From: Clostridia bacterium
Lineage (GTDB): Bacteria > Bacillota > Clostridia > Christensenellales > DTU072
NCBI GenBank assembly: GCA_045535785.1
Contig: JAZSMH010000060.1
Coordinates: 2,560 to 66,559, forward strand
Reading direction: 5' to 3'
Length of the DNA stretch: 64,000 bases
Made by a program: the position numbers and the translations under genes. The notes under the pieces were generated by a model that made no database searches, had not been told where the DNA came from, and saw only the letters and a list, made by a program, of their open reading frames with translations. Positions 1 through 64,000 of this stretch are shown here, piece after piece; within the stretch, counting starts at the first letter, position 1, and the number at the start of each line of letters is the position of its first letter.

Positions 1-177
1 GCTGCGTCCGCCTGAACTATCGCATGCACTTAAACACAGTAGAGATAGGATTATGAAGATTATTATAGAAACAGATAGTACTAGTGCACTAATTTTTTTT
101 GTAGTTTTTGTCATAATACAAATCTCCTTTTTATGGTTTTCTATAATAAACTACAAAAATTTAATTTCTTTTTTCGG

Positions 178-822
178 TTAATTTAGAAATTTTTCTAAAA
201 TTGTTATCCAAGTATCATCGTTTTTATCATTTAATAAAGATATGTAATACCTATATGAGTCTTTTGTAAATGACATAAAGACAATTTTAGAAGTTTTTGA
301 CACATATACCATAGTGCCAGAAATTATATATTCGTTTGTATATTTTAATAATTCAACATATTCTGTTTCTTTTTCGAACGATATATCGTTACAATTATTG
401 TTCACTTTTACGAGTAACATTACATTCAATCCATCGACGACACACTTTTCTTCAACAAAAATATCAATACCTTGGTATGCGTATACCATGACTTGTTCGC
501 TGGTTTCAAAGTAAAGAATATTCAAGTCGTTTGCCTTATTGAAATCTTCTATTGATTCTATGAATTTTATAGACAGTTCACTATTCGGGATGATTTTATT
601 CCCATTATTTGCAGGCAACATAAATGGGATGCAGACTATCATTACAATAATTATTACCAATGAAGTGGATAGAGCCGTTATTTGTCTAGCGTTAATATTC
701 CAACGAACTTTTTTTTCTGGCATAATTGACTTAGCCTTTTCAAGAACATCCTTATTAGGCTTATCAAGATTGTTATTTGTCATAATTTCTTTGTCGATTT
801 TATACATTTTTATTTCTCTCAT
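178..822 (-). CDS. Single-pass membrane protein, possible anti-sigma factor
   Basis: Lies 47 nt downstream of the sigma factor gene on the same strand. It has one central TM segment (LSTSLVIIIVMIVCIPFML). No zinc anti-sigma motif was seen. An alternative start at 807 has a GAGAG RBS. Confidence 0.35.
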   Translation of the reverse strand: MREIKMYKIDKEIMTNNNLDKPNKDVLEKAKSIMPEKKVRWNINARQITALSTSLVIIIVMIVCIPFMLPANNGNKIIPNSELSIKFIESIEDFNKANDLNILYFETSEQVMVYAYQGIDIFVEEKCVVDGLNVMLLVKVNNNCNDISFEKETEYVELLKYTNEYIISGTMVYVSKTSKIVFMSFTKDSYRYYISLLNDKNDDTWITILEKFLN

Positions 823-869
823 ATTTAACTACATTCTTTTAATTGGTTTTTTCGGGTTAGCAATTATAT

Positions 870-1394
870 TTATTTGAGTAATTTTTTTAATTTTTTCAAA
901 ATTTTATTTATGTAATCATATGTTGTCGTTAGTGGTTTATTGATTCTTTTTGCTACTTCTTGATAATTTAGTCCTTCCCAATAACGCAAATATATCACTA
1001 GCCGTTCTTCTGCTGATAATTGATTTAATGCATCCTTAATCAAAATTTTATCCAACCAATCATCAACACAATCATCAATAATGGATGCTTCGTCAGTTAA
1101 CTCACAATTATATAAGGAATAATCTCTTCGATTATAATTCACTGCCTCATTATGTATTATTTTATATAACCAATTCAAACCATTTTGAGCAGGATTAAAT
1201 TTGCTTGCATTTTTTACCAATTTGAAATAAGTCTCGCTTACAAGGTCTTCTGCATAGGATTTATCGAATAAATATTTTCTAGCCATAGTAAGAAGCATGC
1301 GACTTGTCAATTCAAACAATTCGTCAAGAGCATGATTATCTCCCTTTGATATACGGTATATAAGTTTGTTTATCTTAAGTACAAGTTTATCCAT
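870..1394 (-). CDS. Sigma-70 family (ECF-like) RNA polymerase sigma factor
   Basis: Region-2-like N-terminal half. The C-terminal region 4 HTH reads LSAEERLVIYLRYWEGLNYQEVAKRINKPLTTTYDYINKILKKL. Confidence 0.8.
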   Translation of the reverse strand: MDKLVLKINKLIYRISKGDNHALDELFELTSRMLLTMARKYLFDKSYAEDLVSETYFKLVKNASKFNPAQNGLNWLYKIIHNEAVNYNRRDYSLYNCELTDEASIIDDCVDDWLDKILIKDALNQLSAEERLVIYLRYWEGLNYQEVAKRINKPLTTTYDYINKILKKLKKLLK

Positions 1395-1569
1395 AACTAA
1401 TATTAATGTGTTTATGCAAATTTTTTTGTCATATTTTTTTACCTATATTATTGTACTTACCATAAAATGTAAGTGCTTTAATTATACAAGAAAACCAATC
1501 TATTGTAAACAGTTATGTGTTTCATATTTTTGTATCATGCTTTTATTATAAAAAATCCGAATTGCAACC

Positions 1570-1632
1570 GTGGCGTGTGCTTGTCTTGATACGAGAGGGC
1601 TCGCTGCGCTCGCCCAGACAAGCACACGCCAC
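1570..1632. repeat. Perfect 17-bp inverted repeat (GTGGCGTGTGCTTGTCT / AGACAAGCACACGCCAC) with a 29-nt GC-rich loop
   Basis: Read directly from the sequence. It forms a GC-rich patch in an AT-rich intergenic region. Confidence 0.8.
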
Positions 1633-1669
1633 TCAACTATTTTCAACCACTGTAATTCGAAAAACGAAA

Positions 1670-1747
1670 GCACCGATGGAGCGGAGTTTCGCGCTAAACC
1701 GCTTGCGAAATCTTCCGCATTACCATTCGTGCAATTTTTTCGTTTTT
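1670..1747. terminator. Nested GC-rich hairpin flanked by T-runs on both strands (bidirectional terminator candidate)
   Basis: Three nested stems: GCACCGATGG/CCATTCGTGC (8 of 10 pairs), GCGGA/TCCGC and TTTCGC/GCGAAA. The plus strand continues with AATTTTTTCGTTTTT and the minus strand with TTTCGTTTTTCG. It sits just downstream of the stop of ORF 1775..2644. Confidence 0.5.
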
Positions 1748-1774
1748 AAGCCTTTTACAACGTTCCCTTGACAA

Positions 1775-2644
1775 TTAGTTTGCCTTACGCATTTGTGCGA
1801 TTACGTCCTTGCTTACTTTTCCCATGAGGTAGCCTTCATCCCAACAGTTAAAATCGTCATATAGGAGTAGTTTTCTATCTTCTTGTCCTATTCTACAAAC
1901 AATATCTTCGTCCATAATATCCGATATGAAAAATTGTGGTAGTCCTTTCGAGTAGACAATCTTCTCGCCGGTCTTTTCCATCTGCACATAGATATTCCCA
2001 AAATCAAAGGACACGGCAAAGTAGAAGTAGAAGGCAAAGAAAGCCAAAATCACACTTGCCAAGTTAAAGTGGAACACAAGAATTGCTACCCATAATTTCC
2101 ATATCCAGTCGTGTTCTCTGACGAAACAAATATACTGCGCCATAAACTGTTTTACGGGCTGATATGTAACGCTCGAAACACCCTTAAAAATTCGCAGTGG
2201 AACGGTGTCAATATTGTGCTTTGAGTTGGTGCTTGAATATAGTCTTTTTATGACTAAAAGCAAGACCAAAAGACAGGGTAAAATGATGCACAAAATCTTT
2301 GTAAAATCACCGACTTTAACACCAAATTCAGTAAGCCAAGATAGGAAGTTATCCTTGTCAACCAAGAGCCTGAAAAACTCTGTTGCGCCACTTTTGAAGG
2401 CTTCGAAATCTTCTGGCAAGACCGTATCCCATACAATAATTTTTGAGTAGTCTACTATAGTTGCTTGCGTTGGATTTTCTATCTCGAATAAAGTGCAAAA
2501 GTAATACTTTACGGATACACCAAAGTCAATAATAGTTTCCCAAAATCGCAAATATGATGAACTGAATACAAATAGCCCAACGGCAGCAAGACCGAGAAAA
2601 ACAAGTACAGTAAAGCTAATATTTAATGCTCGTTGCAATCTCAT
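1775..2644 (-). CDS. Hypothetical multi-pass membrane protein
   Basis: Long ORF with several hydrophobic segments. No family was recognised. Confidence 0.5.
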   Translation of the reverse strand: MRLQRALNISFTVLVFLGLAAVGLFVFSSSYLRFWETIIDFGVSVKYYFCTLFEIENPTQATIVDYSKIIVWDTVLPEDFEAFKSGATEFFRLLVDKDNFLSWLTEFGVKVGDFTKILCIILPCLLVLLLVIKRLYSSTNSKHNIDTVPLRIFKGVSSVTYQPVKQFMAQYICFVREHDWIWKLWVAILVFHFNLASVILAFFAFYFYFAVSFDFGNIYVQMEKTGEKIVYSKGLPQFFISDIMDEDIVCRIGQEDRKLLLYDDFNCWDEGYLMGKVSKDVIAQMRKAN

Positions 2645-2819
2645 AAACTACCTCCGTTATGGCTGGTTCTTCTTGAATTTCAGTCAATCGGCTACCGGTA
2701 TAAACCAAATAGCCGACAACCAAAATTGTTATGATTAGAAGAAGAACCGCAATTATTCTTCTAACCGTTTTCATTTGCTCCTCCTGTGTCTTTTTTCTTT
2801 TTCTTTTTGATACTCTCAA
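2616..2819 (-). CDS. Small membrane protein (hypothetical)
   Basis: Basic N-terminus followed by one TM segment (IIAVLLLIITILVVGYLVY). Overlaps its neighbours in an operon-like arrangement. Confidence 0.35.
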   Translation of the reverse strand: MRVSKRKRKKTQEEQMKTVRRIIAVLLLIITILVVGYLVYTGSRLTEIQEEPAITEVVYEIATSIKY

Positions 2820-3156
2820 CGATTGCTTTTACAGCCTTGAACGGCAACATAATTATCCATACGATTGCCTTCAAAATATAAGGCAAAACAGGAGCCAAAA
2901 CGATAAGCAGTAGGATTATCAAAACGACGGCAAGAAGTATCTTCCACCACTCCAATTCTTGAGGTGGCGCGGTAAATCCGTTTACAATGTCCGTAGGACT
3001 GGACACAACGGGAATAACCCTATAAACGCCATCCTTATTGAACGTCAAATCAATGATACCATTCAGTTTTGAACCTATTAAGAAGTGACTTGTCAAAAGT
3101 TGAAAAATCAATTTCAAACTTGCTTGACTGTATGGAACAAGGTATTTCCACTTCAT
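2761..3156 (-). CDS. Hypothetical membrane protein, probably 5'-truncated at a deletion junction
   Basis: TM segment (ILLAVVLIILLLIVLAPVLPYIL) and a lysine-rich tail. Its first ~30 codons are antisense to the recombinase fragment, so the annotated start is doubtful. Confidence 0.3.
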   Translation of the reverse strand: MKWKYLVPYSQASLKLIFQLLTSHFLIGSKLNGIIDLTFNKDGVYRVIPVVSSPTDIVNGFTAPPQELEWWKILLAVVLIILLLIVLAPVLPYILKAIVWIIMLPFKAVKAIVESIKKKKKKDTGGANENG

Positions 3157-3509
3157 CGACTAAAACCCGATTGGAAGAGTTGGAAGAAAAGCGTTCCATA
3201 CTGAAAGAAAAAATTGTGATGGAACAATACAAGGAACGGCAACTTTTAACAAAAGACGAAATCATCAAATATATAAGTACAGCCATACGAAAATATCCTA
3301 AACAACTGATTGATTTATTGGTAAAAGAAATACGCCTGTATAATGATGAAATAGAAATCGACCTTCACTTCATAGACAAGAAAAGTTCCGACGATAACAA
3401 TCGTTGGGGCTTTTGCTTTTATAATACTGAAAAGAGTTATATCGTAGATACTCACGTTTTCAAGTCGAAACCAACGGAGCATCACGTCAAAATCAAGTTA
3501 AAAGTATAA
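3069..3509 (+). pseudogene. C-terminal fragment of a large serine recombinase (coiled-coil/C-terminal region only)
   Basis: Aligns by eye to the C-terminal third of the intact recombinase at 15852..17393 (SISNLLDCMEQGI vs SIKSIMTAIENGI; RLEELEEK vs RLLNLEAS; a final 'I.LY.D..I.I' block). The resolvase catalytic domain and zinc ribbon are missing. Confidence 0.7.
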
Positions 3510-3552
3510 AAAGCACCCAACTAAACCTTTTTACGGGTTCAGTTGGGTACCG

Positions 3553-3575
3553 CTTGGCGGAGAGAGTGGGATTTG
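3553..3575. repeat. Left att-type direct repeat (copy of the tRNA-Ser 3' end)
   Basis: CTTGGCGGAGAGAGTGGGATTTG is identical to 17370-17392. Confidence 0.85.
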
Positions 3576-3720
3576 CTCCGTTTCGCTTCGCTTCACTATC
3601 ACGCCGGGGTGGCAAACAGTGGGTATCCACTGTTTGTAAGCGACATATTACGTAGTATTGGGGTGTGTCACTTATCCCCACCCGTTCAAATACCACAATG
3701 CACTTTTCTTTACAAAATAT

Positions 3721-3751
3721 ATGACGGGTGGTGATAAATACCATCCGTCAT
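3721..3751. terminator. Hairpin ATGACGGGTGG-N9-CCATCCGTCAT with T-rich flanks
   Basis: 11-bp stem with one G-T pair. It lies about 130 nt downstream of the DUF4238-like gene stop on the minus strand. Confidence 0.4.
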
Positions 3752-3882
3752 TTATTTGGCGGAGTGTGTGCTTCACTCATTGAACTTTTAATTGAGTTTT
3801 GATAAGTATTAATATCGCAATCTCTATAATAAGTTATTATTCTTTAATACAATAAAAACAATACTTATAATTCTAGAAAAAC

Positions 3883-4893
3883 TTACCAATTATGTACTAC
3901 AAACTCTTCTGCATTTTCACGTATTGCAGTATTATATCGTTGCACGGCATTATCTTTTATATGACTTATATAATAATGATTTTCATTAGTGGTATTTTTT
4001 CCTTGTGCTAATAATATTCTTGGAGTTATTGGAAGTAGCCCTACATGCGTGCCGTCTACGCGTTTATGAATAAAGGCAGGAGTATCGCTGGTAATGAACA
4101 ATGTTGGTCCGTCAGCAATTAAAAAATGAAAAGAGGTGTGCTTCAAATTTTTTAGTGCATTTTGAAAAATTATCCCTGTGTCATTTAAATACTGTCTATA
4201 GTATCGCAATAATAAGTTATGCCGCATTTCTTCTGCTGCCGTATCAAGAAAAGGCAATAGTCGTTCTTCTTCCGGAATCGATATTTCACTAAGAGGAATT
4301 ACATCATAACATAACCATGTTAGCAATTCTTCAAATTGAGCATTTGAATTGAATCCACGCCAATCCAATGCCGTAAAAAATTTCATAATATATTCGCGGT
4401 TAAATTCTGCAACCAAATTACCTGTTGCATTTAATATTTGTTCTTCGATAATTAATACTTGTTTGGACCATGCGTTTTCATACTTTTTCGACCAGTTTGC
4501 CTCAATATCTTTTATTTTTACTTTTTCAATCTCTCTACGAATGTTCTGTTTACTAACTAGAGAACCATCAGACCGTTTAATAATCCACTTATCAAAGTCA
4601 TAAAAATATTTGTTCATTTCTAGAGTATTTATAATACTATTACCTTCATATTCGACAGTGTACGATTTTAGACAAGCAAATATCAAATCTGTATCTGCTT
4701 GTGTGCAAAATGGCATCCCTGCTTTAATAGAGTGGAAATCTGTAATACCTGCAATTTTTTCTTTATTCCTTTCTTTGATAACTCCTGGTTCATTTATAAA
4801 CTCTACCTTAAGTGTACCGCTAGCGTTTGCCCATGATGACATATATGTTTGCGGAATTAGATGGTGATATTTTGCTTTGGTTTGATTTAACAT
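3883..4893 (-). CDS. DUF4238-like protein
   Basis: The N-terminus KAKYHHLIPQTYMSSW matches the HH-x-x-PQ-x-Y-hydrophobic signature I associate with DUF4238 (PF14022). The size (336 aa) is typical. There is a strong RBS (AGGAGAG), and the gene starts 44 nt downstream of the giant ORF. Confidence 0.65.
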   Translation of the reverse strand: MLNQTKAKYHHLIPQTYMSSWANASGTLKVEFINEPGVIKERNKEKIAGITDFHSIKAGMPFCTQADTDLIFACLKSYTVEYEGNSIINTLEMNKYFYDFDKWIIKRSDGSLVSKQNIRREIEKVKIKDIEANWSKKYENAWSKQVLIIEEQILNATGNLVAEFNREYIMKFFTALDWRGFNSNAQFEELLTWLCYDVIPLSEISIPEEERLLPFLDTAAEEMRHNLLLRYYRQYLNDTGIIFQNALKNLKHTSFHFLIADGPTLFITSDTPAFIHKRVDGTHVGLLPITPRILLAQGKNTTNENHYYISHIKDNAVQRYNTAIRENAEEFVVHNW

Positions 4894-4937
4894 AAACTCT
4901 CTCCTAATTCTTTTATAAAAGATAAAAAAGTATTTGC

Positions 4938-7900
4938 CTATAAAATGTCATCGTTTATTAGTTTTTCTTCCTTATCCATTGCGGCTTCGTGCCTAGATGA
5001 ACTAGCCATCATTCTTAAAATATGCGCTGCCGCAGGATACATTATTTCACACGTTTTTGCTTCTTCCTCAAGTTTCAGCGCCCTTGCAATTTCTGGCGAG
5101 CCGTCGGTTACTGTTCTAACTCCACGATTGTTTTGGTAACCAATATACACTCCCTTGTTAACTTCTTCATCGTCAACTTCTTCTAACAAAATCTTTAATT
5201 CGCTAGGTATATATTCTTCTTTTGTGTGCTTAAATGAGTTGGCAAGAATTTCTCCAAGGTGTTGTTTTTTAGCCCTATCTTCCACAGAATCACTTGGGGC
5301 ATTTTCCATTATTGTAGATATGAAGTTTGAAACCTGCGCTTGGGTATAGTCTTTAGGAAGTCTCATTCTACCCATAATTTCATATTTTGTTTTAGCAGGA
5401 AGGCTTTTGTTTTCTCGACTAATAATAGCACAATATTCCTTAGGGTTTTCCAAAAAATATCTAAGAATTCCATTTGGTGTATCTCTTCTGTCAAAAAGTG
5501 GTAAGAAAGCAAATTCTAGGCGAATAATATCTTCAGCATAATACTTATCATCTAATTTGGATAAAATTTGTTCTATATAGTAATGCTTTGAAGGGTGAAA
5601 ATTATCTTTATTAATGTTATTCATTGTAGAAATAATTTCCGTTATATCCCAATCTTCTTCTTTCTGATGATATAATAGCCATTGAAAATATCCCGCGGGA
5701 TTGTATTTTTTTATCAATTGAATTTCTATATTATTTGCGTGATTATCCATATGCCTGTGTTCAAAAAACTTTTGTGTTAGGCTCTCATCTTCTAAGATTC
5801 TTGTAGGAATAAAATAATAATTTTGAATAAACGGAATTAGCTCAGTTAGAACTTCAATATCCAAACAATTAATGAAACCATTTTTTTCTTCTTCACCATC
5901 TTTTGCTATAAATGAAGCGAGTGTACAAAATTTTTTAAGGTTTATTAATTGACTCCTTACAAAAAGTTTATCTTCTTCAAGTATATTTGCATCTGCTAAA
6001 AAAGTGCCGTCTGCACCATTGCTGGGTAAAACTTGCAACATTTTATTCAAAACGTCTCTATGATTGAATTCGTTTAGCAGTTCTTGAAGTAGCTCGTTTT
6101 GAAATTTCCTAGTTGCACGTTCTTCCTTCTCGAAATCTTCATCAATTGTTTCTGGAATAGGGCAATCATTATACCCAAAACCTTTGAAGTAAATTAATGA
6201 AGCTTCTATCTTGTCTGTCGGTTTCAAATGTGCGATGACTTTCTCAATAATTTTAATGAATTGTTGAGAATCCTTTTTATGGTATTTTATAACATCATAT
6301 CTCTTTTTTAATAAATATTCGTATAAAGACGTCGCTTCTGAAGTGTTTGGTTGATAGGTTTCAACAATGTAATTTGTAATCTTCTCAAAGGTCTTGGGAG
6401 GTATTTGATGATAATTTTTAATAAGTGTTTTTAGTGTTTTTGTGTCAGAAAAAACAATTGTATTTATTGTTGCAATAATAACCCTATCAATAGCGTTAAA
6501 TAAAACTCCGTACGTTAAATCTTCATTTTTTAAGTCAGGGTCTCTCCATTTCAAAGTTGAATCGGTTAAACAAGCAGAAGTCTTAAATACTATTTTAATT
6601 GCGTAGGGAATAAACTTATTTCCATATTTTGCAATACTTTGCTCCATAAATAGTATCTTATCTTCAAAAGACATAGCGTTTTTATTATTATGCAACCACA
6701 AAATGTTTTCTAATGTTTCGCTAGGTGAGTTGGAAATTTTATAAGTAAATCCTTTTTGAATTAGTTTGAAAAGAATTTTACAAACTCTAATTTTATAATT
6801 GTCTATTCCGCTTAAAGATTCTAATGCCCATAAAAGAGTGCAATAATTATGCCCACCGCCGAAAAGGAAGTCTGCATCATTATTACTGAATAGTTCCCAA
6901 ATTAGACTAGTGTCTTTTTTAATTTCAGCCTCAATAAAGGATAAGAATCTTTCAGGAGAACTCTCTGCTAAAGTTTTCATATAATCCGAAATAGTAAATA
7001 TCATCTCTTTTGAAGATATTGATTTTAATATTTCGTCAATTACCGAATCAACCTCAAGTTGCATTTCGTTGTATATTGACAATAAAATGCAAGAATCTAA
7101 TAACCCTTCGATTAAATAACCACTGTATTGCCACACTTTATTATAAAGTTGATGGGCAAACTGCTTATCTCTTGGTAAGTCATATTTTGGATTAGGAGCG
7201 GAAAAAATAGTTTTAACACTTTCTAATAGTTTTTCTATTGTTTCGCTTGTTATGCTTTTAGAAATTGCACTCCACAATTCCTCTTTTAGGCTAACTTTAA
7301 TAAAGTCCCCGTAACTTAATAACGGACTATTGTCTATGTTTTCCCAACGGCTAATTTTACTGAGATATTGGTCCACCGTTTCTCCGTTCGGTAAAAAAAC
7401 GGATAAAGCATTTCTATCAGATTGACTTTTTTTGTTGATTTTTCCAACCATTAGTAATGGTATTAGTGATGGTAAGTCCTCTTTTGTTCGCCATAAATTC
7501 GACGAATGGCAAGTTTCATTTTCAAGTTCGCGAACGGTTAAAAAAACATTGTTTTTCGCTAAATGTGACAACTTTCTAAGCTGTGTAGTTGAAACACTCA
7601 TTTCATTTTTTAAAATGTCGGATAGCACGGATTGTGGTCTATGCCAAAGTTGGATGTCTATTTTATTATCGCTTATATCCTTACCATAAATAAATATAGT
7701 TGTATTTTTTGAATCGCTTAAATTATAGTTTGAAACATTGCTGTCTAATATCAATATTTTATCGCTAGTTAATGTATTAATCTTTTGCAAAGAAGCATAA
7801 TCTCGACAAATAACTGTTCTTAAATTGTTTTCATCCAAAGCAGTTTCTATCATTGCAGAAATTACAAAACCGTATGCTTCATAAAAAGAAGGTCCCGCAA

Positions 7901-8774
7901 CCTTAATAACCTTTTTGTCTTTAATACTTTCTATTAATGCTTCAACTTCTTTTTCTCTAGAAGCAGTAAAAATCTTGGTTGATAGTTGTGGGGTTGTTGC
8001 GTTTATTAGTTTTTTATGTGCTAAAGCAAGTGTATCAAGAGATAGTTCTTGTCCGCATATATTTTTGTACATCCAAACGCTTGTTGCAAGATTATGCGAT
8101 AGCCATTCTTCTAATTCAACTGACGTGTATACTCTTACTTCCTTCCAAGAACTACCTAAAATATTCTTTTTGATTTCTTCAATAGATTTTGTTTTAAGAG
8201 GTGCTGGCGTAACTAACACAAATGTGGTTTGTTTCTTTTGGTTAACACCGATTTGAGCGTCGCGCTTTTCAAAATCAGCGAGTATTTTAGTTTTAGAAGT
8301 TTTTACTGTTGCTCCTAACTCCCAAAAACTTTCACCTTCGGGAATATATAAAGATTTGGGAGAAACTACATTTAAGAATCCGTCAACACCATCTAAAGAG
8401 ATTTTATCACCTTGAGGAAAACGAAATTCTTTAGGAAAAGTAGTGAGACTTTCCTTTAAAAGTCGTCCAATTAATTCAGGAAACTTTCCTTGAGAATCCC
8501 TTTGATTATCAGCAAACCAATTTTCTATTTGAGTTGCCGTTATCAGTTTGTAGCCCAATTGATAGGGGTTGCTTTTGTAAAATTCAACACCGTTCTCTTT
8601 GCAAAAATCATATAATTTTTTTTCAGTACTAGCATGTGGCGTCGTCAATCCCTGCTCCCAACGATTAATTGTAGCAAAAGCAACGCCTAATTTTTTAGCC
8701 AATTCTTCTTGTGTAATACCTAATTCTTCTCGCACAAAGCGTATTTTTTCTGAAAATTCCATTTTTGTCCCCAT
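4938..8774 (-). CDS. Giant (1278 aa) protein: N-terminal XRE-type HTH, possible nuclease-like module, long uncharacterised mostly helical body
   Basis: The 3.8-kb ORF is uninterrupted. The HTH reads IRFVREELGITQEELAKKLGVAFATINRWEQG. No Walker A (G-x4-GK[ST]) is found anywhere. The likely true start is ATG at 8762 (MEFSEK), with a GGGGA RBS. Confidence 0.85.
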   Translation of the reverse strand: MGTKMEFSEKIRFVREELGITQEELAKKLGVAFATINRWEQGLTTPHASTEKKLYDFCKENGVEFYKSNPYQLGYKLITATQIENWFADNQRDSQGKFPELIGRLLKESLTTFPKEFRFPQGDKISLDGVDGFLNVVSPKSLYIPEGESFWELGATVKTSKTKILADFEKRDAQIGVNQKKQTTFVLVTPAPLKTKSIEEIKKNILGSSWKEVRVYTSVELEEWLSHNLATSVWMYKNICGQELSLDTLALAHKKLINATTPQLSTKIFTASREKEVEALIESIKDKKVIKVAGPSFYEAYGFVISAMIETALDENNLRTVICRDYASLQKINTLTSDKILILDSNVSNYNLSDSKNTTIFIYGKDISDNKIDIQLWHRPQSVLSDILKNEMSVSTTQLRKLSHLAKNNVFLTVRELENETCHSSNLWRTKEDLPSLIPLLMVGKINKKSQSDRNALSVFLPNGETVDQYLSKISRWENIDNSPLLSYGDFIKVSLKEELWSAISKSITSETIEKLLESVKTIFSAPNPKYDLPRDKQFAHQLYNKVWQYSGYLIEGLLDSCILLSIYNEMQLEVDSVIDEILKSISSKEMIFTISDYMKTLAESSPERFLSFIEAEIKKDTSLIWELFSNNDADFLFGGGHNYCTLLWALESLSGIDNYKIRVCKILFKLIQKGFTYKISNSPSETLENILWLHNNKNAMSFEDKILFMEQSIAKYGNKFIPYAIKIVFKTSACLTDSTLKWRDPDLKNEDLTYGVLFNAIDRVIIATINTIVFSDTKTLKTLIKNYHQIPPKTFEKITNYIVETYQPNTSEATSLYEYLLKKRYDVIKYHKKDSQQFIKIIEKVIAHLKPTDKIEASLIYFKGFGYNDCPIPETIDEDFEKEERATRKFQNELLQELLNEFNHRDVLNKMLQVLPSNGADGTFLADANILEEDKLFVRSQLINLKKFCTLASFIAKDGEEEKNGFINCLDIEVLTELIPFIQNYYFIPTRILEDESLTQKFFEHRHMDNHANNIEIQLIKKYNPAGYFQWLLYHQKEEDWDITEIISTMNNINKDNFHPSKHYYIEQILSKLDDKYYAEDIIRLEFAFLPLFDRRDTPNGILRYFLENPKEYCAIISRENKSLPAKTKYEIMGRMRLPKDYTQAQVSNFISTIMENAPSDSVEDRAKKQHLGEILANSFKHTKEEYIPSELKILLEEVDDEEVNKGVYIGYQNNRGVRTVTDGSPEIARALKLEEEAKTCEIMYPAAAHILRMMASSSRHEAAMDKEEKLINDDIL

Positions 8775-8797
8775 ATAACATTTATAACTTTTATAAC

Positions 8798-8826
8798 ATT
8801 ATACCTCAACATTTAAATTTTGTCAA
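8798..8826 (-). promoter_or_regulatory. Consensus sigma-70-type promoter for the giant HTH gene
   Basis: The minus strand reads TTGACA-17 nt-TATAAT. The leader contains three GTTATA repeats at 9-bp spacing. Confidence 0.65.
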
Positions 8827-8864
8827 TAATTTATGTCATTTATTAAAAACCACTACCTTTCCAC

Positions 8865-8893
8865 TTGACATTTAATTCTAATTATTGTACTAT
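8865..8893 (+). promoter_or_regulatory. Promoter for the methyltransferase operon
   Basis: TTGACA (8865-8870), 17-nt spacer, TACTAT (8888-8893). It is divergent from the giant-gene promoter. Confidence 0.55.
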
Positions 8894-8926
8894 ATAAACA
8901 CTTGGATGTTATAGGATGTGAAAAAT

Positions 8927-10873
8927 ATGAGATTTATTGGAAGCAAGACAAATTTACTGAACAACATAAAGCAAGTTATAGATGATAATTGCACTGACAA
9001 TAATGAAATCTTCTGTGATATTTTTTCTGGGACGGGAGCAGTATCGAGATTTTTTAAGCAAGATTATCAAATTATAAGTAATGACTTGCTATATTTCTCC
9101 CATATTTTAACTGCTGCAACTATTGAAAACAATACTATACCATCATTTGAAAAATTAAAAGCAAAAGGAATTTTAGACCCTTTTGCTTATTTAGAATCCA
9201 ACGACCTTCCTCTTTCTTTAGTAAACGGCTTTGTTACAGAAGAATATTCGCCTAAAGGAAGAGCAGGACGTATGTATATAACCGAAAACAATGCAGAAAG
9301 AATTGATTTTATTAGGACTACTATTGAAGAATGGAAAACTAAAAAATGGATAGATTCTTACGAGTATAAATATCTTTTAGCTTGTCTTATAGAAGGAGTA
9401 CCTTTCGTGTCTAACACCACAGGGACTTATGGTGCTTATTTAAAAAAGTGGGACAAACGTGCATTTAAGCGCTTTGAACTATTCAAATTAGCCGTTATTG
9501 ATAATAAGCGTAGAAATATTTGTTATAACGAAGATGCCAATGAATTAATAAAAAAAATTAGTGGCGATATTTTATATATTGACCCTCCTTACAACGATAG
9601 ACAATATCTTCCTAATTACCACGTTTTGGAAACCATTGCTAAATATGATTCGCCTTGCGTAAAAGGAGTAACAGGCGTTCGTCCATATACAAATGAAAAA
9701 TCAAGTTATTGTATAAAATCAAAGGTTAAGGAAGCTTTTGACGATTTAATCAAAAACGCCGATTTCAAACACATTGTTATAAGTTATAGCGACGATGGGC
9801 TACTCTCTGTAGAGGAAATAATTGAGATTTTAACTAAACACTGTATGCTTGATAGCATTAAAAAGTACGATATACCGTATGCTCGTTATAAAGGCAAATT
9901 AGAACAAGCAAAAAAAGAACATAACGAATATATATTCTACGCAAAGAAAGACATTATTCGTTCAAGTGTAGTCGAAAAGAAGGTTAAAGCGACTCGTAAA
10001 CCAACCGATAGCATAGACAAAAAACGCTTTATAAAAAGTCCTATGAATTATATAGGTGGTAAATACAAATTGTTGCCTCAATTAATGCCCCTTTTCCCAC
10101 AAAACATTAACACCTTTGTTGATTTGTTTGCAGGAGGATTTAATGTTGCCGTAAACGTTAAGTCAAACAAAACCATTTGCAATGATTTAAACTATCTTGT
10201 TGTTGAGATGGTAAGAACATTAGCCTATGCTGATATAGATATTGTTTTGAAACGTATTGATGAGAAAATTGCAGAATATGGGTTATCTAAAGAAAATGAA
10301 GAAGGGTTTAAGGCTTTTAGAAACTTTTATAATGCCAATCACAACCCAATTGATTTGCTAACACTATCTAGTTTTTCTTTTAATTATCAATTCCGTTTTA
10401 ACAGCAACTTAGAATATAATAATCCATTTGGAAGAAATCGAAGTCAATTTTCAGAAACTATGAGACAAAATTTAATTTTGTTTATGTCGGAAATGAAAAA
10501 GAAAAATTTGGAATTTTATTCGAGAGATTTTAGAGAAATATCTTTAGATGGATTATCAGATAATGACTTTATTTATTGCGACCCTCCGTATTTAATTACG
10601 AATGGCTCTTATAATGATGGAAATAGAGGTTTTCACGATTGGGGTACTGACGAAGAAAAAGCTCTTTACGAATACCTTGATGAGGCAAACAAGCGCAATA
10701 TTAAGTTCGCTCTTTCTAATGTTTTATTCCACAAAGGAATTGAAAATAAAATATTGATAGACTGGTCAAAAAAATATAAAATTCATTACATTAATAGCGA
10801 CTATTCAAATTGTAATTATCAATATAAAAATAAAGAAACAACGTCTGTTGAAGTATTAATCACTAATTATTAA
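8927..10873 (+). CDS. Fused double N6-adenine DNA methyltransferase (two Dam/D12-class domains; M.FokI-like architecture)
   Basis: Domain 1 has RFIGSK, FCDIFSGTG (motif I) and DPPY at 9581-9592. Domain 2 has YIGGKYKLL, FVDLFAGGF and DPPY at 10580-10591. The ORF track starts at GTG 8918; I prefer ATG 8927 (MRFIGSK). Confidence 0.85.
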   Translation: MRFIGSKTNLLNNIKQVIDDNCTDNNEIFCDIFSGTGAVSRFFKQDYQIISNDLLYFSHILTAATIENNTIPSFEKLKAKGILDPFAYLESNDLPLSLVNGFVTEEYSPKGRAGRMYITENNAERIDFIRTTIEEWKTKKWIDSYEYKYLLACLIEGVPFVSNTTGTYGAYLKKWDKRAFKRFELFKLAVIDNKRRNICYNEDANELIKKISGDILYIDPPYNDRQYLPNYHVLETIAKYDSPCVKGVTGVRPYTNEKSSYCIKSKVKEAFDDLIKNADFKHIVISYSDDGLLSVEEIIEILTKHCMLDSIKKYDIPYARYKGKLEQAKKEHNEYIFYAKKDIIRSSVVEKKVKATRKPTDSIDKKRFIKSPMNYIGGKYKLLPQLMPLFPQNINTFVDLFAGGFNVAVNVKSNKTICNDLNYLVVEMVRTLAYADIDIVLKRIDEKIAEYGLSKENEEGFKAFRNFYNANHNPIDLLTLSSFSFNYQFRFNSNLEYNNPFGRNRSQFSETMRQNLILFMSEMKKKNLEFYSRDFREISLDGLSDNDFIYCDPPYLITNGSYNDGNRGFHDWGTDEEKALYEYLDEANKRNIKFALSNVLFHKGIENKILIDWSKKYKIHYINSDYSNCNYQYKNKETTSVEVLITNY

Positions 10874-10880
10874 GGTATTT

Positions 10881-11858
10881 ATGGATAAAGAAATAAAAAC
10901 AATCCCTGCTAAAAACATTAAAAAAGAAGATATAGCAAGATTGCCTCTATGGGTACAAGAAAACCTTGACTCTGCCATTCTAATTGGTAGTTCTTATAGA
11001 ACAATCCAATTGTTAGATGGGAGAAAATATTCATTAGATAATGAAATAAATGATTTAGATGGCGCAGAATGGACAAAAAACATTTGCTCGGTTATTAATA
11101 CTCATTATTCAACCAAAGGGGAAGATAGCTTTGCTCACGACATCAGAAAGGTCCACCCAACCCCAAAACCTCCTCAACTAATGAGAGATTTAATAAAGTT
11201 TTTTACAAAAGAAAACGATATTGTATTTGATTATTTTATGGGTGTTGGTGGTTCCCTTCTCGGAGCAGCACTTTGTAATCGACGAGGTGCCGGAATTGAT
11301 TTAAATGAAAAATATGTCGATTCTTATAAAAAAGCAGCATCTAAGTTGAATTTACCTGTTTTCCCGTGCATAGTTGGAGATAGTAATGACATTTTAGATA
11401 ATGACTCCAAAGTTACTAGCTTATTGAATAATGAAAAAGCAAGTTTAATACTTATAGACCCACCGTACGCTAATATGATGTCAAAACCTAAAACAGGTGC
11501 CGATATTGCAGTATATGGGAATATTGCAACCCCTTTTACTGATTTCGATAATGATATAGGTAATTGTAGCTACCATGAATTCCTAAATAAGCTGAAAAAC
11601 ATTGTATCAAAATCATTGCAATATCTTAAGAATAAAGGGTATCTAATAGTTTTTTGTAAGGACATGCAACCCAAAAAGAAAGAACCTCATTTGTTGCATT
11701 CAGACATAGTAAATGCGTTAAACGAGATTCCTTCGTTATATTTTCGTGGATTAAAAATTTGGGCAGACCAAACGGTCAAATTATTCCCTTATGGTTATCC
11801 ATTTGATTTTGTTTCAAATCAAATTCATCAATATATTTTAATTTTTAGAAAATACTAG
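10881..11858 (+). CDS. Third DNA methyltransferase (N6A/N4C type, DPPY)
   Basis: Contains HPTPKP, FDYFMGVGGS (AdoMet motif I) and LILIDPPYANM (DPPY at 11457-11468). It starts 7 nt after the fused methyltransferase stop. Confidence 0.75.
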   Translation: MDKEIKTIPAKNIKKEDIARLPLWVQENLDSAILIGSSYRTIQLLDGRKYSLDNEINDLDGAEWTKNICSVINTHYSTKGEDSFAHDIRKVHPTPKPPQLMRDLIKFFTKENDIVFDYFMGVGGSLLGAALCNRRGAGIDLNEKYVDSYKKAASKLNLPVFPCIVGDSNDILDNDSKVTSLLNNEKASLILIDPPYANMMSKPKTGADIAVYGNIATPFTDFDNDIGNCSYHEFLNKLKNIVSKSLQYLKNKGYLIVFCKDMQPKKKEPHLLHSDIVNALNEIPSLYFRGLKIWADQTVKLFPYGYPFDFVSNQIHQYILIFRKY

Positions 11859-13237
11859 TCTATTCCGATGTTCTTAAAAGCATCTTTTACCGCCTGTGGC
11901 GCAGCATCGTTGATTATAACTTTTCCTTGATTATTACAATATATTAGAACCGATTCATGTGGAAGAGTTGTTCCTTCTCCACCAAATAAAGTAATCCATC
12001 TAGTTATTGTATAACCAGGGTAACTAGGTTTAATATGCTCATTTTCTATCGCATCATACCCTCTAATATCATGCAATCCTTCAGCGAGTTTATTGTACAT
12101 TTTACCTTCTACAAGATAAATTTCTCTAGTTGAATCATTACGTAATACCACGTCGGGTAAAAGAAGATTATCTTCTCCACCAGCATCTTTTTTATGGAGT
12201 GTGGTAAAACTTCCGTTTGCTTCTCTAAAATAACTTCTTTCGCAACCTGCGTGATTTTCATAGATACCATGTATTCCCGCATATTGACAAGTCAAGTGCA
12301 ATAAGATAGATGCTACTTTTTCGGAAGACATGGCATATTGCCAATAATGTTCAGGAAGTTCAATATTAGCAGGCAATGTAATCCCATCTAACTGTACATT
12401 TAAAATTTTACAAATTCTGATGAATTTATTTCCACTGTTCCTTGATGCATACGATTGAGAAACCCCATGTTGTGTAATAATTATTTTTCCTGCCCAACCA
12501 AGTTTCCTCAAAGTGCTTGCTATACAAGTTAAAGTTCCTATATTAGGGTCGTGTCCAATATTTCCTTTATCTTTTGGTTTGGAAAGCATACCTGAAACAG
12601 TTATAGTTTCATCACTTAACTTGTTTATCAATATAGGAGTATTTGTTTTATTTGGTAACCGCATATTCCCCTTAAACTCTATCATTTCGTCAACGGAAGT
12701 AAAAGCGCAAAATGGGGTCATAGTCTTGCCTAAGAATCTAACGTCTTGAGCTAAAAGCATATTTGTACCAAATATGTTTGTTTGGGTCGGTGTTCTGTCA
12801 CTATCAGGCGTTGCTTCTTCATTATACAACATATACTTTGGCGTATCTGGACAATAATAGTTTGCATACGTAAACTTAGAGGCTCTCTGACCAATACCTG
12901 TATTTCTTGATTCAGCATCACTTGTTTTAGTTTCTTCCAATAAAAATACTATATTGTTTAGCGAGTGATTTGCAGGAACTTCTTCTTGTTCTACAAGCAT
13001 ATAGTCCATAAAGCTTGAATAACCACTAATAATTTTTATATTTATTTCTGAGATGTTACCAATATTTGCGCTTTCAACCACATACTCAAACGAGAACAAA
13101 CCGTGTTGTGTTTTAGGTTTGATTTTAATATCACCACAAGTCAAAGTTTCATTTTTTAATTTGCAGTATTCTTGAAGAATTGTTAACACTACCGAATTTT
13201 TAGGGCGTTCCTCTGTAAGAATCCATAAGTTGTTCAT
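11855..13237 (-). CDS. Putative restriction endonuclease of the R-M module
   Basis: Convergent with the third methyltransferase, overlapping it by 4 bp. It has a C-terminal PD-x14-E-G-K motif (LLLPDVVLRNDSTREIYLVEGK, nt 12101-12157). It shows no similarity to the FokI nuclease that I can see. Confidence 0.55.
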   Translation of the reverse strand: MNNLWILTEERPKNSVVLTILQEYCKLKNETLTCGDIKIKPKTQHGLFSFEYVVESANIGNISEINIKIISGYSSFMDYMLVEQEEVPANHSLNNIVFLLEETKTSDAESRNTGIGQRASKFTYANYYCPDTPKYMLYNEEATPDSDRTPTQTNIFGTNMLLAQDVRFLGKTMTPFCAFTSVDEMIEFKGNMRLPNKTNTPILINKLSDETITVSGMLSKPKDKGNIGHDPNIGTLTCIASTLRKLGWAGKIIITQHGVSQSYASRNSGNKFIRICKILNVQLDGITLPANIELPEHYWQYAMSSEKVASILLHLTCQYAGIHGIYENHAGCERSYFREANGSFTTLHKKDAGGEDNLLLPDVVLRNDSTREIYLVEGKMYNKLAEGLHDIRGYDAIENEHIKPSYPGYTITRWITLFGGEGTTLPHESVLIYCNNQGKVIINDAAPQAVKDAFKNIGID

Positions 13238-13507
13238 AAAAATTTTTCTCCCGTATAATAACTGAGCTTATATTATAACATGTTTTCGGTAAAATATCAA
13301 TTCATTTACTCAGTTCATAGCTAAACAGCCTAAAAGTGGGTTTCCCACTTGTTTTAGAGTCGAAATTGCAATTTGGTGCAATTTCCTTAACCTGCTTAGG
13401 CGTTGAAATCTGCATCATTTTTTCGGGAAAAACGCACCGCTAAAAATCTTCTAAAAAGTTTATAAATATGACACACTTTGTCATCTTTACTTTGGTATAA
13501 TAGGACT

Positions 13508-14554
13508 ATGGATAAATTAGCATATCACTACAACAAGAAAAAACTACCCGCTAAAACTGAGGGTAAATATCTATACTATTATCCTTGCGATGATATTGAA
13601 AACGCCACCGTTCAAATGGGTGGGCGTGGTTTTGTCACGATTGAAGTAAGCGAGAAAGAATGGGAAGCGTTAATTGAGTTAGATAGGATTGAGTATAATA
13701 ACGAGCATAAATACGTACGCCATACTGCTGAACTTCTCGATGAAGAAGATGAAACTTTAACTGCAAAGCAACTAGAAAACTTCCACGTTAAGGATACCCC
13801 TATAGATACAAAAGTGGCAAACTATTACTACAAAAAAGACCTATATAACCAACTTACCGAAGATGAAGAAAAAGTTCTTAAAATGCTTGAAAACGGCGCT
13901 ACTCAAAAAAATATAGCTAAAGCATTAAACGTTACACAAGGCTACGTTTCAATGATTAAAGCCAAAGCACAATACAACTACGATTATGCAGAACAAACTA
14001 CAGCTATAAAAACTAATTGTCCCGAATACCTTTGGAAGTGTTGGAACTTGTTTGCTAAAAAGTTAGAAATGCCGATGTTCTTAGACGTAGAAATGGAATA
14101 TGTATTAAGACATCTCCATCCTAACGATATAGCCCACTTCCTTTATTGGTATTATAGTTTGGGCGAATTTGTCCGTTTTTCTATTAGATACTATCTATAT
14201 AACGAGGAAGCGCTTGAAAAAGAAAAGTCGGAGTATCTATCTAAGGCAAGCGACCAAGAGCTTGCTTGGTATTTACAAAACTATGCCGATGCAGTTCCTT
14301 TGGTACAAATCGTATATATCCGTTTAATTACCGAAGTTGAATGTCGTAGAGAACGTGGATTGCACGGTAATAATAAAGCGGCAGACGGCTTATATACCGC
14401 TGTGGAGAAGCTTGCAAAGCGTGTAAATATATCACCCGAAGAATATTACGAAAAGCGTATTTATCCTATCATAGTTAATATTCGTACTAGACGAATAAAG
14501 CAGTTTTACCGCTTCTATTCAGGCAAGACACTAAAAAAATTAAATTATTTTTAA
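13508..14554 (+). CDS. HTH protein with sigma-70 region-4/LuxR-like motif (mobile-element regulator)
   Basis: The motif is LTEDEEKVLKMLENGATQKNIAKALNVTQGYVSMIK. ATG 13508 lies 6 nt after an extended -10 (TGGTATAAT); the track start TTG 13478 lies upstream of that promoter. Confidence 0.6.
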   Translation: MDKLAYHYNKKKLPAKTEGKYLYYYPCDDIENATVQMGGRGFVTIEVSEKEWEALIELDRIEYNNEHKYVRHTAELLDEEDETLTAKQLENFHVKDTPIDTKVANYYYKKDLYNQLTEDEEKVLKMLENGATQKNIAKALNVTQGYVSMIKAKAQYNYDYAEQTTAIKTNCPEYLWKCWNLFAKKLEMPMFLDVEMEYVLRHLHPNDIAHFLYWYYSLGEFVRFSIRYYLYNEEALEKEKSEYLSKASDQELAWYLQNYADAVPLVQIVYIRLITEVECRRERGLHGNNKAADGLYTAVEKLAKRVNISPEEYYEKRIYPIIVNIRTRRIKQFYRFYSGKTLKKLNYF

Positions 14555-14685
14555 AAAGTTTTCAATTTTACTAATATTTTCCTTCTTCTCGTGGCTTATA
14601 AGTGGAGGGAGCAATTCTGAACGATGACCTAATGAACAGGTTGTCGTTCTTTTTTATCCCTTAAAAAACAAAAAGGAGGTGAAAA

Positions 14686-15465
14686 ATGACTAATTGGAAT
14701 TACGAATATTATGAAAACCCTATAAGGGACAAGCACGCTACTATTTCCGTTCTCACGTTTAAGAAAGATGAATTGTCTGAACAAGACGATTATCTTAAAG
14801 AAGTTGAACAAACTTATAAAACGGAGTGGTTAAAACCTATGTTATCTAATTTTGAACAAGAATGGATACGAATTAAAACCAAACACAACGCAAGATTTTT
14901 TAATCGCGGTAAGAACATCGCATTAGAATGTTTGCAGTTCGGTGGTAATCACGAGTTTTGGGACGATTTCCCCGATGAATACGAAATATTAGCGTATTTC
15001 AAAAGATGTTATGCTTTTGCAATCGAAACTATTGGCTACAAGCAAACTGATACGAACATCATTTGCGCCATTATCGTTACCGAGCCAAACCGAAGAAACC
15101 TTTTCGTGTATTACTTGCCACTAACGAACAGTTGGCAACGAAAGGTTTGCGGAAACGAATTTTCTCAATGTGGAAGTAGATTGCAATTAAGAAATGATGA
15201 CGGCAAACCCGTTTATCGTACAATACATAGCGACGTAAAGCCATTACTTTGCCACTCTGAATTTTGGAAGCAACGTGGCGGTTTAACGTCTTACTCTGAC
15301 CTACAAGAGAGATTTTACAACGAAATATCTTATAGGTACGGAGCTGAACGTGGCGAAAGCTTGTCAAGATTAAAGTACACGTCTAAAGAACAGATTAAAC
15401 GTTTTAATCGTAAAGAAGGCGATGACTACGACGTTATCCCTATAACTTCGGACATTTGGATTTAA
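14686..15465 (+). CDS. Mob/Pre (MobV)-like protein, apparently lacking the histidine metal-binding motif
   Basis: Strong RBS (AAAGGAGGTG). The block ICAIIVTEPNRRNLFVYYLPL sits where MobV relaxases carry HxDExxPHxH. The downstream YSDLQERFYNEISYRYGAERGES resembles the conserved 'LQD.F....G..RG' block. Confidence 0.4.
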   Translation: MTNWNYEYYENPIRDKHATISVLTFKKDELSEQDDYLKEVEQTYKTEWLKPMLSNFEQEWIRIKTKHNARFFNRGKNIALECLQFGGNHEFWDDFPDEYEILAYFKRCYAFAIETIGYKQTDTNIICAIIVTEPNRRNLFVYYLPLTNSWQRKVCGNEFSQCGSRLQLRNDDGKPVYRTIHSDVKPLLCHSEFWKQRGGLTSYSDLQERFYNEISYRYGAERGESLSRLKYTSKEQIKRFNRKEGDDYDVIPITSDIWI

Positions 15466-15533
15466 CTGATGCCAAGTGTCTATTTATTTTATCAGTACAT
15501 AACCAAAAAAATCAAGGAGGAAAATTGTGGTTT

Positions 15534-15674
15534 ATGGTTAAAGATTTACTAACAAACACAACGCATCTGTTGAGATGTAGTTTATTGGTGTTCTGCCATC
15601 AGGAAAGAGGACATTGTATCCGCACAAATAAAAAATTAAGGAGATTTGAAAAGACATTATTTAGACGAATTTAA
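15534..15674 (+). CDS. Small basic Cys/His-containing ORF (hypothetical)
   Basis: AAGGAGG at 15514-15520 lies upstream. It contains CSLLVFCHQERGHC. The start is uncertain (TTG 15525 or ATG 15534), and it overlaps the next ORF. Confidence 0.2.
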   Translation: MVKDLLTNTTHLLRCSLLVFCHQERGHCIRTNKKLRRFEKTLFRRI

Positions 15675-15855
15675 CAAGGTGGAAATTAACCTTTCCACCA
15701 ACGAAGTGGCAACTTCACCACTTGAATTAGATGATGAAACACTAACAGCAAGCGCTTCGGTGCTTGCAAATATGTTGTTAGACTTTGTACGAGATAACAA
15801 CTCGTATGAAAATCTAACACCTAAGAACGTTTTTAGAAAGGAGAACAAACAATGA
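15646..15855 (+). CDS. Small acidic protein, translationally coupled to the recombinase (possible directionality factor)
   Basis: TTG start with an AAGGAG RBS. Its stop overlaps the recombinase ATG (ATGA). Confidence 0.4.
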   Translation: MKRHYLDEFNKVEINLSTNEVATSPLELDDETLTASASVLANMLLDFVRDNNSYENLTPKNVFRKENKQ

Positions 15856-17393
15856 AAAAAGCAGTAATCTACGCAAGATTTAGTTCGCACTCTCAAACCG
15901 AACAATCTATTGAAGGTCAACTACGTGAGTGCTACGATTTTGCAAAGCGAAGCGACATTACAATCGTTGGCGAGTACATAGATAGGGCTTTAACGGGAAC
16001 GTCAGATAAACGTCCACAGTTTCTTAAAATGATTGAAGATAGCAAGAAAAAGAGCTTTGAGTACGTTTTGGTTTACCAATTAGACCGTTTTGCCCGTAAT
16101 CGTTACGACAGCGCCAACTACAAAGCAAAATTAAAGAAAAACGGCGTAAGAGTTTTGTCTGCAAAAGAAAACATTACCGACGATGCAAGCGGAATACTTG
16201 TAGAAGGTATGCTAGAGAGTATGGCGGAGTACTACTCCGCCGAACTTTCTCAAAAAGTTAAGCGTGGCATTAAAGAAAGCCTTATAAAAGGCAATTTTAT
16301 AGGCGGTCACGGACTTTTGGGCTACGACACCGTTGATAAAAAGTGGACGATTAACCCACTTGAAGCAACAGTAGTTAGAGATATTTTTACAAGATACCGA
16401 AACGGAGAGAAAGCAAAAGATATTATAGCTCGCCTAAACGCATCGAGTATTAAAACTAAGTCAGGCAAAAAGTTTTCTATGAGCCAACTTGCCCGTATTA
16501 TACGAAATGAAAAGTATATGGGCATTGTTAACGTGGACGGAAAAGTCTATACAAACGTAATTCCACCTATCGTGGATGAAAAATTATTTAGGGAGTGTAA
16601 TTTAATTATGGATTTACATAAGCATAAACAAAGAAAGAACTATGACGAACAACCGTATATTTTAAGCGGTAAACTCTTTTGTGGGTATTGTGAATCGGCA
16701 ATTACCGCAGAAACAGGCACGAGTAAAACGGGACGTGTTTACCATTACTACAAGTGTTACGGAAAGAAATTAAACCCAAATGACTGCCACAAGAAAAACG
16801 TGAGCCAAGATTTTATTGAAACACTTGTATTTGAAGCGACTATAAAATACGTGCTACGCCCAAAAGTTATTGATAAAATCGCTAAACTTGTTGCAGATAA
16901 GTTTAACGCAGAACTATCTATGCCAACCGTTTTATTATCGCTACAAAAAGAACTTAAAGAAGTCAATAAGTCAATTAAGAGCATTATGACGGCAATAGAA
17001 AACGGTATCTTTACAAAGACAACAAAAGACCGCTTGCTAAATCTTGAAGCAAGTCAATCCGACCTTGAAAACAAGATAGCCGTTGAAGAAGCAAGACAAG
17101 TTAAACCTTTACAACCTAACGAAGTTAAGAAATTTTTAACCTATTTTGCCTATATGAAATACGAAAAAGGCGAAGAAAAAAACGAGTTCTTTAACTCGTT
17201 TATAAATCGTGTTATTTTGTATGATGATAAAGTTATTATTCTCTACAACTCAAACGATAGAGAAACTAAACGCCTTAATAAAAAGCAGTTAAAGGAAATT
17301 GAAAATGGGAAAAACCTTGAAGAAATAAAAGAAAACTCGTCTGAACATAAAAAGTTCAAACGAGTTGCTCTTGGCGGAGAGAGTGGGATTTGA
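15852..17393 (+). CDS. Large serine recombinase/integrase
   Basis: The resolvase domain has KKAVIYARFSSHSQ and YQLDRFARN. A recombinase domain and a zinc ribbon (CGYCES...YYKCYGKK) follow, then a long coiled-coil C-terminus. The last 22 nt lie inside the tRNA-Ser gene. Confidence 0.9.
   Translation: MKKAVIYARFSSHSQTEQSIEGQLRECYDFAKRSDITIVGEYIDRALTGTSDKRPQFLKMIEDSKKKSFEYVLVYQLDRFARNRYDSANYKAKLKKNGVRVLSAKENITDDASGILVEGMLESMAEYYSAELSQKVKRGIKESLIKGNFIGGHGLLGYDTVDKKWTINPLEATVVRDIFTRYRNGEKAKDIIARLNASSIKTKSGKKFSMSQLARIIRNEKYMGIVNVDGKVYTNVIPPIVDEKLFRECNLIMDLHKHKQRKNYDEQPYILSGKLFCGYCESAITAETGTSKTGRVYHYYKCYGKKLNPNDCHKKNVSQDFIETLVFEATIKYVLRPKVIDKIAKLVADKFNAELSMPTVLLSLQKELKEVNKSIKSIMTAIENGIFTKTTKDRLLNLEASQSDLENKIAVEEARQVKPLQPNEVKKFLTYFAYMKYEKGEEKNEFFNSFINRVILYDDKVIILYNSNDRETKRLNKKQLKEIENGKNLEEIKENSSEHKKFKRVALGGESGI
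17370..17392. repeat. Right att-type direct repeat (within the tRNA-Ser 3' end)
   Basis: Identical to 3553-3575. Confidence 0.85.
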
Positions 17394-17462
17394 ACCCACG
17401 GTACCCTTTTGGGGTACACACGATTTCCAATCGTGCTCCTTCGGCCCCTCGGACATCTCTCC
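17372..17462 (-). tRNA. tRNA-Ser (anticodon GGA), class II with long variable arm, CCA encoded
   Basis: The reverse complement is GGAGAGATGTCCGAGG...CACGATTGGAAATCGTG...GGTTCAAATCCCACTCTCTCCGCCA. It has a 7-bp acceptor stem, an anticodon loop TTGGAAA and a T-loop GGTTCAAATCC. Confidence 0.9.
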
Positions 17463-17481
17463 ATGGTTTATTAAGTTTTAC

Positions 17482-17513
17482 AAAAAAACGGGTACGTTTG
17501 TTTTTGCGTACCC
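17482..17513 (-). terminator. Rho-independent terminator of the metallophosphoesterase operon
   Basis: The minus strand has the stem GGGTACG/CGTACCC followed by TTTTTTT. Confidence 0.6.
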
Positions 17514-17556
17514 ATTATACTATATTATTTTTTATTTTGCAACAGTTTTATTATGT

Positions 17557-18834
17557 TTAGTCAATTATTTCGCCAGTTGATAATTGATAGCCGTAGCAGT
17601 CGAAGTTTCCGTCCGTTCCTACTTCGATAATCGTGCAACCTCTTTGTGCGGTTTCTTTTGCAATTCCGAAATATGCTAAGTAGTCGATGCTTAGGCCGTA
17701 GGTAAGTCTGATATACTTGTCGCCTTCGCCACCGTTGTACATAAGTGAGAAGTTATTGTAGTGGTCGTGGCCACAGAAGATGCCTTGAGTGGAGCCTAGT
17801 TCTAGCATTTTTTCGAACATTCCGTCGGGGCTTACGCCACAATAGATCCATTCGCCGCTGGGGTCTTCACCCATGATACCGAATTTCATATCTACGTTGT
17901 CTGTGTTTTTCTTGCCGTTATCGTACCATTCCATATATGCGTCTTTGTATTCTGCAAGCGGGATATGGAAGAAAGCAAGGGATTTTACTACGGTACCGTC
18001 GTTAAGTGCGGTAAGTTTGTTTATTTCACCTTCGTACCAGTCGATTTGGCATTCGTGGATATGGTCGTAATCTTGGAAGAAGCCTTGTTCGTAAGCATGA
18101 GAATCAAGCATAATTACGCTTTGGGTGATTTCGCCAGCGGTATTCTTAACTAAAATCATGGTGTTGCCGAATCCTGCGTTAGCTTCGATGCCTTCGTAGC
18201 CTTCGATATTCTCACCATGGAAACCGCTTTGGTACAAGCAATACTTTAGATCGCCATTTGCAATATGCTCGTTGTAATACTTATCGATATCCGCTCTATC
18301 GTAGTAGCTATATGCTTCGGTGTCGTGGTTACCATAGGTAAAAGTCCAATATACTTGAAGAGATTCCATTAGCGCGGTGAACTCTTTGATGGGAGTCATG
18401 TTGTTGAAGGTACCTGCTTGGAAAGGTACGGGGTAAGCAATATCACCGGTAACTACTACTAGGTCGGGTTTATGCTTGGTAATCATGTCTGCAATCGCAG
18501 TCATCGCCCAATTATCCTTTTGGATAGACAAGAAACCTCCGCCGATATGAACGTCGGTAAGTTGAAGAATTTTGAACTCTCTATCGGTTGTAAACGTCCA
18601 ATAGCCCGTTTCTTCATCGATAACGGGAGCGTCTAGCGCGTCTTCTTTTGCTACCGCTTGCATACTCTTTGCGTATTCGATATTACTTTCGCTACTTACG
18701 TAGTTAATTAGCGCACCAATACCGAACAATGCAACTAGTACGAATATACAACCTAAGAATGCAAGGCCTATTCTTTTGCCCATGCCCTTTTTCTTGGTCT
18801 TAACTTTGCCTTCTTGCTTACTCTTCTTTGCCAT
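17557..18834 (-). CDS. Membrane-anchored calcineurin-like metallophosphoesterase
   Basis: Motifs LTDVHIG, VTGDIAYP, GNHD and GHDH, plus an N-terminal TM segment. Confidence 0.8.
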   Translation of the reverse strand: MAKKSKQEGKVKTKKKGMGKRIGLAFLGCIFVLVALFGIGALINYVSSESNIEYAKSMQAVAKEDALDAPVIDEETGYWTFTTDREFKILQLTDVHIGGGFLSIQKDNWAMTAIADMITKHKPDLVVVTGDIAYPVPFQAGTFNNMTPIKEFTALMESLQVYWTFTYGNHDTEAYSYYDRADIDKYYNEHIANGDLKYCLYQSGFHGENIEGYEGIEANAGFGNTMILVKNTAGEITQSVIMLDSHAYEQGFFQDYDHIHECQIDWYEGEINKLTALNDGTVVKSLAFFHIPLAEYKDAYMEWYDNGKKNTDNVDMKFGIMGEDPSGEWIYCGVSPDGMFEKMLELGSTQGIFCGHDHYNNFSLMYNGGEGDKYIRLTYGLSIDYLAYFGIAKETAQRGCTIIEVGTDGNFDCYGYQLSTGEIID

Positions 18835-18838
18835 ATGG

Positions 18839-19711
18839 TCACCTCGTGGAAACAGTAATTCTTACGTCGTAGCCGAATTTTTCGGAAACGGACGCGGTTA
18901 GTTCTTCTACTACTTTATAAAGTATATCATAAGTGATGTCTTTTGTAAATATCACTTCTAAAATTAAAATCTTATTATTTACGCCATAATCGTGTAACTC
19001 TAGGCTCGTTACTTCTTCTATTTCCGTCCTTTCAAGCACGAATTCTTTTATCTTATCTACGGTTTCTTCATTTAGTTTTTTGCCTAGGATACTTTTTATT
19101 CCATCGATAAAGAGTTTTATTCCGCCAACTAGCATAATAACGGAAACGATAATACCAAACACTGCGTCTAGCCTTAACTGGATATATTTTGTAAGCAACG
19201 TGCCGATTATCGTCATTGCGGTAACCGCCGAATCGAGTATACTATCGTAAAATGCGCACTTTATTACGTCGGAATTGAGTTTTTTGTTGCATTGGTAGTA
19301 AAACACGCCTAAACCCGCTTTCAACACCATCGCACCTATCAAAATTCCGAAATACGTCCATCTAAAAACGATCAACGATGCAAGCACTAATCTATCTACT
19401 GCCGAAGTAAGGAAGGTAATACCTACTACGCAGACAACTAGCGCCATTAGCATCGACGCAACGTATTCTAATCTACCATAACCGCGCGTGACGTCTTTAT
19501 TCGTCTTGTTTTTTATGAAATAAAAACAAAAAATGGCGATAGCGCAGGTAAGCACGTCGCCTAAATTATTAATTCCGTCGCTAAAAATACTGATACTGCC
19601 GCTTGCCGTGCCTACGTAGAGTTTTACACTAAACAAAACAACGTTGACGATTACGCCAACGAGCAAGGTGAGCATAGATTTTTTGTTGCGATCGGTGTTA
19701 TTTATACTCAT
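18839..19711 (-). CDS. Cation diffusion facilitator (CDF) family transporter
   Basis: Six hydrophobic segments. SISIFSDGINNLGD resembles the CDF TM2 signature. It has a C-terminal cytoplasmic domain. Confidence 0.7.
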   Translation of the reverse strand: MSINNTDRNKKSMLTLLVGVIVNVVLFSVKLYVGTASGSISIFSDGINNLGDVLTCAIAIFCFYFIKNKTNKDVTRGYGRLEYVASMLMALVVCVVGITFLTSAVDRLVLASLIVFRWTYFGILIGAMVLKAGLGVFYYQCNKKLNSDVIKCAFYDSILDSAVTAMTIIGTLLTKYIQLRLDAVFGIIVSVIMLVGGIKLFIDGIKSILGKKLNEETVDKIKEFVLERTEIEEVTSLELHDYGVNNKILILEVIFTKDITYDILYKVVEELTASVSEKFGYDVRITVSTR

Positions 19712-19712
19712 T

Positions 19713-20819
19713 TTACTTCGAAATTCTATCTAAAAATGCCGAGAACTTCTCTTCGAAGCTTTCTTTCGTCCTTGCAATATTTTCTTCTATCGTTAGTCCT
19801 TCTTTATTCAAGGGGTTAACGCTCTCTATAGGGTTAGCGTTTAACGTACTTTCGCTTGCTTTACATTCTCCGCAAAATACGGTTATCTTCTTATTGAGCG
19901 GTCTAGATCTACCTACGATACCGCCTACTACTTTACCCATAAAACTAGTATTATCTAGTCTACCTTCGCCCGTGACGATATAGTCCGCGTCAAACGCTAA
20001 TTTTTCAAACTCGATAGCGTTAAGGAACCACTCGATACCGCTAATAAGATTACCTTTGCAAAACGCTAAAATAGCATAACCTAATCCGCCTGCAGCTCCG
20101 CAACCTGGGGTGTCGGGAGAAAGACCTTGCCTTGCCGTAAGGTCGGCAAAATACTTGACGTTATCTTCTAATATCTCGATATCCTTATCCTTAGCGCCCT
20201 TTTGGCGAGCATAAATCTTCGAACAACCGAATTCACCGTACAAGGGGTTAGTTACGTCGCAAAGTGCGGTGAAAGTAACGCCTTTTATATTGCTTTCAAA
20301 CTCGGTAGTATCGTACGAAACTATATCCTTAAGCGTGCCGCCCGTAGGGACGAAAGTATTGCCGTCTTTATCAAAAAACTTAACGCCCATAGCTGCTAGC
20401 ATACCAGCTCCGCAGTCGTTAGTCGAGCTACCGCCTAGGCATAGCACGATATGCTTTTTCTTAAGGTTAAGCGCTTGCATGATTTGTTCTCCCATACCAT
20501 ACGTAGTGGTGAATATGGGGTTCTTAATTAGAGTATTCGGTAACCCAGAACTATTGGCTACGGCTACGTAAGCGGTATCGCCTTGAACACCGTAAAGAGC
20601 GTTTACAGTGAAGTTATTACCATCGTGGACTTTGCCACCGAGCATCTTGCCGTCGAATATTTCTACGATATTCTCTACCGTACCTTCGCCACCATCGGCA
20701 ATCGGGTATGCAATAACGTCACCAAGACCTCTTTTGTCAATAAGAGATTTTGCCATAAAGCAAAACTCTTTACTCGTCATGCTGCCCTTAAAACTATCGG
20801 GGATAATTAAAAATTTCAT
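19713..20819 (-). CDS. glxK: Glycerate kinase
   Basis: The N-terminus MKFLIIPDSFKGSMTSKEF is typical, and the length and GGSSTNDCGAGML block fit. Confidence 0.8.
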   Translation of the reverse strand: MKFLIIPDSFKGSMTSKEFCFMAKSLIDKRGLGDVIAYPIADGGEGTVENIVEIFDGKMLGGKVHDGNNFTVNALYGVQGDTAYVAVANSSGLPNTLIKNPIFTTTYGMGEQIMQALNLKKKHIVLCLGGSSTNDCGAGMLAAMGVKFFDKDGNTFVPTGGTLKDIVSYDTTEFESNIKGVTFTALCDVTNPLYGEFGCSKIYARQKGAKDKDIEILEDNVKYFADLTARQGLSPDTPGCGAAGGLGYAILAFCKGNLISGIEWFLNAIEFEKLAFDADYIVTGEGRLDNTSFMGKVVGGIVGRSRPLNKKITVFCGECKASESTLNANPIESVNPLNKEGLTIEENIARTKESFEEKFSAFLDRISK

Positions 20820-20938
20820 ACTCTACTCCCTAAAGAAAGATTGTTACATTGCATTGACACATTTTGTCAACTATATTATAATATAGTTTATAAATTTATG
20901 CAAGGGTGAAAGGTAATTTACCTTCAAGAAGGTGCAAT

Positions 20939-22009
20939 ATGTATAAAAAGATAGCTTTAATAAAAGGTGACGGAATTGGTCCGGAAATCGTAGAATCAGC
21001 AGTGAGAGTGCTTAACGCTATTGCCGTTAAATACGGACATGAGTTTAGTTACGTAGACGCACCTATGGGTGGCAACGCGTACGACACTTATGGTGAACCT
21101 TTACCGCAAAGCAGTATCGATACTTGCCTAAAGAGTGACGCTGTTCTTCTCGGTGCAGTCGGCGGTAAAAAGTGGGATACTCTCCCCGGCAACAAGCGTC
21201 CCGAAGCGGGTTTACTCGGAATAAGAAAAGCGTTGAAACTTTATGCTAACATTCGTCCTGCAAAACTTTATCCCGCGTTAAAAAATAGAAGTCCGTTGCG
21301 TGACGAAGTAATAAAAGACGGCTTTGATATCGTAATCGTAAGAGAACTTACGGGCGGAATTTATTTTGGCGAAAAAGGTACTCGCAGGGGTGAACTTGGC
21401 CGTGAATCTTACGATACCGAATGTTATTCTGAGATAGAAATTGAAAGAATTGCAAGAGTTGCTTTTGAAATGGCGCAAAGAAGAAAGCATAAATTAGTAA
21501 GCATCGACAAAGCTAACGTTATGGAAAGTTCTCGCCTATGGAGATACGTTATTCACGAAGTAGCGCAAGACTATCCCGACGTAAGTGTAGAAGATATGCT
21601 CGTAGATAACGCTGCTATGCAGTTAGCAAAGAACCCTGCACAGTTCGACGTAATAGTAACTAGCAACATATTCGGTGATATCCTTAGCGATCTTGCTAGC
21701 GCGTTAACGGGAAGTATCGGTCTACTACCCTCTTCTTCTAACAACGATACTTTACTCGGTCTATACGAACCTATTCACGGTTCTGCCCCCGATCTAGCAC
21801 GCAACGTTGCTAACCCTATCGCTACTATTTTGTCCGCTACTATGCTACTAGAAAATAGTTTTTGTCTATACGATGAAGCTAACGATATTCGTGAAGCGGT
21901 AGAAAAAGCCCTTAACGATAACTTCCGTACCGCGGATATTTATCAAGAAGGCTCAACTTTATGCTCTACTAGCGAAATGACTGATAAAATAATAAGTTAC
22001 ATTTTATAA
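20939..22009 (+). CDS. leuB: 3-isopropylmalate dehydrogenase (isocitrate/isopropylmalate dehydrogenase family)
   Basis: Motifs KIALIKGDGIGPEIV, LYANIRP, VRELTGGIYFG and NIFGDILSD. ATG 20939, with a GAAGGTG RBS, is preferred over the GTG at 20906. Confidence 0.8.
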   Translation: MYKKIALIKGDGIGPEIVESAVRVLNAIAVKYGHEFSYVDAPMGGNAYDTYGEPLPQSSIDTCLKSDAVLLGAVGGKKWDTLPGNKRPEAGLLGIRKALKLYANIRPAKLYPALKNRSPLRDEVIKDGFDIVIVRELTGGIYFGEKGTRRGELGRESYDTECYSEIEIERIARVAFEMAQRRKHKLVSIDKANVMESSRLWRYVIHEVAQDYPDVSVEDMLVDNAAMQLAKNPAQFDVIVTSNIFGDILSDLASALTGSIGLLPSSSNNDTLLGLYEPIHGSAPDLARNVANPIATILSATMLLENSFCLYDEANDIREAVEKALNDNFRTADIYQEGSTLCSTSEMTDKIISYIL

Positions 22010-22024
22010 AAATAAGGGAAAATT

Positions 22025-22789
22025 ATGGAAAATTATGAAAAAACAACTGAAAACGTGACGGAAAACGTTGAAATGGAAAATGCAGAAGCCGTCACCGACG
22101 TTAAAAAAACCAAGAAAGAAAATGCTTTCGTAAGTTTTTTATTGTCCGATTGGCGACAATACCGTAAGTCGCAAATAATAGCGATTAATGCCCTACTTTG
22201 CGCATTGGTATTGTTGTTCGTGCTAGTGCCTTTGAAACTAGGCGTATTAGATTTAGCGGTAATTCCAATCATTGCAATAATAATAAGTGCGGAAGTGCTA
22301 GGTGTATTCAACGGCGTATTAACAGGACTTTTCTTTGCGTTCGTATCATTCTTCAACCACTTGGCAAGGCCCGGTGTATTGAGTCCCGTGTTTATACAAA
22401 ATCCGTTAGTTACCTTCTTACCGAGAATATTGATGCCGATAATGGTTTTCCTTGCAATAAAACTACTCGACTACTTGTTCTCTAAAATCAAGTACAATTC
22501 GGAAAAGAGCAAAAAAATAACACCGAAAATCCTTGATACTATCAAATATTCCGTTGGTGCGTGCTTTGGTGTAATTACTAATACCGCAGGTGTACTTGGA
22601 TTTATGTTCGCATTTTATGGTGGTAACACCCTTGACACTGGCATTGCTATTACCGCAGAATTCATATCTGGAATAATTGCAACTAACGCGGTGCTTGAGC
22701 TTATCGTATGTGCTCTAGTTACACCTGCCGTTACTATCGCGGTGAAGAAAACTCTTTCTCTCACCATGAAAAAGCGCGTAAAGAATTAA
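22025..22789 (+). CDS. Multi-pass membrane protein (ECF-transporter S-component-like, uncertain)
   Basis: Acidic N-terminal tail followed by about 6 TM segments. No firm motif. Confidence 0.4.
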   Translation: MENYEKTTENVTENVEMENAEAVTDVKKTKKENAFVSFLLSDWRQYRKSQIIAINALLCALVLLFVLVPLKLGVLDLAVIPIIAIIISAEVLGVFNGVLTGLFFAFVSFFNHLARPGVLSPVFIQNPLVTFLPRILMPIMVFLAIKLLDYLFSKIKYNSEKSKKITPKILDTIKYSVGACFGVITNTAGVLGFMFAFYGGNTLDTGIAITAEFISGIIATNAVLELIVCALVTPAVTIAVKKTLSLTMKKRVKN

Positions 22790-23475
22790 TCTAAATCGCT
22801 ATTTTTAGTTAAATTGCCGTTGCTCTTTGCAGCGGCTTTTTTGTTACTAACAAAGATTTTTATAACAAGTGAAACTAACGATATTATAACAAAAACGGTC
22901 AACGCAAGTAAAATATACGGTGCGTAAGCACCTAGTGCAAGGTTAAGTAACGTTATTATAAGTCCTGCCGTAAAATTACCTAGTGTTACCGCTATAATAC
23001 TATAACGGTGTTTTATATCTAAAAATGCGCTAATTGCACTACCCGTCCATACTCCAGTCATTGGAAGGGGTATTGCAACGAATAGGTATATACCTACTAT
23101 TTTTTTGATAAGCGTATTATTTGGGCGCCTACTATCGTCTTTTACGTCAGTGATTTTTTTAGCCTTTGATAAGAATAAATTTTCCATTCCTTCTGCAAGA
23201 CGAAGAAAAATTTTCGTTCTTTTTAACGCGTTTAATAACGGTCTTAATATGATCAACAAAATTGGACAAACGATAATTGCACTCACTGAAGAAAGAAGCC
23301 ATGCTTCTATCGGATTTAGGCCTAGGCTGATACCTACGGTGACGGCTCCGCGTACTTCTATCAACGGTACAACGGATATAATTGCCGTAACTAAGTATGG
23401 GTTAATGGTAAAAGTTGATTTTATAAATTCTAAAATAATTTCGGTCATACAATAATTTATTATGACCGAATACAA
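22786..23475 (-). CDS. Small multidrug-export-like membrane protein (COG2426-like, uncertain)
   Basis: VVPLIEVRGAVTVG near the N-terminus and multiple TM segments. The likely start is ATG 23448 (MTEIILEF); the track start is TTG. Confidence 0.45.
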   Translation of the reverse strand: MYSVIINYCMTEIILEFIKSTFTINPYLVTAIISVVPLIEVRGAVTVGISLGLNPIEAWLLSSVSAIIVCPILLIILRPLLNALKRTKIFLRLAEGMENLFLSKAKKITDVKDDSRRPNNTLIKKIVGIYLFVAIPLPMTGVWTGSAISAFLDIKHRYSIIAVTLGNFTAGLIITLLNLALGAYAPYILLALTVFVIISLVSLVIKIFVSNKKAAAKSNGNLTKNSDLD

Positions 23476-23487
23476 AATTATTCTTCG

Positions 23488-25383
23488 TTATTTTTCGGGA
23501 TTAACTAGACAATTAGTTATTATCACTCTATGTGTATCGGCAGAGTCGATGACAATTTCGCCTCTTTCGTAAGTGAAATTGTTGCCATAATATAAGCTGT
23601 CGTGGAATAGTCCCAATACGGGTTTGTTTTGCGAAAGATAACCTTTGGATAAGAATTCTAACGTAATTCTTATATCGCTTACTAAACCACAAAAACCACT
23701 TAATTCTAGTCCACCCTCTCTATTAACGTAGGTAATATTTTGTTCTTCAGTAACAACGTCGCTATCATTAAGAACAATAGTATAAAAACCGTTGCTGTCC
23801 GTCAAAAATTCAGTTTTTTGCACAATAACAGGACCGTTGACGATTTCTACCATAGCAAACACACGTGCATTGTCGATACCCGAATATATTCCATCGTTAA
23901 TATAATCGTCACAGTTCTTATCTTCGTAAATATATCCACAAACGAGCGTTCTTCCTTCAAAAGAACAATATTGATAATTTTCACTTCTGAACGTCGGTAA
24001 AACGTAGTCTTGATAATTAAAGACAATCGTGCCGTTAACGTCGGTGTCCTTGGTGGGAATTGTTTTTCTCTTTTGTGTAAATTGCATACCCTCGAGCGCT
24101 TTTACGTACACGGTAGGCGTCCATGCGCCTATCCCAAAACTGAATCCGCGCGTCGCGCCTGCGCTCGCGTTGTAATCATTGGATACCGCTCTATCGTTGA
24201 GGATAGGGCGAGTATGATTCTTGCCCCAATTCGTGGTGTCATAATAATTATAATCAAGATGCTCTTTGTACGAATGTGGATAACCTACTGCGTATTCGTC
24301 TGTGGTATTCGATCTATCGAAAGAATCGTCGCTACCTATAACACTATAAATATAAAAATCAAGCGCCACTCTACCTTTTGATAAATAGTTACTAAACGAT
24401 TGATTAGTCGTGTAACTTTGTGAAAGCGTCAAATATGCGCTGTTCTTCTTTATGTTTTTAAAAATATCGCTATCGGTAGGTCTATCAGCTAAATATCTTT
24501 TTTGCGTGCCGTTAACCTCTTCCGTATCAATCATTTCTACCACAATAGGGGTAGAATCTAATCTGTCTACAAACTCACTTACCACTCCTAATGTGCCGTT
24601 ATGGGTATCTATTTCACTATTAAACGGTATACTAAAATTGAGATTATCGCTACTTAAATACGCATCGCATAACGTAAGGCGCGATGGCATCAAAAAGTCG
24701 GCGTTATTAATTTCAGCGCTGTTAGAATATAGATAGCCTGCTACTGCCGTTGCTAGAATTGAGCCTACACTACTAGATATAAATCTTATCTCGCTAGCTA
24801 TGGGATACTTGGACAATTCTTCTACGAGCATAGCGGAAACAACCTCGGTAAGTGAATAGTTAAAATCTATTTGTTTTACGCTACCATTATTAAGATATCT
24901 AGACTTATAGGTAGAGAGAATTTTCGTCACTATATCGTCGTTAGTTTCGCCTAAATAGAATTTCTCCGTATGGATAATAGCAACGTTGTACTCGCCTACT
25001 TTTAACCAATAATTGGTCATATCGTAGAATTTTGTATCTTGCGTATCTATAAGTCCTTTTGCTCGCCATCCTATGGTGCTAGCATTAACAATTTCGTCAT
25101 AGTCGGTAACGCTTGAATTATAGACGGCTTTATCCAAATTAATGGTAAAATTCTCTTCATTCTCACCATGAAAAAATATTGCCGTAGGTTTGTTACCGTC
25201 GAATTCTTCATTGAGCCATTCTATAGAAAGTGCACCGTCGTTAATAGCTTCGCTATAGCCTTTTATATTAGATGTAGATAAGAATTTATCTTTATCTTGA
25301 CAGGAAACTAGCAAAACTAGCATAAGTACTAATATTGCTAAAATTATCGTTACTATGGAAAGTTTTGCCGTTCCTTTTTTCAT
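23488..25383 (-). CDS. Secreted lipoprotein, function unknown
   Basis: Signal peptide with a lipobox-like LLVSC. It starts 3 nt downstream of the topoisomerase A subunit gene. Confidence 0.6.
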   Translation of the reverse strand: MKKGTAKLSIVTIILAILVLMLVLLVSCQDKDKFLSTSNIKGYSEAINDGALSIEWLNEEFDGNKPTAIFFHGENEENFTINLDKAVYNSSVTDYDEIVNASTIGWRAKGLIDTQDTKFYDMTNYWLKVGEYNVAIIHTEKFYLGETNDDIVTKILSTYKSRYLNNGSVKQIDFNYSLTEVVSAMLVEELSKYPIASEIRFISSSVGSILATAVAGYLYSNSAEINNADFLMPSRLTLCDAYLSSDNLNFSIPFNSEIDTHNGTLGVVSEFVDRLDSTPIVVEMIDTEEVNGTQKRYLADRPTDSDIFKNIKKNSAYLTLSQSYTTNQSFSNYLSKGRVALDFYIYSVIGSDDSFDRSNTTDEYAVGYPHSYKEHLDYNYYDTTNWGKNHTRPILNDRAVSNDYNASAGATRGFSFGIGAWTPTVYVKALEGMQFTQKRKTIPTKDTDVNGTIVFNYQDYVLPTFRSENYQYCSFEGRTLVCGYIYEDKNCDDYINDGIYSGIDNARVFAMVEIVNGPVIVQKTEFLTDSNGFYTIVLNDSDVVTEEQNITYVNREGGLELSGFCGLVSDIRITLEFLSKGYLSQNKPVLGLFHDSLYYGNNFTYERGEIVIDSADTHRVIITNCLVNPEK

Positions 25384-25386
25384 GCG

Positions 25387-27873
25387 TTATACCTCGAATA
25401 AGTGTTTCGTTGCGTTAATACCGCCTACTGCTTGTTCGCAGGGTTTACCTTTACTTTTTGCTACTCTTGATATTACTATATCTTCAGTGTTAACGACGTT
25501 AACGCTACCGCTCTTGTCGGTAATCGCTATATCGTAAGCATTAGTTACTACGCCTGCATATAATAGGTCGCCTGCCTTGACGTCTATTAATTGAACACCT
25601 TTACGCGCACGCTTCATACTCTCTGCAGTCATTGCTAGCACGCGCTTAGCTAAGCCACTCTTCGTTATAAATATTACTTCGCCTACGGCGACTCCGTCGG
25701 TAGGATCGGTTTCTAGTTGTCCAGCAAAGCTTACTTTGACCTTATCGGTTAGATTAATACCGATTACACCACCGGACTTCCTCCCCGTAACGCTGAATTC
25801 TTCGTGAGGTACGTTAACTACGTAGCCGTCTTCGGATATAATAAATACCGCGCTATTGTCGTCGAGAATCTCAACGTTAATGATTTCGTCATCGTCTTTA
25901 AGTACTGCCGCTTGATAGTAATTCTTGTTGACGATATATTCTCTTACGGGCGTTCTCTTAACCATACCGTTCTTGGTGAAGAAGTATAGATCTTTTTCTA
26001 AATCGCTTTCTTCAAACGCAAATACTTTGATAAATCTTTCGTCCATAGTAGCGTCGGGACAAAGGTCGAATACGTTGTAACCGTCACTAGTAGATCTACC
26101 TTCTTCGAGCATATCGGTGTTAATTCTTACGCAGTTACCTCTATTGGTAAAGCCGTATGCTTGTTTGCCTTGCTCTACGTATACTTGACCTACTATTACT
26201 TCGGCTATTTCACTTGGATGCGCTCTACCCGATGCGTTAAGGAATTGAACCTTACTTGCAAATCTTATTTTGCCGTCCATTCCGCAAACTACGTAGCCGC
26301 GCTTGCCGCCACCAGCTTTGCCTGCTTCGAAAGGTTTGTGTTCGATTTCTTCAAGGTCTTTAACGATAGTGGTAAGACGTTTTGAACGGAATTTGTTCCT
26401 GATCTCCAACAATTCTTGTCTTACAACCTTTAATTGTTCAGCTTTTGAGCCCGTTATCTTAACGAGGCGTTCTATCGTCTTCTTAAGAGCGGCAAGCTCG
26501 TTTTCTATTTTGTTAACTTCTAGTCTTGTTAAATTAACTAGACGTAAATCTAATATAGCGTCCGCTTGCTTTTCGGTAATTGCGTATTTTGCTCTTAATT
26601 TATCTTTTGCTTCGGTACGAGAACCGCTTGCTTTGATAATCGCTACTACTCCGTCAATGTCAGGTAAAATAATTGCGTATCCGTCTAAAATATGTTCGCG
26701 CTTACGTGCGTTGTTTAAGTCGAATTGGCTACGCTTATAAATAACGTCTCTTTGGTGAGCGATATAATACTTAAGAATTTGGATAAGACCTAGTTGTTGC
26801 GGTCTACCATCCGCTATCATCGTCATATTGACGTTGAAGTTACATTGAAGTTGCGTCTTCTTATAGAGAATATCAAGAACTTTGGTCGCGTCTTCCCCTT
26901 TCTTTATCTTGATAGCAACTCTTATACCCGTTCTATCCGATTCATCAGCTATTTCTTGAATAGCGGTAAGGGGCGCGAGTTTTGGATCCTTGCTTGCAAC
27001 AGCTTGTTCACGCAATTCTTTTATTTTAATTTGTAACGCGCTCTTATTTACCTTGTAGGGGATTTCGTGAATGATAATCTTTTGTCTACCGCTCTCGTTT
27101 TCGATATCGACCTTTGCACGCATAATAACCTTACCGCGTCCGGTAGTATAAATATCCTTAAAAGTGTCGCCTTCTGCTACGAAACCGCCCGTAGGAAAGT
27201 CGGGGCCTTTTATGATAGTAAGTAGTTCGTCAATGCTAATCTTGGGGTTATCGATAACCGCCACCGTACCGTCAATGACTTCCGTAAGGTTGTGTGGCGG
27301 GATATCGGTAGCAAGACCTATTGCTATACCGTAGGAACCGTTAACTAAGATATTGGGAAAACGTCCCGGTAGAAGGTCGGGTTCTTTTAAACTATCGTCG
27401 AAGTTCTTAACGAATCTAACGGTGTCCTTGTCTAAATCGCGCAATAATTCGCAAGCGAGTGCTTCTAGTTTTACTTCGGTATAACGCATTGCAGCAGCGC
27501 CGTCACCGTCGATAGAACCGAAGTTTCCGTTACCGTCGACAAGGGGTTCTCTCATGTTGAAGTCTTGGGCTAAATTAACCATTGCTTGGTATACCGAGCT
27601 ATCACCGTGGGGATGGTATTTACCTAGACAGTCACCGACTACTCTTGCCGACTTCTTGTAAGGGCCGTCGGGTTTCATGTTGAGTTCGTGCATGGTAAAG
27701 AGTATTCTTCTTTGAACGGGCTTCAAGCCGTCTTCTACTCTAGGTAATGCACGCTCTAATATTACGCTCTCGGCGTAAGGCATCATATAGTCGTGAATTG
27801 CTTTTTCTAATGGGCAATTGACAATTTTCTCTTCAAAAACAGCTTCTACTGCTTCTTTTTTTCTAGCACACAT
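25387..27873 (-). CDS. Type IIA DNA topoisomerase subunit A (GyrA/ParC family)
   Basis: Contains [28 protein letters not shown] and a beta-pinwheel C-terminal region. Whether it is gyrase or topo IV is not resolved. Confidence 0.9.
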
Positions 27874-29855
27874 TAGTTCTTTCCTCCATATTTAGCATCA
27901 AATTCATCGACTTTGTTGAATTTTGCATAGTGGAATATATAATTCTTTCTCTTCTCCGCACCTTCGGTCATGAAGGTGTCTATCATTGTATCCGCTTCGA
28001 GTGCATCTTCTACGGTAACGCGAGTTAATACTCTAGTACGCGGATTAAGGGTAGTATCCCAAAGTTGTTCTTTGTTCATTTCACCTAAACCTTTGTAGCG
28101 TTGTATGCGAAGTTCGCCCGAAAAACTCTTGAATTCTTCTACTACTTTGTCGAGTTCTACGTCATCGTAGGCATATTTTATTTTATCCTTCTTCTCAACC
28201 TTGTATAGGGGTGGCATACCTACGTAGACTTTGCCTGCCGTGATAAGTTCGGGCATAAGTCTATAGAAAAACGATAGAAGTAGCGTACGAATATGGTATC
28301 CGTCGTAGTCTGCGTCCGATAGAATGATTATCTTATGGAATTTTAGATCGTCAAGCTTAAAACTTGCACCGATACCCGTGCCGAGCGCGGCAATAATGGT
28401 ACGAATTTCTTCATTTTCGTAAATTTTGTCCTTTTTGCTAACTTTAAGAACGTTAAGCGGTTTTCCTCTTAACGGAAGTACTGCTTGAGTCTTTCTATCT
28501 CTACCTTGCTTTGCGCTACCGCCTGCCGAGTCACCTTCTACGATAAATAATTCGTTTTGCTCGGCAACTTTACCGGTACATGCTGCAAATTTACCTATAA
28601 GCGCGGTACCGCTAATAGCGTTCTTCGATCTTTCTATTTGAGCAGCTTTTCTACTTGCTTCTCTAACTGATGCAACGTCTATTGCTTTCTTGATAATGTA
28701 GTCGCCTATGCCTTTATTCTTGGGATTGGTGAAAAATTCTCCGATTTTTTCGTATAAAAGACCTTCTACTATGGACTTAATTTCTTGATTGCCTAGTTTG
28801 GTCTTGGTTTGTCCTTCGAACTGCGGATTGCGCATTTTGATTGCAAGAACTGCCGTTAGACCTTCTCTAAAGTCGTCGCCTATTAGGTTGTTTTCTTTAT
28901 TCTTGAAGGAATTATTGTTCTTAGCAAACTCGTTCATGCTACGTGTAAGCGCGGATCTAAAGCCCGTAACGTGAGTACCGCCTTCGGTGGTCTTAACGTT
29001 GTTTACGAAGCTATAAAATCTTTCGGAAATGCTAGCGGTGTGTTGAAGAGCAAGTTGTACCTTGACGCCTTCTTTTTCGCCTTCTACGTAAAGCATCTTA
29101 TTTATGCCGTCGGTGTAACCGTCGTTAAGGTGCGAAACGAATGCTTCTAGACCTTTTTCGTAATAAAATTCTTGATAGTCGGGTTCTCTATCTTCGGTGA
29201 CGAAACGCATATCGGTAAAGGTGAGCTTAATACCCTTTACTAAAAACGCGTATTCTCTTAATCTTGAACAAACGTCTTCTGCGCTATAGACTACCGAGTC
29301 GAAAACTCTTGCATCGGGCTTAAAGGTAACGGTGGTACCGTGCTTCTTTGATTTGCCTACGACGTAAAGGGGGTTCTTAACGATACCACTACTTACTTTG
29401 CCGTCTATGCAGGGTGAGTGGAAGTCGATTCTATGTTCTTGTCCGCCTCTAAAAACTTGTACGGTAGTCCATTCGCTAAGTGCGTTGGTTACGCTCGCGC
29501 CTACACCGTGCAAACCTGCTGAATATCCGTAGTTCTCGGAATCAAATTTGCCACCTGCGTGAAGTACGGTAAAAATAACTTCTACCGCGGGCTTGTTATC
29601 ATCTTTCATTTTGTCAACGGGGATACCGCGGCCATCGTCCGCTACGGTAACCGAACCATCGTCGTTAAGAATAACGTCTATTTGTGAAGCGTAGCCATTC
29701 TCTGCTTCGTCTATCGCGTTATCTACTATTTCCCACAAAATATGGTGAAGACCTTTTACGTCCGTCGTACCTATGTACATACCTGGACGCTCTCTGACCG
29801 GCTCTAAACCTTTAAGGACTTTAATATCGTCGGCGGTGTACTTATTCTTTGCCAT
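27873..29855 (-). CDS. Type IIA DNA topoisomerase subunit B (GyrB/ParE family)
   Basis: Contains [16 protein letters not shown] and the GHKL ATPase motifs, the Toprim EGDSAGG, and PLRGK. It overlaps the subunit A start by 1 nt. Confidence 0.9.
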
Positions 29856-30001
29856 ATTTCCTCCTTAATTCTTTTGTAATTTGTTCTATCAATTAATAAT
29901 TGCACATCAAAAAACATGCTATATATTAATATAATAGCAACTTATCATAACATATAAAGCCGATGTTGTCAAATACATTGTGTGGCGTAAAAATGCCACC
30001 A

Positions 30002-30679
30002 TTATTCACCTAAACCAGTGATAAAATCTAAAAATTCTTGGCTAAAACCGCTTATATCGGGAATTACTATTCTATCGGGGCGGTTGAGAAATAAATTAAA
30101 AGCTAAGTTCTTCTCTCTATCAAAAATAAAGTCAATAATATGAATTCTTTCATCATTATCTTCGTAAAAAAGGCCGTCGTCAACCACTATCGTCCTACGT
30201 CCTATATTCTCTATGCTAAAAAAGTAAACGTTGAGCGCGTAGACGTCTTCTTTACATAGACATTGTTCGTACAATTTTTTGGTAACTTCCGCTAAAGATA
30301 TCCATACTTTTTGTAAGTCGGTTAGGCAAAAATTGTAAAAACCTTCTAGTGATAAAACGTCGGGTAAACTGTGATTAATGATAAGGTCTTTTTCTTCTTC
30401 GTTATCTAATGAAACAACCGTGCCTAAATATGAATAAAACTTGACGTCTTCTTCCCCCGTAAGTTTGCAAAACTTACTTATCTCTTCAAACTTGAAGAAT
30501 TTCACAATCGCATTGCTCACGATTTGACCATATTTATCATCGTCTGCGTTGAAAATAAAAGCAAGTTCTTTTTCGCTTTCTTCAGTGGTAAAATCTATAC
30601 CGTATTTGCCGAAAAGGTAAGTTAAATAGTCGACAAAATTGGGTTTCTTTTTTATCATCAAAGTTCTCTTCATACGCAA
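30002..30679 (-). CDS. Hypothetical protein (weak YtxC-like impression)
   Basis: ORF only. No firm motif. Confidence 0.35.
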   Translation of the reverse strand: MRMKRTLMIKKKPNFVDYLTYLFGKYGIDFTTEESEKELAFIFNADDDKYGQIVSNAIVKFFKFEEISKFCKLTGEEDVKFYSYLGTVVSLDNEEEKDLIINHSLPDVLSLEGFYNFCLTDLQKVWISLAEVTKKLYEQCLCKEDVYALNVYFFSIENIGRRTIVVDDGLFYEDNDERIHIIDFIFDREKNLAFNLFLNRPDRIVIPDISGFSQEFLDFITGLGE

Positions 30680-30735
30680 TTAGTATATGTAATGGTGAAA
30701 TTAATAATTAAGGATAATTTTCTCATTTTTTGTAG

Positions 30736-30762
30736 AAAAAGGCTCGCCAAAAGTGGCGAGCC
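30736..30762 (-). terminator. Rho-independent terminator after the alpha-galactosidase gene
   Basis: GGCTCGCC-N6-GGCGAGCC followed by TTTTT on the minus strand. Confidence 0.65.
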
Positions 30763-30816
30763 AAAAACTATTTAGCAAAATTTGTCTTATTGTCTATCAC
30801 AACGAAATCGTGATTT

Positions 30817-32520
30817 TTATTTAATTTGCTTACGGCTATTTACACCGGTAAGAACGTTGTAGGTAAGTACCCATACGGATCCGTCCGCTTCTTGATAAGT
30901 TAGGTCAACGGTATCGGAAGAAACGTACTCTGCATCGATTACTTTGCGGTCGGTCTTCTTGAAGAACTTCTTAACTAGTTCTATTTCTTTGTCGCCGTAA
31001 CCGCCTACGTTGTCGCTAACGAATAGCACGTCTCCACAGGTGTTGTTAACTTCGGCAAGTAATAATTTTTGCTCTTCGGTAAATTGTAGGATACCGCACT
31101 TATGGAAGTACTTATCTTTTGCGGTAAGGTCGTTTTCTCTTAGGTAGAATACGTCGGGATCGTTACCGAATGCTCTACCGTTAAGGTGACGACGGAATAC
31201 GGTGTTGTTCATAGCGTTGCGCGCGCTAGGAAGTTCTTGATTAAGGAACTTGGAATAGAAAGGATCTGCAAAGGTAACCGCTACGTCACAGCTAATTCTA
31301 CAGAAGTCTACTCTACCAAAAGCGGGGAATAGCGGAACGCCACAACCTAAAATAATCTTGTCGCCTACGCAGTCGCGTAAGAAGTCCATAGCGTCGCACA
31401 TGATTTCGCCACGGCTCTTGCCTCTGCGAGGTTCTCTACAAACGCTATACAAGAAGTCGAGCTTAACCATATCGAAATCCCATTCGTTAAGAACTCTATT
31501 AAAACATTCTCTGATGTGATTAGCAGCGCCTTCGTTGTAGAAATCAAGCGTCCAACCGCAACCCCAAGAGATAACGCCCATTTGACGCTTGGGGAAATTA
31601 CGACATCTAATGAACCAATCGGGATGTTCTTTGCCTACTACCGAATTAAACGTAGCGTTAAAAGGTGCCATCCAAAGACCTGCTTTGTAGCCTTTTGCGT
31701 GGATTTTGTCAACTAAATTACGCATTCCACCGGGGAATTTGTCGTTAAGTACCCAGTCACCTACTTCCGTTTGGTAACCGTCGTCGATTTGGAAAATGTC
31801 GGCAGAGTCGCCTACTCTAGTTAGTCCGTCGATATCGCGGTCGATTTGTTCTTCGCTGATGTTACCAAAGTAGTTATACCAAGAAGTGTAACCGGACATA
31901 TGGTCGAATCTCAACTTGGGAAGAGCGAGTTTTGCAAAGTATGCATCGAATACTTCGTCATAAGTACCCGTGGTGCTATAAAGTTCGAACAAAACGTAGT
32001 CCTTGTCGGTAGTTACGCCGTCAACGTCTTTTTGAACCTTGATAATGCCAGCTTGCATATCGAAATGGAATACGGTGAAGCCCGTTCTTTCGTTAGTGGT
32101 ACCGAATAGTACCAACTTACCATCGGTATTAACGTAGGTGTATGAATAACTGTGGAATACGCCTTTACGCTTGGAATATTTTTGGAATTCGTAGTCACCG
32201 AACATGGTTACGAAAGCACGAACGGGTTGGAAGTGGCTGATATTCTTCAAGCCAACTTGAACGTCGTCTTTTTTGAACTCTCTACTGGTAGTCCAAGATT
32301 GGTAACCGTTGACGTAAATTCTGTCGGTATCGGTATAGGTGTATTTGTCTACTAAATATGCGTTAATTAGCGATATGCTTTTTTTAGGATGAAGGGTAAC
32401 TTTTAGCGTGTCTTCTCCTTGCTCTATCGATACGCTATAATCGGTAGTGTCAAGTCCTTCTTTGCGGAATTTTTTCCCGTTTAGTTTGTATTCCAAAATA
32501 AATTTTGCCTTATCGAACAT
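30817..32520 (-). CDS. Glycoside hydrolase family 36-like alpha-galactosidase
   Basis: Contains FQIDDGYQTEVGDW, KAGLWMAPF and VKLDFLY. Confidence 0.7.
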   Translation of the reverse strand: MFDKAKFILEYKLNGKKFRKEGLDTTDYSVSIEQGEDTLKVTLHPKKSISLINAYLVDKYTYTDTDRIYVNGYQSWTTSREFKKDDVQVGLKNISHFQPVRAFVTMFGDYEFQKYSKRKGVFHSYSYTYVNTDGKLVLFGTTNERTGFTVFHFDMQAGIIKVQKDVDGVTTDKDYVLFELYSTTGTYDEVFDAYFAKLALPKLRFDHMSGYTSWYNYFGNISEEQIDRDIDGLTRVGDSADIFQIDDGYQTEVGDWVLNDKFPGGMRNLVDKIHAKGYKAGLWMAPFNATFNSVVGKEHPDWFIRCRNFPKRQMGVISWGCGWTLDFYNEGAANHIRECFNRVLNEWDFDMVKLDFLYSVCREPRRGKSRGEIMCDAMDFLRDCVGDKIILGCGVPLFPAFGRVDFCRISCDVAVTFADPFYSKFLNQELPSARNAMNNTVFRRHLNGRAFGNDPDVFYLRENDLTAKDKYFHKCGILQFTEEQKLLLAEVNNTCGDVLFVSDNVGGYGDKEIELVKKFFKKTDRKVIDAEYVSSDTVDLTYQEADGSVWVLTYNVLTGVNSRKQIK

Positions 32521-32670
32521 ATAGTCCTCCCACGTGGTTTTAATTTTTTGATATTATACCATAAAATACCAATTTTGACAATAGCGATTTTTTTATTTTT
32601 TACATTATTAATGAAATTATTGCGTTTTTTTGACAAGCATAGTATAATGGATAAAAAACTTGGAGCAAAA

Positions 32671-33447
32671 ATGGTACTATTATTAGACGTCGGTAACACG
32701 AATATAAAGATCGGATTGAGCAACGGAGATAAGACTGTATTTACCTGGCGTGTAGCTACGGATACTAGTCGTACCGCCGACGAATTCGGTATGGTGTTGT
32801 TTGATTTGCTTAAACAAAGCGGTTACAGTTTTGGCGATATCGATGGAATAATAATTAGTAGCGTGTCGCCGTCGGTCAACTATACTCTCGAACATATGTG
32901 CTCGTATTACATGCACAAAAAGCCCATTATGGTGTCTCATAAGCTCAATCTTGGGAGTATAAACTTAGATTATGCGCAGCACGAACTTGGTGCAGATCGT
33001 ATCGTAAACGCGGCGGCTGCATACACTCTATACGGTGGTCCGGTAATTTTCGTTGACTTCGGTAGCGCAACGACTTTTGGCGTGGTTGACGAAAAAGGAA
33101 CGTTCTTAGGTGGACTGATTGCGCCCGGTATAAAGTCAAGTGCCGAGAGCCTAACTAACACCGCCGCTAAGCTCCCTAGAATAGAACTTGTTCGCCCCGA
33201 TAGAGTGGTGGGCAAGAACACTATCGAGAATATGCAAGCGGGAATTATATTAGGATTCACCGGACTTGTTGAATACATCGTGGCAAAAATAAAGGAAGAA
33301 ACGGGCTATACTAATGCAAAAGTTATCGCAACGGGCGGTATGAGTCAATTGGTTACGAGCGGTTCTTCTTGTATAGATATAGTAGATAGAGCACTTTCAC
33401 TTAAGGGCTTGCAAATACTTTACGACTTAAACAAAAACCTTAAATAA
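32671..33447 (+). CDS. coaX: Type III pantothenate kinase
   Basis: Contains MVLLLDVGNTNIKIGL, GADRIVN, DFGSATT and ATGG. The start at 32671 has a GGAG RBS; the upstream extension in the track is hydrophobic junk. Confidence 0.85.
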   Translation: MVLLLDVGNTNIKIGLSNGDKTVFTWRVATDTSRTADEFGMVLFDLLKQSGYSFGDIDGIIISSVSPSVNYTLEHMCSYYMHKKPIMVSHKLNLGSINLDYAQHELGADRIVNAAAAYTLYGGPVIFVDFGSATTFGVVDEKGTFLGGLIAPGIKSSAESLTNTAAKLPRIELVRPDRVVGKNTIENMQAGIILGFTGLVEYIVAKIKEETGYTNAKVIATGGMSQLVTSGSSCIDIVDRALSLKGLQILYDLNKNLK

Positions 33448-33457
33448 GGAGAGACTT

Positions 33458-34729
33458 ATGAAAAAAATAGGCGTAGCATTATTAGGATTAGGAACGGTTG
33501 GTGGTGGCACTTATCGTATCCTAAAGAACAATTACGAAAGTATAAAAAAGAACGACGGAATCGACGTAGAAATCCGTCATATCTTAGAACGCGACGTATC
33601 TAAAGCGGAAGCACTCGGTGCGGACCTTAGTATCGTTGGTACCGACATTGAAAAGGTAGTTAACGACAAAGATACGCAAATCGTAGCGGAATTTTTCGGT
33701 GGAATCGAACCTGCAAAAACTTTCCTTATTAAGTGTCTACTCGCAGGTAAGAGCATAGTAACCGCTAACAAAGAGTTGTTCAGTAAGCATTGGCCCGAAC
33801 TTGAAGAAGCTGCTAAAAAAGGTAAAGCGGGACTTTATTTTGAAGCAAGTTGCGTTGGTGGCGTACCGATTATCCGTACCCTAACTCAATCGATGCAAGG
33901 CAACAACATTCTTTCTCTAATGGGAATAGTAAACGGTACTACTAACTATATCCTATCTAAAATGGCGGACGAAGGTCTTGAATATGCGGACGTACTCAAA
34001 GAAGCACAACGCCTTGGCTATGCCGAAGCAAATCCTTCTGCAGACGTTGACGGATTCGACAGTATGTATAAACTAAGTATTCTATCAAGCCTTGCTTTCC
34101 AAAAGAAAGTGCCTATTACCGAAATCTATCGCGAAGGTATCTCTAACGTAAATAAGATTGATATCGAATACGGTAAAAAACTTGGCTTCACGCTAAAACT
34201 TCTTGCAATCGCTAAGAAGGTGGACGGCAAAATCGAAGCGCGCGTACACCCTGCTTTTATTCCTAACGATCATCCCCTATCGTCCGTTAAAGGAAGCTTT
34301 AACGCAGTATTTATTAACGGTGACAACGTTGGTGATATTATGTTATATGGTAAAGGCGCGGGCGACCTACCTACGGGTAGCGCAATCGTAAGCGATATAG
34401 TGTTTGCTGCTAAACAAAACAAGCATCAATACACCGCGTTCAAGAATAGTAACACCGTGAAATCTTCCGACTTTAGCAAAAATTTCCGTTGCAAATACTA
34501 TATTAGAATGAACGTAAAAGACGAAGCGGGCGTACTTGCAAAGATATCTACCGCTTTTGCTAAAAACAACGTAAGCATCAATACTATGGAGCAACTCGCA
34601 AACGATAATAGCGCGGATATCATATTCATGATTCACGAAACCTGCGAAAACAATATCAACAAAGCTCTCGCTACCCTTAATAATCTCGACTGCGTAAACG
34701 CTATCAACGCAGTAATAAGAGTTGAATAG
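33458..34729 (+). CDS. hom: Homoserine dehydrogenase with C-terminal ACT domain
   Basis: Contains GLGTVGGG, NGTTNYIL and a GKGAG block. The C-terminal ~80 aa are ACT-like. Confidence 0.85.
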   Translation: MKKIGVALLGLGTVGGGTYRILKNNYESIKKNDGIDVEIRHILERDVSKAEALGADLSIVGTDIEKVVNDKDTQIVAEFFGGIEPAKTFLIKCLLAGKSIVTANKELFSKHWPELEEAAKKGKAGLYFEASCVGGVPIIRTLTQSMQGNNILSLMGIVNGTTNYILSKMADEGLEYADVLKEAQRLGYAEANPSADVDGFDSMYKLSILSSLAFQKKVPITEIYREGISNVNKIDIEYGKKLGFTLKLLAIAKKVDGKIEARVHPAFIPNDHPLSSVKGSFNAVFINGDNVGDIMLYGKGAGDLPTGSAIVSDIVFAAKQNKHQYTAFKNSNTVKSSDFSKNFRCKYYIRMNVKDEAGVLAKISTAFAKNNVSINTMEQLANDNSADIIFMIHETCENNINKALATLNNLDCVNAINAVIRVE

Positions 34730-34961
34730 CAAGTTACTAATCTTTGGAAAACCCCCTTTTTGCAGGGAGTGTCCCTGCACGCAAATTGGTCAGTTGCATT
34801 TTTGTTTACAATATAATTAAATCATGCGTATCTAGTAATTTAGGACACGACTTATTGCGCTCCGACTGCCGTCGGGGCGTTTTTTCAAACCTTTCCACCA
34901 AAAATTTTAAAAGTTTATATATTCTAATATTGTTTCCACATTATAGATATTGATAATACTT

Positions 34962-35567
34962 TTAAAAAAAGTCTTCAAATAAAAAGAAGCCACTAACTAT
35001 TAATGATAAAAATGTAATAGCGGGGGCTACAAGTGACGCTAACGCAACAACAATGATTATTGTTGCAATCGTTCCAATTAAGTCTCCACCAGTATCTTTG
35101 GCTATTTCGCCCATAGATGTAATAAAATATCCCATACCTTCATCTTGCGTAAAAGCAAAATGTAGCAACGTTATAACGATAGTTAAAAATCCCGCTCCCC
35201 AAAAGCCATATACAACGACTCTCGCAAAATTATCTGTGCCTAATTTAGCGTAATATTTTAAACGTGATTCGTATATTTTTATAAATTTATCTGGATTGTT
35301 TTTCCAAATTCTTTCTGCATTTTTTTTAGAATACCAATTTGAAAATTTAGCAACCCACCTAAATATACTATCTTCTATTTCAGAATTAATTATTTCTTTC
35401 GCCGTCAACCCTGTGTATTGTTTAGCAATTCTATTGATATCTGTATTCGCTGCAATTTCTTCATTTTTTAGCGGTGACATTATGAAGCCATAACTATCCA
35501 CTACTATACACCCAAGAATAGCGCCTACTGAAAAAATTAAACATAAAATAAAAATAACAGCTCTCAT
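34962..35567 (-). CDS. Hypothetical membrane protein
   Basis: The start at 35567 (MRAVIF) has a GGAGG RBS. There are TM segments at both ends. The region is AT-rich. Confidence 0.5.
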   Translation of the reverse strand: MRAVIFILCLIFSVGAILGCIVVDSYGFIMSPLKNEEIAANTDINRIAKQYTGLTAKEIINSEIEDSIFRWVAKFSNWYSKKNAERIWKNNPDKFIKIYESRLKYYAKLGTDNFARVVVYGFWGAGFLTIVITLLHFAFTQDEGMGYFITSMGEIAKDTGGDLIGTIATIIIVVALASLVAPAITFLSLIVSGFFLFEDFF

Positions 35568-35671
35568 CTCGTGCCTCCATTTTACAAGTTTTCTTGTTTC
35601 ATATAGATAATTGTAATACAAGAATACTTGTATGTCAACAATCAATACAATTATTATTGTATTATTTACGT

Positions 35672-35866
35672 ATGAATATCGCACAAAATATAAAAATATT
35701 ACGAAAAGAAATGAAACTAACACAAAAGGAATTAGCCGTTCAAGTTGGCGTTACTCAACAATGTGTTAGCGATTGGGAAAACGGTAAAATAGAGCCAACT
35801 ATTTCTTACGTAGCGAAGATGGCAAAAATATTCAAGGTAACTATAGATAACCTCGTTTTCGACTAA
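35672..35866 (+). CDS. Small XRE-family HTH transcriptional regulator
   Basis: The HTH reads MNIAQNIKILRKEMKLTQKELAVQVGVTQQCVSDWENGK. It is divergent from the membrane ORF. Confidence 0.75.
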   Translation: MNIAQNIKILRKEMKLTQKELAVQVGVTQQCVSDWENGKIEPTISYVAKMAKIFKVTIDNLVFD

Positions 35867-35875
35867 ATTAACAGT

Positions 35876-35903
35876 AAAAAACGGCGAAAATTCGCCGTTT
35901 TTT
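35876..35903 (+). terminator. Rho-independent terminator
   Basis: ACGGCG-AAAATT-CGCCGT followed by TTTTTT. Confidence 0.7.
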
Positions 35904-35983
35904 AATTACCAAACCAAATCTTAAAAAACACATGAACAAAATACAACATATGGGTAGTATTTATATTATAGCATATTACACGA

Positions 35984-36102
35984 CATTTGGGATAAGTACG
36001 CATTGACTTTATCAATATTTAGGTAAATATTTACACATTAGGTATACTCACCGCCAGATTTCTCTGCGAGAAATTTGCGCACCCGATGGGGTGCGCTCCC
36101 CC
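35984..36102. repeat. Copy 1 of a 119-bp direct repeat (period 178 bp)
   Basis: The last 54 nt are identical to copy 2. It contains the hairpins ATTTCTC-TGC-GAGAAAT and GCGCACCC-GATG-GGGTGCGC. Confidence 0.85.
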
Positions 36103-36161
36103 AAATTTCAGTGAATATCTTGTTTGCTTTTATACGTAAGGTGACTCCTAGGGGATAGCGG

Positions 36162-36280
36162 CATTTTGAATAAGTACGCATTAACTTTATCGGTATTTAT
36201 GTAAATATTCACGCATTAAGTAAATTCACCGCCAGATTTCTCTGCGAGAAATTTGCGCACCCGATGGGGTGCGCTCCCCC
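36162..36280. repeat. Copy 2 of the 119-bp direct repeat
   Basis: See copy 1. It is preceded at 36140-36156 by a 17-bp copy of the tRNA-Glu 3' end. Confidence 0.85.
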
Positions 36281-36333
36281 TTAGGAGTCACAAAAAAAGC
36301 AAGCCACCTACATAAACGTAGTGGCTTGCTTTT

Positions 36334-36408
36334 TGGTGACTCCTAGGGGATTCGAACCCCTGTAGCCGCCGTGAGAGGGCGGAGTCTTGACCGCTTGACC
36401 AAGGAGCC
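36334..36408 (-). tRNA. tRNA-Glu (anticodon CTC), CCA encoded
   Basis: The reverse complement is GGCTCCTTGGTCAAGCGG...CCGCCCTCTCACGGCGG...GGTTCGAATCCCCTAGGAGTCACCA. It gives a 75-nt cloverleaf with anticodon loop CTCTCAC. Confidence 0.85.
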
Positions 36409-36463
36409 TTTTGCCTTGATATAGTAGCATAAAAAATGCTTCTTTGCAAGTGTTTTTGAACAG

Positions 36464-38935
36464 TTAAGATATATTTCGTTCTATTTTGCGTTTTGATATG
36501 CGGTAGCGGCTGCCTATTACTGTGTAAACTATGGTAAAAATCACGATACACATTGCAATAATGACAAGCACCTCTACTGGGAACGGTGTGAGTGAGATAT
36601 ATCTATCGATAAGGCGGGCGAAATTCGGGACGAGTAGATTGATTATCATTGACAAAATAAAGCCGATTACACCGCCGACGAGGGATATGATAAGTCCTTC
36701 GCCTAAAAGCATGATAACAAACGATTTATCGTCCATTCCTACCGCTCTATATATTCCGAATTCTCTATCGCGCTTTATAAATAACGTAAGTATCATGTTG
36801 ACGATACCTATCATACCGACTGCAATAATAAGAATTTCTAGTGCGCGTAAAAGCGTGCCTAGTCCTTTTATACCTACGCTACTAGCATACGCCCAGTCTT
36901 GGTAAGAAAGAATATAACAGCCCTTACTTTCGAGTGTTCCGCGCAAGTCTAGATACAAGTCGGAGTTAGATACGTTCTTGCTAGTTCCTATCAAAATAAG
37001 ACTTTCTTTTAGCTCCAAGTTGAGCCCATCTGTATTGACGTAGATAATTCTATCAGTACTTGTGCGCGTATCGTCCATAGCGCAAACTACAAAATCTCGC
37101 TCCACGCTACCTAGCGTAAGCGTCACTTTATCCCCTACCCGTAAGCCTAATCTGTTGAGCATATCGTAGGTAAACACCGCGCTGCGCTCGTCGTTGTTGA
37201 ACAATTCTTTTTCTTTATCCGTAAGAGGCGTGGTCGCGCAAGATAGCGCGTCGGCATTGTCTACGGCATATACGGTTACGTCCTTAATTTCGCCGTTTAG
37301 ATCAACGTCAAACGTGTCGTACCTAAACAAATACGAATACTCCACTCCGTAGGTGTTACTTACTATTTCGTTAACTTCGTCAAAGTTTACGTCGGTCGCT
37401 ATCGCTTCTATTGCGTAATCGGAAGAAAATCTTGCGTTGTAGGGATTGGACGCTTCTATAATGACGTTGACGATACTTACCGCTATAAAAGTAAACGCAA
37501 CTATCGCTCCTAGCATTGACGAAAGCGTGATAGCGTCACCGTTTCTTTTTACGTTACTTGAAGGTAGTTTAGTATTAATTCCGCCATTAAATAGTTTGCT
37601 TATTCCCATCGTTAAGTATGGTGCGCCCACTATAATAATCGCTACTGCGGATACTAGCATTAGTATGGTGAATAACAATTCGTATCCCGGTACGAATATA
37701 GTCAACACTACGCATACGATAATTCCGATAACTCCTGGGATAAGAAGGTATGGACTCAACTTCTTAAGTTCTCTCACGCTACCGCTATTAAGGTTGCGAA
37801 CAGTGTCGCGAGTTAGTTTGAGTATAGGAAATAGTGCGCTAATTAACGACATTAGGATACCTAAAACTAATGATAAGATATAATCGGAAAATTCGTAATC
37901 GACTGCCTGTGCGAAATTAGGAATTACGCTAACTACAATAGCTTGCATAATAAATCTACCGATAATTACGCCGATGAGGGCGCCTACTATTCCGTAAAAG
38001 GCACCTTCGAAAAGCAATATCATTACCGTCTGCATGGGCGTTGCACCTGCCGACTTAAAGACGGTCATTTCTTGAGCACGCGAGCGCATTACGACTTGGT
38101 ACGCGCTAAACAGTATGAATATAACGAGTGCTAATATAAATACTAGTGCAACGTTAAGAAGCGACTGGTTGTCCTTAACTAAATTGTTAACGTAATCGTA
38201 GTCGACGGAATAATCGACGTTTAGTCCGTCTAGCGACATAAATGCGTCTAAATCACTTATGAAGCTTTCTGCATCGACACCGTCTTTTAACTTAAAGTAA
38301 GCGGTGGTGTACAGACCTTTTTCGCCTAATTCAGTCATATCGGCAAATACGTTATATATAGTTGAATTAGCGAAAACGCCTTTATCCTCGAATATATAAG
38401 TGACGGTAAACTTTTGATATCTATTGAAAAAGCTTACGAATATATCTACCTCTTGACCTACTTCGTAGCCGTTTTTCTTCGCTAGTCCTTCGCTTATCCA
38501 TATTGCCGGATATACGTAGCTATCGGTGCTTTTTATACCGTCGCTGTAAGAAAGCTTATCCTTGTGACGTGATAGGAATTCTGCAAAATCGGTAACTTCT
38601 ATCAAAATAGCGGTACTCTTGGCTACGTCGTCCTCACTTTCGGTATTGAGCAATCCCGTCATTCTCAAATATCTATCTACGTATTCTACTTTTTCGCCGT
38701 TTTCGCTCAAAAACTCGTTGAGCTTTTCTCCCGAAAAAATTGCTCCGTCCATAGAAATCTCGGCATCGCCACTAAGGCGCGAAAAGCCTGCAACTTGAAA
38801 ATTGTAGAACAAGTCTCCCACTGTAAGGGCCGCAAAAAATAGCATGGTTACTACAGCTACGGTGATAATTATAACCGCTAGCTGTCCCTTGCTTGCTCTT
38901 ATGCTCCTTAAAGTGTGGTTAAAAATGACTTTCAT
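36464..38935 (-). CDS. ABC transporter permease with two FtsX domains (MacB-like)
   Basis: 823 aa, with two 4-TM FtsX-type blocks separated by large extracytoplasmic regions. Confidence 0.8.
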   Translation of the reverse strand: MKVIFNHTLRSIRASKGQLAVIIITVAVVTMLFFAALTVGDLFYNFQVAGFSRLSGDAEISMDGAIFSGEKLNEFLSENGEKVEYVDRYLRMTGLLNTESEDDVAKSTAILIEVTDFAEFLSRHKDKLSYSDGIKSTDSYVYPAIWISEGLAKKNGYEVGQEVDIFVSFFNRYQKFTVTYIFEDKGVFANSTIYNVFADMTELGEKGLYTTAYFKLKDGVDAESFISDLDAFMSLDGLNVDYSVDYDYVNNLVKDNQSLLNVALVFILALVIFILFSAYQVVMRSRAQEMTVFKSAGATPMQTVMILLFEGAFYGIVGALIGVIIGRFIMQAIVVSVIPNFAQAVDYEFSDYILSLVLGILMSLISALFPILKLTRDTVRNLNSGSVRELKKLSPYLLIPGVIGIIVCVVLTIFVPGYELLFTILMLVSAVAIIIVGAPYLTMGISKLFNGGINTKLPSSNVKRNGDAITLSSMLGAIVAFTFIAVSIVNVIIEASNPYNARFSSDYAIEAIATDVNFDEVNEIVSNTYGVEYSYLFRYDTFDVDLNGEIKDVTVYAVDNADALSCATTPLTDKEKELFNNDERSAVFTYDMLNRLGLRVGDKVTLTLGSVERDFVVCAMDDTRTSTDRIIYVNTDGLNLELKESLILIGTSKNVSNSDLYLDLRGTLESKGCYILSYQDWAYASSVGIKGLGTLLRALEILIIAVGMIGIVNMILTLFIKRDREFGIYRAVGMDDKSFVIMLLGEGLIISLVGGVIGFILSMIINLLVPNFARLIDRYISLTPFPVEVLVIIAMCIVIFTIVYTVIGSRYRISKRKIERNIS

Positions 38936-38948
38936 GCCGTTCTTACTT

Positions 38949-39713
38949 CTATGCTTGTTCTTCGTTGTTTATTTCGTCCGAGGTGTTGGCTTCTTCTATA
39001 ATCGAGGCTTCTACTTGTTCTTCTTGCATTCTCTCTATAACGACGTCCTCTACTACTCTACCATCGTTGATCCTTATTATGCGGTTACCGTAAGACGCGT
39101 TATCCTCGCTATGGGTAACCTGCAAAATTGTGGTCTTCATTTCTTCATTAATCTTCTTCAACAAATTCATAATTTCGGTAGAATTCTTGCTATCGAGATT
39201 GCCGGTAGGCTCGTCTAAAAATATGATTTTTGGCTCGTAAATAAGTGCTCTTGCTATTGCTACTCTTTGTTGCTCACCGCCCGAAAGCTTGGTAGGCATG
39301 ACGTTAAGAAGGTCTTTAATTTTTAGATAATCAACGAGCTCGTTGAGCTTTTGTTCGTACTTTTTTGGTGACTTGCCATCCAAAATTAAGGGCAAAAGTA
39401 TGTTTTCTTTTACCGTAAGATATGGTGCAAGATTAAAGAATTGGAATACGAAACCTGACTTGGTTCTTCTTAACTTAGCAAGGTCTTTTTCTTTGAGCAA
39501 CGCTAAGTTCTTATCTTCGAAGATAACTTCGCCCGTTGTCGGTACGTCCATTCCACCTAAAATGCTAATAAGCGTGCTTTTGCCACTGCCCGACGCGCCC
39601 AAAATGCTGATAAAGTCGCCTTTGTATACACGTAGACTTACGCCTGCTAAGACGCTAGCTCTATTGTCGAAAGATTTAGTTACGCTATTAGCGCTCAAAA
39701 TTAGTTCAGGCAT
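38949..39713 (-). CDS. ABC transporter ATP-binding protein
   Basis: Walker A GASGSGKST, signature LSGGEQQR and Walker B IIFLDEPT. The start at 39713 has a GGAGGAG RBS. Confidence 0.9.
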   Translation of the reverse strand: MPELILSANSVTKSFDNRASVLAGVSLRVYKGDFISILGASGSGKSTLISILGGMDVPTTGEVIFEDKNLALLKEKDLAKLRRTKSGFVFQFFNLAPYLTVKENILLPLILDGKSPKKYEQKLNELVDYLKIKDLLNVMPTKLSGGEQQRVAIARALIYEPKIIFLDEPTGNLDSKNSTEIMNLLKKINEEMKTTILQVTHSEDNASYGNRIIRINDGRVVEDVVIERMQEEQVEASIIEEANTSDEINNEEQA

Positions 39714-41121
39714 CGTTCTCCTCCGAAAGACTGTCAATTTTGTTAGTAACCATGACGTAGAAGATTTGTGTAAGCAAGTGTGCCGATTGCTCCTCCACGT
39801 TATTAATGAAAGTGGACGCATCTTTTAATTCTAGATACTCTTGGCTGCTCGCATCCATATCGAGCAATTCTTCAAGGGTATAATCCCTACTCAAAAGTAG
39901 CGTCATTTGGTTCTTGGTATTCTCGTATAACTTGGCAAGGTCGACGAGAGATTGTTCGTACTCACTATCCTTCTCTCCCTCGCCTATTACGTACGCAAGA
40001 TCGGATAGCGTGTTGCTAACCTGCATATATTCATCAAAAAATTCTACGTAAGAATCATAGCTCTTTGTCAAAAGATTATTCGAAGCGTTAATTGCTGAGT
40101 TGAGAGCTTTTGCCGTTTTTATAGAGGTGATAATTTTGTTACATTCCTCCGTTCTTTCGTCATTCGCGCTCTTACTGTTCACCAAAAACTCTATATCTTC
40201 GGTGGTGGCGCATTTTAACAAATTACCAATAACAAGGAACAGGTCGCCGACTTTACCACGCACGCTGTCGCTGAGTGCCTGGGCTTTTGCGCCCTTTTCG
40301 CTAGTCGTATCGTAATCCCAAGTCCACCAAAGTACTCTTTCTAGCGTAGCAGTACCGCCCGAAAGTTTGGCAATATTAACGTAGGTGCCACCTAACTGGT
40401 AACATACTTGTTGCAGTGCTGTTGCCGTCGCGGTACTCATATAAGGCGTATCGGACATTTCGTCCACTCTAGAAATTACGTAGAGAGTGTTAGAAAAAAG
40501 CTTCAAAAAGTACTCCTCGCCTAAAATAGCAAGAAAACCCTGATAACTAGCGTCGGTGTTATCGGCGAGGAATTCGTAGATAAACGTAGCAAACTCGTCT
40601 TCGGTTAAAGTGCTCTGTCTAAGTAACGACGATATTCCGCTAAATATTGCTGTAAATAAGCCAACGGGCTTTTGTGCCTTGAGATAATTCTCTAATTCTT
40701 CAAAACTGTCGAACTGCTCCAAAAATTCTTGCGCATCCTTGAACGGTCCCGTCAAATTATTGACGTCAAGTTGGTCGGCAATCAACTTTAATTTGCGTGC
40801 GGGGATACGCGCTCTACTCATAGCACGTACCACCTTCTCGCTGAACGGTTCTATCAAAGAGGACACGTTAAAATACTTATTGAGCGAAGAGCCAAAATAA
40901 TTAGTAATGGCGTATTTGAGAGAGGTTGCGTACTGAAAATCGTTACCACTGCCTTGCGCGTAGTAGTCAATGTCGCTATCGTCGGTATGATATTCCCAAT
41001 CTTGATTAACTTGACCTTCTAGCAAGAAGGTGCCCGTTATTGCAAGCGCAAGAATAAGTAAAATACATACCGCGGTTATTATTTCTAATAATAAAGATTT
41101 ATCTCTAAATTGACGTTTCAT
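39706..41121 (-). CDS. N-terminally membrane-anchored helical protein of unknown function, first gene of the ABC operon
   Basis: It overlaps the ATPase start by 8 nt and has a single N-terminal TM segment. No family was recognised. Confidence 0.6.
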   Translation of the reverse strand: MKRQFRDKSLLLEIITAVCILLILALAITGTFLLEGQVNQDWEYHTDDSDIDYYAQGSGNDFQYATSLKYAITNYFGSSLNKYFNVSSLIEPFSEKVVRAMSRARIPARKLKLIADQLDVNNLTGPFKDAQEFLEQFDSFEELENYLKAQKPVGLFTAIFSGISSLLRQSTLTEDEFATFIYEFLADNTDASYQGFLAILGEEYFLKLFSNTLYVISRVDEMSDTPYMSTATATALQQVCYQLGGTYVNIAKLSGGTATLERVLWWTWDYDTTSEKGAKAQALSDSVRGKVGDLFLVIGNLLKCATTEDIEFLVNSKSANDERTEECNKIITSIKTAKALNSAINASNNLLTKSYDSYVEFFDEYMQVSNTLSDLAYVIGEGEKDSEYEQSLVDLAKLYENTKNQMTLLLSRDYTLEELLDMDASSQEYLELKDASTFINNVEEQSAHLLTQIFYVMVTNKIDSLSEENDA

Positions 41122-41129
41122 TTCAACTT

Positions 41130-41158
41130 ATTATACGATAATAAGTTGTCGTTGTCAA
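41130..41158 (-). promoter_or_regulatory. Consensus promoter placed for a leaderless transcript of the ABC operon
   Basis: The minus strand reads TTGACA-17 nt-TATAAT-8 nt-ATG. No Shine-Dalgarno sequence is present. Confidence 0.6.
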
Positions 41159-41444
41159 TAATAAGAACGAGCTAGCAGGTGTTTTAATTATTGAATCGAT
41201 TTTATAATTTTTGATGTTGATATGCTTGTTTGGGGTATAGATAATGCTAGTTAGGTATCCTAAAATATGATTTTTGCGCACGGTAAGATTTATATTCTAA
41301 TCGACCGAAAAAATTAACGGACAAAATTCATAGTTTTGATTTTGGTACTTACTTAAAAGGGTTTACCTTATTAATAAGGTAATATTAAAAAATAAAGCGG
41401 ATAAGCACTTGACTTTTTTATGATAAAATTATAATATTAATGGT

Positions 41445-42182
41445 ATGAAATGTGAATTTTGTGTAAAAGATTTGGAAGTAGTTTTTGAAGATAATCATAT
41501 TATAGTCGTGCAAAAACCGCAGAACATACCTACTTGTCCCGACGAAACCGGCGACAAAGATTTACTCACCGTTGTGAAGGAATACTTGATTGAAAAATAC
41601 AACAAGCCGGGTGACGCGTACGTTGGTCTTGTGCATAGACTAGATAGACCTACGGGTGGCGTAATGGTTTTTGCGAAGACGTCGAAAGCGGCGGCTAGAC
41701 TTTGTGAAAGCATCAAAAATGGTGAACTCGAAAAGAAATATTACGCTGTAGTCATTGGTACTCCGAGAGAGAAATCTGTAATTGGGCTTACCCATTATTT
41801 GGCTAAAAATCCTGCAAAAAATATAGTCAACGTAGTGCCTATGACTTCGGAAAACGCAAAGAAAGCGGTGCTTGATTATAAGGTGCTTGATTCTAACAAC
41901 AATACCTCTTTGCTCGGTATAAGACTACATACGGGTAGAGCGCATCAAATAAGGGTGCAAATGCAGACCATTGGTAATCCCCTATTCGGCGATCAAAAAT
42001 ACGGACAAGGCAAGAGTCCCGTTGGATATAATCTTGCGCTATGGGCGGTTGAACTTAAATTCGTACACCCTACTACCAAAGAAACTATGGTATTCAGAGT
42101 TTATCCCCCTACCGATGATACGCCGTGGAATTTTTACGACGTAACGAGATTCTTATCTATATCAATTAAAAACAACTATTAA
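41445..42182 (+). CDS. RluA-family pseudouridine synthase
   Basis: Contains HRLDRPTGGVMVFAKT and a HTGRAHQIR block. Confidence 0.8.
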   Translation: MKCEFCVKDLEVVFEDNHIIVVQKPQNIPTCPDETGDKDLLTVVKEYLIEKYNKPGDAYVGLVHRLDRPTGGVMVFAKTSKAAARLCESIKNGELEKKYYAVVIGTPREKSVIGLTHYLAKNPAKNIVNVVPMTSENAKKAVLDYKVLDSNNNTSLLGIRLHTGRAHQIRVQMQTIGNPLFGDQKYGQGKSPVGYNLALWAVELKFVHPTTKETMVFRVYPPTDDTPWNFYDVTRFLSISIKNNY

Positions 42183-42218
42183 TACAACGGACGCAAGTCC
42201 GTTATTTGTTATATAAAA

Positions 42219-43230
42219 ATGGAAAAAAAGAAAGTACTAATAATCTATACTGGTGGCACGATAGGAATGACGCGTACAGAAACGGGGTATGCACCTAAAA
42301 AGGGGTATTTGTTCGACGAACTTATGAAAATACCCGATCTTGACGCGCCCGAAGTGCCCGATTGGGATATGCTTGAGTTGTCGCCCCTTCTTGATTCGTC
42401 TAATATAACGGTGCATGAATGGAACAAGATTGCTACGGAAATTGAAAAAAGGTACGATAAATACGCCGGATTCGTAATTTTGCATGGTACGGATACTATG
42501 GCGTACACCGCGTCCGCGCTTTCTTTCATGCTAGAAAATTTATCCAAACCCGTAATACTTACAGGATCACAAATACCGCTATGCGAAATACGAAGTGATG
42601 CGCGCGATAACTTAGTGACTTCTCTCGTTATTGCGGGAAGCGGGCTAATTAACGAAGTGTGCTTGTATTTTGGCGATAAACTTATGCGCGGTAACCGCGT
42701 TACGAAATTCTCGGCGGACGGATTGTTTGCCTTCAAATCGGCTAATTATCCCCCTCTAGCAGAAGCTGGTATTGGTATAAATTACAACCTGCATCTTACC
42801 TAAACCTACGGAGCCTTTTTTTGTAACGAAGTTACAACCTATTCCGATAGGGGTAATAAAGGTTTTCCCTGGTATACAATTCGAATTATTCGAATCTATA
42901 ATGACGGAAAAATTGCGCGGAATCGTAATAGAAACTTTTGGTGCAGGCAATATCCCCGGTGACGGCAAGGCGTTGCTACCTATAATAAAGAAAGCCCTTA
43001 ATCACGGCACGGTAATCACCGTGTGCTCGCAATGTATAAAGGGTACCGTGAGTTTGGGCACTTATCAAACGAGTAACGCGCTCAAAGAAGCTGGTGCTGT
43101 AAGTGGATATGATATTACTACCGAAGCATCGGTTGCAAAACTCTATTATTTATTCAGTAAAAACTATGAAATAAGCGAAATAAAACGCCTAATGGAAGTA
43201 AATTTACGTGGCGAAATCAGTATTAAATAA
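42219..43230 (+). pseudogene. ansA: Type I L-asparaginase interrupted by a frameshift near 42785-42800
   Basis: The N-terminal part (KVLIIYTGGTIGM, HGTDTM) stops at 42803. The homologous continuation (LPKPTEPFFVTKLQPIPIGVIKVFPG...GIVIETFGAGNIP) is open in the +1 frame from about 42781. Confidence 0.7.
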
Positions 43231-43241
43231 GGGAGGTACGT

Positions 43242-44207
43242 ATGCTAAACGTAACGATGGAAGAATTTAACAAGCTTGACTTTACTCTATATGAAAACAA
43301 TCCCGTTATACGCTGTTTTGGCGGTTCTGCAGTAGTGGCGGATCCGTCGGTATTGTCACCCGAAAATTCACACGATAACAAGTGGCACCTTGCTTGTCAC
43401 ACCTATTACGGCGTATATCACTTCGAAAGTGACGACGGAATTAATTTCGTTAAAAAAGGTAAAATCGTAAATAGAGCAATGCGCCCCGACCTTAAATATA
43501 TAGACGGTACGTACTATATGTATTACGAGCGCGTACAAATTTTGCCCGCGAGAGCTTTATCCGCTATATGCGTTATCAAATGGAAGTCGGAAATCTATCT
43601 AATCAAGAGTAAAGACCTTGTTAATTGGTCTAAGCCTACCCCTATTATTGAATATAGTATGCCCTATCAAAAGGGAAAAATGGGTACGTCTATCTCTAAT
43701 CCCTTCTTAGTTAAAGAAGATAGCGAATATAGACTTTACTATTCCGCTAACCTATCATACCTATCGGACTGCAAATTCTGCGAGCCTACCTACATTGCGC
43801 TTGCGCGTGCAACTTCGCCCGACGGACCTTTCGTATCGGACGAAAAGCCCATAATGTCACCGTCTAACGAAGATAAATACAACAATAAAGGTTGCGGCTG
43901 TATAAAGGTATATAAGGTAAAGGACGGCTATATTGCCCTCCAAAACGGTATTTATATGGAAGGAAAAGACAGTCACTCTATGATAATGTTATTGAATAGT
44001 GACGACGGAATTAATTTCCGCTACGTAAAACCCCTTGTCGTGCCGCAAATGGTGGGTAATAACCCTTGGATGGCGCAATACGTCTATGCAAGCAACCTAA
44101 CCTATTATAATGGTAAATATTACGTTCACTTCAATGCACGCAACGTGGCAAATCCGTTGAAAGGAAAAGAGCACATTGGTATTGCGCTAGGCACAATACC
44201 AATGTGA
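43242..44207 (+). CDS. Glycoside-hydrolase-like beta-propeller protein (GH43/GH130-type, uncertain)
   Basis: Contains ADPSVL, repeated W/Y-rich blade-like segments and YYSA. No signal peptide. Confidence 0.4.
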   Translation: MLNVTMEEFNKLDFTLYENNPVIRCFGGSAVVADPSVLSPENSHDNKWHLACHTYYGVYHFESDDGINFVKKGKIVNRAMRPDLKYIDGTYYMYYERVQILPARALSAICVIKWKSEIYLIKSKDLVNWSKPTPIIEYSMPYQKGKMGTSISNPFLVKEDSEYRLYYSANLSYLSDCKFCEPTYIALARATSPDGPFVSDEKPIMSPSNEDKYNNKGCGCIKVYKVKDGYIALQNGIYMEGKDSHSMIMLLNSDDGINFRYVKPLVVPQMVGNNPWMAQYVYASNLTYYNGKYYVHFNARNVANPLKGKEHIGIALGTIPM

Positions 44208-44432
44208 ATAAGGATACAAATATATAAAGAAAATAGTCATTTTATAGACAACACTTGATTTTTCAATAGCTACAGCAGGTCGCTACAGTTGCGTTGCAGG
44301 TCGCTCACCTGCCGCTGGCGCAATACCAATGTGAATAAGGATATAAATATATAGAGAATAATTATTTTTTTAGACAACACTTAATTCTCCAACTGCGCTG
44401 CGGTCGCCACCGCTCACTGCGCTCAATCGGTA
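44187..44432. repeat. Tandem duplication (2 x ~127 bp) that starts inside the last codons of the upstream CDS
   Basis: GC(A/G)CAATACCAATGTGAATAAGGATA...TAGACAACACTT occurs at 44191 and again at 44318. Confidence 0.8.
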
Positions 44433-44440
44433 ATTTAGCT

Positions 44441-44474
44441 AAAAAAAAGAGAACCATAACGGTTCTCTTTCTTT
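44441..44474. terminator. Bidirectional terminator between convergent genes
   Basis: A-run, then GAGAACC-ATAAC-GGTTCTC, then TTTCTTT. Confidence 0.7.
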
Positions 44475-44489
44475 ATTATAATGATACGC

Positions 44490-44705
44490 TTATTCGATAG
44501 GCGTTGCTGCAGCTTCGTTAAGAGCGTTAAGCAATACGTCGGGATCAATTTCGTGTACCATAGCTGCTTGACCGATAGTTTCGCCATGGCTTAGCATGCA
44601 ACCTAAGCATCCTAGCTGAAAGCTTTGTAGCGTTCTTGCCATTGCTTCAAGATTAACGCCTTCGGTGTAAAAAGCATCAATTAATAGCGTGTCTTTTGTG
44701 AACAT
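44490..44705 (-). CDS. DUF1858-like small protein (hybrid-cluster-protein-associated redox domain)
   Basis: 71 aa, with GCLGCMLSHGETIGQAAMVHEIDPDVLLNALN. Confidence 0.55.
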   Translation of the reverse strand: MFTKDTLLIDAFYTEGVNLEAMARTLQSFQLGCLGCMLSHGETIGQAAMVHEIDPDVLLNALNEAAATPIE

Positions 44706-44765
44706 TTTATATTTACCTCCAAGTTCTTGCGTGTTTGTTTTAATTTAGTATGTAAAAAATATCGT

Positions 44766-46427
44766 TTATTCTTCAACGGGCGGAGCAATGCTCTCTTCGT
44801 ATGCAGAAAGTATGCTCGTTACGTCGGTGATTATCTTATTGTCTTCTTCTACTACCGATAAGAAGGGTTCGCCATAGACAAGAGTGAATATAGCGACGTT
44901 GGTTCTTAAAAATTCTACGAATGCCATCGCGTCTTCGTTCTTGCTTAGTGCGCCGTCACCTTCGTTATCAATAAACGTAATTACGTCGCTAAAGTTGTAC
45001 CATACGTCGGTGAAGATTGTTTCGTTAATCTCTAATCTTAACTCTTCTTCGGTGATTGTCATATATTTTAGGACGTAGGATATTACTGTGAAGATATCCA
45101 TTCTTGACGTTCCGCCTAAATCGTTAGAAACAACTCTATTGGCTAAATCGGTAAGGTCGAGCACTTGTCTATGGATAATCTCACCATTCATATAGATATA
45201 CATTATATCGCCGTAGATATATAGCGCTCTTTCTACCACGTTGGTTTTGTTATTGCTGTATTCTAGGAATACAAAGTTCTCGACGGTGTCTTCTTGGAAT
45301 ACACGAGTTGTAAGGTCAAAGGTATAACCGCTATCAACTACGCTATCGTTTGAATATTTTTTCATAGGTAGCGTTGCTCTATAGATAGCTTCTCTATAAC
45401 TATAATAACTTTCTCTTTCCTTTCTATCGTTAACGAAGTCGATTTTTACACCGTTAGCGTAGTCGTTAGTTACTGCAACGTTAAGTAATTCTACCGTCAA
45501 ATCTAGGTCGTCACCATCGATAAGGTTACTTTCGCTTTCGCTTAAATCAAGATTAGCGGTTGCTTTGAGCTCTGCAATCTTATTTGCGGAAGTCATGAAT
45601 TCTAGCACTACGTCGCTTTGCGGAACGTCACCCGACATTAATTCATCTCTAGTTACGCCAAATAGCGAAGCTACGAATTCGGTAATAGATTCTATTCCTT
45701 GCGGATCGTCTTTGATAAGGTCACCTAGGCTCTTGCATAAAATACCGAGCGTGCTATCAAGGTCTATATCTATAACGTACTTGAATTCTTCTTTGTTACT
45801 ATTACGTCTAGTTTTACCCGTGATATCCTTATTGGTCTTAACGTTAGATGCGAGTATACCTGCAATGTTGGATAGGTCGTTACCAGCGTATTCTTTCATT
45901 TCGTAAGGATAGATATCCGTCCAATTGCTGTTAGCAAGAGAGAATTTAACTTTGTTACCGCCGATATTTACGTACAATTCGTCTTTGTATAGATACACTC
46001 CGACTAATCTATTCTCTTCGGTAACGGTGCTTTCGGTAGCAAGTTCTATTGCAACGATAGCTTTGTCCTTCGGATTGTCGTAGTTGTATTTACCTTTTAC
46101 GAATAAATAAAAGTTATTGCCGTTAAGAATAATCTTCGCACCTGCATCACCGGTAACGTCTTTAGCTTTCTTTACCTTTGCTTCAGAAAACTCGTACGCT
46201 ACGTTGGTAAAACCTGCCAAAAACTTGATATATACGTCCTTGGGATCGGGTTTAGAGATGCTTTCCCAACCATCCGTCTTGTCTGTGGTATTACCGCCCG
46301 TAGGGGGATTGTTGCCACCGTTGTTACCGTTAGACGTGTCGTCGCCTTGAAGAAAATTGCACGAGCATAACAGCGTCGCTACTACTAAGCATAGTAACAC
46401 CACCATAAATAATACTTTCTTCTTCAT
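44766..46427 (-). CDS. Lipoprotein, unknown function
   Basis: Signal peptide with lipobox LLCSC, followed by a G/N-rich linker. Confidence 0.6.
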   Translation of the reverse strand: MKKKVLFMVVLLCLVVATLLCSCNFLQGDDTSNGNNGGNNPPTGGNTTDKTDGWESISKPDPKDVYIKFLAGFTNVAYEFSEAKVKKAKDVTGDAGAKIILNGNNFYLFVKGKYNYDNPKDKAIVAIELATESTVTEENRLVGVYLYKDELYVNIGGNKVKFSLANSNWTDIYPYEMKEYAGNDLSNIAGILASNVKTNKDITGKTRRNSNKEEFKYVIDIDLDSTLGILCKSLGDLIKDDPQGIESITEFVASLFGVTRDELMSGDVPQSDVVLEFMTSANKIAELKATANLDLSESESNLIDGDDLDLTVELLNVAVTNDYANGVKIDFVNDRKERESYYSYREAIYRATLPMKKYSNDSVVDSGYTFDLTTRVFQEDTVENFVFLEYSNNKTNVVERALYIYGDIMYIYMNGEIIHRQVLDLTDLANRVVSNDLGGTSRMDIFTVISYVLKYMTITEEELRLEINETIFTDVWYNFSDVITFIDNEGDGALSKNEDAMAFVEFLRTNVAIFTLVYGEPFLSVVEEDNKIITDVTSILSAYEESIAPPVEE

Positions 46428-46484
46428 AGTTGCCTCCTTTAATTGCTAGTAAGATTGCAATTGTCGATAGCAGTTTTTTTTTCG

Positions 46485-48206
46485 TTATGCGTTAATAAGG
46501 TCTATTTGTTCTTGGATAATTTTCTTTAAGGTTGCCGTAACTTCATTGTAAGGAACGGCTATATTTAGGCTCTTGTCTCTCGATTGAATCTCGATAGAGT
46601 CGTTAGCGAGCGCTCTGGGGCTAACCACAACGCGCAAAGGAATACCCATAAGGTCGCAGTCGGAGAATTTTACACCGGCGGAAGTATCTCTATCGTCGAA
46701 AATAACTTCTACGCCTGCGCTCTTCAATTCTTCGTACAACGCATATGCTTTTTCTTTGACGTTCGCGTCGTCTAGACGTAAACCGCATAGGTATACGTGC
46801 CAAGGTGCAATGGTCATGGGCCAAATAAGACCTTTTTCGTCGTGGCTTTCTTCCGCTACGCTAGCAAGTGCTCTGCCTACGCCTATTCCGTAGCAACCCA
46901 TAATGGGGTTGATTGCTTTACCATCACGGTTAAGCACGGTCATATTCATAGCCTTGGTATATTTCGTGCCGAGTTGGAAGATATTGCCTACTTCGATACC
47001 ATTCTCGATAGTAAGGGGCTTGTTGCATACGGGGCAACTTTCGCCACTCTTAACTTTTGCAATATCAACGAATTCTTTTACGCATAAATCTCTACTTACG
47101 TCTACGCCCGTGATATGGTATTCTTCTTTGTTCGCACCAGTAACCATATTGTTAGCGCCCTCAAGAGATTTATCGAAAATAACGGTGCCTTTTACGTCTA
47201 AACCTATGCAACCGATATTGCCTGCAACCAAACTTGCGGTATCGCCTAACGATGCGGGTACGATTTGTTTACCTATAATCTTGGTAAGTTTTGATTCGTT
47301 AACTTCTAGGTCGCCACGTATGAAGCAAAGCACGATATTCTCGGTGCCTTTTTCGTAATAGCAAACCGCCTTAATGGTCTTGTCGCTAGTTACGTTAAGG
47401 AATTTACAAACTTCGTCGATATCCTTCTTGTCTGCGGTGAATACTTCTTTTAATTCTTCGCTAACTTCCTCTCTTACGGTAACGCGGTTGCTTACTGCAA
47501 CTTCCATATTGGCTTTGTAGCCACAGTGGGGACAAATAACGATAGTATCTTCACCGATATCGGTAAGTAGCATATATTCGTGTGCTACGCTACCACCCAT
47601 CATACCGCTATCCGACTTAACCGCCACCACGCGCTTCATACCGATACGCTTGAATATTCTCGTATAAGCATCGTAAACTCTATCGTAGTACTTAACTAAA
47701 TCTTCTTGGTCAACGTGGAAGGAATACGCGTCTTTCATTGTGAACTCTTTTACTCTAATTAAGCCACCGCGCGCACGCGCTTCGTCGCGGAATTTGGTTT
47801 GAATTTGGTAAATCATATAAGGTAGCTGTTGGTAACTGCTTACCGTATCGCGAGAAAATTGTACGGCTGCCTCTTCGTGAGTCATGCCGAGCACCATATC
47901 TCTACCCGATCTATCCTTAAAGCGAACCATTTCTTCACCGATACTAAAGTATCTTCCACTCTCCGCCCACATTTCTTTGGGCATAACTACGGGGAACATA
48001 ACTTCTTGTCCGTCTACCTTATCCATCTCTTGACGGATGATATCCTCTATCTTCTTGGTAATTCTTTTTGCCGGCATAGCGAGCGTCCAAATACCGTTGC
48101 TGACGAGCTTCATATAACCTGCTCTAAGTAGCAAGATATGGCTAGCTGCGGTAGCATCGGACGGACTTGTCTTCGTTCTCTCTCCGACTAACTTCGATAT
48201 TAACAT
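46485..48206 (-). CDS. proS: Prolyl-tRNA synthetase (bacterial type with editing insertion)
   Basis: The N-terminus reads SKLVGERTKTSPSDATAASHILLLRAGYM. It has class II motifs and a C-terminal anticodon-binding domain. Confidence 0.9.
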   Translation of the reverse strand: MLISKLVGERTKTSPSDATAASHILLLRAGYMKLVSNGIWTLAMPAKRITKKIEDIIRQEMDKVDGQEVMFPVVMPKEMWAESGRYFSIGEEMVRFKDRSGRDMVLGMTHEEAAVQFSRDTVSSYQQLPYMIYQIQTKFRDEARARGGLIRVKEFTMKDAYSFHVDQEDLVKYYDRVYDAYTRIFKRIGMKRVVAVKSDSGMMGGSVAHEYMLLTDIGEDTIVICPHCGYKANMEVAVSNRVTVREEVSEELKEVFTADKKDIDEVCKFLNVTSDKTIKAVCYYEKGTENIVLCFIRGDLEVNESKLTKIIGKQIVPASLGDTASLVAGNIGCIGLDVKGTVIFDKSLEGANNMVTGANKEEYHITGVDVSRDLCVKEFVDIAKVKSGESCPVCNKPLTIENGIEVGNIFQLGTKYTKAMNMTVLNRDGKAINPIMGCYGIGVGRALASVAEESHDEKGLIWPMTIAPWHVYLCGLRLDDANVKEKAYALYEELKSAGVEVIFDDRDTSAGVKFSDCDLMGIPLRVVVSPRALANDSIEIQSRDKSLNIAVPYNEVTATLKKIIQEQIDLINA

Positions 48207-48233
48207 AATTCCCTTCTTCTTCTAATTAACTAA

Positions 48234-48590
48234 TTAATCTCTTACCTCAATCGTCCATTTGCCGATAAAGTAATCTTCTCTCTCTTCTAGTGCGTAAACT
48301 TTTACTTCGTAGGTGCCTGCCTTGGTAAACTTGCCGTCTTCAAGGTCAAGACTTTCTGCATCTTCGCCAACGAAAACTAAGTTCTTGGTGATATGACGAG
48401 TGGTGCCGTCTTTTAGGTTAGCTACGATATGAGCATCTGTATTCTTGTAGGTGTCGCCTACTGCATAAATAGTGTTATCGATATCTTGATAGCTATCGAT
48501 AACGGCTTCTTCTTCTCCGCAAGCTGCAAAAACGCATAGTACGGATACTAGTAAAACAGAGATGAGTAAAACTGTAAGTACTTTTTTCAT
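48234..48590 (-). CDS. Small lipoprotein
   Basis: Signal peptide with VFAAC. Confidence 0.55.
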   Translation of the reverse strand: MKKVLTVLLISVLLVSVLCVFAACGEEEAVIDSYQDIDNTIYAVGDTYKNTDAHIVANLKDGTTRHITKNLVFVGEDAESLDLEDGKFTKAGTYEVKVYALEEREDYFIGKWTIEVRD

Positions 48591-48789
48591 TAAACAAAAC
48601 TCCTTTTATGTACGCGCACAAGGGCGCAATATTCTATTATTTATATTATTATATACTCGCGCGCAAGGTTTGTCAAGGTTAAAATCTCACATACGCGTGC
48701 GTACGCAAGGAAAAACAGCAAAAAAAACACTAAATTAGCGTTCAACTAAGTTAGTGCGATTGATTTTTCAAATTACTTAATTTGACTAT

Positions 48790-49362
48790 TTAATTTTCTA
48801 CTTTTTTGGGCGTGCGCTTTTGCTTAGGCTTTTCGTATACGTTAATTACCCTTTTATTTTTGCTTACGGCGTAGTTATAGGCGATACGAACGGGATCGTC
48901 TTCGCTTGCTTCATCTTCGAGGTAAAAAACACAAACGTCACAGGTATCGATAAGTAAATAATTGCGGTATTCTTCCGCTATATCTGATTCTTCAAATTCA
49001 TGCTCCCATTCTAAAATTTCGTCATACACCTTTCTTAATACAAAAGGTATATCCCAATTATTGAGGAATTGTCTACATTCTAAGCTGTTGTCGTCGAGCA
49101 CGAGATTCTGCCCTACAACGGGAACTAATATTCTTTTTACCGGTGGGTGCGTATGGCTTACCTTCAAATCGGTAGCCGAATGATAGGATGCGTTACTGAA
49201 CGAGCCATCGTTGCCGAAATAATAGGTGACTATACCTTCGTCGAAGGCAAGCTTAAAGATAAGGCGCTTGACGATGGCAAATACTCCTCTACCGCGTTCT
49301 CGCGTCGTAGGTCCAATAAAACAACAGCTCTTATCGTTAATTATCTCTTCCCAATTGACCAT
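48790..49362 (-). CDS. Hypothetical protein (weak SLOG/DUF1273-like impression)
   Basis: ORF only. Weak topology resemblance. Confidence 0.35.
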   Translation of the reverse strand: MVNWEEIINDKSCCFIGPTTRERGRGVFAIVKRLIFKLAFDEGIVTYYFGNDGSFSNASYHSATDLKVSHTHPPVKRILVPVVGQNLVLDDNSLECRQFLNNWDIPFVLRKVYDEILEWEHEFEESDIAEEYRNYLLIDTCDVCVFYLEDEASEDDPVRIAYNYAVSKNKRVINVYEKPKQKRTPKKVEN

Positions 49363-49627
49363 CTTGCACCCCTTTGTTTATAAAAAAATGCCGACCACGC
49401 TAGGTACGGCACGAAATATAGTCATACCCACCCGTAGGTCGCCAAACCATACTGCACATTTGTAAGACAAAATTAGCACGTATCGGATGGGTATTACTAC
49501 CCACTGATGTACTAATTTTGTCCTTTAGATTTAACTTTAAACGTGCGCCACATAAGTAGTGGCAATATGATTTGGCACTATCATTGTATCCTACTTTTTG
49601 GTAAAAGTCAAGGTATTATTTTTTTAT

Positions 49628-49665
49628 AAAAAAAATGCGCCCTACGTTAAGGGCGCAAAGTTTTT
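49628..49665. terminator. Bidirectional terminator
   Basis: A-run, then TGCGCCC-N8-GGGCGCA, then AAGTTTTT. Confidence 0.7.
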
Positions 49666-49680
49666 GTAATTACAATCTAA

Positions 49681-50460
49681 CTATTCTTGAACTGCGGGTT
49701 TTGTAGACTTATAGAATTCTCCGCCTAGGTGCAATAATTCGTTGATAAGAATTACTCTTTCCGTGCCGTCGGAATCTTTTTTCATAGTCATGATTACGTA
49801 AGGCTCGCTACCCTCTTTGTAATCGCCTACGTATACCGCCTTCATGGGCTCTTCGCTGTCGAGAGAGTGGATTTCTACAATCTCGTAATTATAATCGAAA
49901 CTAAAATAAACTTCGTCGGGAAGAACGACTTTTTTGGGTAAGGTGCCGTTCTCACGAAGAGATTCTACGATATCAGACATATTGTCGCTTTCAAAATCTA
50001 CACCGCCTAAGCTTACGCCGAGGGTTCTTTTGATCGCGTCGAGAGTATCGATGATTTCTCTCATGGTGTTGCCGGGGAAAAGCTCGGTTACGTAGCATTG
50101 TAGCCCGCCTACGTCAATGGTGGATGCGTCTAGTTGTGCTAGAGCTGCTTTGGCTGCAACGTAAATTGCAGGCTTCACACGAAGTTCTAAGTGCATTTTG
50201 CCGTCTTTAGTCAAAGATAAGAAAGAAGTATCGGTATCAACGATTGCGTCAAGGTCGATGCCACCGCCCGTGCCGCCACCACCACGCAAGCCTGCTAGAC
50301 TGATATAGTCGAGCGCGTAGTACGTGTCTTCTGCTAAAAATACCTTTTGTCTAGGCTTATCTTCTTCCTTGCCGTCTTGCGTACAAGCTACCGTAGCGAA
50401 TACTAGCGTCAAAATAACTACTGCAAATATTAGGGAAATTAAAACTTTTTTTGCTTTCAT
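49681..50460 (-). CDS. Lipoprotein, unknown function
   Basis: Signal peptide with ATVAC. Confidence 0.55.
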   Translation of the reverse strand: MKAKKVLISLIFAVVILTLVFATVACTQDGKEEDKPRQKVFLAEDTYYALDYISLAGLRGGGGTGGGIDLDAIVDTDTSFLSLTKDGKMHLELRVKPAIYVAAKAALAQLDASTIDVGGLQCYVTELFPGNTMREIIDTLDAIKRTLGVSLGGVDFESDNMSDIVESLRENGTLPKKVVLPDEVYFSFDYNYEIVEIHSLDSEEPMKAVYVGDYKEGSEPYVIMTMKKDSDGTERVILINELLHLGGEFYKSTKPAVQE

Positions 50461-50473
50461 ACTACACCCCCAA

Positions 50474-51526
50474 TTAATATATCGGATCTACACCGTAGAC
50501 GCCGTCGAAGTATGCTTCGGTGACTTCGTCGATGGTGTATGCGCTTTTTATTTTGTCTTCTACTTCACTCACCTTAACTTCGGTATTGTCGTATAAGCGA
50601 TGAAGCTGTGCTATCTTGACGTTCTTGTAATTAACTAGTGCGTTGTAGGGATCGCAAAGACCTAGATCTTCGAGAATGCTTTGAACGGTGGACATTATTA
50701 TTGCGTGACCTTCGTTAGACGGGTGAATGTAGTCCTCGTAGATAAAGCGGTCTAGTCTTTCGGGACGAGCTTTGTAGATAGCGTCGAACTTTGCATTAAC
50801 GTCGGCAATTCTAAAAGAATCGGGGTTGTTTTTGAGATATTCGAACAATACGTTGTTTAGACGGTTAATAAGTTTAGACGCAATATGGTGAAGGTCTTCT
50901 TTTTCTACGTCGTAATCGTTAAGTAGGGTTTCTAGCGCCCAAGGTTCCATGATAAGACTCTCGGGGAACATGGGGTTATAGACTGTTTGGATAATCAATT
51001 CTACGTCGGGATTAAGGGTGCGGATACGCTTTACGATGCCGTCGATATTGACGTAGGAGTTAGCTAGAATTGTATCCGCTCTCGTGTAATCGTCGTTCAT
51101 TGCAGAGATGATATTCTCGTTAAAGCCGTTAAGAAGGAAGTCGTTACCTAAAATGGAAATAACGATAACGTCCGCTTCTTTTATTTTGGTAATGTGTGCG
51201 TAAGCGGAATCGTCCTTTTCTCTACTAATGTATTCGAGAAGGTGTTTGGTTTCGTATCCCGACACCGCTCTATTGTGATAGGTAAAGCCGTTGATTTGAC
51301 CTAATAGGCTACAATAGCTGTAATCTTCTCTTTCGCTAATGGGCGACGGGCCTAGAACTGCTTCGGCAATGCTATCGCCTAGTACCACTAACTTTATATC
51401 GGAATTGTCATCGGGAACAAAATCGTCTTTGGATGAAGAAACGAGCAGTGTTGTCAAAACTACGAGAGCTATAACGATAACCGCTAGAATAATACCACCC
51501 AAAGCAAGGGAAAACTTTCTTTTCAT
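50474..51526 (-). CDS. Membrane-anchored SGNH/GDSL hydrolase
   Basis: Contains VVLGDSIAE (block I), GNDF (block III) and DYIHPS (block V). The start at 51526 has a GAGGTGG RBS. Confidence 0.7.
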   Translation of the reverse strand: MKRKFSLALGGIILAVIVIALVVLTTLLVSSSKDDFVPDDNSDIKLVVLGDSIAEAVLGPSPISEREDYSYCSLLGQINGFTYHNRAVSGYETKHLLEYISREKDDSAYAHITKIKEADVIVISILGNDFLLNGFNENIISAMNDDYTRADTILANSYVNIDGIVKRIRTLNPDVELIIQTVYNPMFPESLIMEPWALETLLNDYDVEKEDLHHIASKLINRLNNVLFEYLKNNPDSFRIADVNAKFDAIYKARPERLDRFIYEDYIHPSNEGHAIIMSTVQSILEDLGLCDPYNALVNYKNVKIAQLHRLYDNTEVKVSEVEDKIKSAYTIDEVTEAYFDGVYGVDPIY

Positions 51527-51733
51527 AATCCACCTCGCAATGTTATCAATACTACTATGATACAACCTTTTACTTCTTTTGTAAATACAAAAAATAGTTT
51601 TTTTCAAGTAATTTTTAAGGTGTTTTTTTCGTTATCTCTGTGCGGAAGCAGGGAAAGTAAAAAAGGTTGATTTTTGGGTATTGAAATAAGTGTGGAATTG
51701 GGTTATAATAAAAGAAAAACCTCGGAGAAAAAT

Positions 51734-52777
51734 ATGCAAGAACAACGCGAAATTATCAACAAAATCGACTTACTAAAAAGTGACGGCACTCTAAACGCCG
51801 TTGGCTGGGCGCGCAAGTGCGACGTCATCAACTACAACAAAGAAAATATCCCGAAAAAATTGCGTTGGCGCAAAAAAGAATGGGATTTTTATCAAACATC
51901 TGACGGCGAATGGGTAGTACAGCTTAATTTTGCTAACATATCCGTTGGTGCTGCCGGTACTTGTACCGTACTCAACATAAAGACGGGTGAAAAGTACGAC
52001 TTCGGTACGCTAGACGTATTTACAAAAAATCGCCTAGCTCTCGCTAGCAAAACGGCGGACGACGTGTCGTGCTTCGAGTATTCTCAAGGTAAGACGAAGT
52101 TCAAATTCGACATACAAGAAGACAAAAGAGTATTGACCTACTCTTCTGAAAAAAAGGGAATGGTGTTAGACGTAAACTTAACGATGTATCACCTACCTAA
52201 CAACGAATCTATCAGTATAATTACGCCTTTTGACAACCTACCTCATAGATTCTTCTACACTACGAAGTATAACTGTATGCCTACCGTTGGTACGGTAAAA
52301 ATCGGTGACAAAGTAATCACATTCGATAAGGAAAAAACGTATTCCGTAATCGACTGGGGACGCGGTGTATGGCCACATAAGAACTATTGGTATTGGGGTA
52401 ACGGCTCTACAAAAATCGATGGCAAATATTTTGGCTTTGAGATAACTTGGGGTATCGGAAACACTAGTTTGGCAACCGAAACTTGCCTTTTTTATGACGG
52501 TAAGGCACACAAGATAGGTGCGGTAGACGTCGAAGTACACCCTAAAATAAACGGCTATCTAAACGACTGGGTATTTAAGTCGGACGACGGTAGATTCAAC
52601 CTAACTATGACGCCTTTTTTTGATAACGCAACGGGTATGCTTTTCCTCAATCTACTCGGCATGAGGACGCATCAAGTGCACGGCTATTTTAACGGGGACG
52701 TAACGCTTGACGACGGTACGAAGTTAAAGATCGAGAATATGTACGCCTTCTGTGAATTCGTAGAAAACCGCTGGTAA
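51734..52777 (+). CDS. DUF2804-like protein
   Basis: Size and the KNYWYWG block. The start at 51734 has a GGAGA RBS. Confidence 0.45.
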   Translation: MQEQREIINKIDLLKSDGTLNAVGWARKCDVINYNKENIPKKLRWRKKEWDFYQTSDGEWVVQLNFANISVGAAGTCTVLNIKTGEKYDFGTLDVFTKNRLALASKTADDVSCFEYSQGKTKFKFDIQEDKRVLTYSSEKKGMVLDVNLTMYHLPNNESISIITPFDNLPHRFFYTTKYNCMPTVGTVKIGDKVITFDKEKTYSVIDWGRGVWPHKNYWYWGNGSTKIDGKYFGFEITWGIGNTSLATETCLFYDGKAHKIGAVDVEVHPKINGYLNDWVFKSDDGRFNLTMTPFFDNATGMLFLNLLGMRTHQVHGYFNGDVTLDDGTKLKIENMYAFCEFVENRW

Positions 52778-52903
52778 TTCTTAGGTAAATAACGACTAAT
52801 AGCATTTTTTGCAAACGCTTAACCGAACCTTAACCTATTGACTTAGGTTAAGGTTTCGTTTATACTTATATAAGTAATATTATTTTTTTGAGGACGCGCG
52901 CAT

Positions 52904-55900
52904 ATGAGAACAAGACGTAGTTATTTATTTTTTGTCATAACGGTACTGATTATTTCGGTTGTTTTTTTGTGCGCCCGAGGTAGCGACGGCTATGCGCGTG
53001 CCGATGAAGGCTTCTTGGGAAGTGGTACGGAAGGCGATCCGTATCTTATTCAAAACGCTAGTGATTTAACTCTACTAGCAACCCTTTGTAATAACGCTAC
53101 CACTGATGAAAACGGTGATTTTTATTCAACCAAGCACTACAAACTTACCGATGATATAGATTTAGGCGGTACTCAAGTAACCATAGGTGACAGTGATTCT
53201 TATATCGAGTTAGGATACGTAGATATCACCGCTTTTCTTGCGAGCAATTCCGACCTGCACGCTGCGTGGGCGGTTTATAAATACAATTTTTATGAAAGTG
53301 ACGGCGAAAATTATTTTGTAACGGACGATGAAACTTTTAATAATTCTTCCATCTACTTCTACCATTCACAGGAAAGCGACAAGATAGTTAACAAAGCGTT
53401 CTTCGGGACTTTTGATGGGGATGGAAAAACTATTTCTAACGGAAGTGGGGTTTTGTTCGGTTGTCTGCGTAATGCGGAGATAAAAAATCTCGTATTAGAT
53501 AGTTTCGTTGTCGACGGCAATTCTCTATTTATAAATTCTGCAGTCAATTCTCAAATAATAAGCTGTGCTGTAACGAACGGCGTCCTAACGGGTACTAACA
53601 ACGTTGGTGGAGTGGTTGGTGAACTTTCTCACGCAAGTGGCTACGAGATATCTCTACCTTACGCTAGCGCTAACGGGCATAAAGTTACGCTAAACGACGA
53701 AATGTTGGTTCCTTACCTAAACGCGGAAAGACAAAGCGAAGTAAAACTTTGTACCTCTATCGGCAATACGATAAACGGTAGCGACAGCGTGGGCGGTATC
53801 GTGGGACATTCTTATGCGGATACCCTCATAGAGGACTGTTTCAATTCTTCCTCTATCAACGCCCTTGGAGGTGATAACGGTGGTATCGCCGGATCGGTAG
53901 AGGGCTCGATAAATAAGGTAATGGGTGTTTTTTCTACAAACAACGTTTTTGCAACCGTAGGAAGCCTTCAATTAGGTAGCGTAGACACTCTTTATTATCC
54001 GTCCGATTTTTGCATAGACGCATACGCTACTTCCTCTTATCGCGCAATTCAACTGCTTAATCAAGATTTCGTTAATACCTATCTTCCTAATTGGACGTTG
54101 CTATCCGCACAAGGAAATAAGGTATTCTACCCTACGCCTAACCCCTTGAGTTCTTACAGTGAAAATCTTTATTCCATAACGATAGACGGTGGTCTTGTAG
54201 ATTACGTTAGGGCAAGCTCGCCTACTTACGTTGTTTCCGAACCTAGTCAGGGCGCGGGATACTGTTATGAAATGGGCGGTAACACCTATTATCAAAACGA
54301 CGTCGTAGAAGTAAGCAGTGATACGCACCTACGTACGGCGCTCATCACTCCTACCTTAACGATAAATGGAAAATCAACGATAACTTACGATGGTACACTA
54401 CAAGAGGTGGGTACGGCTACTTATACGCACGAGCTTAGTTTGGAGGCTGAATACTCTTGGTTATACAGTCAAAATAATGACGTATACTCCTTCAAAAGTG
54501 ACAATCAATCGCTAGCAGTAAAGGACGTAAGCGAAAGTGGATATTACAAGTGCTCTATAACGGTAAGTGACGGAATACGTACTAAGACGGTGGAAAGCGA
54601 AGCTATCTTAATAACCGTTGACAAAAGGACGTTAAAGGCGCGTTCTTATTCAAACGTGACTAGCGTTGATTACGATGGCAACGAGCATAGTGTGACTTAT
54701 CAATATCAATACGAAGGTTTGGTCAGTGGTGACGAGGTAATACCTATCGTGGATGTTCAAGAGATAGTTAACGCCGGTGAATATCAACTTCTATTCTCTA
54801 TCAACGCAGATAATTATAACGTTGAATACAGCTATGGAATTTTTGTAGTAAATAAGGCGGATATTAGTTATGACGTAAGTTCATACGATGGTATATACGA
54901 CGGACAAGAGCATGGAGTGAGAATTGGTTCTATCGACACCGTGGACGGCTGTCCTTACGTAATAAGCTATTCGCTAAACGGCGTTGATTTCGTAGATAAA
55001 ATCGTACGTAAAGACGTAAGTTCTACCTCCGTTACCGTAAAAATCAGTGCGCCTAATCATAATGACGTAGTCGTCGAAGAAAGGATAAGTATAAGCGCTT
55101 CTACGGTAAAAATAGAGGTTACGCAAAGCGACTACCCTGATATAACGAAAGTATACGACGGCACCTACGTATGTGACGTTAGTTTAATAAAGCCCGAATA
55201 TATAAGTATAACCTATGACGGTGAATATCAAGGGGTTGCGCCAATAGTAATAACGCATGCTAGTTTCTTAAAGAGCACTACAACTTCAAGAACGAACGTA
55301 ATTGCGTATTTTGCTCTTACTGATACCAAAAACTTCTTATTGGATACCCAATCTATTACTTTCACAGGATGTTCTATAACGCCTGCGGAAATAAAAATCG
55401 TGCCTAAGGGCGCACTACCTAGCGTGTCTAAGATATATGACGGAAGCGCCGATTATCCTATTAATCAATTACCTGACGATACGTATGAAGTGGTAACCGA
55501 TTGTCCCATAAAGCCTTCGGTCGGCATATATAGTGCCGTATTTAATTCAGCTAACGTGGGCGAAGCGAATACTTTACGCATAACCTTCTTCGTGTACTCT
55601 GCTTGCTATCAATTCGAAAGCGGATACAACGGCTTCGTTTTAGATGCAGAGATAACGCCTAAAACTATCACGGTAAGCTCTATCACTATTGAGGATCGTC
55701 CTTATGACGGCACTAAAAACGTAAGCGTAAGTGATTACGTCTTGTCTGGAGTGGTTGCTGGCGATAGTGTAAACATGACTTACGAACAAGCTTTGAGTGA
55801 AAGTGAAAACGCTAGCGAAGATATGCATTCGGTTACGGTAAGCGGTCTACAGCTTGATAACGACAACTACGTGCTTGCTTACAGCGAAGGATATTCTTAC

Positions 55901-58084
55901 GTGTTAATTTTTAAGGCGGAGCCTACCATCAACCCGATAGTAGAAAATATTCCCCTATTCACTAGTAGTACGGTTTTGCCTAGAATTTCTCTCTCTAATA
56001 ACGATACTGACGGCGTAATCGCTTGGGCGGAATACACGATAGACGAAAGCGGTGATATCCCTTATCAATGGAATTTTTATTCTTCCTCCCCTAACTATAA
56101 TGATAAGAGTGGCTTTATCACGTTCAATATAAGCGACGTACTACCTGTGGGCATAACTGCGGTAAGCAACGGTGGGATTAACGAATACGTCGCTTTGAGT
56201 CCTTTTAAGGCAAATACGATAGAAGTTAATCTCTTATATAACGACGGCTCGGCTATCCTACTCGACGTAATGATAGACGGACACAGTGGCTACGTAATTG
56301 AGTACGAAAACGGTGGCAATAGAATAATTTTTGGCGATACCCACGTTACCGTCAGATACGGTGAATTCTCTGATATAGTAGATATCAGCGTGAAGAAAAT
56401 AGAGGTCGCTAAACCTACCGCATATGGGAACTATATCTACAACGGTAACGAACAAACTCTAGCGATGTCTAACTTCGATACCGCCCTCGTCCTAGCTGAA
56501 AATAACAAGCGTACTTCGGCAGGTGTAACGGAAGTTACCATTAGACTTAAAGACGACGTTAATTACTGCTTCGACGATGGTAGTAGTAGCTTCGTTTATC
56601 TATGGACAATCAATCCTAAGAGCGTAAGCGAGCCGTATTTGCGCGATGCTAATTCTGAATACGACGGTGAGGTAAAGGATATAGAGGTCGTTAATCCTAC
56701 GCAAAAAACTTATTACACTACAAGCGGAGCTACTAGTGCGCTCAATCAAGGTCAGTACCCTATCACTATAAGCCTTATTGATAAAGTTAATTACGTGTGG
56801 TATTCAACGAATAGCGCAGATGATATCGTCCTAACTTATACCGTAAGTTCGAAGCAGGTTGTTAAACCGCTTATTTACAATCTACCTTACGTATATGACG
56901 GAAGAGAAAAATCTGCCGTCTTCGACACTTCTAGTGCATACGAAGTAAGCGGTGACCTAACTTACGTAAACGCAGGCACCTACACTATAACCGCAACTCT
57001 CAACAATATATTCGAAGGTGAAGATCTTTTACATAAAAACTACGTTTGGGAAGACGGAACAAGCGATTCGGTTACCTTAATTTATCAAGTAGAAAGAATA
57101 GTTGTAAGCGTTCCTAACATAAATACGCGATTCGAATACAGTGGAAAAACGCATAGATTGCCGCTAGAAAATAACTTCTATTATAAGGTTAGCGGAAGCG
57201 TTGCTGAAATAAACGCAGGTACTTATCAAGCAATTCTTACTTTAAGCGACGATATCAATTTTGTATGGGCTGACGGTACTATCGAAGATAAAGTGATAAC
57301 TTATCGTATCTTGAAAAAAACGGTACAAATACCCTCTGTGTTAGGAAACAACGTGTATAGCGGATACGAGATGACGGCGCTCATTCCTCAATCGCAATAC
57401 TATACCCTCATTGGTAATACTGCAACCGAGGTGGGTAAACACACAGCAAAGGCTAGCCTAAATAACAAGCTTAATTATCAATGGTCGGACGGTACGACTA
57501 ATGATATAAATTTGGTTTATGAAATAGTAAAACGCGTAATTGATATCCCCTCCGCGCCCGAAAGTTTATGGTACAACGGTTTCCCTCAAGTTGCGCATAT
57601 AAATAGTGACGATGCGTACGTGGTAAACGGTAATACGGCAACTGATCCCGGAACTTATACCGCGACGATTAGCCTAAAAGATAAAGATAACTATCTATGG
57701 AAGGACGGCACTAGTGAGGACGTAAAATACACCTATTACGTGTATTCGATATCGTTTAGCGAAGAGTCGACTCCTATATTAAACAACAGTTTTTCGACAA
57801 ATAGCGAGCTATATACCCCCGTAAAGGAAGGCTTCAACTTCGCAGGTTGGTATGATAATCCTTATTATGAAGGTGAAAAGATTACCGCAATAACTAACCC
57901 TCAACCTAACCTTATATTATATGCAAAGTGGGAACTTATCGAATACAAAGAGCCTATCAATATGGACGATGGCAAAAAAGGTGGACTTGGTACTAATGCA
58001 ATACTCGGTCTATCTATCGCGGGCGGTGCGTTAGTAATTGCATTACTTATAATTGGCGTAGGTTTTGTATTAAAGCGCAGATAG
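52904..58084 (+). CDS. Giant surface protein: signal peptide, GLUG-type region, many MBG/YDG-type Ig-like repeats, Listeria-Bacteroides repeat, C-terminal TM anchor
   Basis: Contains GGVVGEL/GGIVGHS/GGIAGSV. 'YDG/YNG/YSG' repeat starts recur every ~75-85 aa. FNFAGWYDNPYYEGEKI...LYAKW is present, and the C-terminus ends AILGLSIAGGALVIALLIIGVGFVLKRR. Confidence 0.8.
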   Translation: MRTRRSYLFFVITVLIISVVFLCARGSDGYARADEGFLGSGTEGDPYLIQNASDLTLLATLCNNATTDENGDFYSTKHYKLTDDIDLGGTQVTIGDSDSYIELGYVDITAFLASNSDLHAAWAVYKYNFYESDGENYFVTDDETFNNSSIYFYHSQESDKIVNKAFFGTFDGDGKTISNGSGVLFGCLRNAEIKNLVLDSFVVDGNSLFINSAVNSQIISCAVTNGVLTGTNNVGGVVGELSHASGYEISLPYASANGHKVTLNDEMLVPYLNAERQSEVKLCTSIGNTINGSDSVGGIVGHSYADTLIEDCFNSSSINALGGDNGGIAGSVEGSINKVMGVFSTNNVFATVGSLQLGSVDTLYYPSDFCIDAYATSSYRAIQLLNQDFVNTYLPNWTLLSAQGNKVFYPTPNPLSSYSENLYSITIDGGLVDYVRASSPTYVVSEPSQGAGYCYEMGGNTYYQNDVVEVSSDTHLRTALITPTLTINGKSTITYDGTLQEVGTATYTHELSLEAEYSWLYSQNNDVYSFKSDNQSLAVKDVSESGYYKCSITVSDGIRTKTVESEAILITVDKRTLKARSYSNVTSVDYDGNEHSVTYQYQYEGLVSGDEVIPIVDVQEIVNAGEYQLLFSINADNYNVEYSYGIFVVNKADISYDVSSYDGIYDGQEHGVRIGSIDTVDGCPYVISYSLNGVDFVDKIVRKDVSSTSVTVKISAPNHNDVVVEERISISASTVKIEVTQSDYPDITKVYDGTYVCDVSLIKPEYISITYDGEYQGVAPIVITHASFLKSTTTSRTNVIAYFALTDTKNFLLDTQSITFTGCSITPAEIKIVPKGALPSVSKIYDGSADYPINQLPDDTYEVVTDCPIKPSVGIYSAVFNSANVGEANTLRITFFVYSACYQFESGYNGFVLDAEITPKTITVSSITIEDRPYDGTKNVSVSDYVLSGVVAGDSVNMTYEQALSESENASEDMHSVTVSGLQLDNDNYVLAYSEGYSYVLIFKAEPTINPIVENIPLFTSSTVLPRISLSNNDTDGVIAWAEYTIDESGDIPYQWNFYSSSPNYNDKSGFITFNISDVLPVGITAVSNGGINEYVALSPFKANTIEVNLLYNDGSAILLDVMIDGHSGYVIEYENGGNRIIFGDTHVTVRYGEFSDIVDISVKKIEVAKPTAYGNYIYNGNEQTLAMSNFDTALVLAENNKRTSAGVTEVTIRLKDDVNYCFDDGSSSFVYLWTINPKSVSEPYLRDANSEYDGEVKDIEVVNPTQKTYYTTSGATSALNQGQYPITISLIDKVNYVWYSTNSADDIVLTYTVSSKQVVKPLIYNLPYVYDGREKSAVFDTSSAYEVSGDLTYVNAGTYTITATLNNIFEGEDLLHKNYVWEDGTSDSVTLIYQVERIVVSVPNINTRFEYSGKTHRLPLENNFYYKVSGSVAEINAGTYQAILTLSDDINFVWADGTIEDKVITYRILKKTVQIPSVLGNNVYSGYEMTALIPQSQYYTLIGNTATEVGKHTAKASLNNKLNYQWSDGTTNDINLVYEIVKRVIDIPSAPESLWYNGFPQVAHINSDDAYVVNGNTATDPGTYTATISLKDKDNYLWKDGTSEDVKYTYYVYSISFSEESTPILNNSFSTNSELYTPVKEGFNFAGWYDNPYYEGEKITAITNPQPNLILYAKWELIEYKEPINMDDGKKGGLGTNAILGLSIAGGALVIALLIIGVGFVLKRR

Positions 58085-58230
58085 TACTATTACAGTGATA
58101 TTCGGTTGCACCAAATTATATTCACCTATGGTAAGTATTGCCTTACGGCAGTGATATTCGCTACGCGAGTTATGTTTTTTAGTCTCTAGCTAAAAGTTAT
58201 TGGTTTAATTAATATAAGAACGTCCGCTAC

Positions 58231-58260
58231 AAAAAAACTCGGCATCAAGCCGAGTTTTTT
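58231..58260. terminator. Bidirectional terminator
   Basis: A-run, then CTCGGC-ATCAA-GCCGAG, then TTTTTT. Confidence 0.7.
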
Positions 58261-58283
58261 GTTGTTGTAGAGTAAGTTCCTTA

Positions 58284-59111
58284 TTATTTTTTTGCAATTT
58301 CCGTAATATAAGGAATGATTTTTTCGAACTTGACACCGTACCAATGGGTTTCGTCCTCTACCGTTTCTTTTATCGCTTTTACCGTAATATTAGCGGCGTG
58401 CTTAGCAGAATCTTTAAGGTCGTAACCCGATAAAAGTGCGCCGGTAAAGCAAGATGCGTATACGTCGCCCGTGCCGTGTGAATTCTTTTTGATTCTTTCG
58501 TGCAAGTAGTATTCTACCTTATTGCCGTCGTACGTTGCTACGCCCAAAGTGTCTTCGTCAAAGCTTACGCCCTTAAGTACCACTTTTTTTGCACCGAGAT
58601 TGTATAGTCCTACGCAAAGTTTTTCTATATACTCTTTGGTATGATTCTTCTCGATATATTCTTCGCCTAGCAAAAACGCGCTTTCGGTAATGTTAGGAAG
58701 GACGTAATCGGCATTCTTTACAAGTTTCTTCATTTCTTCCACAAATGCAAGGTCGAAGCCGTAATAGAGTTTGCCATAGTCCGCCATAGCCGGATCGACT
58801 ATCAAAAGGGAATTCTTTGTAGACAGTTTCTCATTCATTTCTAGAATGTAGTCGATTTGCTTTTTGTTGCCGATGTAACCCGTGTAGATAGCATCGAAAG
58901 AGATATTTTCTTTTTGCCAATGTTTAATTATCGCGGGGATATCGTCGGTGAGATCGCGGAAGGTGTAACCTGAGAAGCCGTAGGTGTGCGTACTGAGTAC
59001 CGCGCTAGGCAAAATGCAGGTTTCTACACCAAAGGCCGATATTATAGGCAATGCCACGGTGAGTGAACATTGTCCTACGCAAGATATGTCTTGTACTGTA
59101 AGTATTTTCAT
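58284..59111 (-). CDS. pdxK: Pyridoxal/pyridoxamine kinase
   Basis: Contains ILTVQDISCVGQCSLTVALPI, a ribokinase-like fold and a GTGD motif. Confidence 0.75.
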   Translation of the reverse strand: MKILTVQDISCVGQCSLTVALPIISAFGVETCILPSAVLSTHTYGFSGYTFRDLTDDIPAIIKHWQKENISFDAIYTGYIGNKKQIDYILEMNEKLSTKNSLLIVDPAMADYGKLYYGFDLAFVEEMKKLVKNADYVLPNITESAFLLGEEYIEKNHTKEYIEKLCVGLYNLGAKKVVLKGVSFDEDTLGVATYDGNKVEYYLHERIKKNSHGTGDVYASCFTGALLSGYDLKDSAKHAANITVKAIKETVEDETHWYGVKFEKIIPYITEIAKK

Positions 59112-59126
59112 AATTTCCTCCTATTT

Positions 59127-62100
59127 TTATGCTACTACAACGTTGGTAACGGTTGAATATTGATTCCAAGATGCGTTAAGTCCGTTGTTCATTGAAGCAG
59201 CGGTATCGAATATAACTTCTAGTTTGTTGTCGGGTGATCTTCCGTAGAAGACGTCTTGACCTAACATGATAGCGTTGGTTGCGCTCTTTATAGTTAAGGT
59301 AGTGAGTGATGCGCAACTTGCGAATGCGCCGTTACCTATGATCACTAATTCGGAGGCATCGTTTATATAAACTTTTTGCACGGTGCTACCGTTGAAGGCG
59401 TCAGCGAGAATGAATTTTACCTTTGTATTAATAACGATATTGACGAGTTTACCTTGCTTGTCTACGATTAGCATGCTGTCGTAAGCCTTAACCGCATAGT
59501 AATCGCCTTCTGTCACTACATTACCTAATTCATCGTAAAGCACTGCCTTCCCGTCTTCTTTCTTATCATAATTAGCGGAGCTATAGGTGCCTACGCCTAG
59601 GATGATGCTTACGTTATTACCGTTGTTATCGGTATATTGCGTAGCAATAACTCCATAGTGCTCTGCCATATAATAAAAACTTTCTTTTAGCACGTCTTTG
59701 CCGATTGCGTTCAATACGCTACCACTTTCTATTCTAAAATCTTTCAACAACGTACAGCCGAAGAAGGCTTTTTCACCCAGAGTAGCAACACTCTTGGGTA
59801 CGGTGAACACGCCTATTTCGCTCCCCATAGTGCTGATTGCTGATTGATAGAACGCGTAGTCGCCTATGCTAGTCAATGCTTCTACACCGCTGATTTGTGT
59901 TAAATAAGTGCTCGCAAAGAATGCATCTTGACCTATTGCGGTCGTGCCCTCTAGTAGTTGGTAAGACGTAAGGGCTGTATCTTGCTTGGAAAAACCTATT
60001 ATGGTCTTACTGCCACTTGCGTTATACGTAACGCTAGAATATCTACCTACTACGCTAGCATAAGGGGAAGCATCCCATTGATAAAGCGCTTTATCTCCGT
60101 CCAAAATTACGTAGTCGAGTGCGCTTTCACCCGTCTTAGGCGCGGTACGCTCGAAGGTGTCGATATAGCAATTCTTGAACGCGCCTTCTTCAACAAAATA
60201 GAGATTAAGCGGTATTATTACTTTGCTTATTTTTGCACTATATCTACTGAAAGCGTTTTGTTTGATACCTATTACGGGGTGCGTTTCTTTTTGGTAATAC
60301 GTAGTATATTCGTCAAAAATGCCACCTGCTTGAACGTACGCCTTGCCTGAAAGAACGAAGAACTGTGTAAACGCGGTATCCCATTGTCCTAGGTTGAATT
60401 TTTCTTTAGCCAAACTAGTGCGGTCAACGTACTTATCGATAGTCCCGGGAATTTGTATTTCTATATTGCCGTCGCCACCGATAATCGTAGGAATGTCACC
60501 GTTATCGTTACGCGTAACGTAATAGTAATCACTGCTAGCATAGCCGGCGTTTTGATACTCAGCTGCAGAGGTTAAGTCTACTAGCACGTATGCAGTAGTA
60601 CCGTCAGCGTCGACCTCTTCGTACACTAAACCTTCGGTACCCTTGGTTATGTCCGTCCATTTTGCATATAACTTGACGTCACTACCTACGATAATCTCGC
60701 CGAAATCAAAGTTCATGCTATAGAGATTGACGTAAGCTGAATCGGTGTACCATCCGCTAAAGCTGAACTTTTGTTCGCCGATAGTGATATTGTATTCGTA
60801 CGCAATATTTAAGTAATATTCCGACGTCTCGTACTTGGGCGTATATTCGGGAGCGGAGTATATATCTTCGTTATTTTCTCTCAAATTGAAGAAATTAACG
60901 TAATTCTCTAACGCGAATGCGGATATAGCAACGCTCAAATAGTCGCTACTGGATACGTATGCTGAATCTACGTGTTGACTTACTCCGCTGAATCCTGTGA
61001 TTGCGGACGTTACGTGATTCTTGTCGTATAGTGACGACGTAAGAAGGACGTAATCGGATATAAATTCGTCCACACCACCCAAAAGCTCTTGTACGGAGTT
61101 CGTGTAGCCTGCGTCTACTAATGCCGAATAAATATTGGGATAAATATTCTTGTTATCTTCGATAAACGCGGTAAAATCGGTGATAGAAAGGGATGAGCCG
61201 TATCCGCCGAAGAACTTATTGTTGAGCATATAGTCGTACTCTGCGTCGGTGTAGGTGTAGTTATGGTCGTAGACGGTTTGTTTTACGTCTTCGTAAACTT
61301 TAAGCATAGCGAGAAGAACTTTTCTTACCGCCACCATGTTATCTACCGTGCCGAATTTGTTGAGTAAGTATCCGTACGTGCCTGTAACTTCACCACCGCT
61401 AACGTTATAACTGCCTAAATATTGGTCTTGGTAGAATTGGTTACCTAAGAATCTATTGTAATAGGTTTGACCACTCAAAATGCTACCGTCGGCGTTTTGT
61501 TTGCCCTTGTATACCATATCCATATCGAATATGGAGCCTGCCGGCAATACGTAAGAGATGGTCTCCGGCTGTACTGCGTGAGCGGAATACTCTTCTTTGC
61601 CTATATACGCGGTGCTTTGGGTATTGTCGTAAAGTTTTATCGTGTACGTAGTGTTACATTCGTAATGCGCGTAGTAATAGACGGAGGACGTGCGCTTGGA
61701 GAAGTTAGAAAGCGCCGTACCGCGATAACCTGTTTTTAGATATACCGAATAAGGTACGTCGAACCAACCTGTGAAGGCGTAAGGAAGCTCTTTTCCGTTA
61801 AGGGTGGTGGATATAGAAGGAATCTTACCACTTAAAGGCTCTACAACACTTTCGTTCTCTTTAACCACGTTGTAAGAAATTCCGTTATAGCTAAAGGTGT
61901 TGAAATCGAAATTGTAATAGAAATAGACGTCGTAAATTCTGTTGTCGGTGTTTTGACAATAGACGTTCTTGCTTTCCTTTACTTCAACGGTACCGCCGTT
62001 AGAAAAATCTACGTTGGTTTCTTCCGTGAGTGCGCTACTTGTGTACCACTTAATCGTCCAGTCGTCTTTGTTGTCGATAGTGGAATAGTAACCGCCTGCG

Positions 62101-63830
62101 TATTCTTTGTAGGTGGCGTTCGTGTTCTCGATAAGGTAGAACTGTTCTAGCTCTGCTCTATCACCGTTCTTGACGTCGTAGATAGCGGTCTTGTCGTTAA
62201 GCGAAGCATTGACCACCTCGTAGCCTGTTACGTCCTTGGTGGGAAGTGGATTGTAGCTATAATTGTCATACGGGTTAAAGTCGGTGTAATACTTAACCTC
62301 GAAATTGACTAATCTCGTCTGTTGTCCACTCATGATGCGGAAAAGACTTACAGTATATTTACGCTTGACGTATTTTGCTTTGACGGTGATTTCACCCTTT
62401 ATCTCGGTGAGAATCTTGTTCCTTACGCGCGCGACGTAATTGCCTTCGCCGTCGTAAAGCGTCCAGTTGCTCGTGCCTTCGTTCTCTTTCCACTCTTGCT
62501 CAATAAAAGATTCGGTCTCGTCGTTCCAGATATAGCCTGCGGAGTTGTACCAAATCTCGGTGCCGTCTTCTAGCGTGACGATGAAGCACCATTGAGAGGT
62601 GTAACCGTTGATGCCGTCGCTGTCATAAAGTCTAGCAGGCTCGCTAAGGTTAGGATCTTGGGTGTATTCGTTAAAGTCGAAGCCCGTATTCCACTCTACC
62701 GAGAAGTTACGTGCAACGTCGGGATTCTCGTAAATGCGCTCTAGGCTAATATTGCCACTCTTGAGATCTGCCTCCGTCTGGTTAACTCTACCGTTGTAGA
62801 TAATGATATCGTAAGTAACGATAGTAAAGTATGCGCAAATGGTGGTATAGTCTTCGGTAAGAATGACTTTGCGGTCGGTGGGAATCTCGTTGAAGGTGGT
62901 TTCGTCCTCGTCTTCGCTATGGTTAACGTAATATACCCAACGCGACAAATAGCCTTCTTTGGTAGGAAGGGTGTATTCGTCGAGGTTAACTATCTCGCCA
63001 TAGTCATAGGTACGTTCTACGTCCACTACGGCACCGCTGGTGTTCAAGTAAGAAATCTTGACAGTACACTTATCTACAACGAAGCTTGCTTTTACGATAA
63101 GGTCTACGGTGACTTCATTGGGATCGCCGTTAGTAACGTTCCAACCGACGAAGGTCTTGCCTACGGGGGTAAGAGGATAACTAAACGCGTTGACGTCTAT
63201 GCTTTCGCCATAGTGCACGTCTTGTGTATAGAGAATAGTGTTGTCCTCGTCGTAGAAGTTGACTTTACAAATACGGTTATCTATCCACTTAGCGTAAAAA
63301 GAGGTGTTGGCAGTAAGTGTGTAAGGCTCTACCGCCTTGTCGCCATTGTACGCCATATCGGTATACCAACCGTCGAAGGTGTATCCTTCTCTATGCGGTA
63401 CGCCGAAAGCGGTGATAACCGAAGTGGTTACGCTAGGTACGGCTGAACCGCCGAGTGAATAGAACTGTGCTAGATATTCGGTCTTGGGCGCAACTGCAAC
63501 TACCTCGATTTGTAAAGGTAATTGCTTGCCTAAATAGTTAATAACGACAGTGTGCGTACCCACGGTGAAGAATTTGTATGCGTCTTCGTCCGATAGCATG
63601 GTGTCGTTAAGAGTGACGATCTTGGAAGTGTCGTCCGAATAGTTGACCGAAAAAGTGATTTCCGCAAGGTTAATATTCTCACCGAGAACGTACGCTCCGT
63701 CATGCGTGGTAACCAAAGTAAGAGATTCTAGAACGGTCTCTTCTTCTGCTTGGTTACAAGCCACGATAGATATGGCGATGCAAACTGCCATGAGCGATAT
63801 TATTAGTATAAGCGGAATACGTTTTTTCAT
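59127..63830 (-). CDS. Giant surface lipoprotein with Listeria-Bacteroides repeats and BspA-type leucine-rich repeats
   Basis: Lipobox IVAC. It contains YTFDGWYTDMAYNGDK...FYAKW and FSGWYTDSAY...LYAKW. LRR_5-like units are IKQNAFS..., IGQDAFF..., IGDYAFY..., LGEKAFFGC... and IGNGAFASC. Confidence 0.8.
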   Translation of the reverse strand: MKKRIPLILIISLMAVCIAISIVACNQAEEETVLESLTLVTTHDGAYVLGENINLAEITFSVNYSDDTSKIVTLNDTMLSDEDAYKFFTVGTHTVVINYLGKQLPLQIEVVAVAPKTEYLAQFYSLGGSAVPSVTTSVITAFGVPHREGYTFDGWYTDMAYNGDKAVEPYTLTANTSFYAKWIDNRICKVNFYDEDNTILYTQDVHYGESIDVNAFSYPLTPVGKTFVGWNVTNGDPNEVTVDLIVKASFVVDKCTVKISYLNTSGAVVDVERTYDYGEIVNLDEYTLPTKEGYLSRWVYYVNHSEDEDETTFNEIPTDRKVILTEDYTTICAYFTIVTYDIIIYNGRVNQTEADLKSGNISLERIYENPDVARNFSVEWNTGFDFNEYTQDPNLSEPARLYDSDGINGYTSQWCFIVTLEDGTEIWYNSAGYIWNDETESFIEQEWKENEGTSNWTLYDGEGNYVARVRNKILTEIKGEITVKAKYVKRKYTVSLFRIMSGQQTRLVNFEVKYYTDFNPYDNYSYNPLPTKDVTGYEVVNASLNDKTAIYDVKNGDRAELEQFYLIENTNATYKEYAGGYYSTIDNKDDWTIKWYTSSALTEETNVDFSNGGTVEVKESKNVYCQNTDNRIYDVYFYYNFDFNTFSYNGISYNVVKENESVVEPLSGKIPSISTTLNGKELPYAFTGWFDVPYSVYLKTGYRGTALSNFSKRTSSVYYYAHYECNTTYTIKLYDNTQSTAYIGKEEYSAHAVQPETISYVLPAGSIFDMDMVYKGKQNADGSILSGQTYYNRFLGNQFYQDQYLGSYNVSGGEVTGTYGYLLNKFGTVDNMVAVRKVLLAMLKVYEDVKQTVYDHNYTYTDAEYDYMLNNKFFGGYGSSLSITDFTAFIEDNKNIYPNIYSALVDAGYTNSVQELLGGVDEFISDYVLLTSSLYDKNHVTSAITGFSGVSQHVDSAYVSSSDYLSVAISAFALENYVNFFNLRENNEDIYSAPEYTPKYETSEYYLNIAYEYNITIGEQKFSFSGWYTDSAYVNLYSMNFDFGEIIVGSDVKLYAKWTDITKGTEGLVYEEVDADGTTAYVLVDLTSAAEYQNAGYASSDYYYVTRNDNGDIPTIIGGDGNIEIQIPGTIDKYVDRTSLAKEKFNLGQWDTAFTQFFVLSGKAYVQAGGIFDEYTTYYQKETHPVIGIKQNAFSRYSAKISKVIIPLNLYFVEEGAFKNCYIDTFERTAPKTGESALDYVILDGDKALYQWDASPYASVVGRYSSVTYNASGSKTIIGFSKQDTALTSYQLLEGTTAIGQDAFFASTYLTQISGVEALTSIGDYAFYQSAISTMGSEIGVFTVPKSVATLGEKAFFGCTLLKDFRIESGSVLNAIGKDVLKESFYYMAEHYGVIATQYTDNNGNNVSIILGVGTYSSANYDKKEDGKAVLYDELGNVVTEGDYYAVKAYDSMLIVDKQGKLVNIVINTKVKFILADAFNGSTVQKVYINDASELVIIGNGAFASCASLTTLTIKSATNAIMLGQDVFYGRSPDNKLEVIFDTAASMNNGLNASWNQYSTVTNVVVA

Positions 63831-63898
63831 CGGAAAACCTCACAATAATCGGTATATGTTATTAGAATAACATATAGAACCCATTGTGTCAAGTACAA

Positions 63899-63944
63899 TA
63901 AAAAATCGCGGGTGAATTATTCTCTTCCGCGATTAGATTTTTTT
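63899..63944. terminator. Hairpin AATCGCGG-N15-CCGCGATT with T-runs on both strands
   Basis: Read directly from the sequence. It probably terminates a gene beyond the window edge. Confidence 0.4.
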
Positions 63945-64000
63945 GCTAAACTATTAGACGTTCGTCTAAAATTGCCTATTCTTTCGTCTAAAATATTATT

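Follow-up and report, generated by a model that had tools for sequence, protein, structure and literature searches.

Large serine recombinases (LSRs) are seldom linked to tRNA targets, and in the Islander paper it is stated that serine recombinases are not known to target tRNA genes (PMC4383910). The 64,000-nucleotide stretch of DNA analysed here (the window) raises the question of how a 13.6 kb island with defence cargo aboard came to lie against the 3′ end of tRNA-Ser(GGA), beside an LSR gene, and where that island begins and ends. The original prediction held that the LSR had put the island there and that the pairing of enzyme and target was worth noting. Comparative evidence gives strong support to the former, and the latter agrees with the literature, in which such a pairing is unusual (PMC4383910). 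We regard it as very likely that window positions 3765-17370 represent an integrative, probably mobilisable element that was inserted by its own LSR at the extreme 3′ end of the tRNA gene (Table 1).

Table 1. Features at the left border, in the interior and at the right border of the island; positions are those of the window.
Feature	Position	Strand	Evidence or remark
Second, older LSR, C-terminal remnant	3069..3509	+	BLASTP E 1e-11
Hairpin 'term2', terminator-like	3512..3551	-	Terminator scan; directly behind the tRNA-like end of the module
Left copy of 23-bp repeat	3553..3575		21-nt copy of tRNA-Ser 3′ end in the module, plus 'AG'
tRNA-linked module	3555..3702	-	Covariance model R1, 87 bits, E 1.6e-19
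Hairpin 'term1'	3721..3751		Terminator scan; now host-side (B′) arm of attL
attL core TTGGCGGAG	3756..3764		Rightward sequence common to L040/L045 left ends; leftward sequence host-specific
P′ arm tgtgtgcttcactcattgaacttttaattgagtttt	3765..3800	+	In tRNA sense, GTTCAA-N17-CCGCCAA
DUF4238 protein, 336 aa, cargo	3883..4893	-	Pfam PF14022, E 1.5e-22
1278-aa cargo protein, N-terminal XRE-type HTH	4938..8774	-	Pfam HTH_3, E 2.8e-12
Type II restriction-modification (R-M) system, cargo	8918..13237		PADLOC and Pfam
Fused double D12 methyltransferase	8918..10873	+	Part of R-M system
N4/N6 methyltransferase	10881..11858	+	Part of R-M system
Restriction enzyme	11855..13237	-	Part of R-M system
358-aa backbone protein, sigma-70 region 4/LuxR-type HTH	13478..14554	+	Pfam; kept with LSR in other hosts
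259-aa backbone protein, MobV (MobM/Pre) relaxase fold	14686..15465	+	AlphaFold2 and Foldseek
Two small backbone ORFs, 72 and 69 aa	15456..15855	+	Just upstream of LSR
LSR, 513 aa	15852..17393	+	Pfam and PHROG
P arm, ...aaaactcgtctgaacataaaaaGTTCAAACGAGTTGCTC	17331..17370	+	Within LSR 3′ end
attR core TTGGCGGAG	17371..17379		Last 8 nt of tRNA (CTCCGCCA) plus 1 nt
tRNA-Ser(GGA)	17372..17462	-	ARAGORN; supplies B arm of target

The element measures 13,615 bp and its two junctions have just 9 bp in common. An attL was found in three hosts, namely the window and the loci L040 and L045, and in each of them a host-specific terminator is followed by TTGGCGGAG and then by a conserved P′ arm, which over 36 nt is 94-97% identical between the window and L040 (2015-2050) and L045 (699-734). 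The element of the genus relative G008 has the same attL layout with an 8-bp core, CTTGGCGG. On the tRNA strand the P arm at the other end reads as a hairpin followed by a T run. Among the attR flanks of 28 loci the motif GTTCAAACGAG was present in 23, with a near-variant in the remaining five, and in the loci whose LSR is 97-99% identical the entire P arm is near-identical. Comparison of attR sites across loci showed that the element arm is conserved around GTTCAAACGAGTT and that the host tRNAs diverge past TGGCGGAG, after which the identity between element and tRNA ends in 24 hosts. The identity is therefore only ~8 bp, as expected of a serine integrase, and the crossover is bounded to TTGGCGG at best. 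An offset of 5 bp between the attP and attB half-sites has reportedly been described by Rutherford et al. The distance from GTTCAA to CCGCCAA is 17 nt in the P′ arms of the elements of this genome (G000), G008 and G004, and 12 nt in the tRNA. For the other half-site, comparing the P arm with the terminator, no clear motif was seen in attB, and the host-side B′ arm (the terminator) differs between hosts, which is unusual for an attB with two half-sites.

In 24 loci from other species, with LSRs 63-99% identical, the LSR gene runs into the 3′ end of an oppositely oriented tRNA-Ser and stops there, the anticodon being GCT in 13, TGA in five, GGA in four and CGA in two; that of G008 likewise ends inside a tRNA-Ser. 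A sister clade (64-73% LSR identity) contributes three loci at tRNA-Met, and tRNA-Ser is the target in 24 of the 27 related loci with a called tRNA. This LSR is site-specific, not promiscuous. It had been proposed that relatives without the island be searched for an empty tRNA-Ser site, and such a site was seen in five members of the genus (G022, G007, G006, G018 and G001), in which tRNA-Ser(GGA), its terminator and a small module, described below, follow one another with 46-52 nt between tRNA and module and no island; in this genome the tRNA-Ser(GGA) with its terminator and the module are 13.6 kb apart. Two scans of metagenomes for the predicted attB or its flank gave no match, nor did searches for the attP junction in viral contigs and for the element backbone in phage and plasmid collections.

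The element is laid out as a 4-kb backbone, comprising the HTH protein, the MobV-fold protein, two small ORFs and the LSR, with the remaining ~9.5 kb taken up by cargo. The backbone (window 13330-17400) shows ~95% DNA identity in L040, L044, L045, L048 and L059, where the cargo differs; the ~9.5 kb serves as a bay in which cargo can be exchanged, and in this genome it contains a Type II R-M system, a giant HTH protein and a DUF4238 protein. The defence cargo that had been claimed for the island was identified by PADLOC as the Type II R-M system (MTase_II, E 2e-260; MTase_II, E 1e-121; REase_II, E 9e-54), and the DUF4238 protein had no PADLOC match. The claim of a Mob/Pre-like gene stood as to fold and fell as to sequence family. 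The AlphaFold2 model of the 259-aa protein (pLDDT 80, pTM 0.77) gave seven best Foldseek matches in the PDB that were all MobM (best E 1e-4, probability 1.0), and this relaxase fold suggests a role in mobilisation. However, the protein had no Pfam match even at E 10 (PF01076 included) and no NCBIfam match, and its metal-binding histidine triad (the HxDE..PHxH site) is replaced by an invariant T-E-P-N-R-R-N (TEPNRRN); as the canonical metal-binding histidines are missing, self-mobilisation is doubtful. The 72- and 69-aa ORFs gave no family matches and are candidate directionality or regulatory factors.

These features bear on a reading in which the element was integrated by its LSR in the past and is now a fixed relic, unable to excise from this genome. 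No directionality factor was recognised in the island, and the catalytic-site histidines of the MobV-fold protein are absent. Such a relic seems rather unlikely to us, because the LSR retains an intact reading frame and the two att arms of the element are near-identical to those of copies in many other species whose LSR is 97-99% identical, a sign of very recent transfer. LSR genes that are complete or nearly so were found at this level of identity in 12 loci from other species, and five of the longer of these loci, those with the ~95% identical backbone, carry different cargo. We favour an element inserted by its own LSR, one that may still be active in this genome.

The limits of the island had been placed at a 23-bp exact direct repeat, CTTGGCGGAGAGAGTGGGATTTG. 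Both copies were confirmed (3553-3575 and 17370-17392), no such repeat arose in 100 shuffles of the window, and the two are the only copies in the 2.16-Mb assembly. The right copy corresponds to the last 21 nt of tRNA-Ser(GGA), CCA included, plus 2 nt, because the tRNA called by ARAGORN lies at 17372-17462; as had been stated, this tRNA is intact, and it is the sole gene for the GGA anticodon in the assembly. Under an alternative in which the repeat is the att duplication, the island would run from 3553 or 3576 to 17392 and 3576-3755 (200 bp) would be its own left end. The repeat is indeed exact and statistically unexpected, and tDNA islands are classically recognised by a 21-23-bp block that extends from T loop to CCA. 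This alternative is nevertheless very improbable: 3555-3702 is a copy of a module that stands behind tRNA-Ser(GGA) in the five island-free relatives and also behind other tRNAs, other copies of the element end at TTGGCGGAG and the P′ arm with no module sequence inside, and the G008 element has only 8 bp in common with its target. The real attL lies 203 bp further inward than the left 23-bp copy. The interval between the repeats is, as claimed, more AT-rich than the DNA to its right (33% against 40.8% GC, with 39.5% genome-wide), but the DNA to its left is equally AT-rich (33.9% GC in window 1-3552, 32% at the contig start) and composition is therefore no marker of the left border.

The module is a stranger item than the LSR island, and it lies outside it. 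With its terminator the ~150-nt module spans 3553-3755, and the left 23-mer is its tRNA-like 3′ end. It has a 5′ end, GTGGTATTTGAAC, with complementarity to the T arm of the tRNA, then a conserved core, GAACGGGTGG...CCACCCCGGCGTGATAGT...CGGAGC, and a 3′ end, CAAATCCCACTCTCTCCGCCA. Homologues are located behind tRNA genes in 21 of 28 genomes of the genus, and in this genome behind other tRNAs as well; the family trails Leu, Pro, Gly, Ala and Arg tRNAs and is present in 14 of 95 sampled genera. Comparison with Rfam gave no family at the gathering score and, at E <= 10, only noise of 14-17 bits. In E. coli the 178-bp repeats distal to tyrT (rtT RNA) are units that end in the last ~19-21 nt of the tRNA and occur in tandem copies. 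The module resembles them as a repeated unit placed after a tRNA and in its terminal copy of the tRNA 3′ end, but the two do not match in sequence or structure; the core of the module recurs behind different tRNAs, and its 5′ arm shows complementarity to the T arm. The left 23-bp copy is thus the end of an independent, tRNA-linked module that is present in island-free relatives, and the repeat forms part of a more extensive duplication that has nothing to do with integration, an outcome that the original prediction itself had named as a refutation. It is an accident of neighbourhood, a module with a copy of the tRNA end having already stood behind the tRNA.

The LSR contains Resolvase (PF00239, residues 4-143, E 1.6e-29), Recombinase (PF07508, 171-254) and then Zn_ribbon_recom (PF13408, 270-329) domains, and a serine nucleophile motif, YARFSS, can be read at residues 7-12. 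It matches PHROG 95 'integrase' (E 2.5e-115), its best PDB sequence matches include the catalytic domain of the TP901-1 integrase, and no phage record exceeds 42% identity to it. TnpX-type recombinases have an additional domain, DUF4368, which is typical of a multi-targeting clade. Pfam found nothing in the LSR above cut-off beyond the three domains named, DUF4368 not being among the matches. In line with the claim that this is the only recombinase between the repeats, domain searches of the island ORFs revealed no second recombinase gene in that interval. Placement of the island by a tyrosine integrase, one supplied in trans or lost in the meantime, with the LSR as a resolvase, an invertase or cargo, would accord with tRNA 3′ ends as textbook targets of such enzymes (PMC4383910) and with the four tyrosine recombinases encoded elsewhere in the genome (four PF00589 matches genome-wide, none on the contig of the island), but is improbable in the extreme given that the LSR gene is fused to the att site in at least 24 independent hosts with the P arm inside its coding region, that the common core is 8-9 bp, where tyrosine-type tDNA islands typically have 20-50 bp, that no tyrosine recombinase is present in any of the related elements examined, and that the LSR has a complete integrase-type domain set.

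In the mechanism that we propose for insertion by the LSR, this enzyme, for which the strand exchange of serine integrases (attP x attB recombination with a 2-bp staggered double-strand break) is predicted, would join element and chromosome at the 9-bp core TTGGCGGAG, made up of the 8 nt that end the tRNA and one more, and the circular form would be 13,615 bp. The half-sites of the element would be the P arm in the 3′ end of the LSR gene and the P′ arm (3765-3800), and those of the chromosome would be the acceptor/T-arm DNA of the tRNA (GGGATTYGAAC) and the tRNA terminator. Because the common core spans ...CTCCGCCA, the tRNA would be unchanged by integration; only its terminator would be swapped, the putative substitute being the hairpin and T run in the LSR 3′ end. 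The final codons of the integrated LSR gene (GGESGI-stop) are supplied by the tRNA gene, its TGA stop at 17391-17393 lying inside that gene, and the excised form would encode an LSR of 521 aa, not 513.

Several known systems resemble this one in part. In the ssrA islands of Dehalococcoides (DsiB; McMurdie et al., 2011, PMC3146451) a ~540-aa CcrB-like large serine recombinase likewise lies on the border of the island, integration is directed to a small RNA gene whose 3′ end is tRNA-like, the recombinase gene contains the repeat of that 3′ end (an analogy only), and there is tandem stacking with varied cargo beside a conserved 'integration module'. In that case the gene is that of a tmRNA (ssrA), the direct repeat is 20 bp and a T-loop crossover was proposed (PMC3146451), whereas here the target is a true tRNA-Ser (and tRNA-Met), the core is 8-9 bp and the crossover would fall within the last few nucleotides; the island ORFs also lack DsiA (a small serine recombinase), recF-like, ParB, Mom and pseudo-tRNA counterparts. 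The phage-type serine integrases (A118/LI, Bxb1, phiC31, TP901-1 and SPbeta) share with the LSR the Resolvase-Recombinase-zinc ribbon order, short att sites of little identity and, as far as the tRNA-side half-site is concerned, an apparent outward shift of 5 bp in attP relative to attB, but the element here is without phage genes. To our knowledge none of these five integrases has a tRNA gene as its target. The targets of these enzymes are protein-coding or intergenic, in contrast to the tRNA gene entered here (PMC4383910, PMC10654092).

The description of the island as Tn4451-like holds only for the general architecture. As in Tn4451/Tn4453 (TnpX LSR with TnpZ Mob/Pre) and other serine IMEs of Firmicutes, one LSR, a MobV-type protein and cargo make up a small element with very short flanking repeats. 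TnpX is GA-specific and of low site specificity. The likeness fails in that the MobV-like protein here misses Pfam Mob_Pre and the histidine triad, and in that the LSR is site-specific, with no DUF4368 match and no relaxed choice of GA targets. Excision and integration of Tn4451 take place by recombination between 2-bp identical att sequences (Guedon et al., 2017, PMC5704250), and site-specific serine IMEs disrupt dispensable protein genes (PMC5704250), whereas the present element enters specifically at the end of a tRNA gene, which it leaves intact. The SCC elements of staphylococci (CcrA/CcrB) similarly enter a conserved housekeeping gene at its 3′ end, leave it functional and form tandem or composite arrays. 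CcrB (121.6 bits) and CcrA (120.5 bits) are also the best NCBIfam models of the LSR, yet these scores are far below the cut-offs of 900 and 700; moreover a single recombinase is present here instead of a pair, and integration is into a tRNA gene instead of rlmH. The tDNA islands of tyrosine recombinases (Islander/TIGER type) also lie behind an intact tRNA at a hotspot, with stacked elements and defence cargo, but differ in enzyme family and chemistry and in that a block of 20-50 bp restores part of their tRNA, where the island here has an 8-9-bp core at the very end of the gene. Assignment of the island to this type was considered and rejected, as its ORFs contain no PF00589, the 23-bp fragment belongs to the module and the distal junction has only 9 bp.

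Beyond the module, an LSR remnant marks an older, stacked element. When the genome was searched with the LSR by tblastn, this remnant (3069-3509) was the only match besides the intact gene; it corresponds, at 32% identity, to residues 364-463 of the full-length LSR and has none of the ~360 N-terminal aa. In term2, xTGAAC lies 10 nt past CCGCCAAG, a spacing equal to that of the LSR P arm (compared with the P arms of G000 and G008), and term2 is for this reason probably the P arm of an old, decayed LSR element. The AG of the left repeat copy may derive from the att core of that element; in the right copy the AG sits on the P-arm side of the attR of the island. Judging from the order tRNA-terminator-module in relatives, the hairpin term1 is probably the host terminator that served tRNA-Ser until the island came in. 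Tandem LSR elements with attP-like inner junctions were also seen at two loci from other hosts (L056 and L086), and such inner junctions are not predicted by the canonical rule of attP x attB recombination only.

The 23-mer CTTGGCGGAGAGAGTGGGATTTG was found in the window only at 3553-3575 and 17370-17392, with no copies expected by chance, and its count in the whole 2.16-Mb, 71-contig assembly (G000) was also two. This confirms the repeat that the original prediction had described, including the placement of its right copy in tRNA-Ser(GGA), and from the coordinates of that gene it follows that the right copy covers the 3'-terminal 21 nt of the tRNA and two further bases. The interval between the repeats, which had been described as AT-rich, is indeed poorer in GC than the DNA to its right (33% against 40.8%, with 39.5% for the genome), but the left flank is equally AT-rich (33.9% in the window, 32% to the contig start) and is not core chromosome either.

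Coordinates of the features discussed (window positions unless a contig of G000 is named)
Feature	Position	Strand	Description
Putative membrane anti-sigma protein	178-822		
ECF-type sigma factor	870-1394		
tRNA-linked module	3555-3702	-	Source of left 23-mer
Large serine recombinase (LSR) ORF	15852-17393	+	513 aa; Resolvase, Recombinase and zinc-ribbon domains
tRNA-Ser(GGA)	17372-17462	-	
Further module copy	C55:518-658		
Further module copy	C25:854-1002		
Further module copy	C22:60146-60295		

The TGA stop of the large serine recombinase (LSR) gene falls within tRNA-Ser(GGA), and the four tyrosine recombinases encoded in the genome all lie on contigs other than that of the window. When the LSR protein was scanned against one genome per species, 79 distinct loci were recovered. 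Full or near-full genes of 97-99% identity were present at twelve loci from other species, all of them Christensenellaceae and Clostridia gut MAGs whose sources, by record title, include roe deer, sheep and goat. Wherever the LSR reached 63% identity or more and a tRNA could be called, the LSR gene terminates within a tRNA gene encoded on the other strand. This target was tRNA-Ser in 24 loci (anticodon GCT in 13, TGA in five, GGA in four and CGA in two) and tRNA-Met(CAT) in three, the latter from a clade of 64-73% identity. In the genus relative G008, the tRNA-Ser(GGA) is occupied in the same way by an LSR of 66% identity. At junctions of the attR type the element side is kept around GTTCAAACGAGTT, being near-identical among the 97-99% loci (...aaaactcgtctgaacgtaaaaaGTTCAAACGAGTTGCTCT), and the tRNA side past TGGCGGAG differs with the host tRNA; identity between element and target is therefore only ~8 bp. 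These loci document a whole LSR clade that specifically targets the terminal nucleotides of tRNA-Ser genes, whatever the isoacceptor, and a sister clade that uses tRNA-Met. This targeting in related loci bears out the central idea of the original prediction, an LSR island at tRNA-Ser.

In other species, several LSR elements adjoin tRNA-Ser fragments of 20-27 nt and not whole genes. At three such loci (L051, L042 and L062) the same element adjoins just a 22-27-nt 3' fragment downstream of the LSR stop, which suggests that later insertions displaced the element from the gene. An LSR lineage of 34% identity in G004 (L149, G004:C18, 6223-13141) likewise uses the end of a tRNA-Ser, but there the LSR gene occupies the other end of the element, from which it reads outward. 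At L056 (~234-269) and L086 (~1021-1082) LSR elements stand in tandem, and the junction between them resembles attP, with TTGGCGG flanked by a P arm and a P' arm; recombination strictly limited to attP and attB would not yield such an arrangement.

The 23-mer had also been taken to mark the borders of the island, and this did not hold for the left end. Other loci were queried with the sequence just inside window position 3765, and the 36 nt beginning there, tgtgtgcttcactcattgaact.ttaattgagtttt, were also present in two of the loci from other genomes, L040 and L045. In both, this P' arm is preceded by TTGGCGGAG, before which stands a host terminator hairpin that differs between them. The window shows the same order, with the core at 3756-3764 and a hairpin at 3721-3751 on its left, and the element of G008 has an end of the same type with the core CTTGGCGG. 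From these left-end matches the island is placed at 3765-17370, its left junction lying at 3756-3764, with 13,615 bp between the cores and a GC content of 33.2%. Read in the sense of the tRNA, the P' arm carries GTTCAA 17 nt before CCGCCAA and the T arm of the tRNA carries it 12 nt before. The N17 spacing is repeated in G008 and in the 34%-identical LSR element of G004. An offset of 5 bp between attP and attB half-sites, as in N17 versus N12, was reportedly described by Rutherford et al. in 2013. The crossover can be confined to TTGGCGG. Hosts with TGGCGGAA retain their own A at attR, and the cores of G000 and G008 overlap within these 7 bp. Scoring of attP and attB for dyad symmetry gave no clear centre. 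The sites predicted from sequence are ...GTTCAAACGAGTTGCTC-TTGGCGGAG-TGTGTGCTTCACTCATTGAAC... for attP and ...CCATCCGTCATTTAT-TTGGCGGAG-AGAGTGGGATTTGAACC... for attB.

The C-terminus of the LSR varies with the state of the element and with the host. The sequences concerned are window 17370-17393 and 3765-3800. In the integrated form the protein ends ...ALGGESGI, and its TGA stop codon is contributed by GGGATTTGAAC, a motif of the tRNA T arm; in the excised form it would end ...ALGGVCASLIELLIEF-stop at 521 aa. The T-arm stop is absent from hosts whose tRNA has GGGATTCGAAC.

The left copy of the 23-mer belongs to a small tRNA-linked unit, here called the module. On the tRNA strand its 5' part, GTGGTATTTGAAC, is complementary to the T arm of the tRNA and is followed by GGGTGG, a variable hairpin, CCACCCCGGCGTGATAGT, a short variable stretch and CGGAG, and the 3' end is CAAATCCCACTCTCTCCGCCA. 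Members of the family are ~110-180 nt long, lie 39-53 nt behind tRNA genes, share a conserved core and end in a tRNA-like 3' copy followed by a terminator. A covariance model based on seven copies detected one to six per genome in 21 of 28 genomes of the genus; of 95 sampled genera of the order, 14 gave hits. The copies examined lie behind Ser, Leu, Pro, Gly and Ala tRNAs, and behind tRNA-Arg in one order-level genome, and in every one of them the 5' arm is complementary to, and the 3' end identical to, the adjoining tRNA (~20 final nt). The outer and inner helices covary, with double changes at 11 of 18 pairs and a score reached by none of 500 shuffles; the covariation of the outer helix is largely due to both arms tracking the tRNA. 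As for the two bases by which the repeat (23 nt) exceeds the tRNA end (21 nt), the AG of the right copy lies in the P-arm side of the island attR and that of the left copy probably derives from the att core of an old LSR element to its left; the extra bases would have separate origins in the two copies.

Tandem module arrays sometimes occur. At L157 (G096:C7:71878-72610) four units with a period of ~194 bp immediately follow tRNA-Arg(ACG), and every unit closes with the 3' end of that tRNA and an identical terminator. They are reminiscent of E. coli tyrT, which has 178-bp repeats behind the gene; a literature search through this tyrT/rtT analogue returned nothing usable on the module.

The module was considered as a known RNA and this was rejected, there being no match in Rfam. 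Between the sense and antisense strands no bias was seen in folding energy or in GU count (p = 0.054), and this, together with the GU-poor helices, might point to a DNA or single-stranded DNA hairpin that mimics its target rather than to an RNA gene. Such a hairpin may be likened to the folded attP of CTX phage. The filled site of G006 aligns with the empty sites of G011 and G012 right after the tRNA-like end, and the unit is therefore an insertion. No tyrosine integrase was found near any of the four module copies of G000. It is possible, although we hold it rather unlikely, that the family represents undescribed small, non-autonomous, retargetable elements that insert at the T-loop or 3' end of many tRNA genes and rebuild a clean attB as they do so. 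The proposed unit would comprise a terminator, a 5' arm complementary to the T arm of its own tRNA, a conserved core and a copy of the last ~20 nt of that tRNA; its insertion behind tRNA-Ser would supply a fresh tRNA end with a terminator, and so a clean attB. Such rebuilding could account for the alternating stacks of LSR island, module and LSR island in G000, G018 and G004. The modules, a widespread family with arms that covary with the adjoining tRNA, may be of more importance than the island.

Evidence for stacking came from the left flank. The ORF at 3069-3509 encodes just the C-terminal part of an LSR; it aligns with residues 364-463 of the intact LSR at 32% identity and faces the tRNA-like end of the module across a hairpin with P-arm spacing. 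The same pairing of remnant and module is present in G018, where the remnant frame runs through the pseudo-tRNA end (...AGESGIS...), and in G004 the series of element, core, terminator and module occurs twice in succession, first with an LSR element and then with a 5-kb element of LSR type. The two terminator-plus-module units that alternate with the LSR-type elements there (L149) are near-identical. The locus in G000, with its LSR remnant, module and island, is thus a stack of an old LSR element, a module and the present island. The hairpin at 3512-3551 was rejected as the native tRNA terminator, because in relatives a module separates such hairpins from the tRNA, and because the spacing is that of an LSR P arm. 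A plain chromosomal origin of the left flank was likewise rejected, given its low GC to the contig end, the ECF sigma/anti-sigma pair, the ABC transporter and the LSR remnant. This flank (window 1-3156 and C51:1-2559) also holds a lipoprotein and the ABC transporter ATPase/permease, and was probably carried as cargo by the older LSR element, now decayed; the contig ends within the flank.

Comparison with island-free relatives, which the original prediction had proposed, revealed what are in effect empty tRNA-Ser(GGA) sites at genus level. In five genomes (G022, G007, G006, G018 and G001) a module homologue lies 46-52 nt behind tRNA-Ser(GGA), with the terminator alone between them and no island, and the island of G000 is found precisely in the space from the tRNA to the terminator that precedes the module. 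Searches for an excised form or for an empty site within the species yielded neither. Neither the predicted attB nor the left flank plus core was matched in a metagenome pattern scan, an exact-protein look-up of the flanking phosphoesterase gave no match, the attP junction pattern was not found in viral contigs, and the island backbone DNA had no match in phage or plasmid collections. A look-up of the MobV-fold protein cluster returned just one contig, of 4.3 kb, which breaks at the att site. The island may be active in G000. The closest LSR in the phage collection (41.6% identity) is on MT836484.1, an unannotated 'Bacteriophage sp.' contig from a human faecal virome whose size (13,522 bp) is island-like; this may be a relative in excised form that was packaged into, or purified along with, virus-like particles.

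It has been stated that serine recombinases are not known to target tRNA genes, and on that ground the Islander work limited 'integrase' to the tyrosine family (PMC4383910). Mycobacterial surveys give tRNA sites for tyrosine integrases only (PMC10654092), a review of IMEs has those with serine recombinases disrupting dispensable protein genes (PMC5704250) and a large catalogue of LSR att sites makes no mention of tRNA (PMC10083194). The nearest precedent is provided by the Dehalococcoides ssrA islands, in which the gene for a ~540-aa serine recombinase contains the repeat of the tmRNA gene (PMC3146451). The rule that tyrosine integrases use tRNA genes and serine integrases other sites, which is built into island-finding software, is weakened by the present clade, which also illustrates how a tRNA gene can be used, and left undamaged, by an enzyme that needs only very short identity. 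The known set of natural attB sites conserved in many bacteria is enlarged, which is of use for integrase-based engineering of hard-to-transform gut anaerobes. A caution also follows, that tRNA-fragment repeats are not reliable at face value as island borders.

The backbone of the island (13330-17400) is ~95% identical in L040, L044, L045, L048 and L059, with differing cargo, and encodes a 358-aa HTH protein, a 259-aa protein, two small ORFs and the LSR. For the second of these, whose family comprises at least 389 clusters, no match was obtained in Pfam, NCBIfam, PHROG or PADLOC. With the AlphaFold2 model of this 259-aa protein (pLDDT 80) the only significant Foldseek matches were MobM (MOBV) relaxases (best E 1e-4, probability 1.0). 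Invariant residues of the family include R14, H17 and T-E-x-x-R-R-N, the last at the position of the motif that in MobM is a histidine triad. The earlier description of a 'Mob/Pre-like' gene is thus right as to the predicted fold and putative as to the function. The cargo consists of a Type II R-M system, in agreement with the defence genes that had been predicted, a 1278-aa HTH protein and a DUF4238 protein. Near-identical LSR copies in twelve other species, from ruminant and other gut samples, carry exchangeable defence cargo. Elsewhere in the window, ARAGORN reported a 68-nt tRNA-like gene at 26230-26297 (minus strand) with an undetermined 2-nt anticodon ('tRNA-???').

Follow-up and report, generated by a model that had tools for sequence, protein, structure and literature searches.

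The locus lies in a 13.8-kb, AT-rich island at a tRNA-Ser gene of a Clostridia bacterium (GCA_045535785.1, JAZSMH010000060.1:2560-66559). The window denotes the whole stretch of 64,000 nucleotides that was analysed, and positions are counted from its first letter. The GC content of the island is 0.31-0.34, against approximately 0.41 in the rest of the window. Its features are given here by position.

3553 to 3575: distal att repeat, identical over 23 bp to the 3' end of tRNA-Ser
3721 to 3751, called on the plus strand only: 13-bp hairpin, a possible terminator approximately 130 nt past the stop codon of the DUF4238 gene
3757 to 3803, minus strand: 47-nt segment shared with the related island L001 (13623-13669 there, 93.6% identity), the right-hand swap junction
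3883 to 4893, minus strand: gene for a 336-aa DUF4238 protein, a full-length match to PF14022
4894 to 4937, minus strand: intergenic spacer of 44 nt, with an AGGAGAG ribosome-binding site before the second ATG
4938 to 8774, minus strand: giant ORF, 1278 aa as annotated, family phrog_18693
8774 to 8797, minus strand: operator-like set of three direct repeats, GTTATAAAA-GTTATAAAT-GTTATA, lying downstream of the -10 box and upstream of the ribosome-binding site
8798 to 8826, minus strand: sigma-70 type promoter of the giant gene, TTGACA-17-TATAAT, 12/12
8918 to 13237, divergent from the giant gene: Type II (IIS-like) restriction-modification (R-M) module, identified with Pfam and PADLOC
8918 to 10873, plus strand: tandem-domain D12 methyltransferase (PADLOC MTase_II, 2e-260)
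10881 to 11858, plus strand: N6_N4 methyltransferase (PADLOC MTase_II, 1e-121)
11855 to 13237, minus strand: restriction endonuclease of 460 aa (PADLOC REase_II, 9e-54)
15852 to 17393, plus strand: large serine recombinase, abutting tRNA-Ser(GGA) and the proximal att repeat
17370 to 17392: proximal att repeat, the 3' end of tRNA-Ser(GGA) and an exact 23-bp direct repeat
17372 to 17462, minus strand: tRNA-Ser(GGA)

An earlier note, made from this sequence alone, had placed a two-gene operon back-to-back with an R-M system inside an AT-rich, tRNA-integrated island. The base composition, the 23-bp repeats, the recombinase and the Pfam and PADLOC matches all agree with that placement, and the reading of the locus as a tRNA-integrated element that carries a defence island is supported. 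The same three R-M genes adjoin giant genes of 60-98% identity in other loci (L001, L002, L010-13 and L117).

The promoter claimed for the operon, a perfect TTGACA-17-TATAAT, scored 12/12 on re-examination and is the sole perfect site among 27 promoter-like matches in the region. Its -35 box, (A/C)TTGACAAAA, is kept even where the giant proteins are just 37-88% identical and different genes lie upstream. The triple repeat downstream of it has a single occurrence in the window and none in 100 shuffles. Exact copies lie 5' of the giant gene in L001, L006-L014, L020 and L021, and variants (GTTATATATGTTATAAAA and similar) in L002, L003, L004 and L015, where the giant proteins are 36-61% identical; promoter and operator travel with the giant gene while the flanking genes change. 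Judged by this sequence conservation, the clade of the giant family that bears a helix-turn-helix (HTH) has a conserved GTTATA-repeat operator, and the repeat is presumed to be the binding site of the giant protein's own XRE HTH. Since it is present in L006 and L020 without an adjacent R-M system, the operator would serve the giant gene rather than the R-M genes, and for the same reason the giant protein does not appear to be an R-M controller. A role for the giant protein within the adjacent R-M system, as restriction subunit or as controller, was also rejected because R-M genes are missing beside most members of the family.

The annotated start of the giant gene needs correction. All homologues begin at the ATG at 8762, and the ATG at 8774 falls inside the conserved non-coding repeat, so that the true start is probably 8762 (MEFS..., 1274 aa). 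The giant ORF reported previously stands, whereas its length of 1278 aa probably does not. The two ORFs are indeed co-directional and 44 nt apart, as had been noted, and the spacer (4894 to 4937) contains no promoter-like or terminator-like site; co-transcription is therefore likely, and the giant and DUF4238 genes probably share one transcript. Because the hairpin beyond the DUF4238 gene was called on the plus strand only, we infer its role for the minus-strand transcript.

The second ORF had been assigned to DUF4238 from its HHxxPQ signature, and a search with PF14022 bears this out above the gathering score (E 1.5e-22, 80.8 bits against a cut-off of 27, with aa 9-335 covering profile positions 1-278 of 281). 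The N-terminus, ...KYHHLIPQTYMSSW, carries KYHHLIPQTY, in which H10, H11, P14 and Q15 are invariant in our alignment, a distant Adhaeribacter member included. PADLOC gave no match to the window protein at E<=1, its DUF4238-Pers model included, although that model does match the Adhaeribacter protein (4.7e-8). There are more than 264 homologue clusters of the window protein; sequence searches of the PDB gave no match, and tblastn found nothing in 50,697 phage records, P2-like phages included. We know of no mechanism for any DUF4238 protein. The stand-alone anti-phage DUF4238 gene that the note had mentioned is documented: a single DUF4238 protein from an E. coli P2 hotspot protects alone against T7 (Rousset 2022, PMC9122126).

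The giant protein divides into four parts, the last three of which are predicted from AF2 models of high confidence (pLDDT 87.8 and 89.2).

8625 to 8744, minus strand: XRE-type HTH, aa 11-50 (Pfam HTH_3, E 2.8e-12)
8052 to 8546, minus strand: N-domain, aa 77-241, predicted restriction-endonuclease-like alpha/beta fold (AF2 and Foldseek)
7287 to 8039, minus strand: middle alpha/beta domain with helices and a winged-helix-like unit, aa ~246-496 (DSSP of the model)
4941 to 7286, minus strand: C-terminal alpha-solenoid, HEAT/ARM-like, aa ~497-1278, ~780 aa, all-helical with high pLDDT

Searches of PADLOC, Pfam, NCBIfam and PDB sequences matched the HTH alone, in keeping with the view that the protein is unlike any described system: nothing beyond HTH_3 passes the Pfam threshold, and the PDB matches are Cro/C1/C-protein/HipB-type HTH domains only. 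The reported lack of a Walker A motif also holds, as GxxxxGK[ST] is absent from the window protein and from all 234 family members searched, and the window protein has no AAA, NACHT or NB-ARC match in Pfam. Membership of the STAND/Avs group, which domain order and a structural match to Avs5 had brought into consideration, was ruled out on this basis, since a family devoid of Walker A is not one of STAND NTPases.

In the model of the N-domain, whose elements run alpha-beta-beta-beta-alpha-beta, D131 is found where beta2 begins, E152 within beta3, and K163, D167 and R171 on the next helix. D131 and E152 are found in 226/226 aligned members and K163 in 222/226, with D167 and R171 likewise conserved; the invariance of the D/E/K set across 226 diverse members argues for catalysis. 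The best Foldseek matches in the PDB are all PD-(D/E)xK proteins (MUS81, Can2, MspJI, EcoT38I, R.BspD6I, HamA and PaqCI), at weak scores (E 3e-3 to 0.2, TM 0.3-0.48). Several observations tell against calling the protein a nuclease: the structural matches behind the call are weak (best E 3e-3, TM<0.5), the lysine lies outside the canonical (D/E)xK position, and no nuclease model of Pfam or NCBIfam matches. The middle domain has conserved residues at R273, E299, F303, R415, W428 and D453, and the sole lead on its fold is a weak Foldseek match to the Avs5 filament 9nc9_G (E 1.9e-5, TMt 0.22). For the solenoid, the PDB matches are importin-beta, CRM1, CAND1, Pds5B and similar proteins (E 1e-4 to 4e-6). 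A Foldseek comparison with viral structures returned generic repeat proteins only. A conserved motif, GYxNxRGVRTxxDGxxE, closes the solenoid, with N1215, G1218, R1220, D1224, G1225 and E1228 conserved near the C-terminus.

This protein belongs to a large family. An exhaustive profile search with aa 66-505, the HTH being left out, gave 4,677 representatives at a threshold of E<=1e-3; at E<=1e-30 there are at least 2,585, counted as clusters at 50% identity. Word-indexed searches had given 40 clusters, and the rarity that this implied was exposed as an index artefact by the exhaustive search; a genome scan with a narrower alignment yielded 5 loci. The family, unnamed so far, has thousands of clusters, which are spread over Proteobacteria, Bacteroidota, Actinomycetota and Firmicutes. 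No model in Pfam, NCBIfam or PADLOC describes it, and literature searches by accession, PHROG identifier and keywords found no description; the only model is phrog_18693, to which no function is assigned there (E 1.4e-42, aa 76-915 against profile positions 2-846 of 1258). The N-terminal XRE HTH stressed by the note is present in the window protein, but it is no hallmark of the family, as approximately three quarters of the top relatives are without it.

We surveyed the genomic company of the giant gene in ~89 dereplicated loci, chosen by one peptide pattern and with crude ORF calls; counts of neighbour domains cover the 25 commonest Pfam families per set. AbiEi/AbiEii genes lie upstream of the giant gene in 6 loci, and DNA methyltransferase genes do so in at least 8. 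In L047 the giant gene sits between Type III mod and res, and in L107 it follows hsdM-hsdS and precedes Schlafen-like and GmrSD genes, with gaps of 4-41 nt around these embedded genes. Other neighbours are hsdR (L111), a C5 methyltransferase (L109), nSTAND1 (L079), Mrr/HNH genes (L018) and PDC-S02 (L032), while integrases and transposases are frequent. Guilt by association of this kind makes the giant family a candidate for a role in defence.

The DUF4238 gene is not a constant companion of the giant gene. The window and L001 are 98% identical over 11.8 kb, and the identity breaks exactly at the stop codon of the giant gene; the cassette at 3804 to 4944 is missing from L001, where genes for 191-aa and 360-aa proteins take its place, and the 29-nt core of the 47-nt junction segment is unique in the window. 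Giant relatives of 94% and 88% identity have an unrelated 189-aa gene in this slot, and those of 59-60% have none. The genes behind close giant relatives are mutually unrelated, and those in the slot start 36-45 nt behind near-identical giant genes (88-98%). For the three unrelated cassette proteins no solid domain assignment was obtained, the sub-threshold matches being to GIY-YIG (E 0.0055) and CARF_HEPN (E 1.9e-4). BLAST clustering of downstream genes revealed no recurrent partner. With two genes taken from each of the ~89 contexts, DUF4238 accounts for 2/123 downstream proteins, those of the window and of an Adhaeribacter plasmid (L032), in which a DUF4238 gene lies 210 nt behind a co-directional giant gene. 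Conversely, the closest DUF4238 relatives (67-76% identity) have no giant gene in 4/4 independent contexts and, like the window gene, they are accessory cargo close to the end of a mobile element. A DUF4238-like motif 1.6 kb from the giant gene of L093 was set aside as a third case, being unconfirmed (hhalign probability just 14.7%). The two adjacent pairs, in Clostridia and Bacteroidota, together with a possible third, less close one in L093, are slightly above naive chance expectation, and there may be a loose association. The two-gene functional module proposed in the earlier note did not survive this check of neighbour conservation; on comparative evidence, the DUF4238 gene is an interchangeable passenger, a replaceable cassette behind the giant gene, and not half of a conserved pair.

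An obligate system, in which one of the two proteins would be the sensor or DNA binder and the other the effector or partner, is thus largely refuted by the missing neighbour conservation, and we regard it as highly improbable. It would account for the 44-nt spacing, the single promoter and the lack of a terminator between the genes, and for the recurrence of the pair in another phylum, but none of the close relatives (59-98%) has the pair, and it is missing from ~87/89 contexts; the motif in L093 would add to it only if confirmed, and DUF4238 genes far more often stand alone, one of them sufficing by itself in E. coli (PMC9122126). Alternatively, the giant protein could be the conserved sensor or regulator of exchangeable effector cassettes. 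Uncoupled variable cargo behind strongly expressed genes is common in defence islands, the domain matches of the cassettes are below threshold, and the slot holds no co-oriented gene in the 59-60% relatives or in most of the wider family; moreover, a protein with an invariant putative catalytic site would need no separate effector. These points make an exchangeable-effector arrangement quite unlikely in our estimation, even though three unrelated cassettes stand at near-equal short spacing with sharp recombination junctions behind giant genes 88-98% identical, two of them have faint nuclease- or HEPN-like matches, and the cassettes apparently lack promoters of their own and would therefore depend on the HTH-controlled one.

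Somewhat less unlikely is that the giant protein is not immune at all: it may be a large transcription factor, a factor for maintenance or exclusion of mobile elements, or an anti-defence factor, its fold serving DNA binding only. Homologues are annotated as 'helix-turn-helix transcriptional regulator' or 'HigA family antitoxin', they occur on 21 plasmids, including conjugative ones, and in L003 one lies beside ArdA/PcfK genes of an integrative and conjugative element; HTH and operator point to at least an autoregulatory function. However, since approximately three quarters of the family have no HTH, sequence-specific DNA regulation would not be its core function, and the invariant D/E/K residues argue for an enzyme. 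Members embedded in R-M operons of Type I and Type III, or lying next to AbiE, GmrSD, Mrr and STAND genes, are placed as defence genes typically are, and the family is nearly absent from phage genomes, where tblastn of the giant protein found one unannotated 6.6-kb record.

We therefore favour, with moderate confidence, a stand-alone, autoregulated candidate defence nuclease accompanied by an independent R-M system and an independent DUF4238 cassette. According to this model, the serine recombinase integrated the 13.8-kb element into tRNA-Ser, and the three modules that it carries would work independently. One would be the Type II (IIS-like) R-M system. Another would be the giant protein alone, made up of the endonuclease-like N-domain, the middle domain without a nucleotide-binding loop and the solenoid, which may offer a sensor or docking surface for an invader protein or nucleic acid. 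By analogy with single-chain proteins that combine an effector with a repeat sensor, binding to the solenoid would release or position the N-terminal nuclease, resulting in DNA cleavage. In the Firmicutes clade, the fused XRE HTH would repress its own consensus promoter through the GTTATA-repeat operator. The remaining module would be the DUF4238 cassette, put by recombination into the variable slot behind the giant gene, read from the giant promoter and yet, as in the published single-gene DUF4238 system, presumably acting alone. Three different small genes lie 36-45 nt behind near-identical giant genes, and the slot may be functionally tied to the giant protein, which would weigh against such independence. 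A broader proposal we advance only tentatively, and would not assume to be correct: that the widespread family consists of single-chain immune nucleases with a variant PD-(D/E)xK domain and a huge solenoid sensor but no NTPase switch, one clade being self-repressed through HTH and operator, and that exchangeable small defence genes, among them DUF4238, use the slot as a landing pad.

Should the giant family prove to be a defence system, it would be a common, previously unmodelled single-gene addition to the prokaryotic immune repertoire, of unusual design in joining a nuclease to a solenoid without an NTPase. As Pfam, NCBIfam and PADLOC have no model for it, current defence-annotation pipelines would not report it. 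The conserved promoter-operator unit offers a directly testable case of a self-repressing immune gene. The locus also cautions against reading a system into tight spacing and a common promoter in a single genome, for the downstream gene here is swappable.

Among known systems, Rst_DUF4238 resembles the window DUF4238 protein in that the latter is a full-length PF14022 member with an N-terminal HHxxPQ. The window protein is, however, very distant, is missed by DUF4238-Pers and is apparently read from its neighbour's promoter. The N-domain of the giant protein may share with PD-(D/E)xK nucleases, to which its structural scores are marginal, the predicted alpha-beta-beta-beta-alpha-beta core, and it has acidic residues in the corresponding places, D131 on beta2 and E152 on beta3, but K163 lies on the helix past beta3 and not two residues after the glutamate; the 'ERKx3D' of ERCC4 is nearer to its E...K-x3-D pattern than the classical (D/E)xK. 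DSR2 combines SIR2 with HEAT-like repeats, and Avs/AVAST proteins a nuclease or SIR2 with a STAND NTPase and a TPR-like sensor. The layout of the giant protein is similar, with a predicted N-terminal enzymatic domain, long helical repeats and a single gene in defence islands, and the Avs5 filament 9nc9_G is among its best full-length structural matches (E 1.9e-5). This resemblance is one of architecture and not of membership, as the giant protein has no sequence match to any Dsr or Avs model of PADLOC and no SIR2, and the TM-scores are low (0.16-0.22). The PrrC/RloC-type insertions of Type I operons recall the giant genes embedded in R-M operons (L047 and L107), although the giant protein has no homology to them, the R-M system of the window is divergent and uninterrupted, and most members are not beside R-M genes. 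Finally, while the HTH is here fused to a protein of ~1,200 aa and the operator is kept without R-M, the regulatory end of the giant gene resembles the C proteins of R-M systems: its HTH is also of the small XRE type beside an R-M system, the PDB matches include C.Esp1396I and C.BclI, and a repeat operator likewise lies over the start of the gene's own transcript.

The two co-directional ORFs, their spacing and the perfect promoter that an earlier note read in this DNA were all reproduced, as were the N-terminal XRE HTH of the giant protein, the DUF4238 identity of the second product, and the adjoining restriction-modification (R-M) module within an AT-rich, tRNA-integrated island. The features are as follows.

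3883..4893, minus strand: DUF4238 ORF, 336 aa, full-length Pfam match to DUF4238 (E 1.5e-22)
4938..8774, minus strand: giant ORF, 1278 aa as listed, HTH_3 at aa 11-50 and no other above-threshold Pfam match
Between these ORFs, minus strand: 44-nt spacer with an AGGAGAG ribosome-binding site inside
8826..8798, minus strand: giant-gene promoter TTGACA-17-TATAAT, the sole 12/12 site in the region
8774-8826, minus strand: conserved promoter plus triple GTTATA(A/T)A direct repeat
8918-13237, divergent from the giant gene: complete Type II R-M system (Pfam, PADLOC)
15852..17393: large serine recombinase
3553-3575 and 17370-17392: exact 23-bp direct repeats, the latter the 3' end of tRNA-Ser(GGA)

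No promoter-like or terminator-like site was found in the spacer or just upstream of it. The true start of the giant protein is probably the ATG at 8762, giving 1274 aa, since its homologues all begin MEFS... and the ATG at 8774 lies inside the conserved non-coding repeat. Two D12 domains (aa 2-344 and 365-651) fused in tandem make up the 651-aa methyltransferase (MTase) of the R-M system; alongside it are an N6_N4 MTase and a REase of 460 aa (PADLOC REase_II, 9e-54), a Type IIS-like layout, and this trio is kept beside giant genes of 60-98% identity. The GC content of the island is 0.31-0.34, versus about 0.41 for the remaining window. Past the distal repeat, positions 1-3552 are likewise low in GC (0.31-0.37) and encode an ECF-type sigma factor (870..1394); this DNA may belong to a further mobile element arranged in tandem. 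An ORF there (1775..2644, 289 aa) is similar to a portion of a 703-aa protein encoded convergently to the giant gene of L020 (L numbers denote loci with giant-gene homologues). Elsewhere in the window, ARAGORN calls an unusual tRNA-like gene whose anticodon has two bases (26230-26297, minus strand), and a GC dip to 0.353 (34001-36408) adjoining tRNA-Glu(CTC) (36334..36408) may mark another island.

The gene behind the giant gene is replaceable. In L001, a Christensenellaceae MAG contig, 98.1% identity to the window extends across 11.8 kb (window 16773..4945), taking in the R-M genes and the entire giant gene, ends at the giant-gene stop codon and returns for just one 47-nt segment (window 3803..3757). 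Between these junctions the window carries DUF4238, and L001 carries genes of 191 and 360 aa that likewise begin 44 nt past the stop. The junctions of the swap (window 3757-3803 and 4938-4945; L001 11831-13669) are sharp, the left being the stop codon and the right the segment ending ...CACACTCCGCCA; beyond it L001 diverges anew and then encodes a housekeeping-type dehydrogenase. In a 94% relative, with upstream R-M genes as in the window, and in an 88% relative, with an MmeI/Eco57I-type MTase and a T5orf172-ResIII protein upstream, the slot holds 189-aa genes of 96% mutual identity. The 59-60% relatives have no co-oriented gene 3' of the giant gene, and more distant ones have an integrase or ICE genes including ArdA. 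A 22% relative (L016/L017) has a housekeeping gene downstream and AbiEi/AbiEii divergently upstream, and another (L018/L019) lies within a block of Mrr/HNH genes. Compared with one another, the slot or downstream proteins of these relatives showed no relatedness.

A wider survey added 80 metagenome loci and 3 plasmid loci to those examined earlier. A single peptide pattern, LWALEx[LI]AW, had at least 590 matches, of which the 80 best gave the metagenome loci; these are biased towards one part of the giant family, and their neighbours were called by a crude longest-ORF rule; dereplication of the giant proteins at 85% identity gave 89 groups. When all neighbours within 5 kb were clustered by BLAST, no partner recurred in more than 4 groups. 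DUF4238 made up 2 of 123 downstream proteins (Pfam, two genes per side, 89 contexts, summarised as the 25 commonest families): the window itself and the Adhaeribacter radiodurans plasmid NZ_CP055152 (L032), in which a 413-aa DUF4238 gene lies 210 nt behind an HTH-less giant homologue. This plasmid, the only other adjacency among the loci surveyed, bears a co-oriented row (4929-12237) of HTH, ImmA/IrrE, PDC-S02 (YhcG PDDEXK), giant homologue and DUF4238. In L093, a 303-aa ORF (3164-4075) beginning ...DHHYVPRFFLRNF has a DUF4238-like motif, at a profile comparison probability of only 14.7%; it is 1.6 kb upstream of a giant gene, with an AbiE pair in between. Homologues of the window DUF4238 protein fall into more than 264 clusters. 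The four independent readable contexts of its nearest relatives (67-76% identity) hold no giant gene: one relative lies behind a 181-aa gene adjoining serine recombinases, one behind a pair of 335 and 481 aa adjoining VbhA/Fic, one at the edge of a TerL/primase/PolA element and one beside a recombinase.

The earlier note had proposed the two genes as one defence module, and had said that this would fail if they were not kept as neighbours in other genomes. They are not: the partner is swapped in L001, is rare downstream of giant genes and is unaccompanied by them around its nearest relatives. The proposal therefore fails; the two-gene module is not a real unit, and the two genes very probably do not form an obligate pair. 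The plasmid pair, from another phylum, and the DUF4238-like ORF of L093 still allow a loose association within defence islands, though not an obligate system.

What is conserved lies on the other side of the giant gene. In every HTH-bearing Firmicutes-clade locus inspected (L001, L002-L004, L006-L015 and L020-21; proteins 36-98% identical), one promoter/repeat unit precedes it, independent of upstream gene content. In most loci this comprises a TTGACA -35, a -10, two to three tandem GTTATA(A/T)A and a ribosome-binding site; L003 and L015 have no clear TTGACA box. The exact 24-nt repeat pattern occurs once in the window (8797..8774), and in 0 of 100 shuffles; a further 12 loci have it 5' of their giant gene. 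Non-coding conservation across such protein divergence indicates a cis-regulatory site, probably an autoregulatory operator; the protein's own HTH is the candidate binder, and would repress an otherwise consensus promoter. The unit is kept in L006 and L020 where no R-M system adjoins, which shows that it does not serve as an R-M controller.

The family is large. When a profile of giant aa 66-505, which leaves out the HTH, was searched exhaustively, 4,677 cluster representatives (50% identity) reached E<=1e-3 and 2,585 reached E<=1e-30, most of them 1,250-1,370 aa long; the rare family of 40 clusters suggested by word-indexed searches was an index artefact. The nuclease motif was placed in 133 of 142 newly found top matches: 104 of these have the nuclease-like domain at their very start, and the other 29 carry extra N-terminal sequence, which in both cases checked is an HTH domain. 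The protein had been described as unlike any known system, and indeed no Pfam, NCBIfam or PADLOC model spans its core. It matches phrog_18693 (E 1.4e-42; function unknown in PHROGs), and homologues are named 'helix-turn-helix transcriptional regulator', 'HigA family antitoxin' or 'hypothetical' in public records. A literature search found no account of the family, though a recent defence catalogue might list it.

An AlphaFold2 model of aa 77-1276, built on a 39-sequence alignment, was confident (pLDDT 87.8, pTM 0.67) and divides the protein as follows.

aa 77-241: alpha/beta N-domain
aa ~246-496: middle alpha/beta domain, then helices and a winged-helix-like unit
aa ~497-1276: all-helical solenoid

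In Foldseek the full model resembled HEAT/ARM solenoids (importin-beta, CRM1, CAND1, Pds5B; E 1e-4 to 4e-6) at low TM-scores, and the rank-3 match, also of low TM-score, was the Avs5 filament. Modelled separately (pLDDT 89.2), the N-domain gave weak matches (best E 3e-3, TM 0.3-0.48), yet nearly all of the top 21, and every one with probability >0.6, were PD-(D/E)xK nucleases, among them MUS81, Can2, MspJI, EcoT38I and R.BspD6I, with HamA and PaqCI further down. We therefore predict a PD-(D/E)xK-like nuclease domain, marginal by score. Across 234 aligned family members, D131 at the start of beta2 and E152 within beta3 do not vary (226/226), and the helix after beta3 carries K163 (222/226), R171 (224/226) and position 167 (214 D, 6 E). 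The lysine is off the classical position, and the E...Kx3D pattern is reminiscent of the ERCC4 motif. A second patch kept family-wide, GYxNxRGVRTxxDGxxE (aa 1206-1228, window ~5091-5159), lies in a loop between solenoid helices near the C-terminus.

Giant genes keep defence-rich company. Raw counts of Pfam families in the two genes upstream, over 89 contexts, were AbiEii 6, AbiEi 6, D12 MTase 3, N6_N4 MTase 3, N6_Mtase 2, Eco57I 2, HsdR 1 and C5 MTase 1. AbiEi/AbiEii recurs more often beside giant genes than DUF4238 does: in at least 6 dereplicated loci (L016/L017, L084, L088, L073, L077, L105, and L093) the pair directly adjoins, upstream and in divergent orientation, a giant gene of the ~1,350-aa HTH-bearing subclade. 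Other arrangements include the following.

L047, 272-6834: Type III R-M operon of mod, 4-nt gap, giant, 41-nt gap, res
L107, 3307-13118: Type I R-M/GmrSD block of hsdM, hsdS, 12-nt gap, giant, 29-nt gap, Schlafen/AlbA_2, GmrSD
L111: hsdR upstream
L109: C5 MTase 16 nt upstream
L079: nSTAND1 NTPase downstream
L018: giant gene amid Mrr/HNH genes
L032: PDC-S02 upstream

Integrases, transposases and serine recombinases often lie nearby, and homologues occur on 21 plasmids and in essentially none of the phage genomes searched. As an association, this is what accessory defence genes typically show.

On balance we favour a stand-alone, self-repressed immune nuclease beside a separately acting DUF4238 gene. 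The solenoid would sense an invader component and so license the N-terminal nuclease; the DUF4238 gene, put by recombination into the variable slot, would be expressed through read-through and act in defence on its own. The nuclease assignment for the giant protein is itself tentative, and we place it a little short of an even chance. It is unlikely that the protein is instead a non-immune regulator, maintenance or anti-defence factor, a role to which the HTH, the putative operator and the plasmid carriage could be fitted, and against which we set the invariant N-domain residues and the defence-rich neighbourhood. Less probable still is a variable-effector arrangement, with whichever gene fills the slot under the control of the giant protein: slot contents do change behind near-identical giants, but the 59-60% relatives have no co-oriented gene there. 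The obligate pair, to which the 44-nt spacing and the plasmid adjacency might speak, is the least credible reading in view of the cassette replacement.

The self-repressed nuclease that we propose may be likened to DSR2 and Avs-type single-chain sensors. It has no SIR2 domain, P-loop or sequence match to them, and so belongs to neither. The missing P-loop, already remarked in this protein, holds family-wide: Walker A occurs in none of the 234 members, which rules out a STAND NTPase even though the domains follow a similar order. One DUF4238 protein on its own confers protection on E. coli against T7 (Rousset et al., PMC9122126), in keeping with the stand-alone anti-phage gene mentioned in the earlier note. 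The DUF4238 protein of the window, which passes the Pfam test and is missed by the PADLOC model, is a distant new member of that known, mechanistically unexplained defence family.

Follow-up and report, generated by a model that had tools for sequence, protein, structure and literature searches.

Two separate candidate self-control elements in the divergent leaders of an HTH-fused giant gene and a FokI/BtsCI-type methylase gene

The window, a stretch of 64,000 nucleotides from the genome of a Clostridia bacterium, contains a 164-bp gap (8763-8926) from which two genes are read in opposite directions, one encoding a giant protein with an N-terminal helix-turn-helix (HTH) domain and the other a methylase of a restriction-modification (R-M) module (Table 1). 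Both genes are preceded by promoters with the hexamers, the 17-nt spacers and the position upstream of a gene start that characterize sigma-70/sigma-A promoters, and the divergent pair that an earlier note on this DNA had described, with TTGACA-17-TATAAT on the minus and TTGACA-17-TACTAT on the plus strand, lies exactly where it had been placed. The minus-strand promoter matches the consensus at 12 of 12 positions; its transcript is predicted to start at about 8791, and that of the methylase gene at about 8900. The promoter architecture is kept in relatives, the methylase promoter reading TTGACG-17-TATTAT in locus L002 and TTGACA-17-TATACT in L004. Since the exact string TTGACA-N17-TATAAT occurs at 52 sites of the 2.16-Mb genome, against about one expected from composition, the perfect promoter of the giant gene is less exceptional than it appears, and consensus promoters are simply in use. 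Neither leader is predicted to form a stable RNA structure, with minimum free energies of -0.8 and -4.5 kcal/mol that are not better than those of shuffled sequences.

Table 1. Features of the divergent locus and the adjoining genes, in positions of the window
Feature	Position	Strand	Remarks
Giant gene, 1274 aa from the conserved start	4938-8762	minus	N-terminal HTH_3 (XRE-type); remainder uncharacterised
Giant-gene Shine-Dalgarno GGGGA and ATG	8772-8768; 8762-8760	minus	homologues all begin MEF/MNF here
Three tandem 9-bp units, candidate operator	8771-8797	minus	TTATAA/TTATAT cores; unique in genome
Repeat unit 1, GTTATAAAA	8797-8789	minus	
Repeat unit 2, GTTATAAAT	8788-8780	minus	
Repeat unit 3, GTTATATGG	8779-8771	minus	
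Giant-gene promoter, -10 TATAAT	8803-8798	minus	17-nt spacer from -35
Giant-gene promoter, -35 TTGACA	8826-8821	minus	TTGAC invariant in 7/7 lineages
Methylase promoter TTGACA-17-TACTAT	8865-8893 (TTGACA 8865-8870, TACTAT 8888-8893)	plus	10/12 matches
GGATGTTATAGGATG, two direct GGATG, 10 bp start to start	8904-8918	plus	initial transcribed region
Double-domain D12 (Dam-like) N6-adenine methylase, 648 aa	8927-10873	plus	FokI/BtsCI-methylase architecture
Second methylase, 325 aa	10881-11858	plus	N6_N4_Mtase family
460-aa ORF, putative nuclease	11855-13237	minus, convergent	own promoter
Promoter of the 460-aa ORF, TTGATA-17-TATAAT	13272-13300	minus	extended -10 ATGTTATAAT

The giant protein has 21 homologues. 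Its HTH_3 domain (Pfam PF01381, E=2.8e-12) occupies residues 11-50. Its recognition helix reads A(F/Y)AT(I/V)NRWEQG and is kept invariant in each of the seven lineages with the leader motif described below. Translation most likely begins at the ATG of 8762-8760 (MEFSEK...); an in-frame ATG at 8774 was rejected as the start, as it is not conserved in the homologues. When the first 420 residues were modelled with AlphaFold2, the HTH (residues 1-60) reached a pLDDT of 79-88 and residues 220-420 were also confident, but residues 62-214 came out poorly. A Foldseek search with the model returned only weak AAA+/STAND-like matches (E>1e-3), and we therefore make no functional call for the giant protein. 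No relative of the gene was found in viral contigs. The loci in which giant and methylase genes are linked (the window, L001, L002 and L004-L007) are versions of one mobile island, and we therefore count them as a single lineage for questions of linkage. In L008, L009 and L010 the giant gene has no adjacent methylase, and in L008 a tRNA lies upstream of it.

On the other side of the gap, the 648-aa methylase contains two Pfam MethyltransfD12 stretches, with DPPY invariant at residues 219-222 and 552-555, and matches the PADLOC model MTase_II over its full length (E=2e-260). It is 45-59% identical to methylases that adjoin true FokI-type nucleases; for example, in G380 a true four-domain FokI nuclease lies next to a methylase 58% identical to ours, whose leader carries GGATGTTTCGGGATG. 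M.BtsCI, M.FokI and M.StsI, which are 48-62% identical, all target GGATG (PMC2831314), and from homology, together with the conserved leader sites themselves, we infer the same specificity here. Avoidance of GGATG across the genome was discarded as proof of this specificity, the depletion being mild and not decisive (observed/expected 0.81, rank 53 of 1024 pentamers). The 460-aa ORF found no match in Pfam, NCBIfam or PDB and has no FokI domains. However, it carries PD-X15-E-X-K at residues 361-379, and its homologues adjoin homologues of the methylase in many loci. In size, motif and methylase partners it resembles the homologues described for BtsCI (463-472 aa, PD-Xn-EXK; PMC2831314), and it is probably a BtsCI-like Type IIS nuclease. 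It occurs together with both methylases in L002, L004, L222 and L223. The plus-strand R-M operon that had been proposed for this locus thus consists of the two methylase genes only, and the likely nuclease gene is convergent to them and separately promoted.

In the leader of the giant gene, three GTTATA sequences at exact 9-bp spacing had been noticed, and they proved to be a real and conserved element. On the plus strand TATAAC is found at 8774, 8783 and 8792, in the extended form TATAACAT at 8774 and 8792. The units, of the form RTTATAWWW, fill the leader from the -10 hexamer to the ribosome-binding site, or from about -6 to +21 of the predicted transcript, and RTTATA-N3-RTTATA-N3-RTTATA occurs at this site only in the 2.16-Mb genome. 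Across six lineages the aligned 25-nt core of the repeat shows about 90% pairwise identity, compared with 36-40% in the flanking non-coding DNA. The element is found upstream of every HTH-bearing giant homologue with at least 43% protein identity (lineages at 43-98%), and within each of these loci it stands upstream of the giant gene only. It is retained in the three loci without an adjacent methylase and absent from L012, where the giant homologue lacks the HTH. An HTH_3 domain combined with a conserved, repeated, promoter-overlapping site that travels with the gene is the pattern of an autoregulated protein of the XRE family, and the conserved leader repeat and the invariant recognition helix make the HTH of the giant protein the obvious binder. 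We consider that the triple repeat is most likely the autoregulatory operator of the giant protein. The earlier suggestion that this HTH acts as a regulator would therefore stand for its own leader, although, as we argue below, not for that of the methylase. Two properties count against reading the repeats as an operator: their 9-bp period falls short of one helical turn, and XRE-type dimers do not usually have direct repeats as their site.

Another explanation for the repeats is that they act on RNA polymerase as -10-like hexamers, causing sigma-dependent, promoter-proximal pausing or providing alternative starts, or that they form an A/U-rich leader that enhances translation. Each unit does contain a TATAAA or TATATG hexamer. 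Moreover, L008 and L010 lack the extra -10, unit 1 itself serving as the -10 at 17 nt from TTGACA, and 37 of the 79 genomic copies of the octamer ATGTTATA, which recurs in these leaders, run on as -10-like sequence, 15 of them reading ATGTTATAAT. Against this, conservation extends to positions outside the hexamers (R at position 1 and AAT after unit 2), the exact 9-bp register is held over 43-98% protein identity, a -35 partner is missing for units 2 and 3, unit 2 lacks the TG of an extended -10, and the element is accompanied by an HTH with an invariant recognition helix. A role on RNA polymerase or in translation is thus unlikely as the main explanation of the element.

The leader of the methylase gene has a conserved element of a different kind. 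Two direct copies of GGATG, separated by five nucleotides, lie at about +5 to +19 of the predicted transcript, and GGATG-N5-GGATG occurs only once in the 2.16-Mb genome. The same pair precedes the FokI-family methylase gene in 23 of 24 metagenomic loci linked to FokI nucleases. In 643 kb we counted 33 such pairs, 30 of them in leaders, against 0.5 expected by chance, and the leaders with a pair have, taken together, about 16 different spacers. The pair is also present on four plasmids, from Lactobacillus helveticus, Weissella confusa, Lactococcus sp. and Psychrobacter sp., the last a Gammaproteobacterium. R-M relatives of our module at 71-77% identity (L222, L223 and L224, with two methylases and a nuclease or one of each) have no giant gene and a leader that reads exactly GGATGTTATAGGATG; L025, L029 and L031, which likewise have no giant gene within 5 kb, carry the same sequence, and the R-M module of L019, also without a giant gene, has GGATGTCATAGGATG in its leader. 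The GGATG pair is therefore conserved and independent of the giant gene. As GGATG is the presumed target of the methylase, the pair reads as a self-site feedback element, and it looks like those of CfrBI, AhdI and LlaDII, three systems regulated by promoter methylation (reviewed in PMC12707154). Our search of the literature on autoregulation of the FokI and StsI methylases found no description of the leader GGATG pair.

The pair could instead be a ribosome-binding sequence, or a hot spot of methylation or cleavage, in which a two-site substrate would lead to an unmethylated methylase gene being cut first. FokI-type nucleases work best on two sites, and about half of the loci have the second GGATG at 3-7 nt from the start codon, where it may double as Shine-Dalgarno sequence, so that part of the conservation could be translational. 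Nonetheless, many loci have a separate GGAG or GAGG Shine-Dalgarno sequence further downstream and a pair that lies 10-23 nt before the start; the first GGATG cannot serve as a Shine-Dalgarno sequence; the 10-bp register and same-strand orientation are held across phyla; and BtsCI-type systems, with a nuclease that is not related to FokI, have the pair as well. We regard either role as quite unlikely to be the whole reason for the pair, which we prefer to read as a self-site feedback element.

The earlier note had suggested that a single protein, the giant HTH, binds ATGTTATA or GTTATA in both leaders and co-regulates both operons, as would a C protein joined to a large effector. Several facts made this attractive. 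The octamer does occur on the plus strand of the methylase leader, at 8906-8913. It is also rare, the genome count that had been proposed as a check giving 79 copies (both strands, 2.16 Mb), so that about 0.006 are expected in 153 bp where three are observed; these fall within 140 bp, and nowhere else in the genome are two found within 200 bp. In both leaders the octamer abuts the ribosome-binding site, and the leaders have 21 nt in common, in sense orientation, at 76% similarity. Finally, the TTATA spacer of the GGATG pair is retained in all giant-linked loci, and fusions of C proteins to nucleases are known (PMC3850674). However, the methylase-leader octamer sits inside GGATGTTATAGGATG, that is, GGATG, TTATA and GGATG, and this sequence is equally present in the six loci without a nearby giant gene; it is the GGATG pair that is constant in the family, while its spacers vary. 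The methylase leader has a single GTTATA that lacks a second copy at 9 bp, the repeats of the giant gene persist in loci with no methylase nearby, and nothing is conserved between the two promoters among the relatives compared. Nor is the co-occurrence typical of C proteins found here, as the R-M module exists without the giant gene (L222, L223, L224, L019) and the giant gene without R-M (L008-L010); instead of palindromic C-boxes with a matching site at the methylase promoter there are three direct 9-bp units and one isolated GTTATA. The repeats and the GGATG pair each travel with their own gene, which argues against co-regulation by one protein; we consider a shared binder very improbable. 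Judging from these comparisons, the octamer common to both leaders is no shared operator, the TTATA spacer coinciding by chance with the GTTATA repeat, although the HTH may bind weakly to the methylase leader as well.

As a general operator word the octamer was also rejected. A further copy in the nuclease promoter (13281-13274) is part of an extended -10, ATGnTATAAT, in which n is T, A or C in relatives, where the octamer reads ATGATATAAT or ATGCTATAAT; the variable middle base marks this copy as an extended -10 rather than an operator, and the 37 -10-like copies of the genome were weighed in the same sense. Binding of the giant-gene repeats by some other factor, such as a host nucleoid or xenogeneic-silencing protein with a preference for AT-rich DNA or a regulator of the island, is highly improbable: the repeat block is very AT-rich and the island encodes further DNA-binding proteins, a Sigma70_r4 protein (13478-14554) and a recombinase, but the giant gene is the sole constant companion of the motif, its neighbours differing in L002, L004, L008, L009 and L010, and a sequence-specific conservation of 90% would be unexpected for composition-driven binding.

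We therefore favour, with a probability of roughly 0.6, an arrangement in which two sigma-A-type promoters stand back to back without overlap and each has downstream of it a control element specific to its gene, the operator repeats on one side and the GGATG self-site pair on the other. Since each element accompanies its own gene elsewhere, in other genomes, they would be two separate self-control switches with no shared operator. In the first, the XRE-type HTH of the giant protein would repress its own transcription at the three units, either by occluding open-complex formation or by blocking promoter escape. TTATAA is self-complementary, so that neighbouring units also form dyads, and these TTATAA-N3-TTATAA dyads could be used by an HTH dimer; this reading requires the core TTATAA to be palindromic. 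In the second, the methylase would modify the two leader GGATG sites, which are about one helical turn apart, and its expression would be high while the incoming DNA is unmethylated and fall after the sites have become methylated or occupied. More tentatively, and at somewhat less than even odds, the pair could be a family-wide epigenetic self-sensor in FokI/BtsCI Type IIS systems, from Bacillota to Gammaproteobacteria, through which the two-domain methylase senses how far its own gene is methylated and tunes its expression during establishment in a new host, beside an independently autoregulated, HTH-fused giant defence-like gene and with possible weak cross-talk at the single GTTATA.

Both elements are of regulatory kinds that are already known, and the comparison with those systems is instructive. 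As in CfrBI, AhdI and LlaDII, the promoter or leader of the methylase gene contains the presumed target of the enzyme, this target is conserved with the methylase family, and the R-M module has no gene for a C protein. Unlike in those systems, the target is present in two direct copies, one helical turn apart, downstream of the predicted start and outside the -35 and -10 hexamers, and the presumed modification is m6A at an asymmetric Type IIS site. In addition, the two promoters neither overlap nor compete, as they do in CfrBI, and because the nuclease gene is convergent and has a promoter of its own, only the methylases would be affected. With FokI, StsI, BtsCI and BstF5I our module shares the fused two-domain D12 methylase of about 648 aa, with homologues that adjoin true FokI-type nucleases, but it differs from them in the extra 325-aa methylase of the N6_N4 family, in the convergent nuclease gene and in that its GGATG specificity is presumed. 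The giant protein, for its part, resembles C proteins and C-nuclease fusions (the PvuII family; CR.NsoJS138I, PMC3850674) in having an N-terminal XRE-type HTH on a larger protein and a conserved site in its own promoter region, which suggests autogenous control. However, its fused partner is an uncharacterised 1200-aa protein found without R-M, and its site consists of three direct 9-bp units rather than paired palindromic C-boxes. Lying downstream of the -10, this site predicts repression only, unlike those of C proteins. A regulator site downstream of the promoter of its own gene is also found in C.Kpn2I, where it lies inside the coding region and stalls elongation as a roadblock (PMC6237814); the site of the giant gene spans the leader from -10 to +21, so that occlusion of initiation or of escape would be equally likely.

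What appeared as the story of a shared operator can thus be separated into two testable circuits. For a family of HTH-fused proteins of about 1270 aa carried on mobile islands, the 27-bp candidate operator provides a handle for expression and study. FokI-family methylases are among the most used enzyme families in biotechnology, and nearly all of the genes examined, from different phyla and beside nucleases of either the FokI or the BtsCI type, have two GGATG sites in their leader. If functional, the pair would clearly exemplify self-site feedback in Type IIS systems. A repeated leader pentamer could also predict the specificity of a methylase from sequence alone.

A pattern scan of viral contigs for the repeat gave more than 119 matches, in AT-rich giant-virus and phage contigs, and was uninformative. 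Upstream of a distant giant homologue (L011, 23% identity), palindromes of the form GTCATAT...ATATGAC occur twice; they were discounted as covariation of HTH and operator, as this homologue is divergent from an AbiEi/AbiEii pair and the AbiE antitoxin could own those sites.

The intergenic region between the two divergent genes (window 8763-8926) holds all the features on which an earlier note had based its proposal that one DNA-binding protein, the HTH of the giant protein, co-regulates both operons through a motif common to their leaders: both promoters, the three TATAAC repeats and the octamer in the methylase leader are present at the positions listed in the table. One half of that interpretation stands, the operator-like element in the giant-gene leader, and the other, a motif linking the two operons, does not. 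Judged from the sequences compared, most of them metagenomic contigs, the common motif arises because the spacer of a GGATG pair found throughout the methylase family (GGATG-N5-GGATG) happens to match the giant-gene repeats, and the methylase-leader octamer is very probably independent of the giant HTH (probability about 0.9). In sense orientation the giant-gene leader reads TATAAT-GTTATAAAA-GTTATAAAT-GTTATATGG-GGACAAAA-ATG; the true start of the gene is likely the ATG at 8762-8760 (MEFSEK...), since this is where all homologues begin and conservation does not extend to the in-frame ATG at 8774.

Features of the locus (window coordinates unless a related locus is named)
Feature	Position	Strand	Remark
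Giant ORF, 1278 aa	4938-8774	minus	N-terminal HTH_3, Pfam E=2.8e-12
TATAAC repeats	8774, 8783, 8792		
Giant-gene promoter, TTGACA-17-TATAAT	8826-8821, 8803-8798	minus	
Methylase promoter, TTGACA-17-TACTAT	8865-8870, 8888-8893	plus	
ATGTTATA octamer, methylase leader	8906-8913	plus	embedded in GGATG-N5-GGATG at 8904-8918
648-aa methylase	8927-10873	plus	two D12-class adenine-methylase domains
325-aa N6_N4-family methylase	10881-11858	plus	next after 648-aa methylase
460-aa ORF	11855-13237	minus	without family assignment; convergent with methylases
Promoter of 460-aa ORF, its own	13300-13272	minus	
60-aa ORFs in related loci	L090:4813-5004; L097:496-678; L045:4813-4995		

Relatives of the 648-aa methylase were examined in 80 metagenomic loci, whose neighbouring genes were typed by tblastn. 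Among the 24 loci in which a FokI-type nuclease follows the methylase and enough upstream sequence is available, which are relatives and not statistically independent, 23 carry GGATG-N5-GGATG no more than 60 nt from the start of the methylase; in the other, L054, the spacer is N6. The giant gene is found in none of the FokI-nuclease-linked loci, including G380, a genome from the whole-genome search in which the adjoining nuclease has all four FokI Pfam domains. Sixteen spacer variants occur (TTTTG, TTATA, TAAAG, TTTTA and TTTCG among them). Over 643 kb, 0.5 pairs would be expected by chance; 30 were counted in leaders. Three more lay outside leaders, two of them perhaps ahead of further methylase genes whose starts aligned incompletely. 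Three plasmids annotated with a FokI-type nuclease, from Lactobacillus helveticus, Weissella confusa and Lactococcus sp., likewise have the pair ahead of the methylase start, as does a plasmid of the gammaproteobacterium Psychrobacter sp., where the downstream gene is annotated as a hypothetical protein.

The closest methylase relatives outside the giant-linked island are those of loci L222, L223 and L224 (77, 73 and 71% identity), the first two with the full module of two methylases and the 460-aa ORF and the third with methylase and 460-aa ORF. None of the three has an upstream neighbour related to the giant gene, yet each leader reads exactly GGATGTTATAGGATG. This argues that the TTATA spacer, and hence ATGTTATA, characterises this R-M subfamily and does not stem from the giant gene; the octamer thought to link the operons thus belongs to the GGATG pair. 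The leader of L019 (68% identity) reads GGATGTCATAGGATG. No second GTTATA was found 9 bp away in the methylase leader, and comparison with relatives revealed no conservation between the two promoters, whose -35 boxes are 38 bp apart in the window and farther apart in relatives. A fourth nearby ATGTTATA (13281-13274) was rejected as an operator, being the extended -10 of the 460-aa ORF promoter, where relatives read ATGATATAAT and ATGCTATAAT. The L223 module sits among defence-type genes (2995-4900 and 9475-11550; SIR2_2, a faint match, Hypoth_Ymh and GmrSD), in what looks like a typical defence island.

Giant gene and R-M module stand next to each other, in divergent orientation, in the window and in loci L001, L002/L003 and L004-L007, which have the entire arrangement in common, including a sigma-region-4 gene beyond the nuclease, and are versions of one mobile island, one lineage. 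Since outside that island each unit occurs without the other, descent accounts for the conserved adjacency, which is therefore no evidence for co-regulation.

A protein search returned 21 homologues of the giant protein, and DNA was fetched for lineages at 98, 74, 60, 52, 44 and 43% identity. In all of them, three 9-bp units in identical register lie between an invariant TTGAC(A) and the ribosome-binding site. Across these six lineages, which are kin and not statistically independent, the 25 nt that align at the core of the repeats show about 90% pairwise identity, against 36-40% for the non-coding DNA around the block (promoter spacer, upstream of the -35, repeats-to-ATG stretch). The operator-like repeats noticed earlier are thus a genuine element, conserved in related loci over the whole range of 43-98% identity. 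Loci L008 and L010 lack the extra TATAAT; there the first repeat takes the place of the -10, 17 nt from TTGACA, so that the repeats overlap the core promoter. Loci L008, L009 and L010 keep the repeats with no methylase beside the giant gene; a tRNA gene lies upstream in L008, and the downstream gene varies between loci. The minimal co-travelling unit is promoter, repeats and giant gene, which makes autoregulation by its own HTH the most economical reading, and we lean towards the repeats being the giant protein's own operator. The HTH core, TQEELAKKLGV-A(F/Y)AT(I/V)NRWEQG, is invariant or near-invariant in seven motif-bearing lineages, and no repeat motif is present in L012, whose giant homologue has no HTH. 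Elsewhere in the giant-homologue loci, unit pairs gave one weak chance match only. Binding of the HTH to the repeats in its own leader would probably repress, given their position from -6 to about +21; neighbouring units would also form TTATAA-N3-TTATAA dyads, TTATAA being self-complementary, suited to a dimer. Neither leader is predicted to fold into RNA structure better than shuffled sequence.

The methylases M.FokI, M.StsI and M.BtsCI are two-domain enzymes, 48-62% identical, with GGATG/CATCC as their common target; the BtsCI type of nuclease is not related to FokI, and its homologues have 463-472 aa and a C-terminal PD-Xn-EXK motif (PMC2831314). From the 45-59% identity of the window's 648-aa methylase to methylases beside true FokI nucleases, and from PD-X15-E-X-K at residues 361-379 of the 460-aa ORF, we infer a BtsCI-like GGATG system. 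The methylase leader would then hold the enzyme's own target twice, with a distance of about one helical turn between the copies, beginning a few bases past the predicted transcription start. By analogy with CfrBI, AhdI and LlaDII, where the methylase gene is regulated by methylation of its own site in the promoter (PMC12707154), the pair most likely serves self-site control; a recent paper speaks of promoter recognition motifs as a common way for methylases to regulate themselves (PMC12898733), and we found no paper on it in the FokI family. With the repeats as the probable operator of an autoregulated HTH fusion, both elements would be of known regulatory kinds. Distant BtsCI-like systems in which the FokI-type methylase is split have no GGATG pair and carry instead a 60-aa ribbon-helix-helix-like or AbrB-like ORF, ending at or overlapping the methylase start, a candidate alternative controller, which suggests that control modules are swapped in this methylase family. 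The gene of the putative nuclease, the 460-aa ORF, seems to be without an obvious control element, since no GGATG lies near its promoter. Both L002 and L004 conserve that promoter (TTGATA-17-TATAAT with extended -10).

In the host genome (2.16 Mb, 39.4% G+C) ATGTTATA has 79 copies on both strands. The genome-wide count proposed in the earlier note places the clustering here far above expectation (three copies in 153 bp against about 0.006, computed from that count), and nowhere else do two copies lie within 200 bp. The triple unit RTTATA-N3-RTTATA-N3-RTTATA and GGATG-N5-GGATG each occur once in the genome. The perfect promoter is less notable, since the same genome has 52 exact TTGACA-N17-TATAAT sites against about one expected from composition; the organism simply uses consensus promoters. 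Several pentamers are depleted well beyond GGATG (observed/expected, maximal-order Markov expectation: GACCC/GGGTC 0.28, GAGAC/GTCTC 0.43, GCCGC/GCGGC 0.46), which may be a trace of past or present restriction systems with such targets.

Downstream of the giant gene, a DUF4238 gene occupies window 3883-4893. No homologue of it was detected in the fetched giant-gene relatives; even in L001, at 98% identity, ORFs of 191 and 360 aa take its place, so that a fixed two-gene operon is doubtful. Giant residues about 220-420 (window 7503-8102) have a confident AlphaFold2 model with weak best Foldseek matches (E>1e-3), AAA+/STAND-like (Rif2, RFC subunits, CED-4, Avs4); at the Walker-A-like position the sequence is VAGPSFYEAYG, which lacks GK[ST], and the region may be a degenerate NTPase module. 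The 23%-identical homologue in L011 is divergent from an AbiEi/AbiEii pair, and their common intergenic region (L011:5889-6010) contains two GTCATAT-N-ATATGAC palindromes, whose owner could be either HTH.
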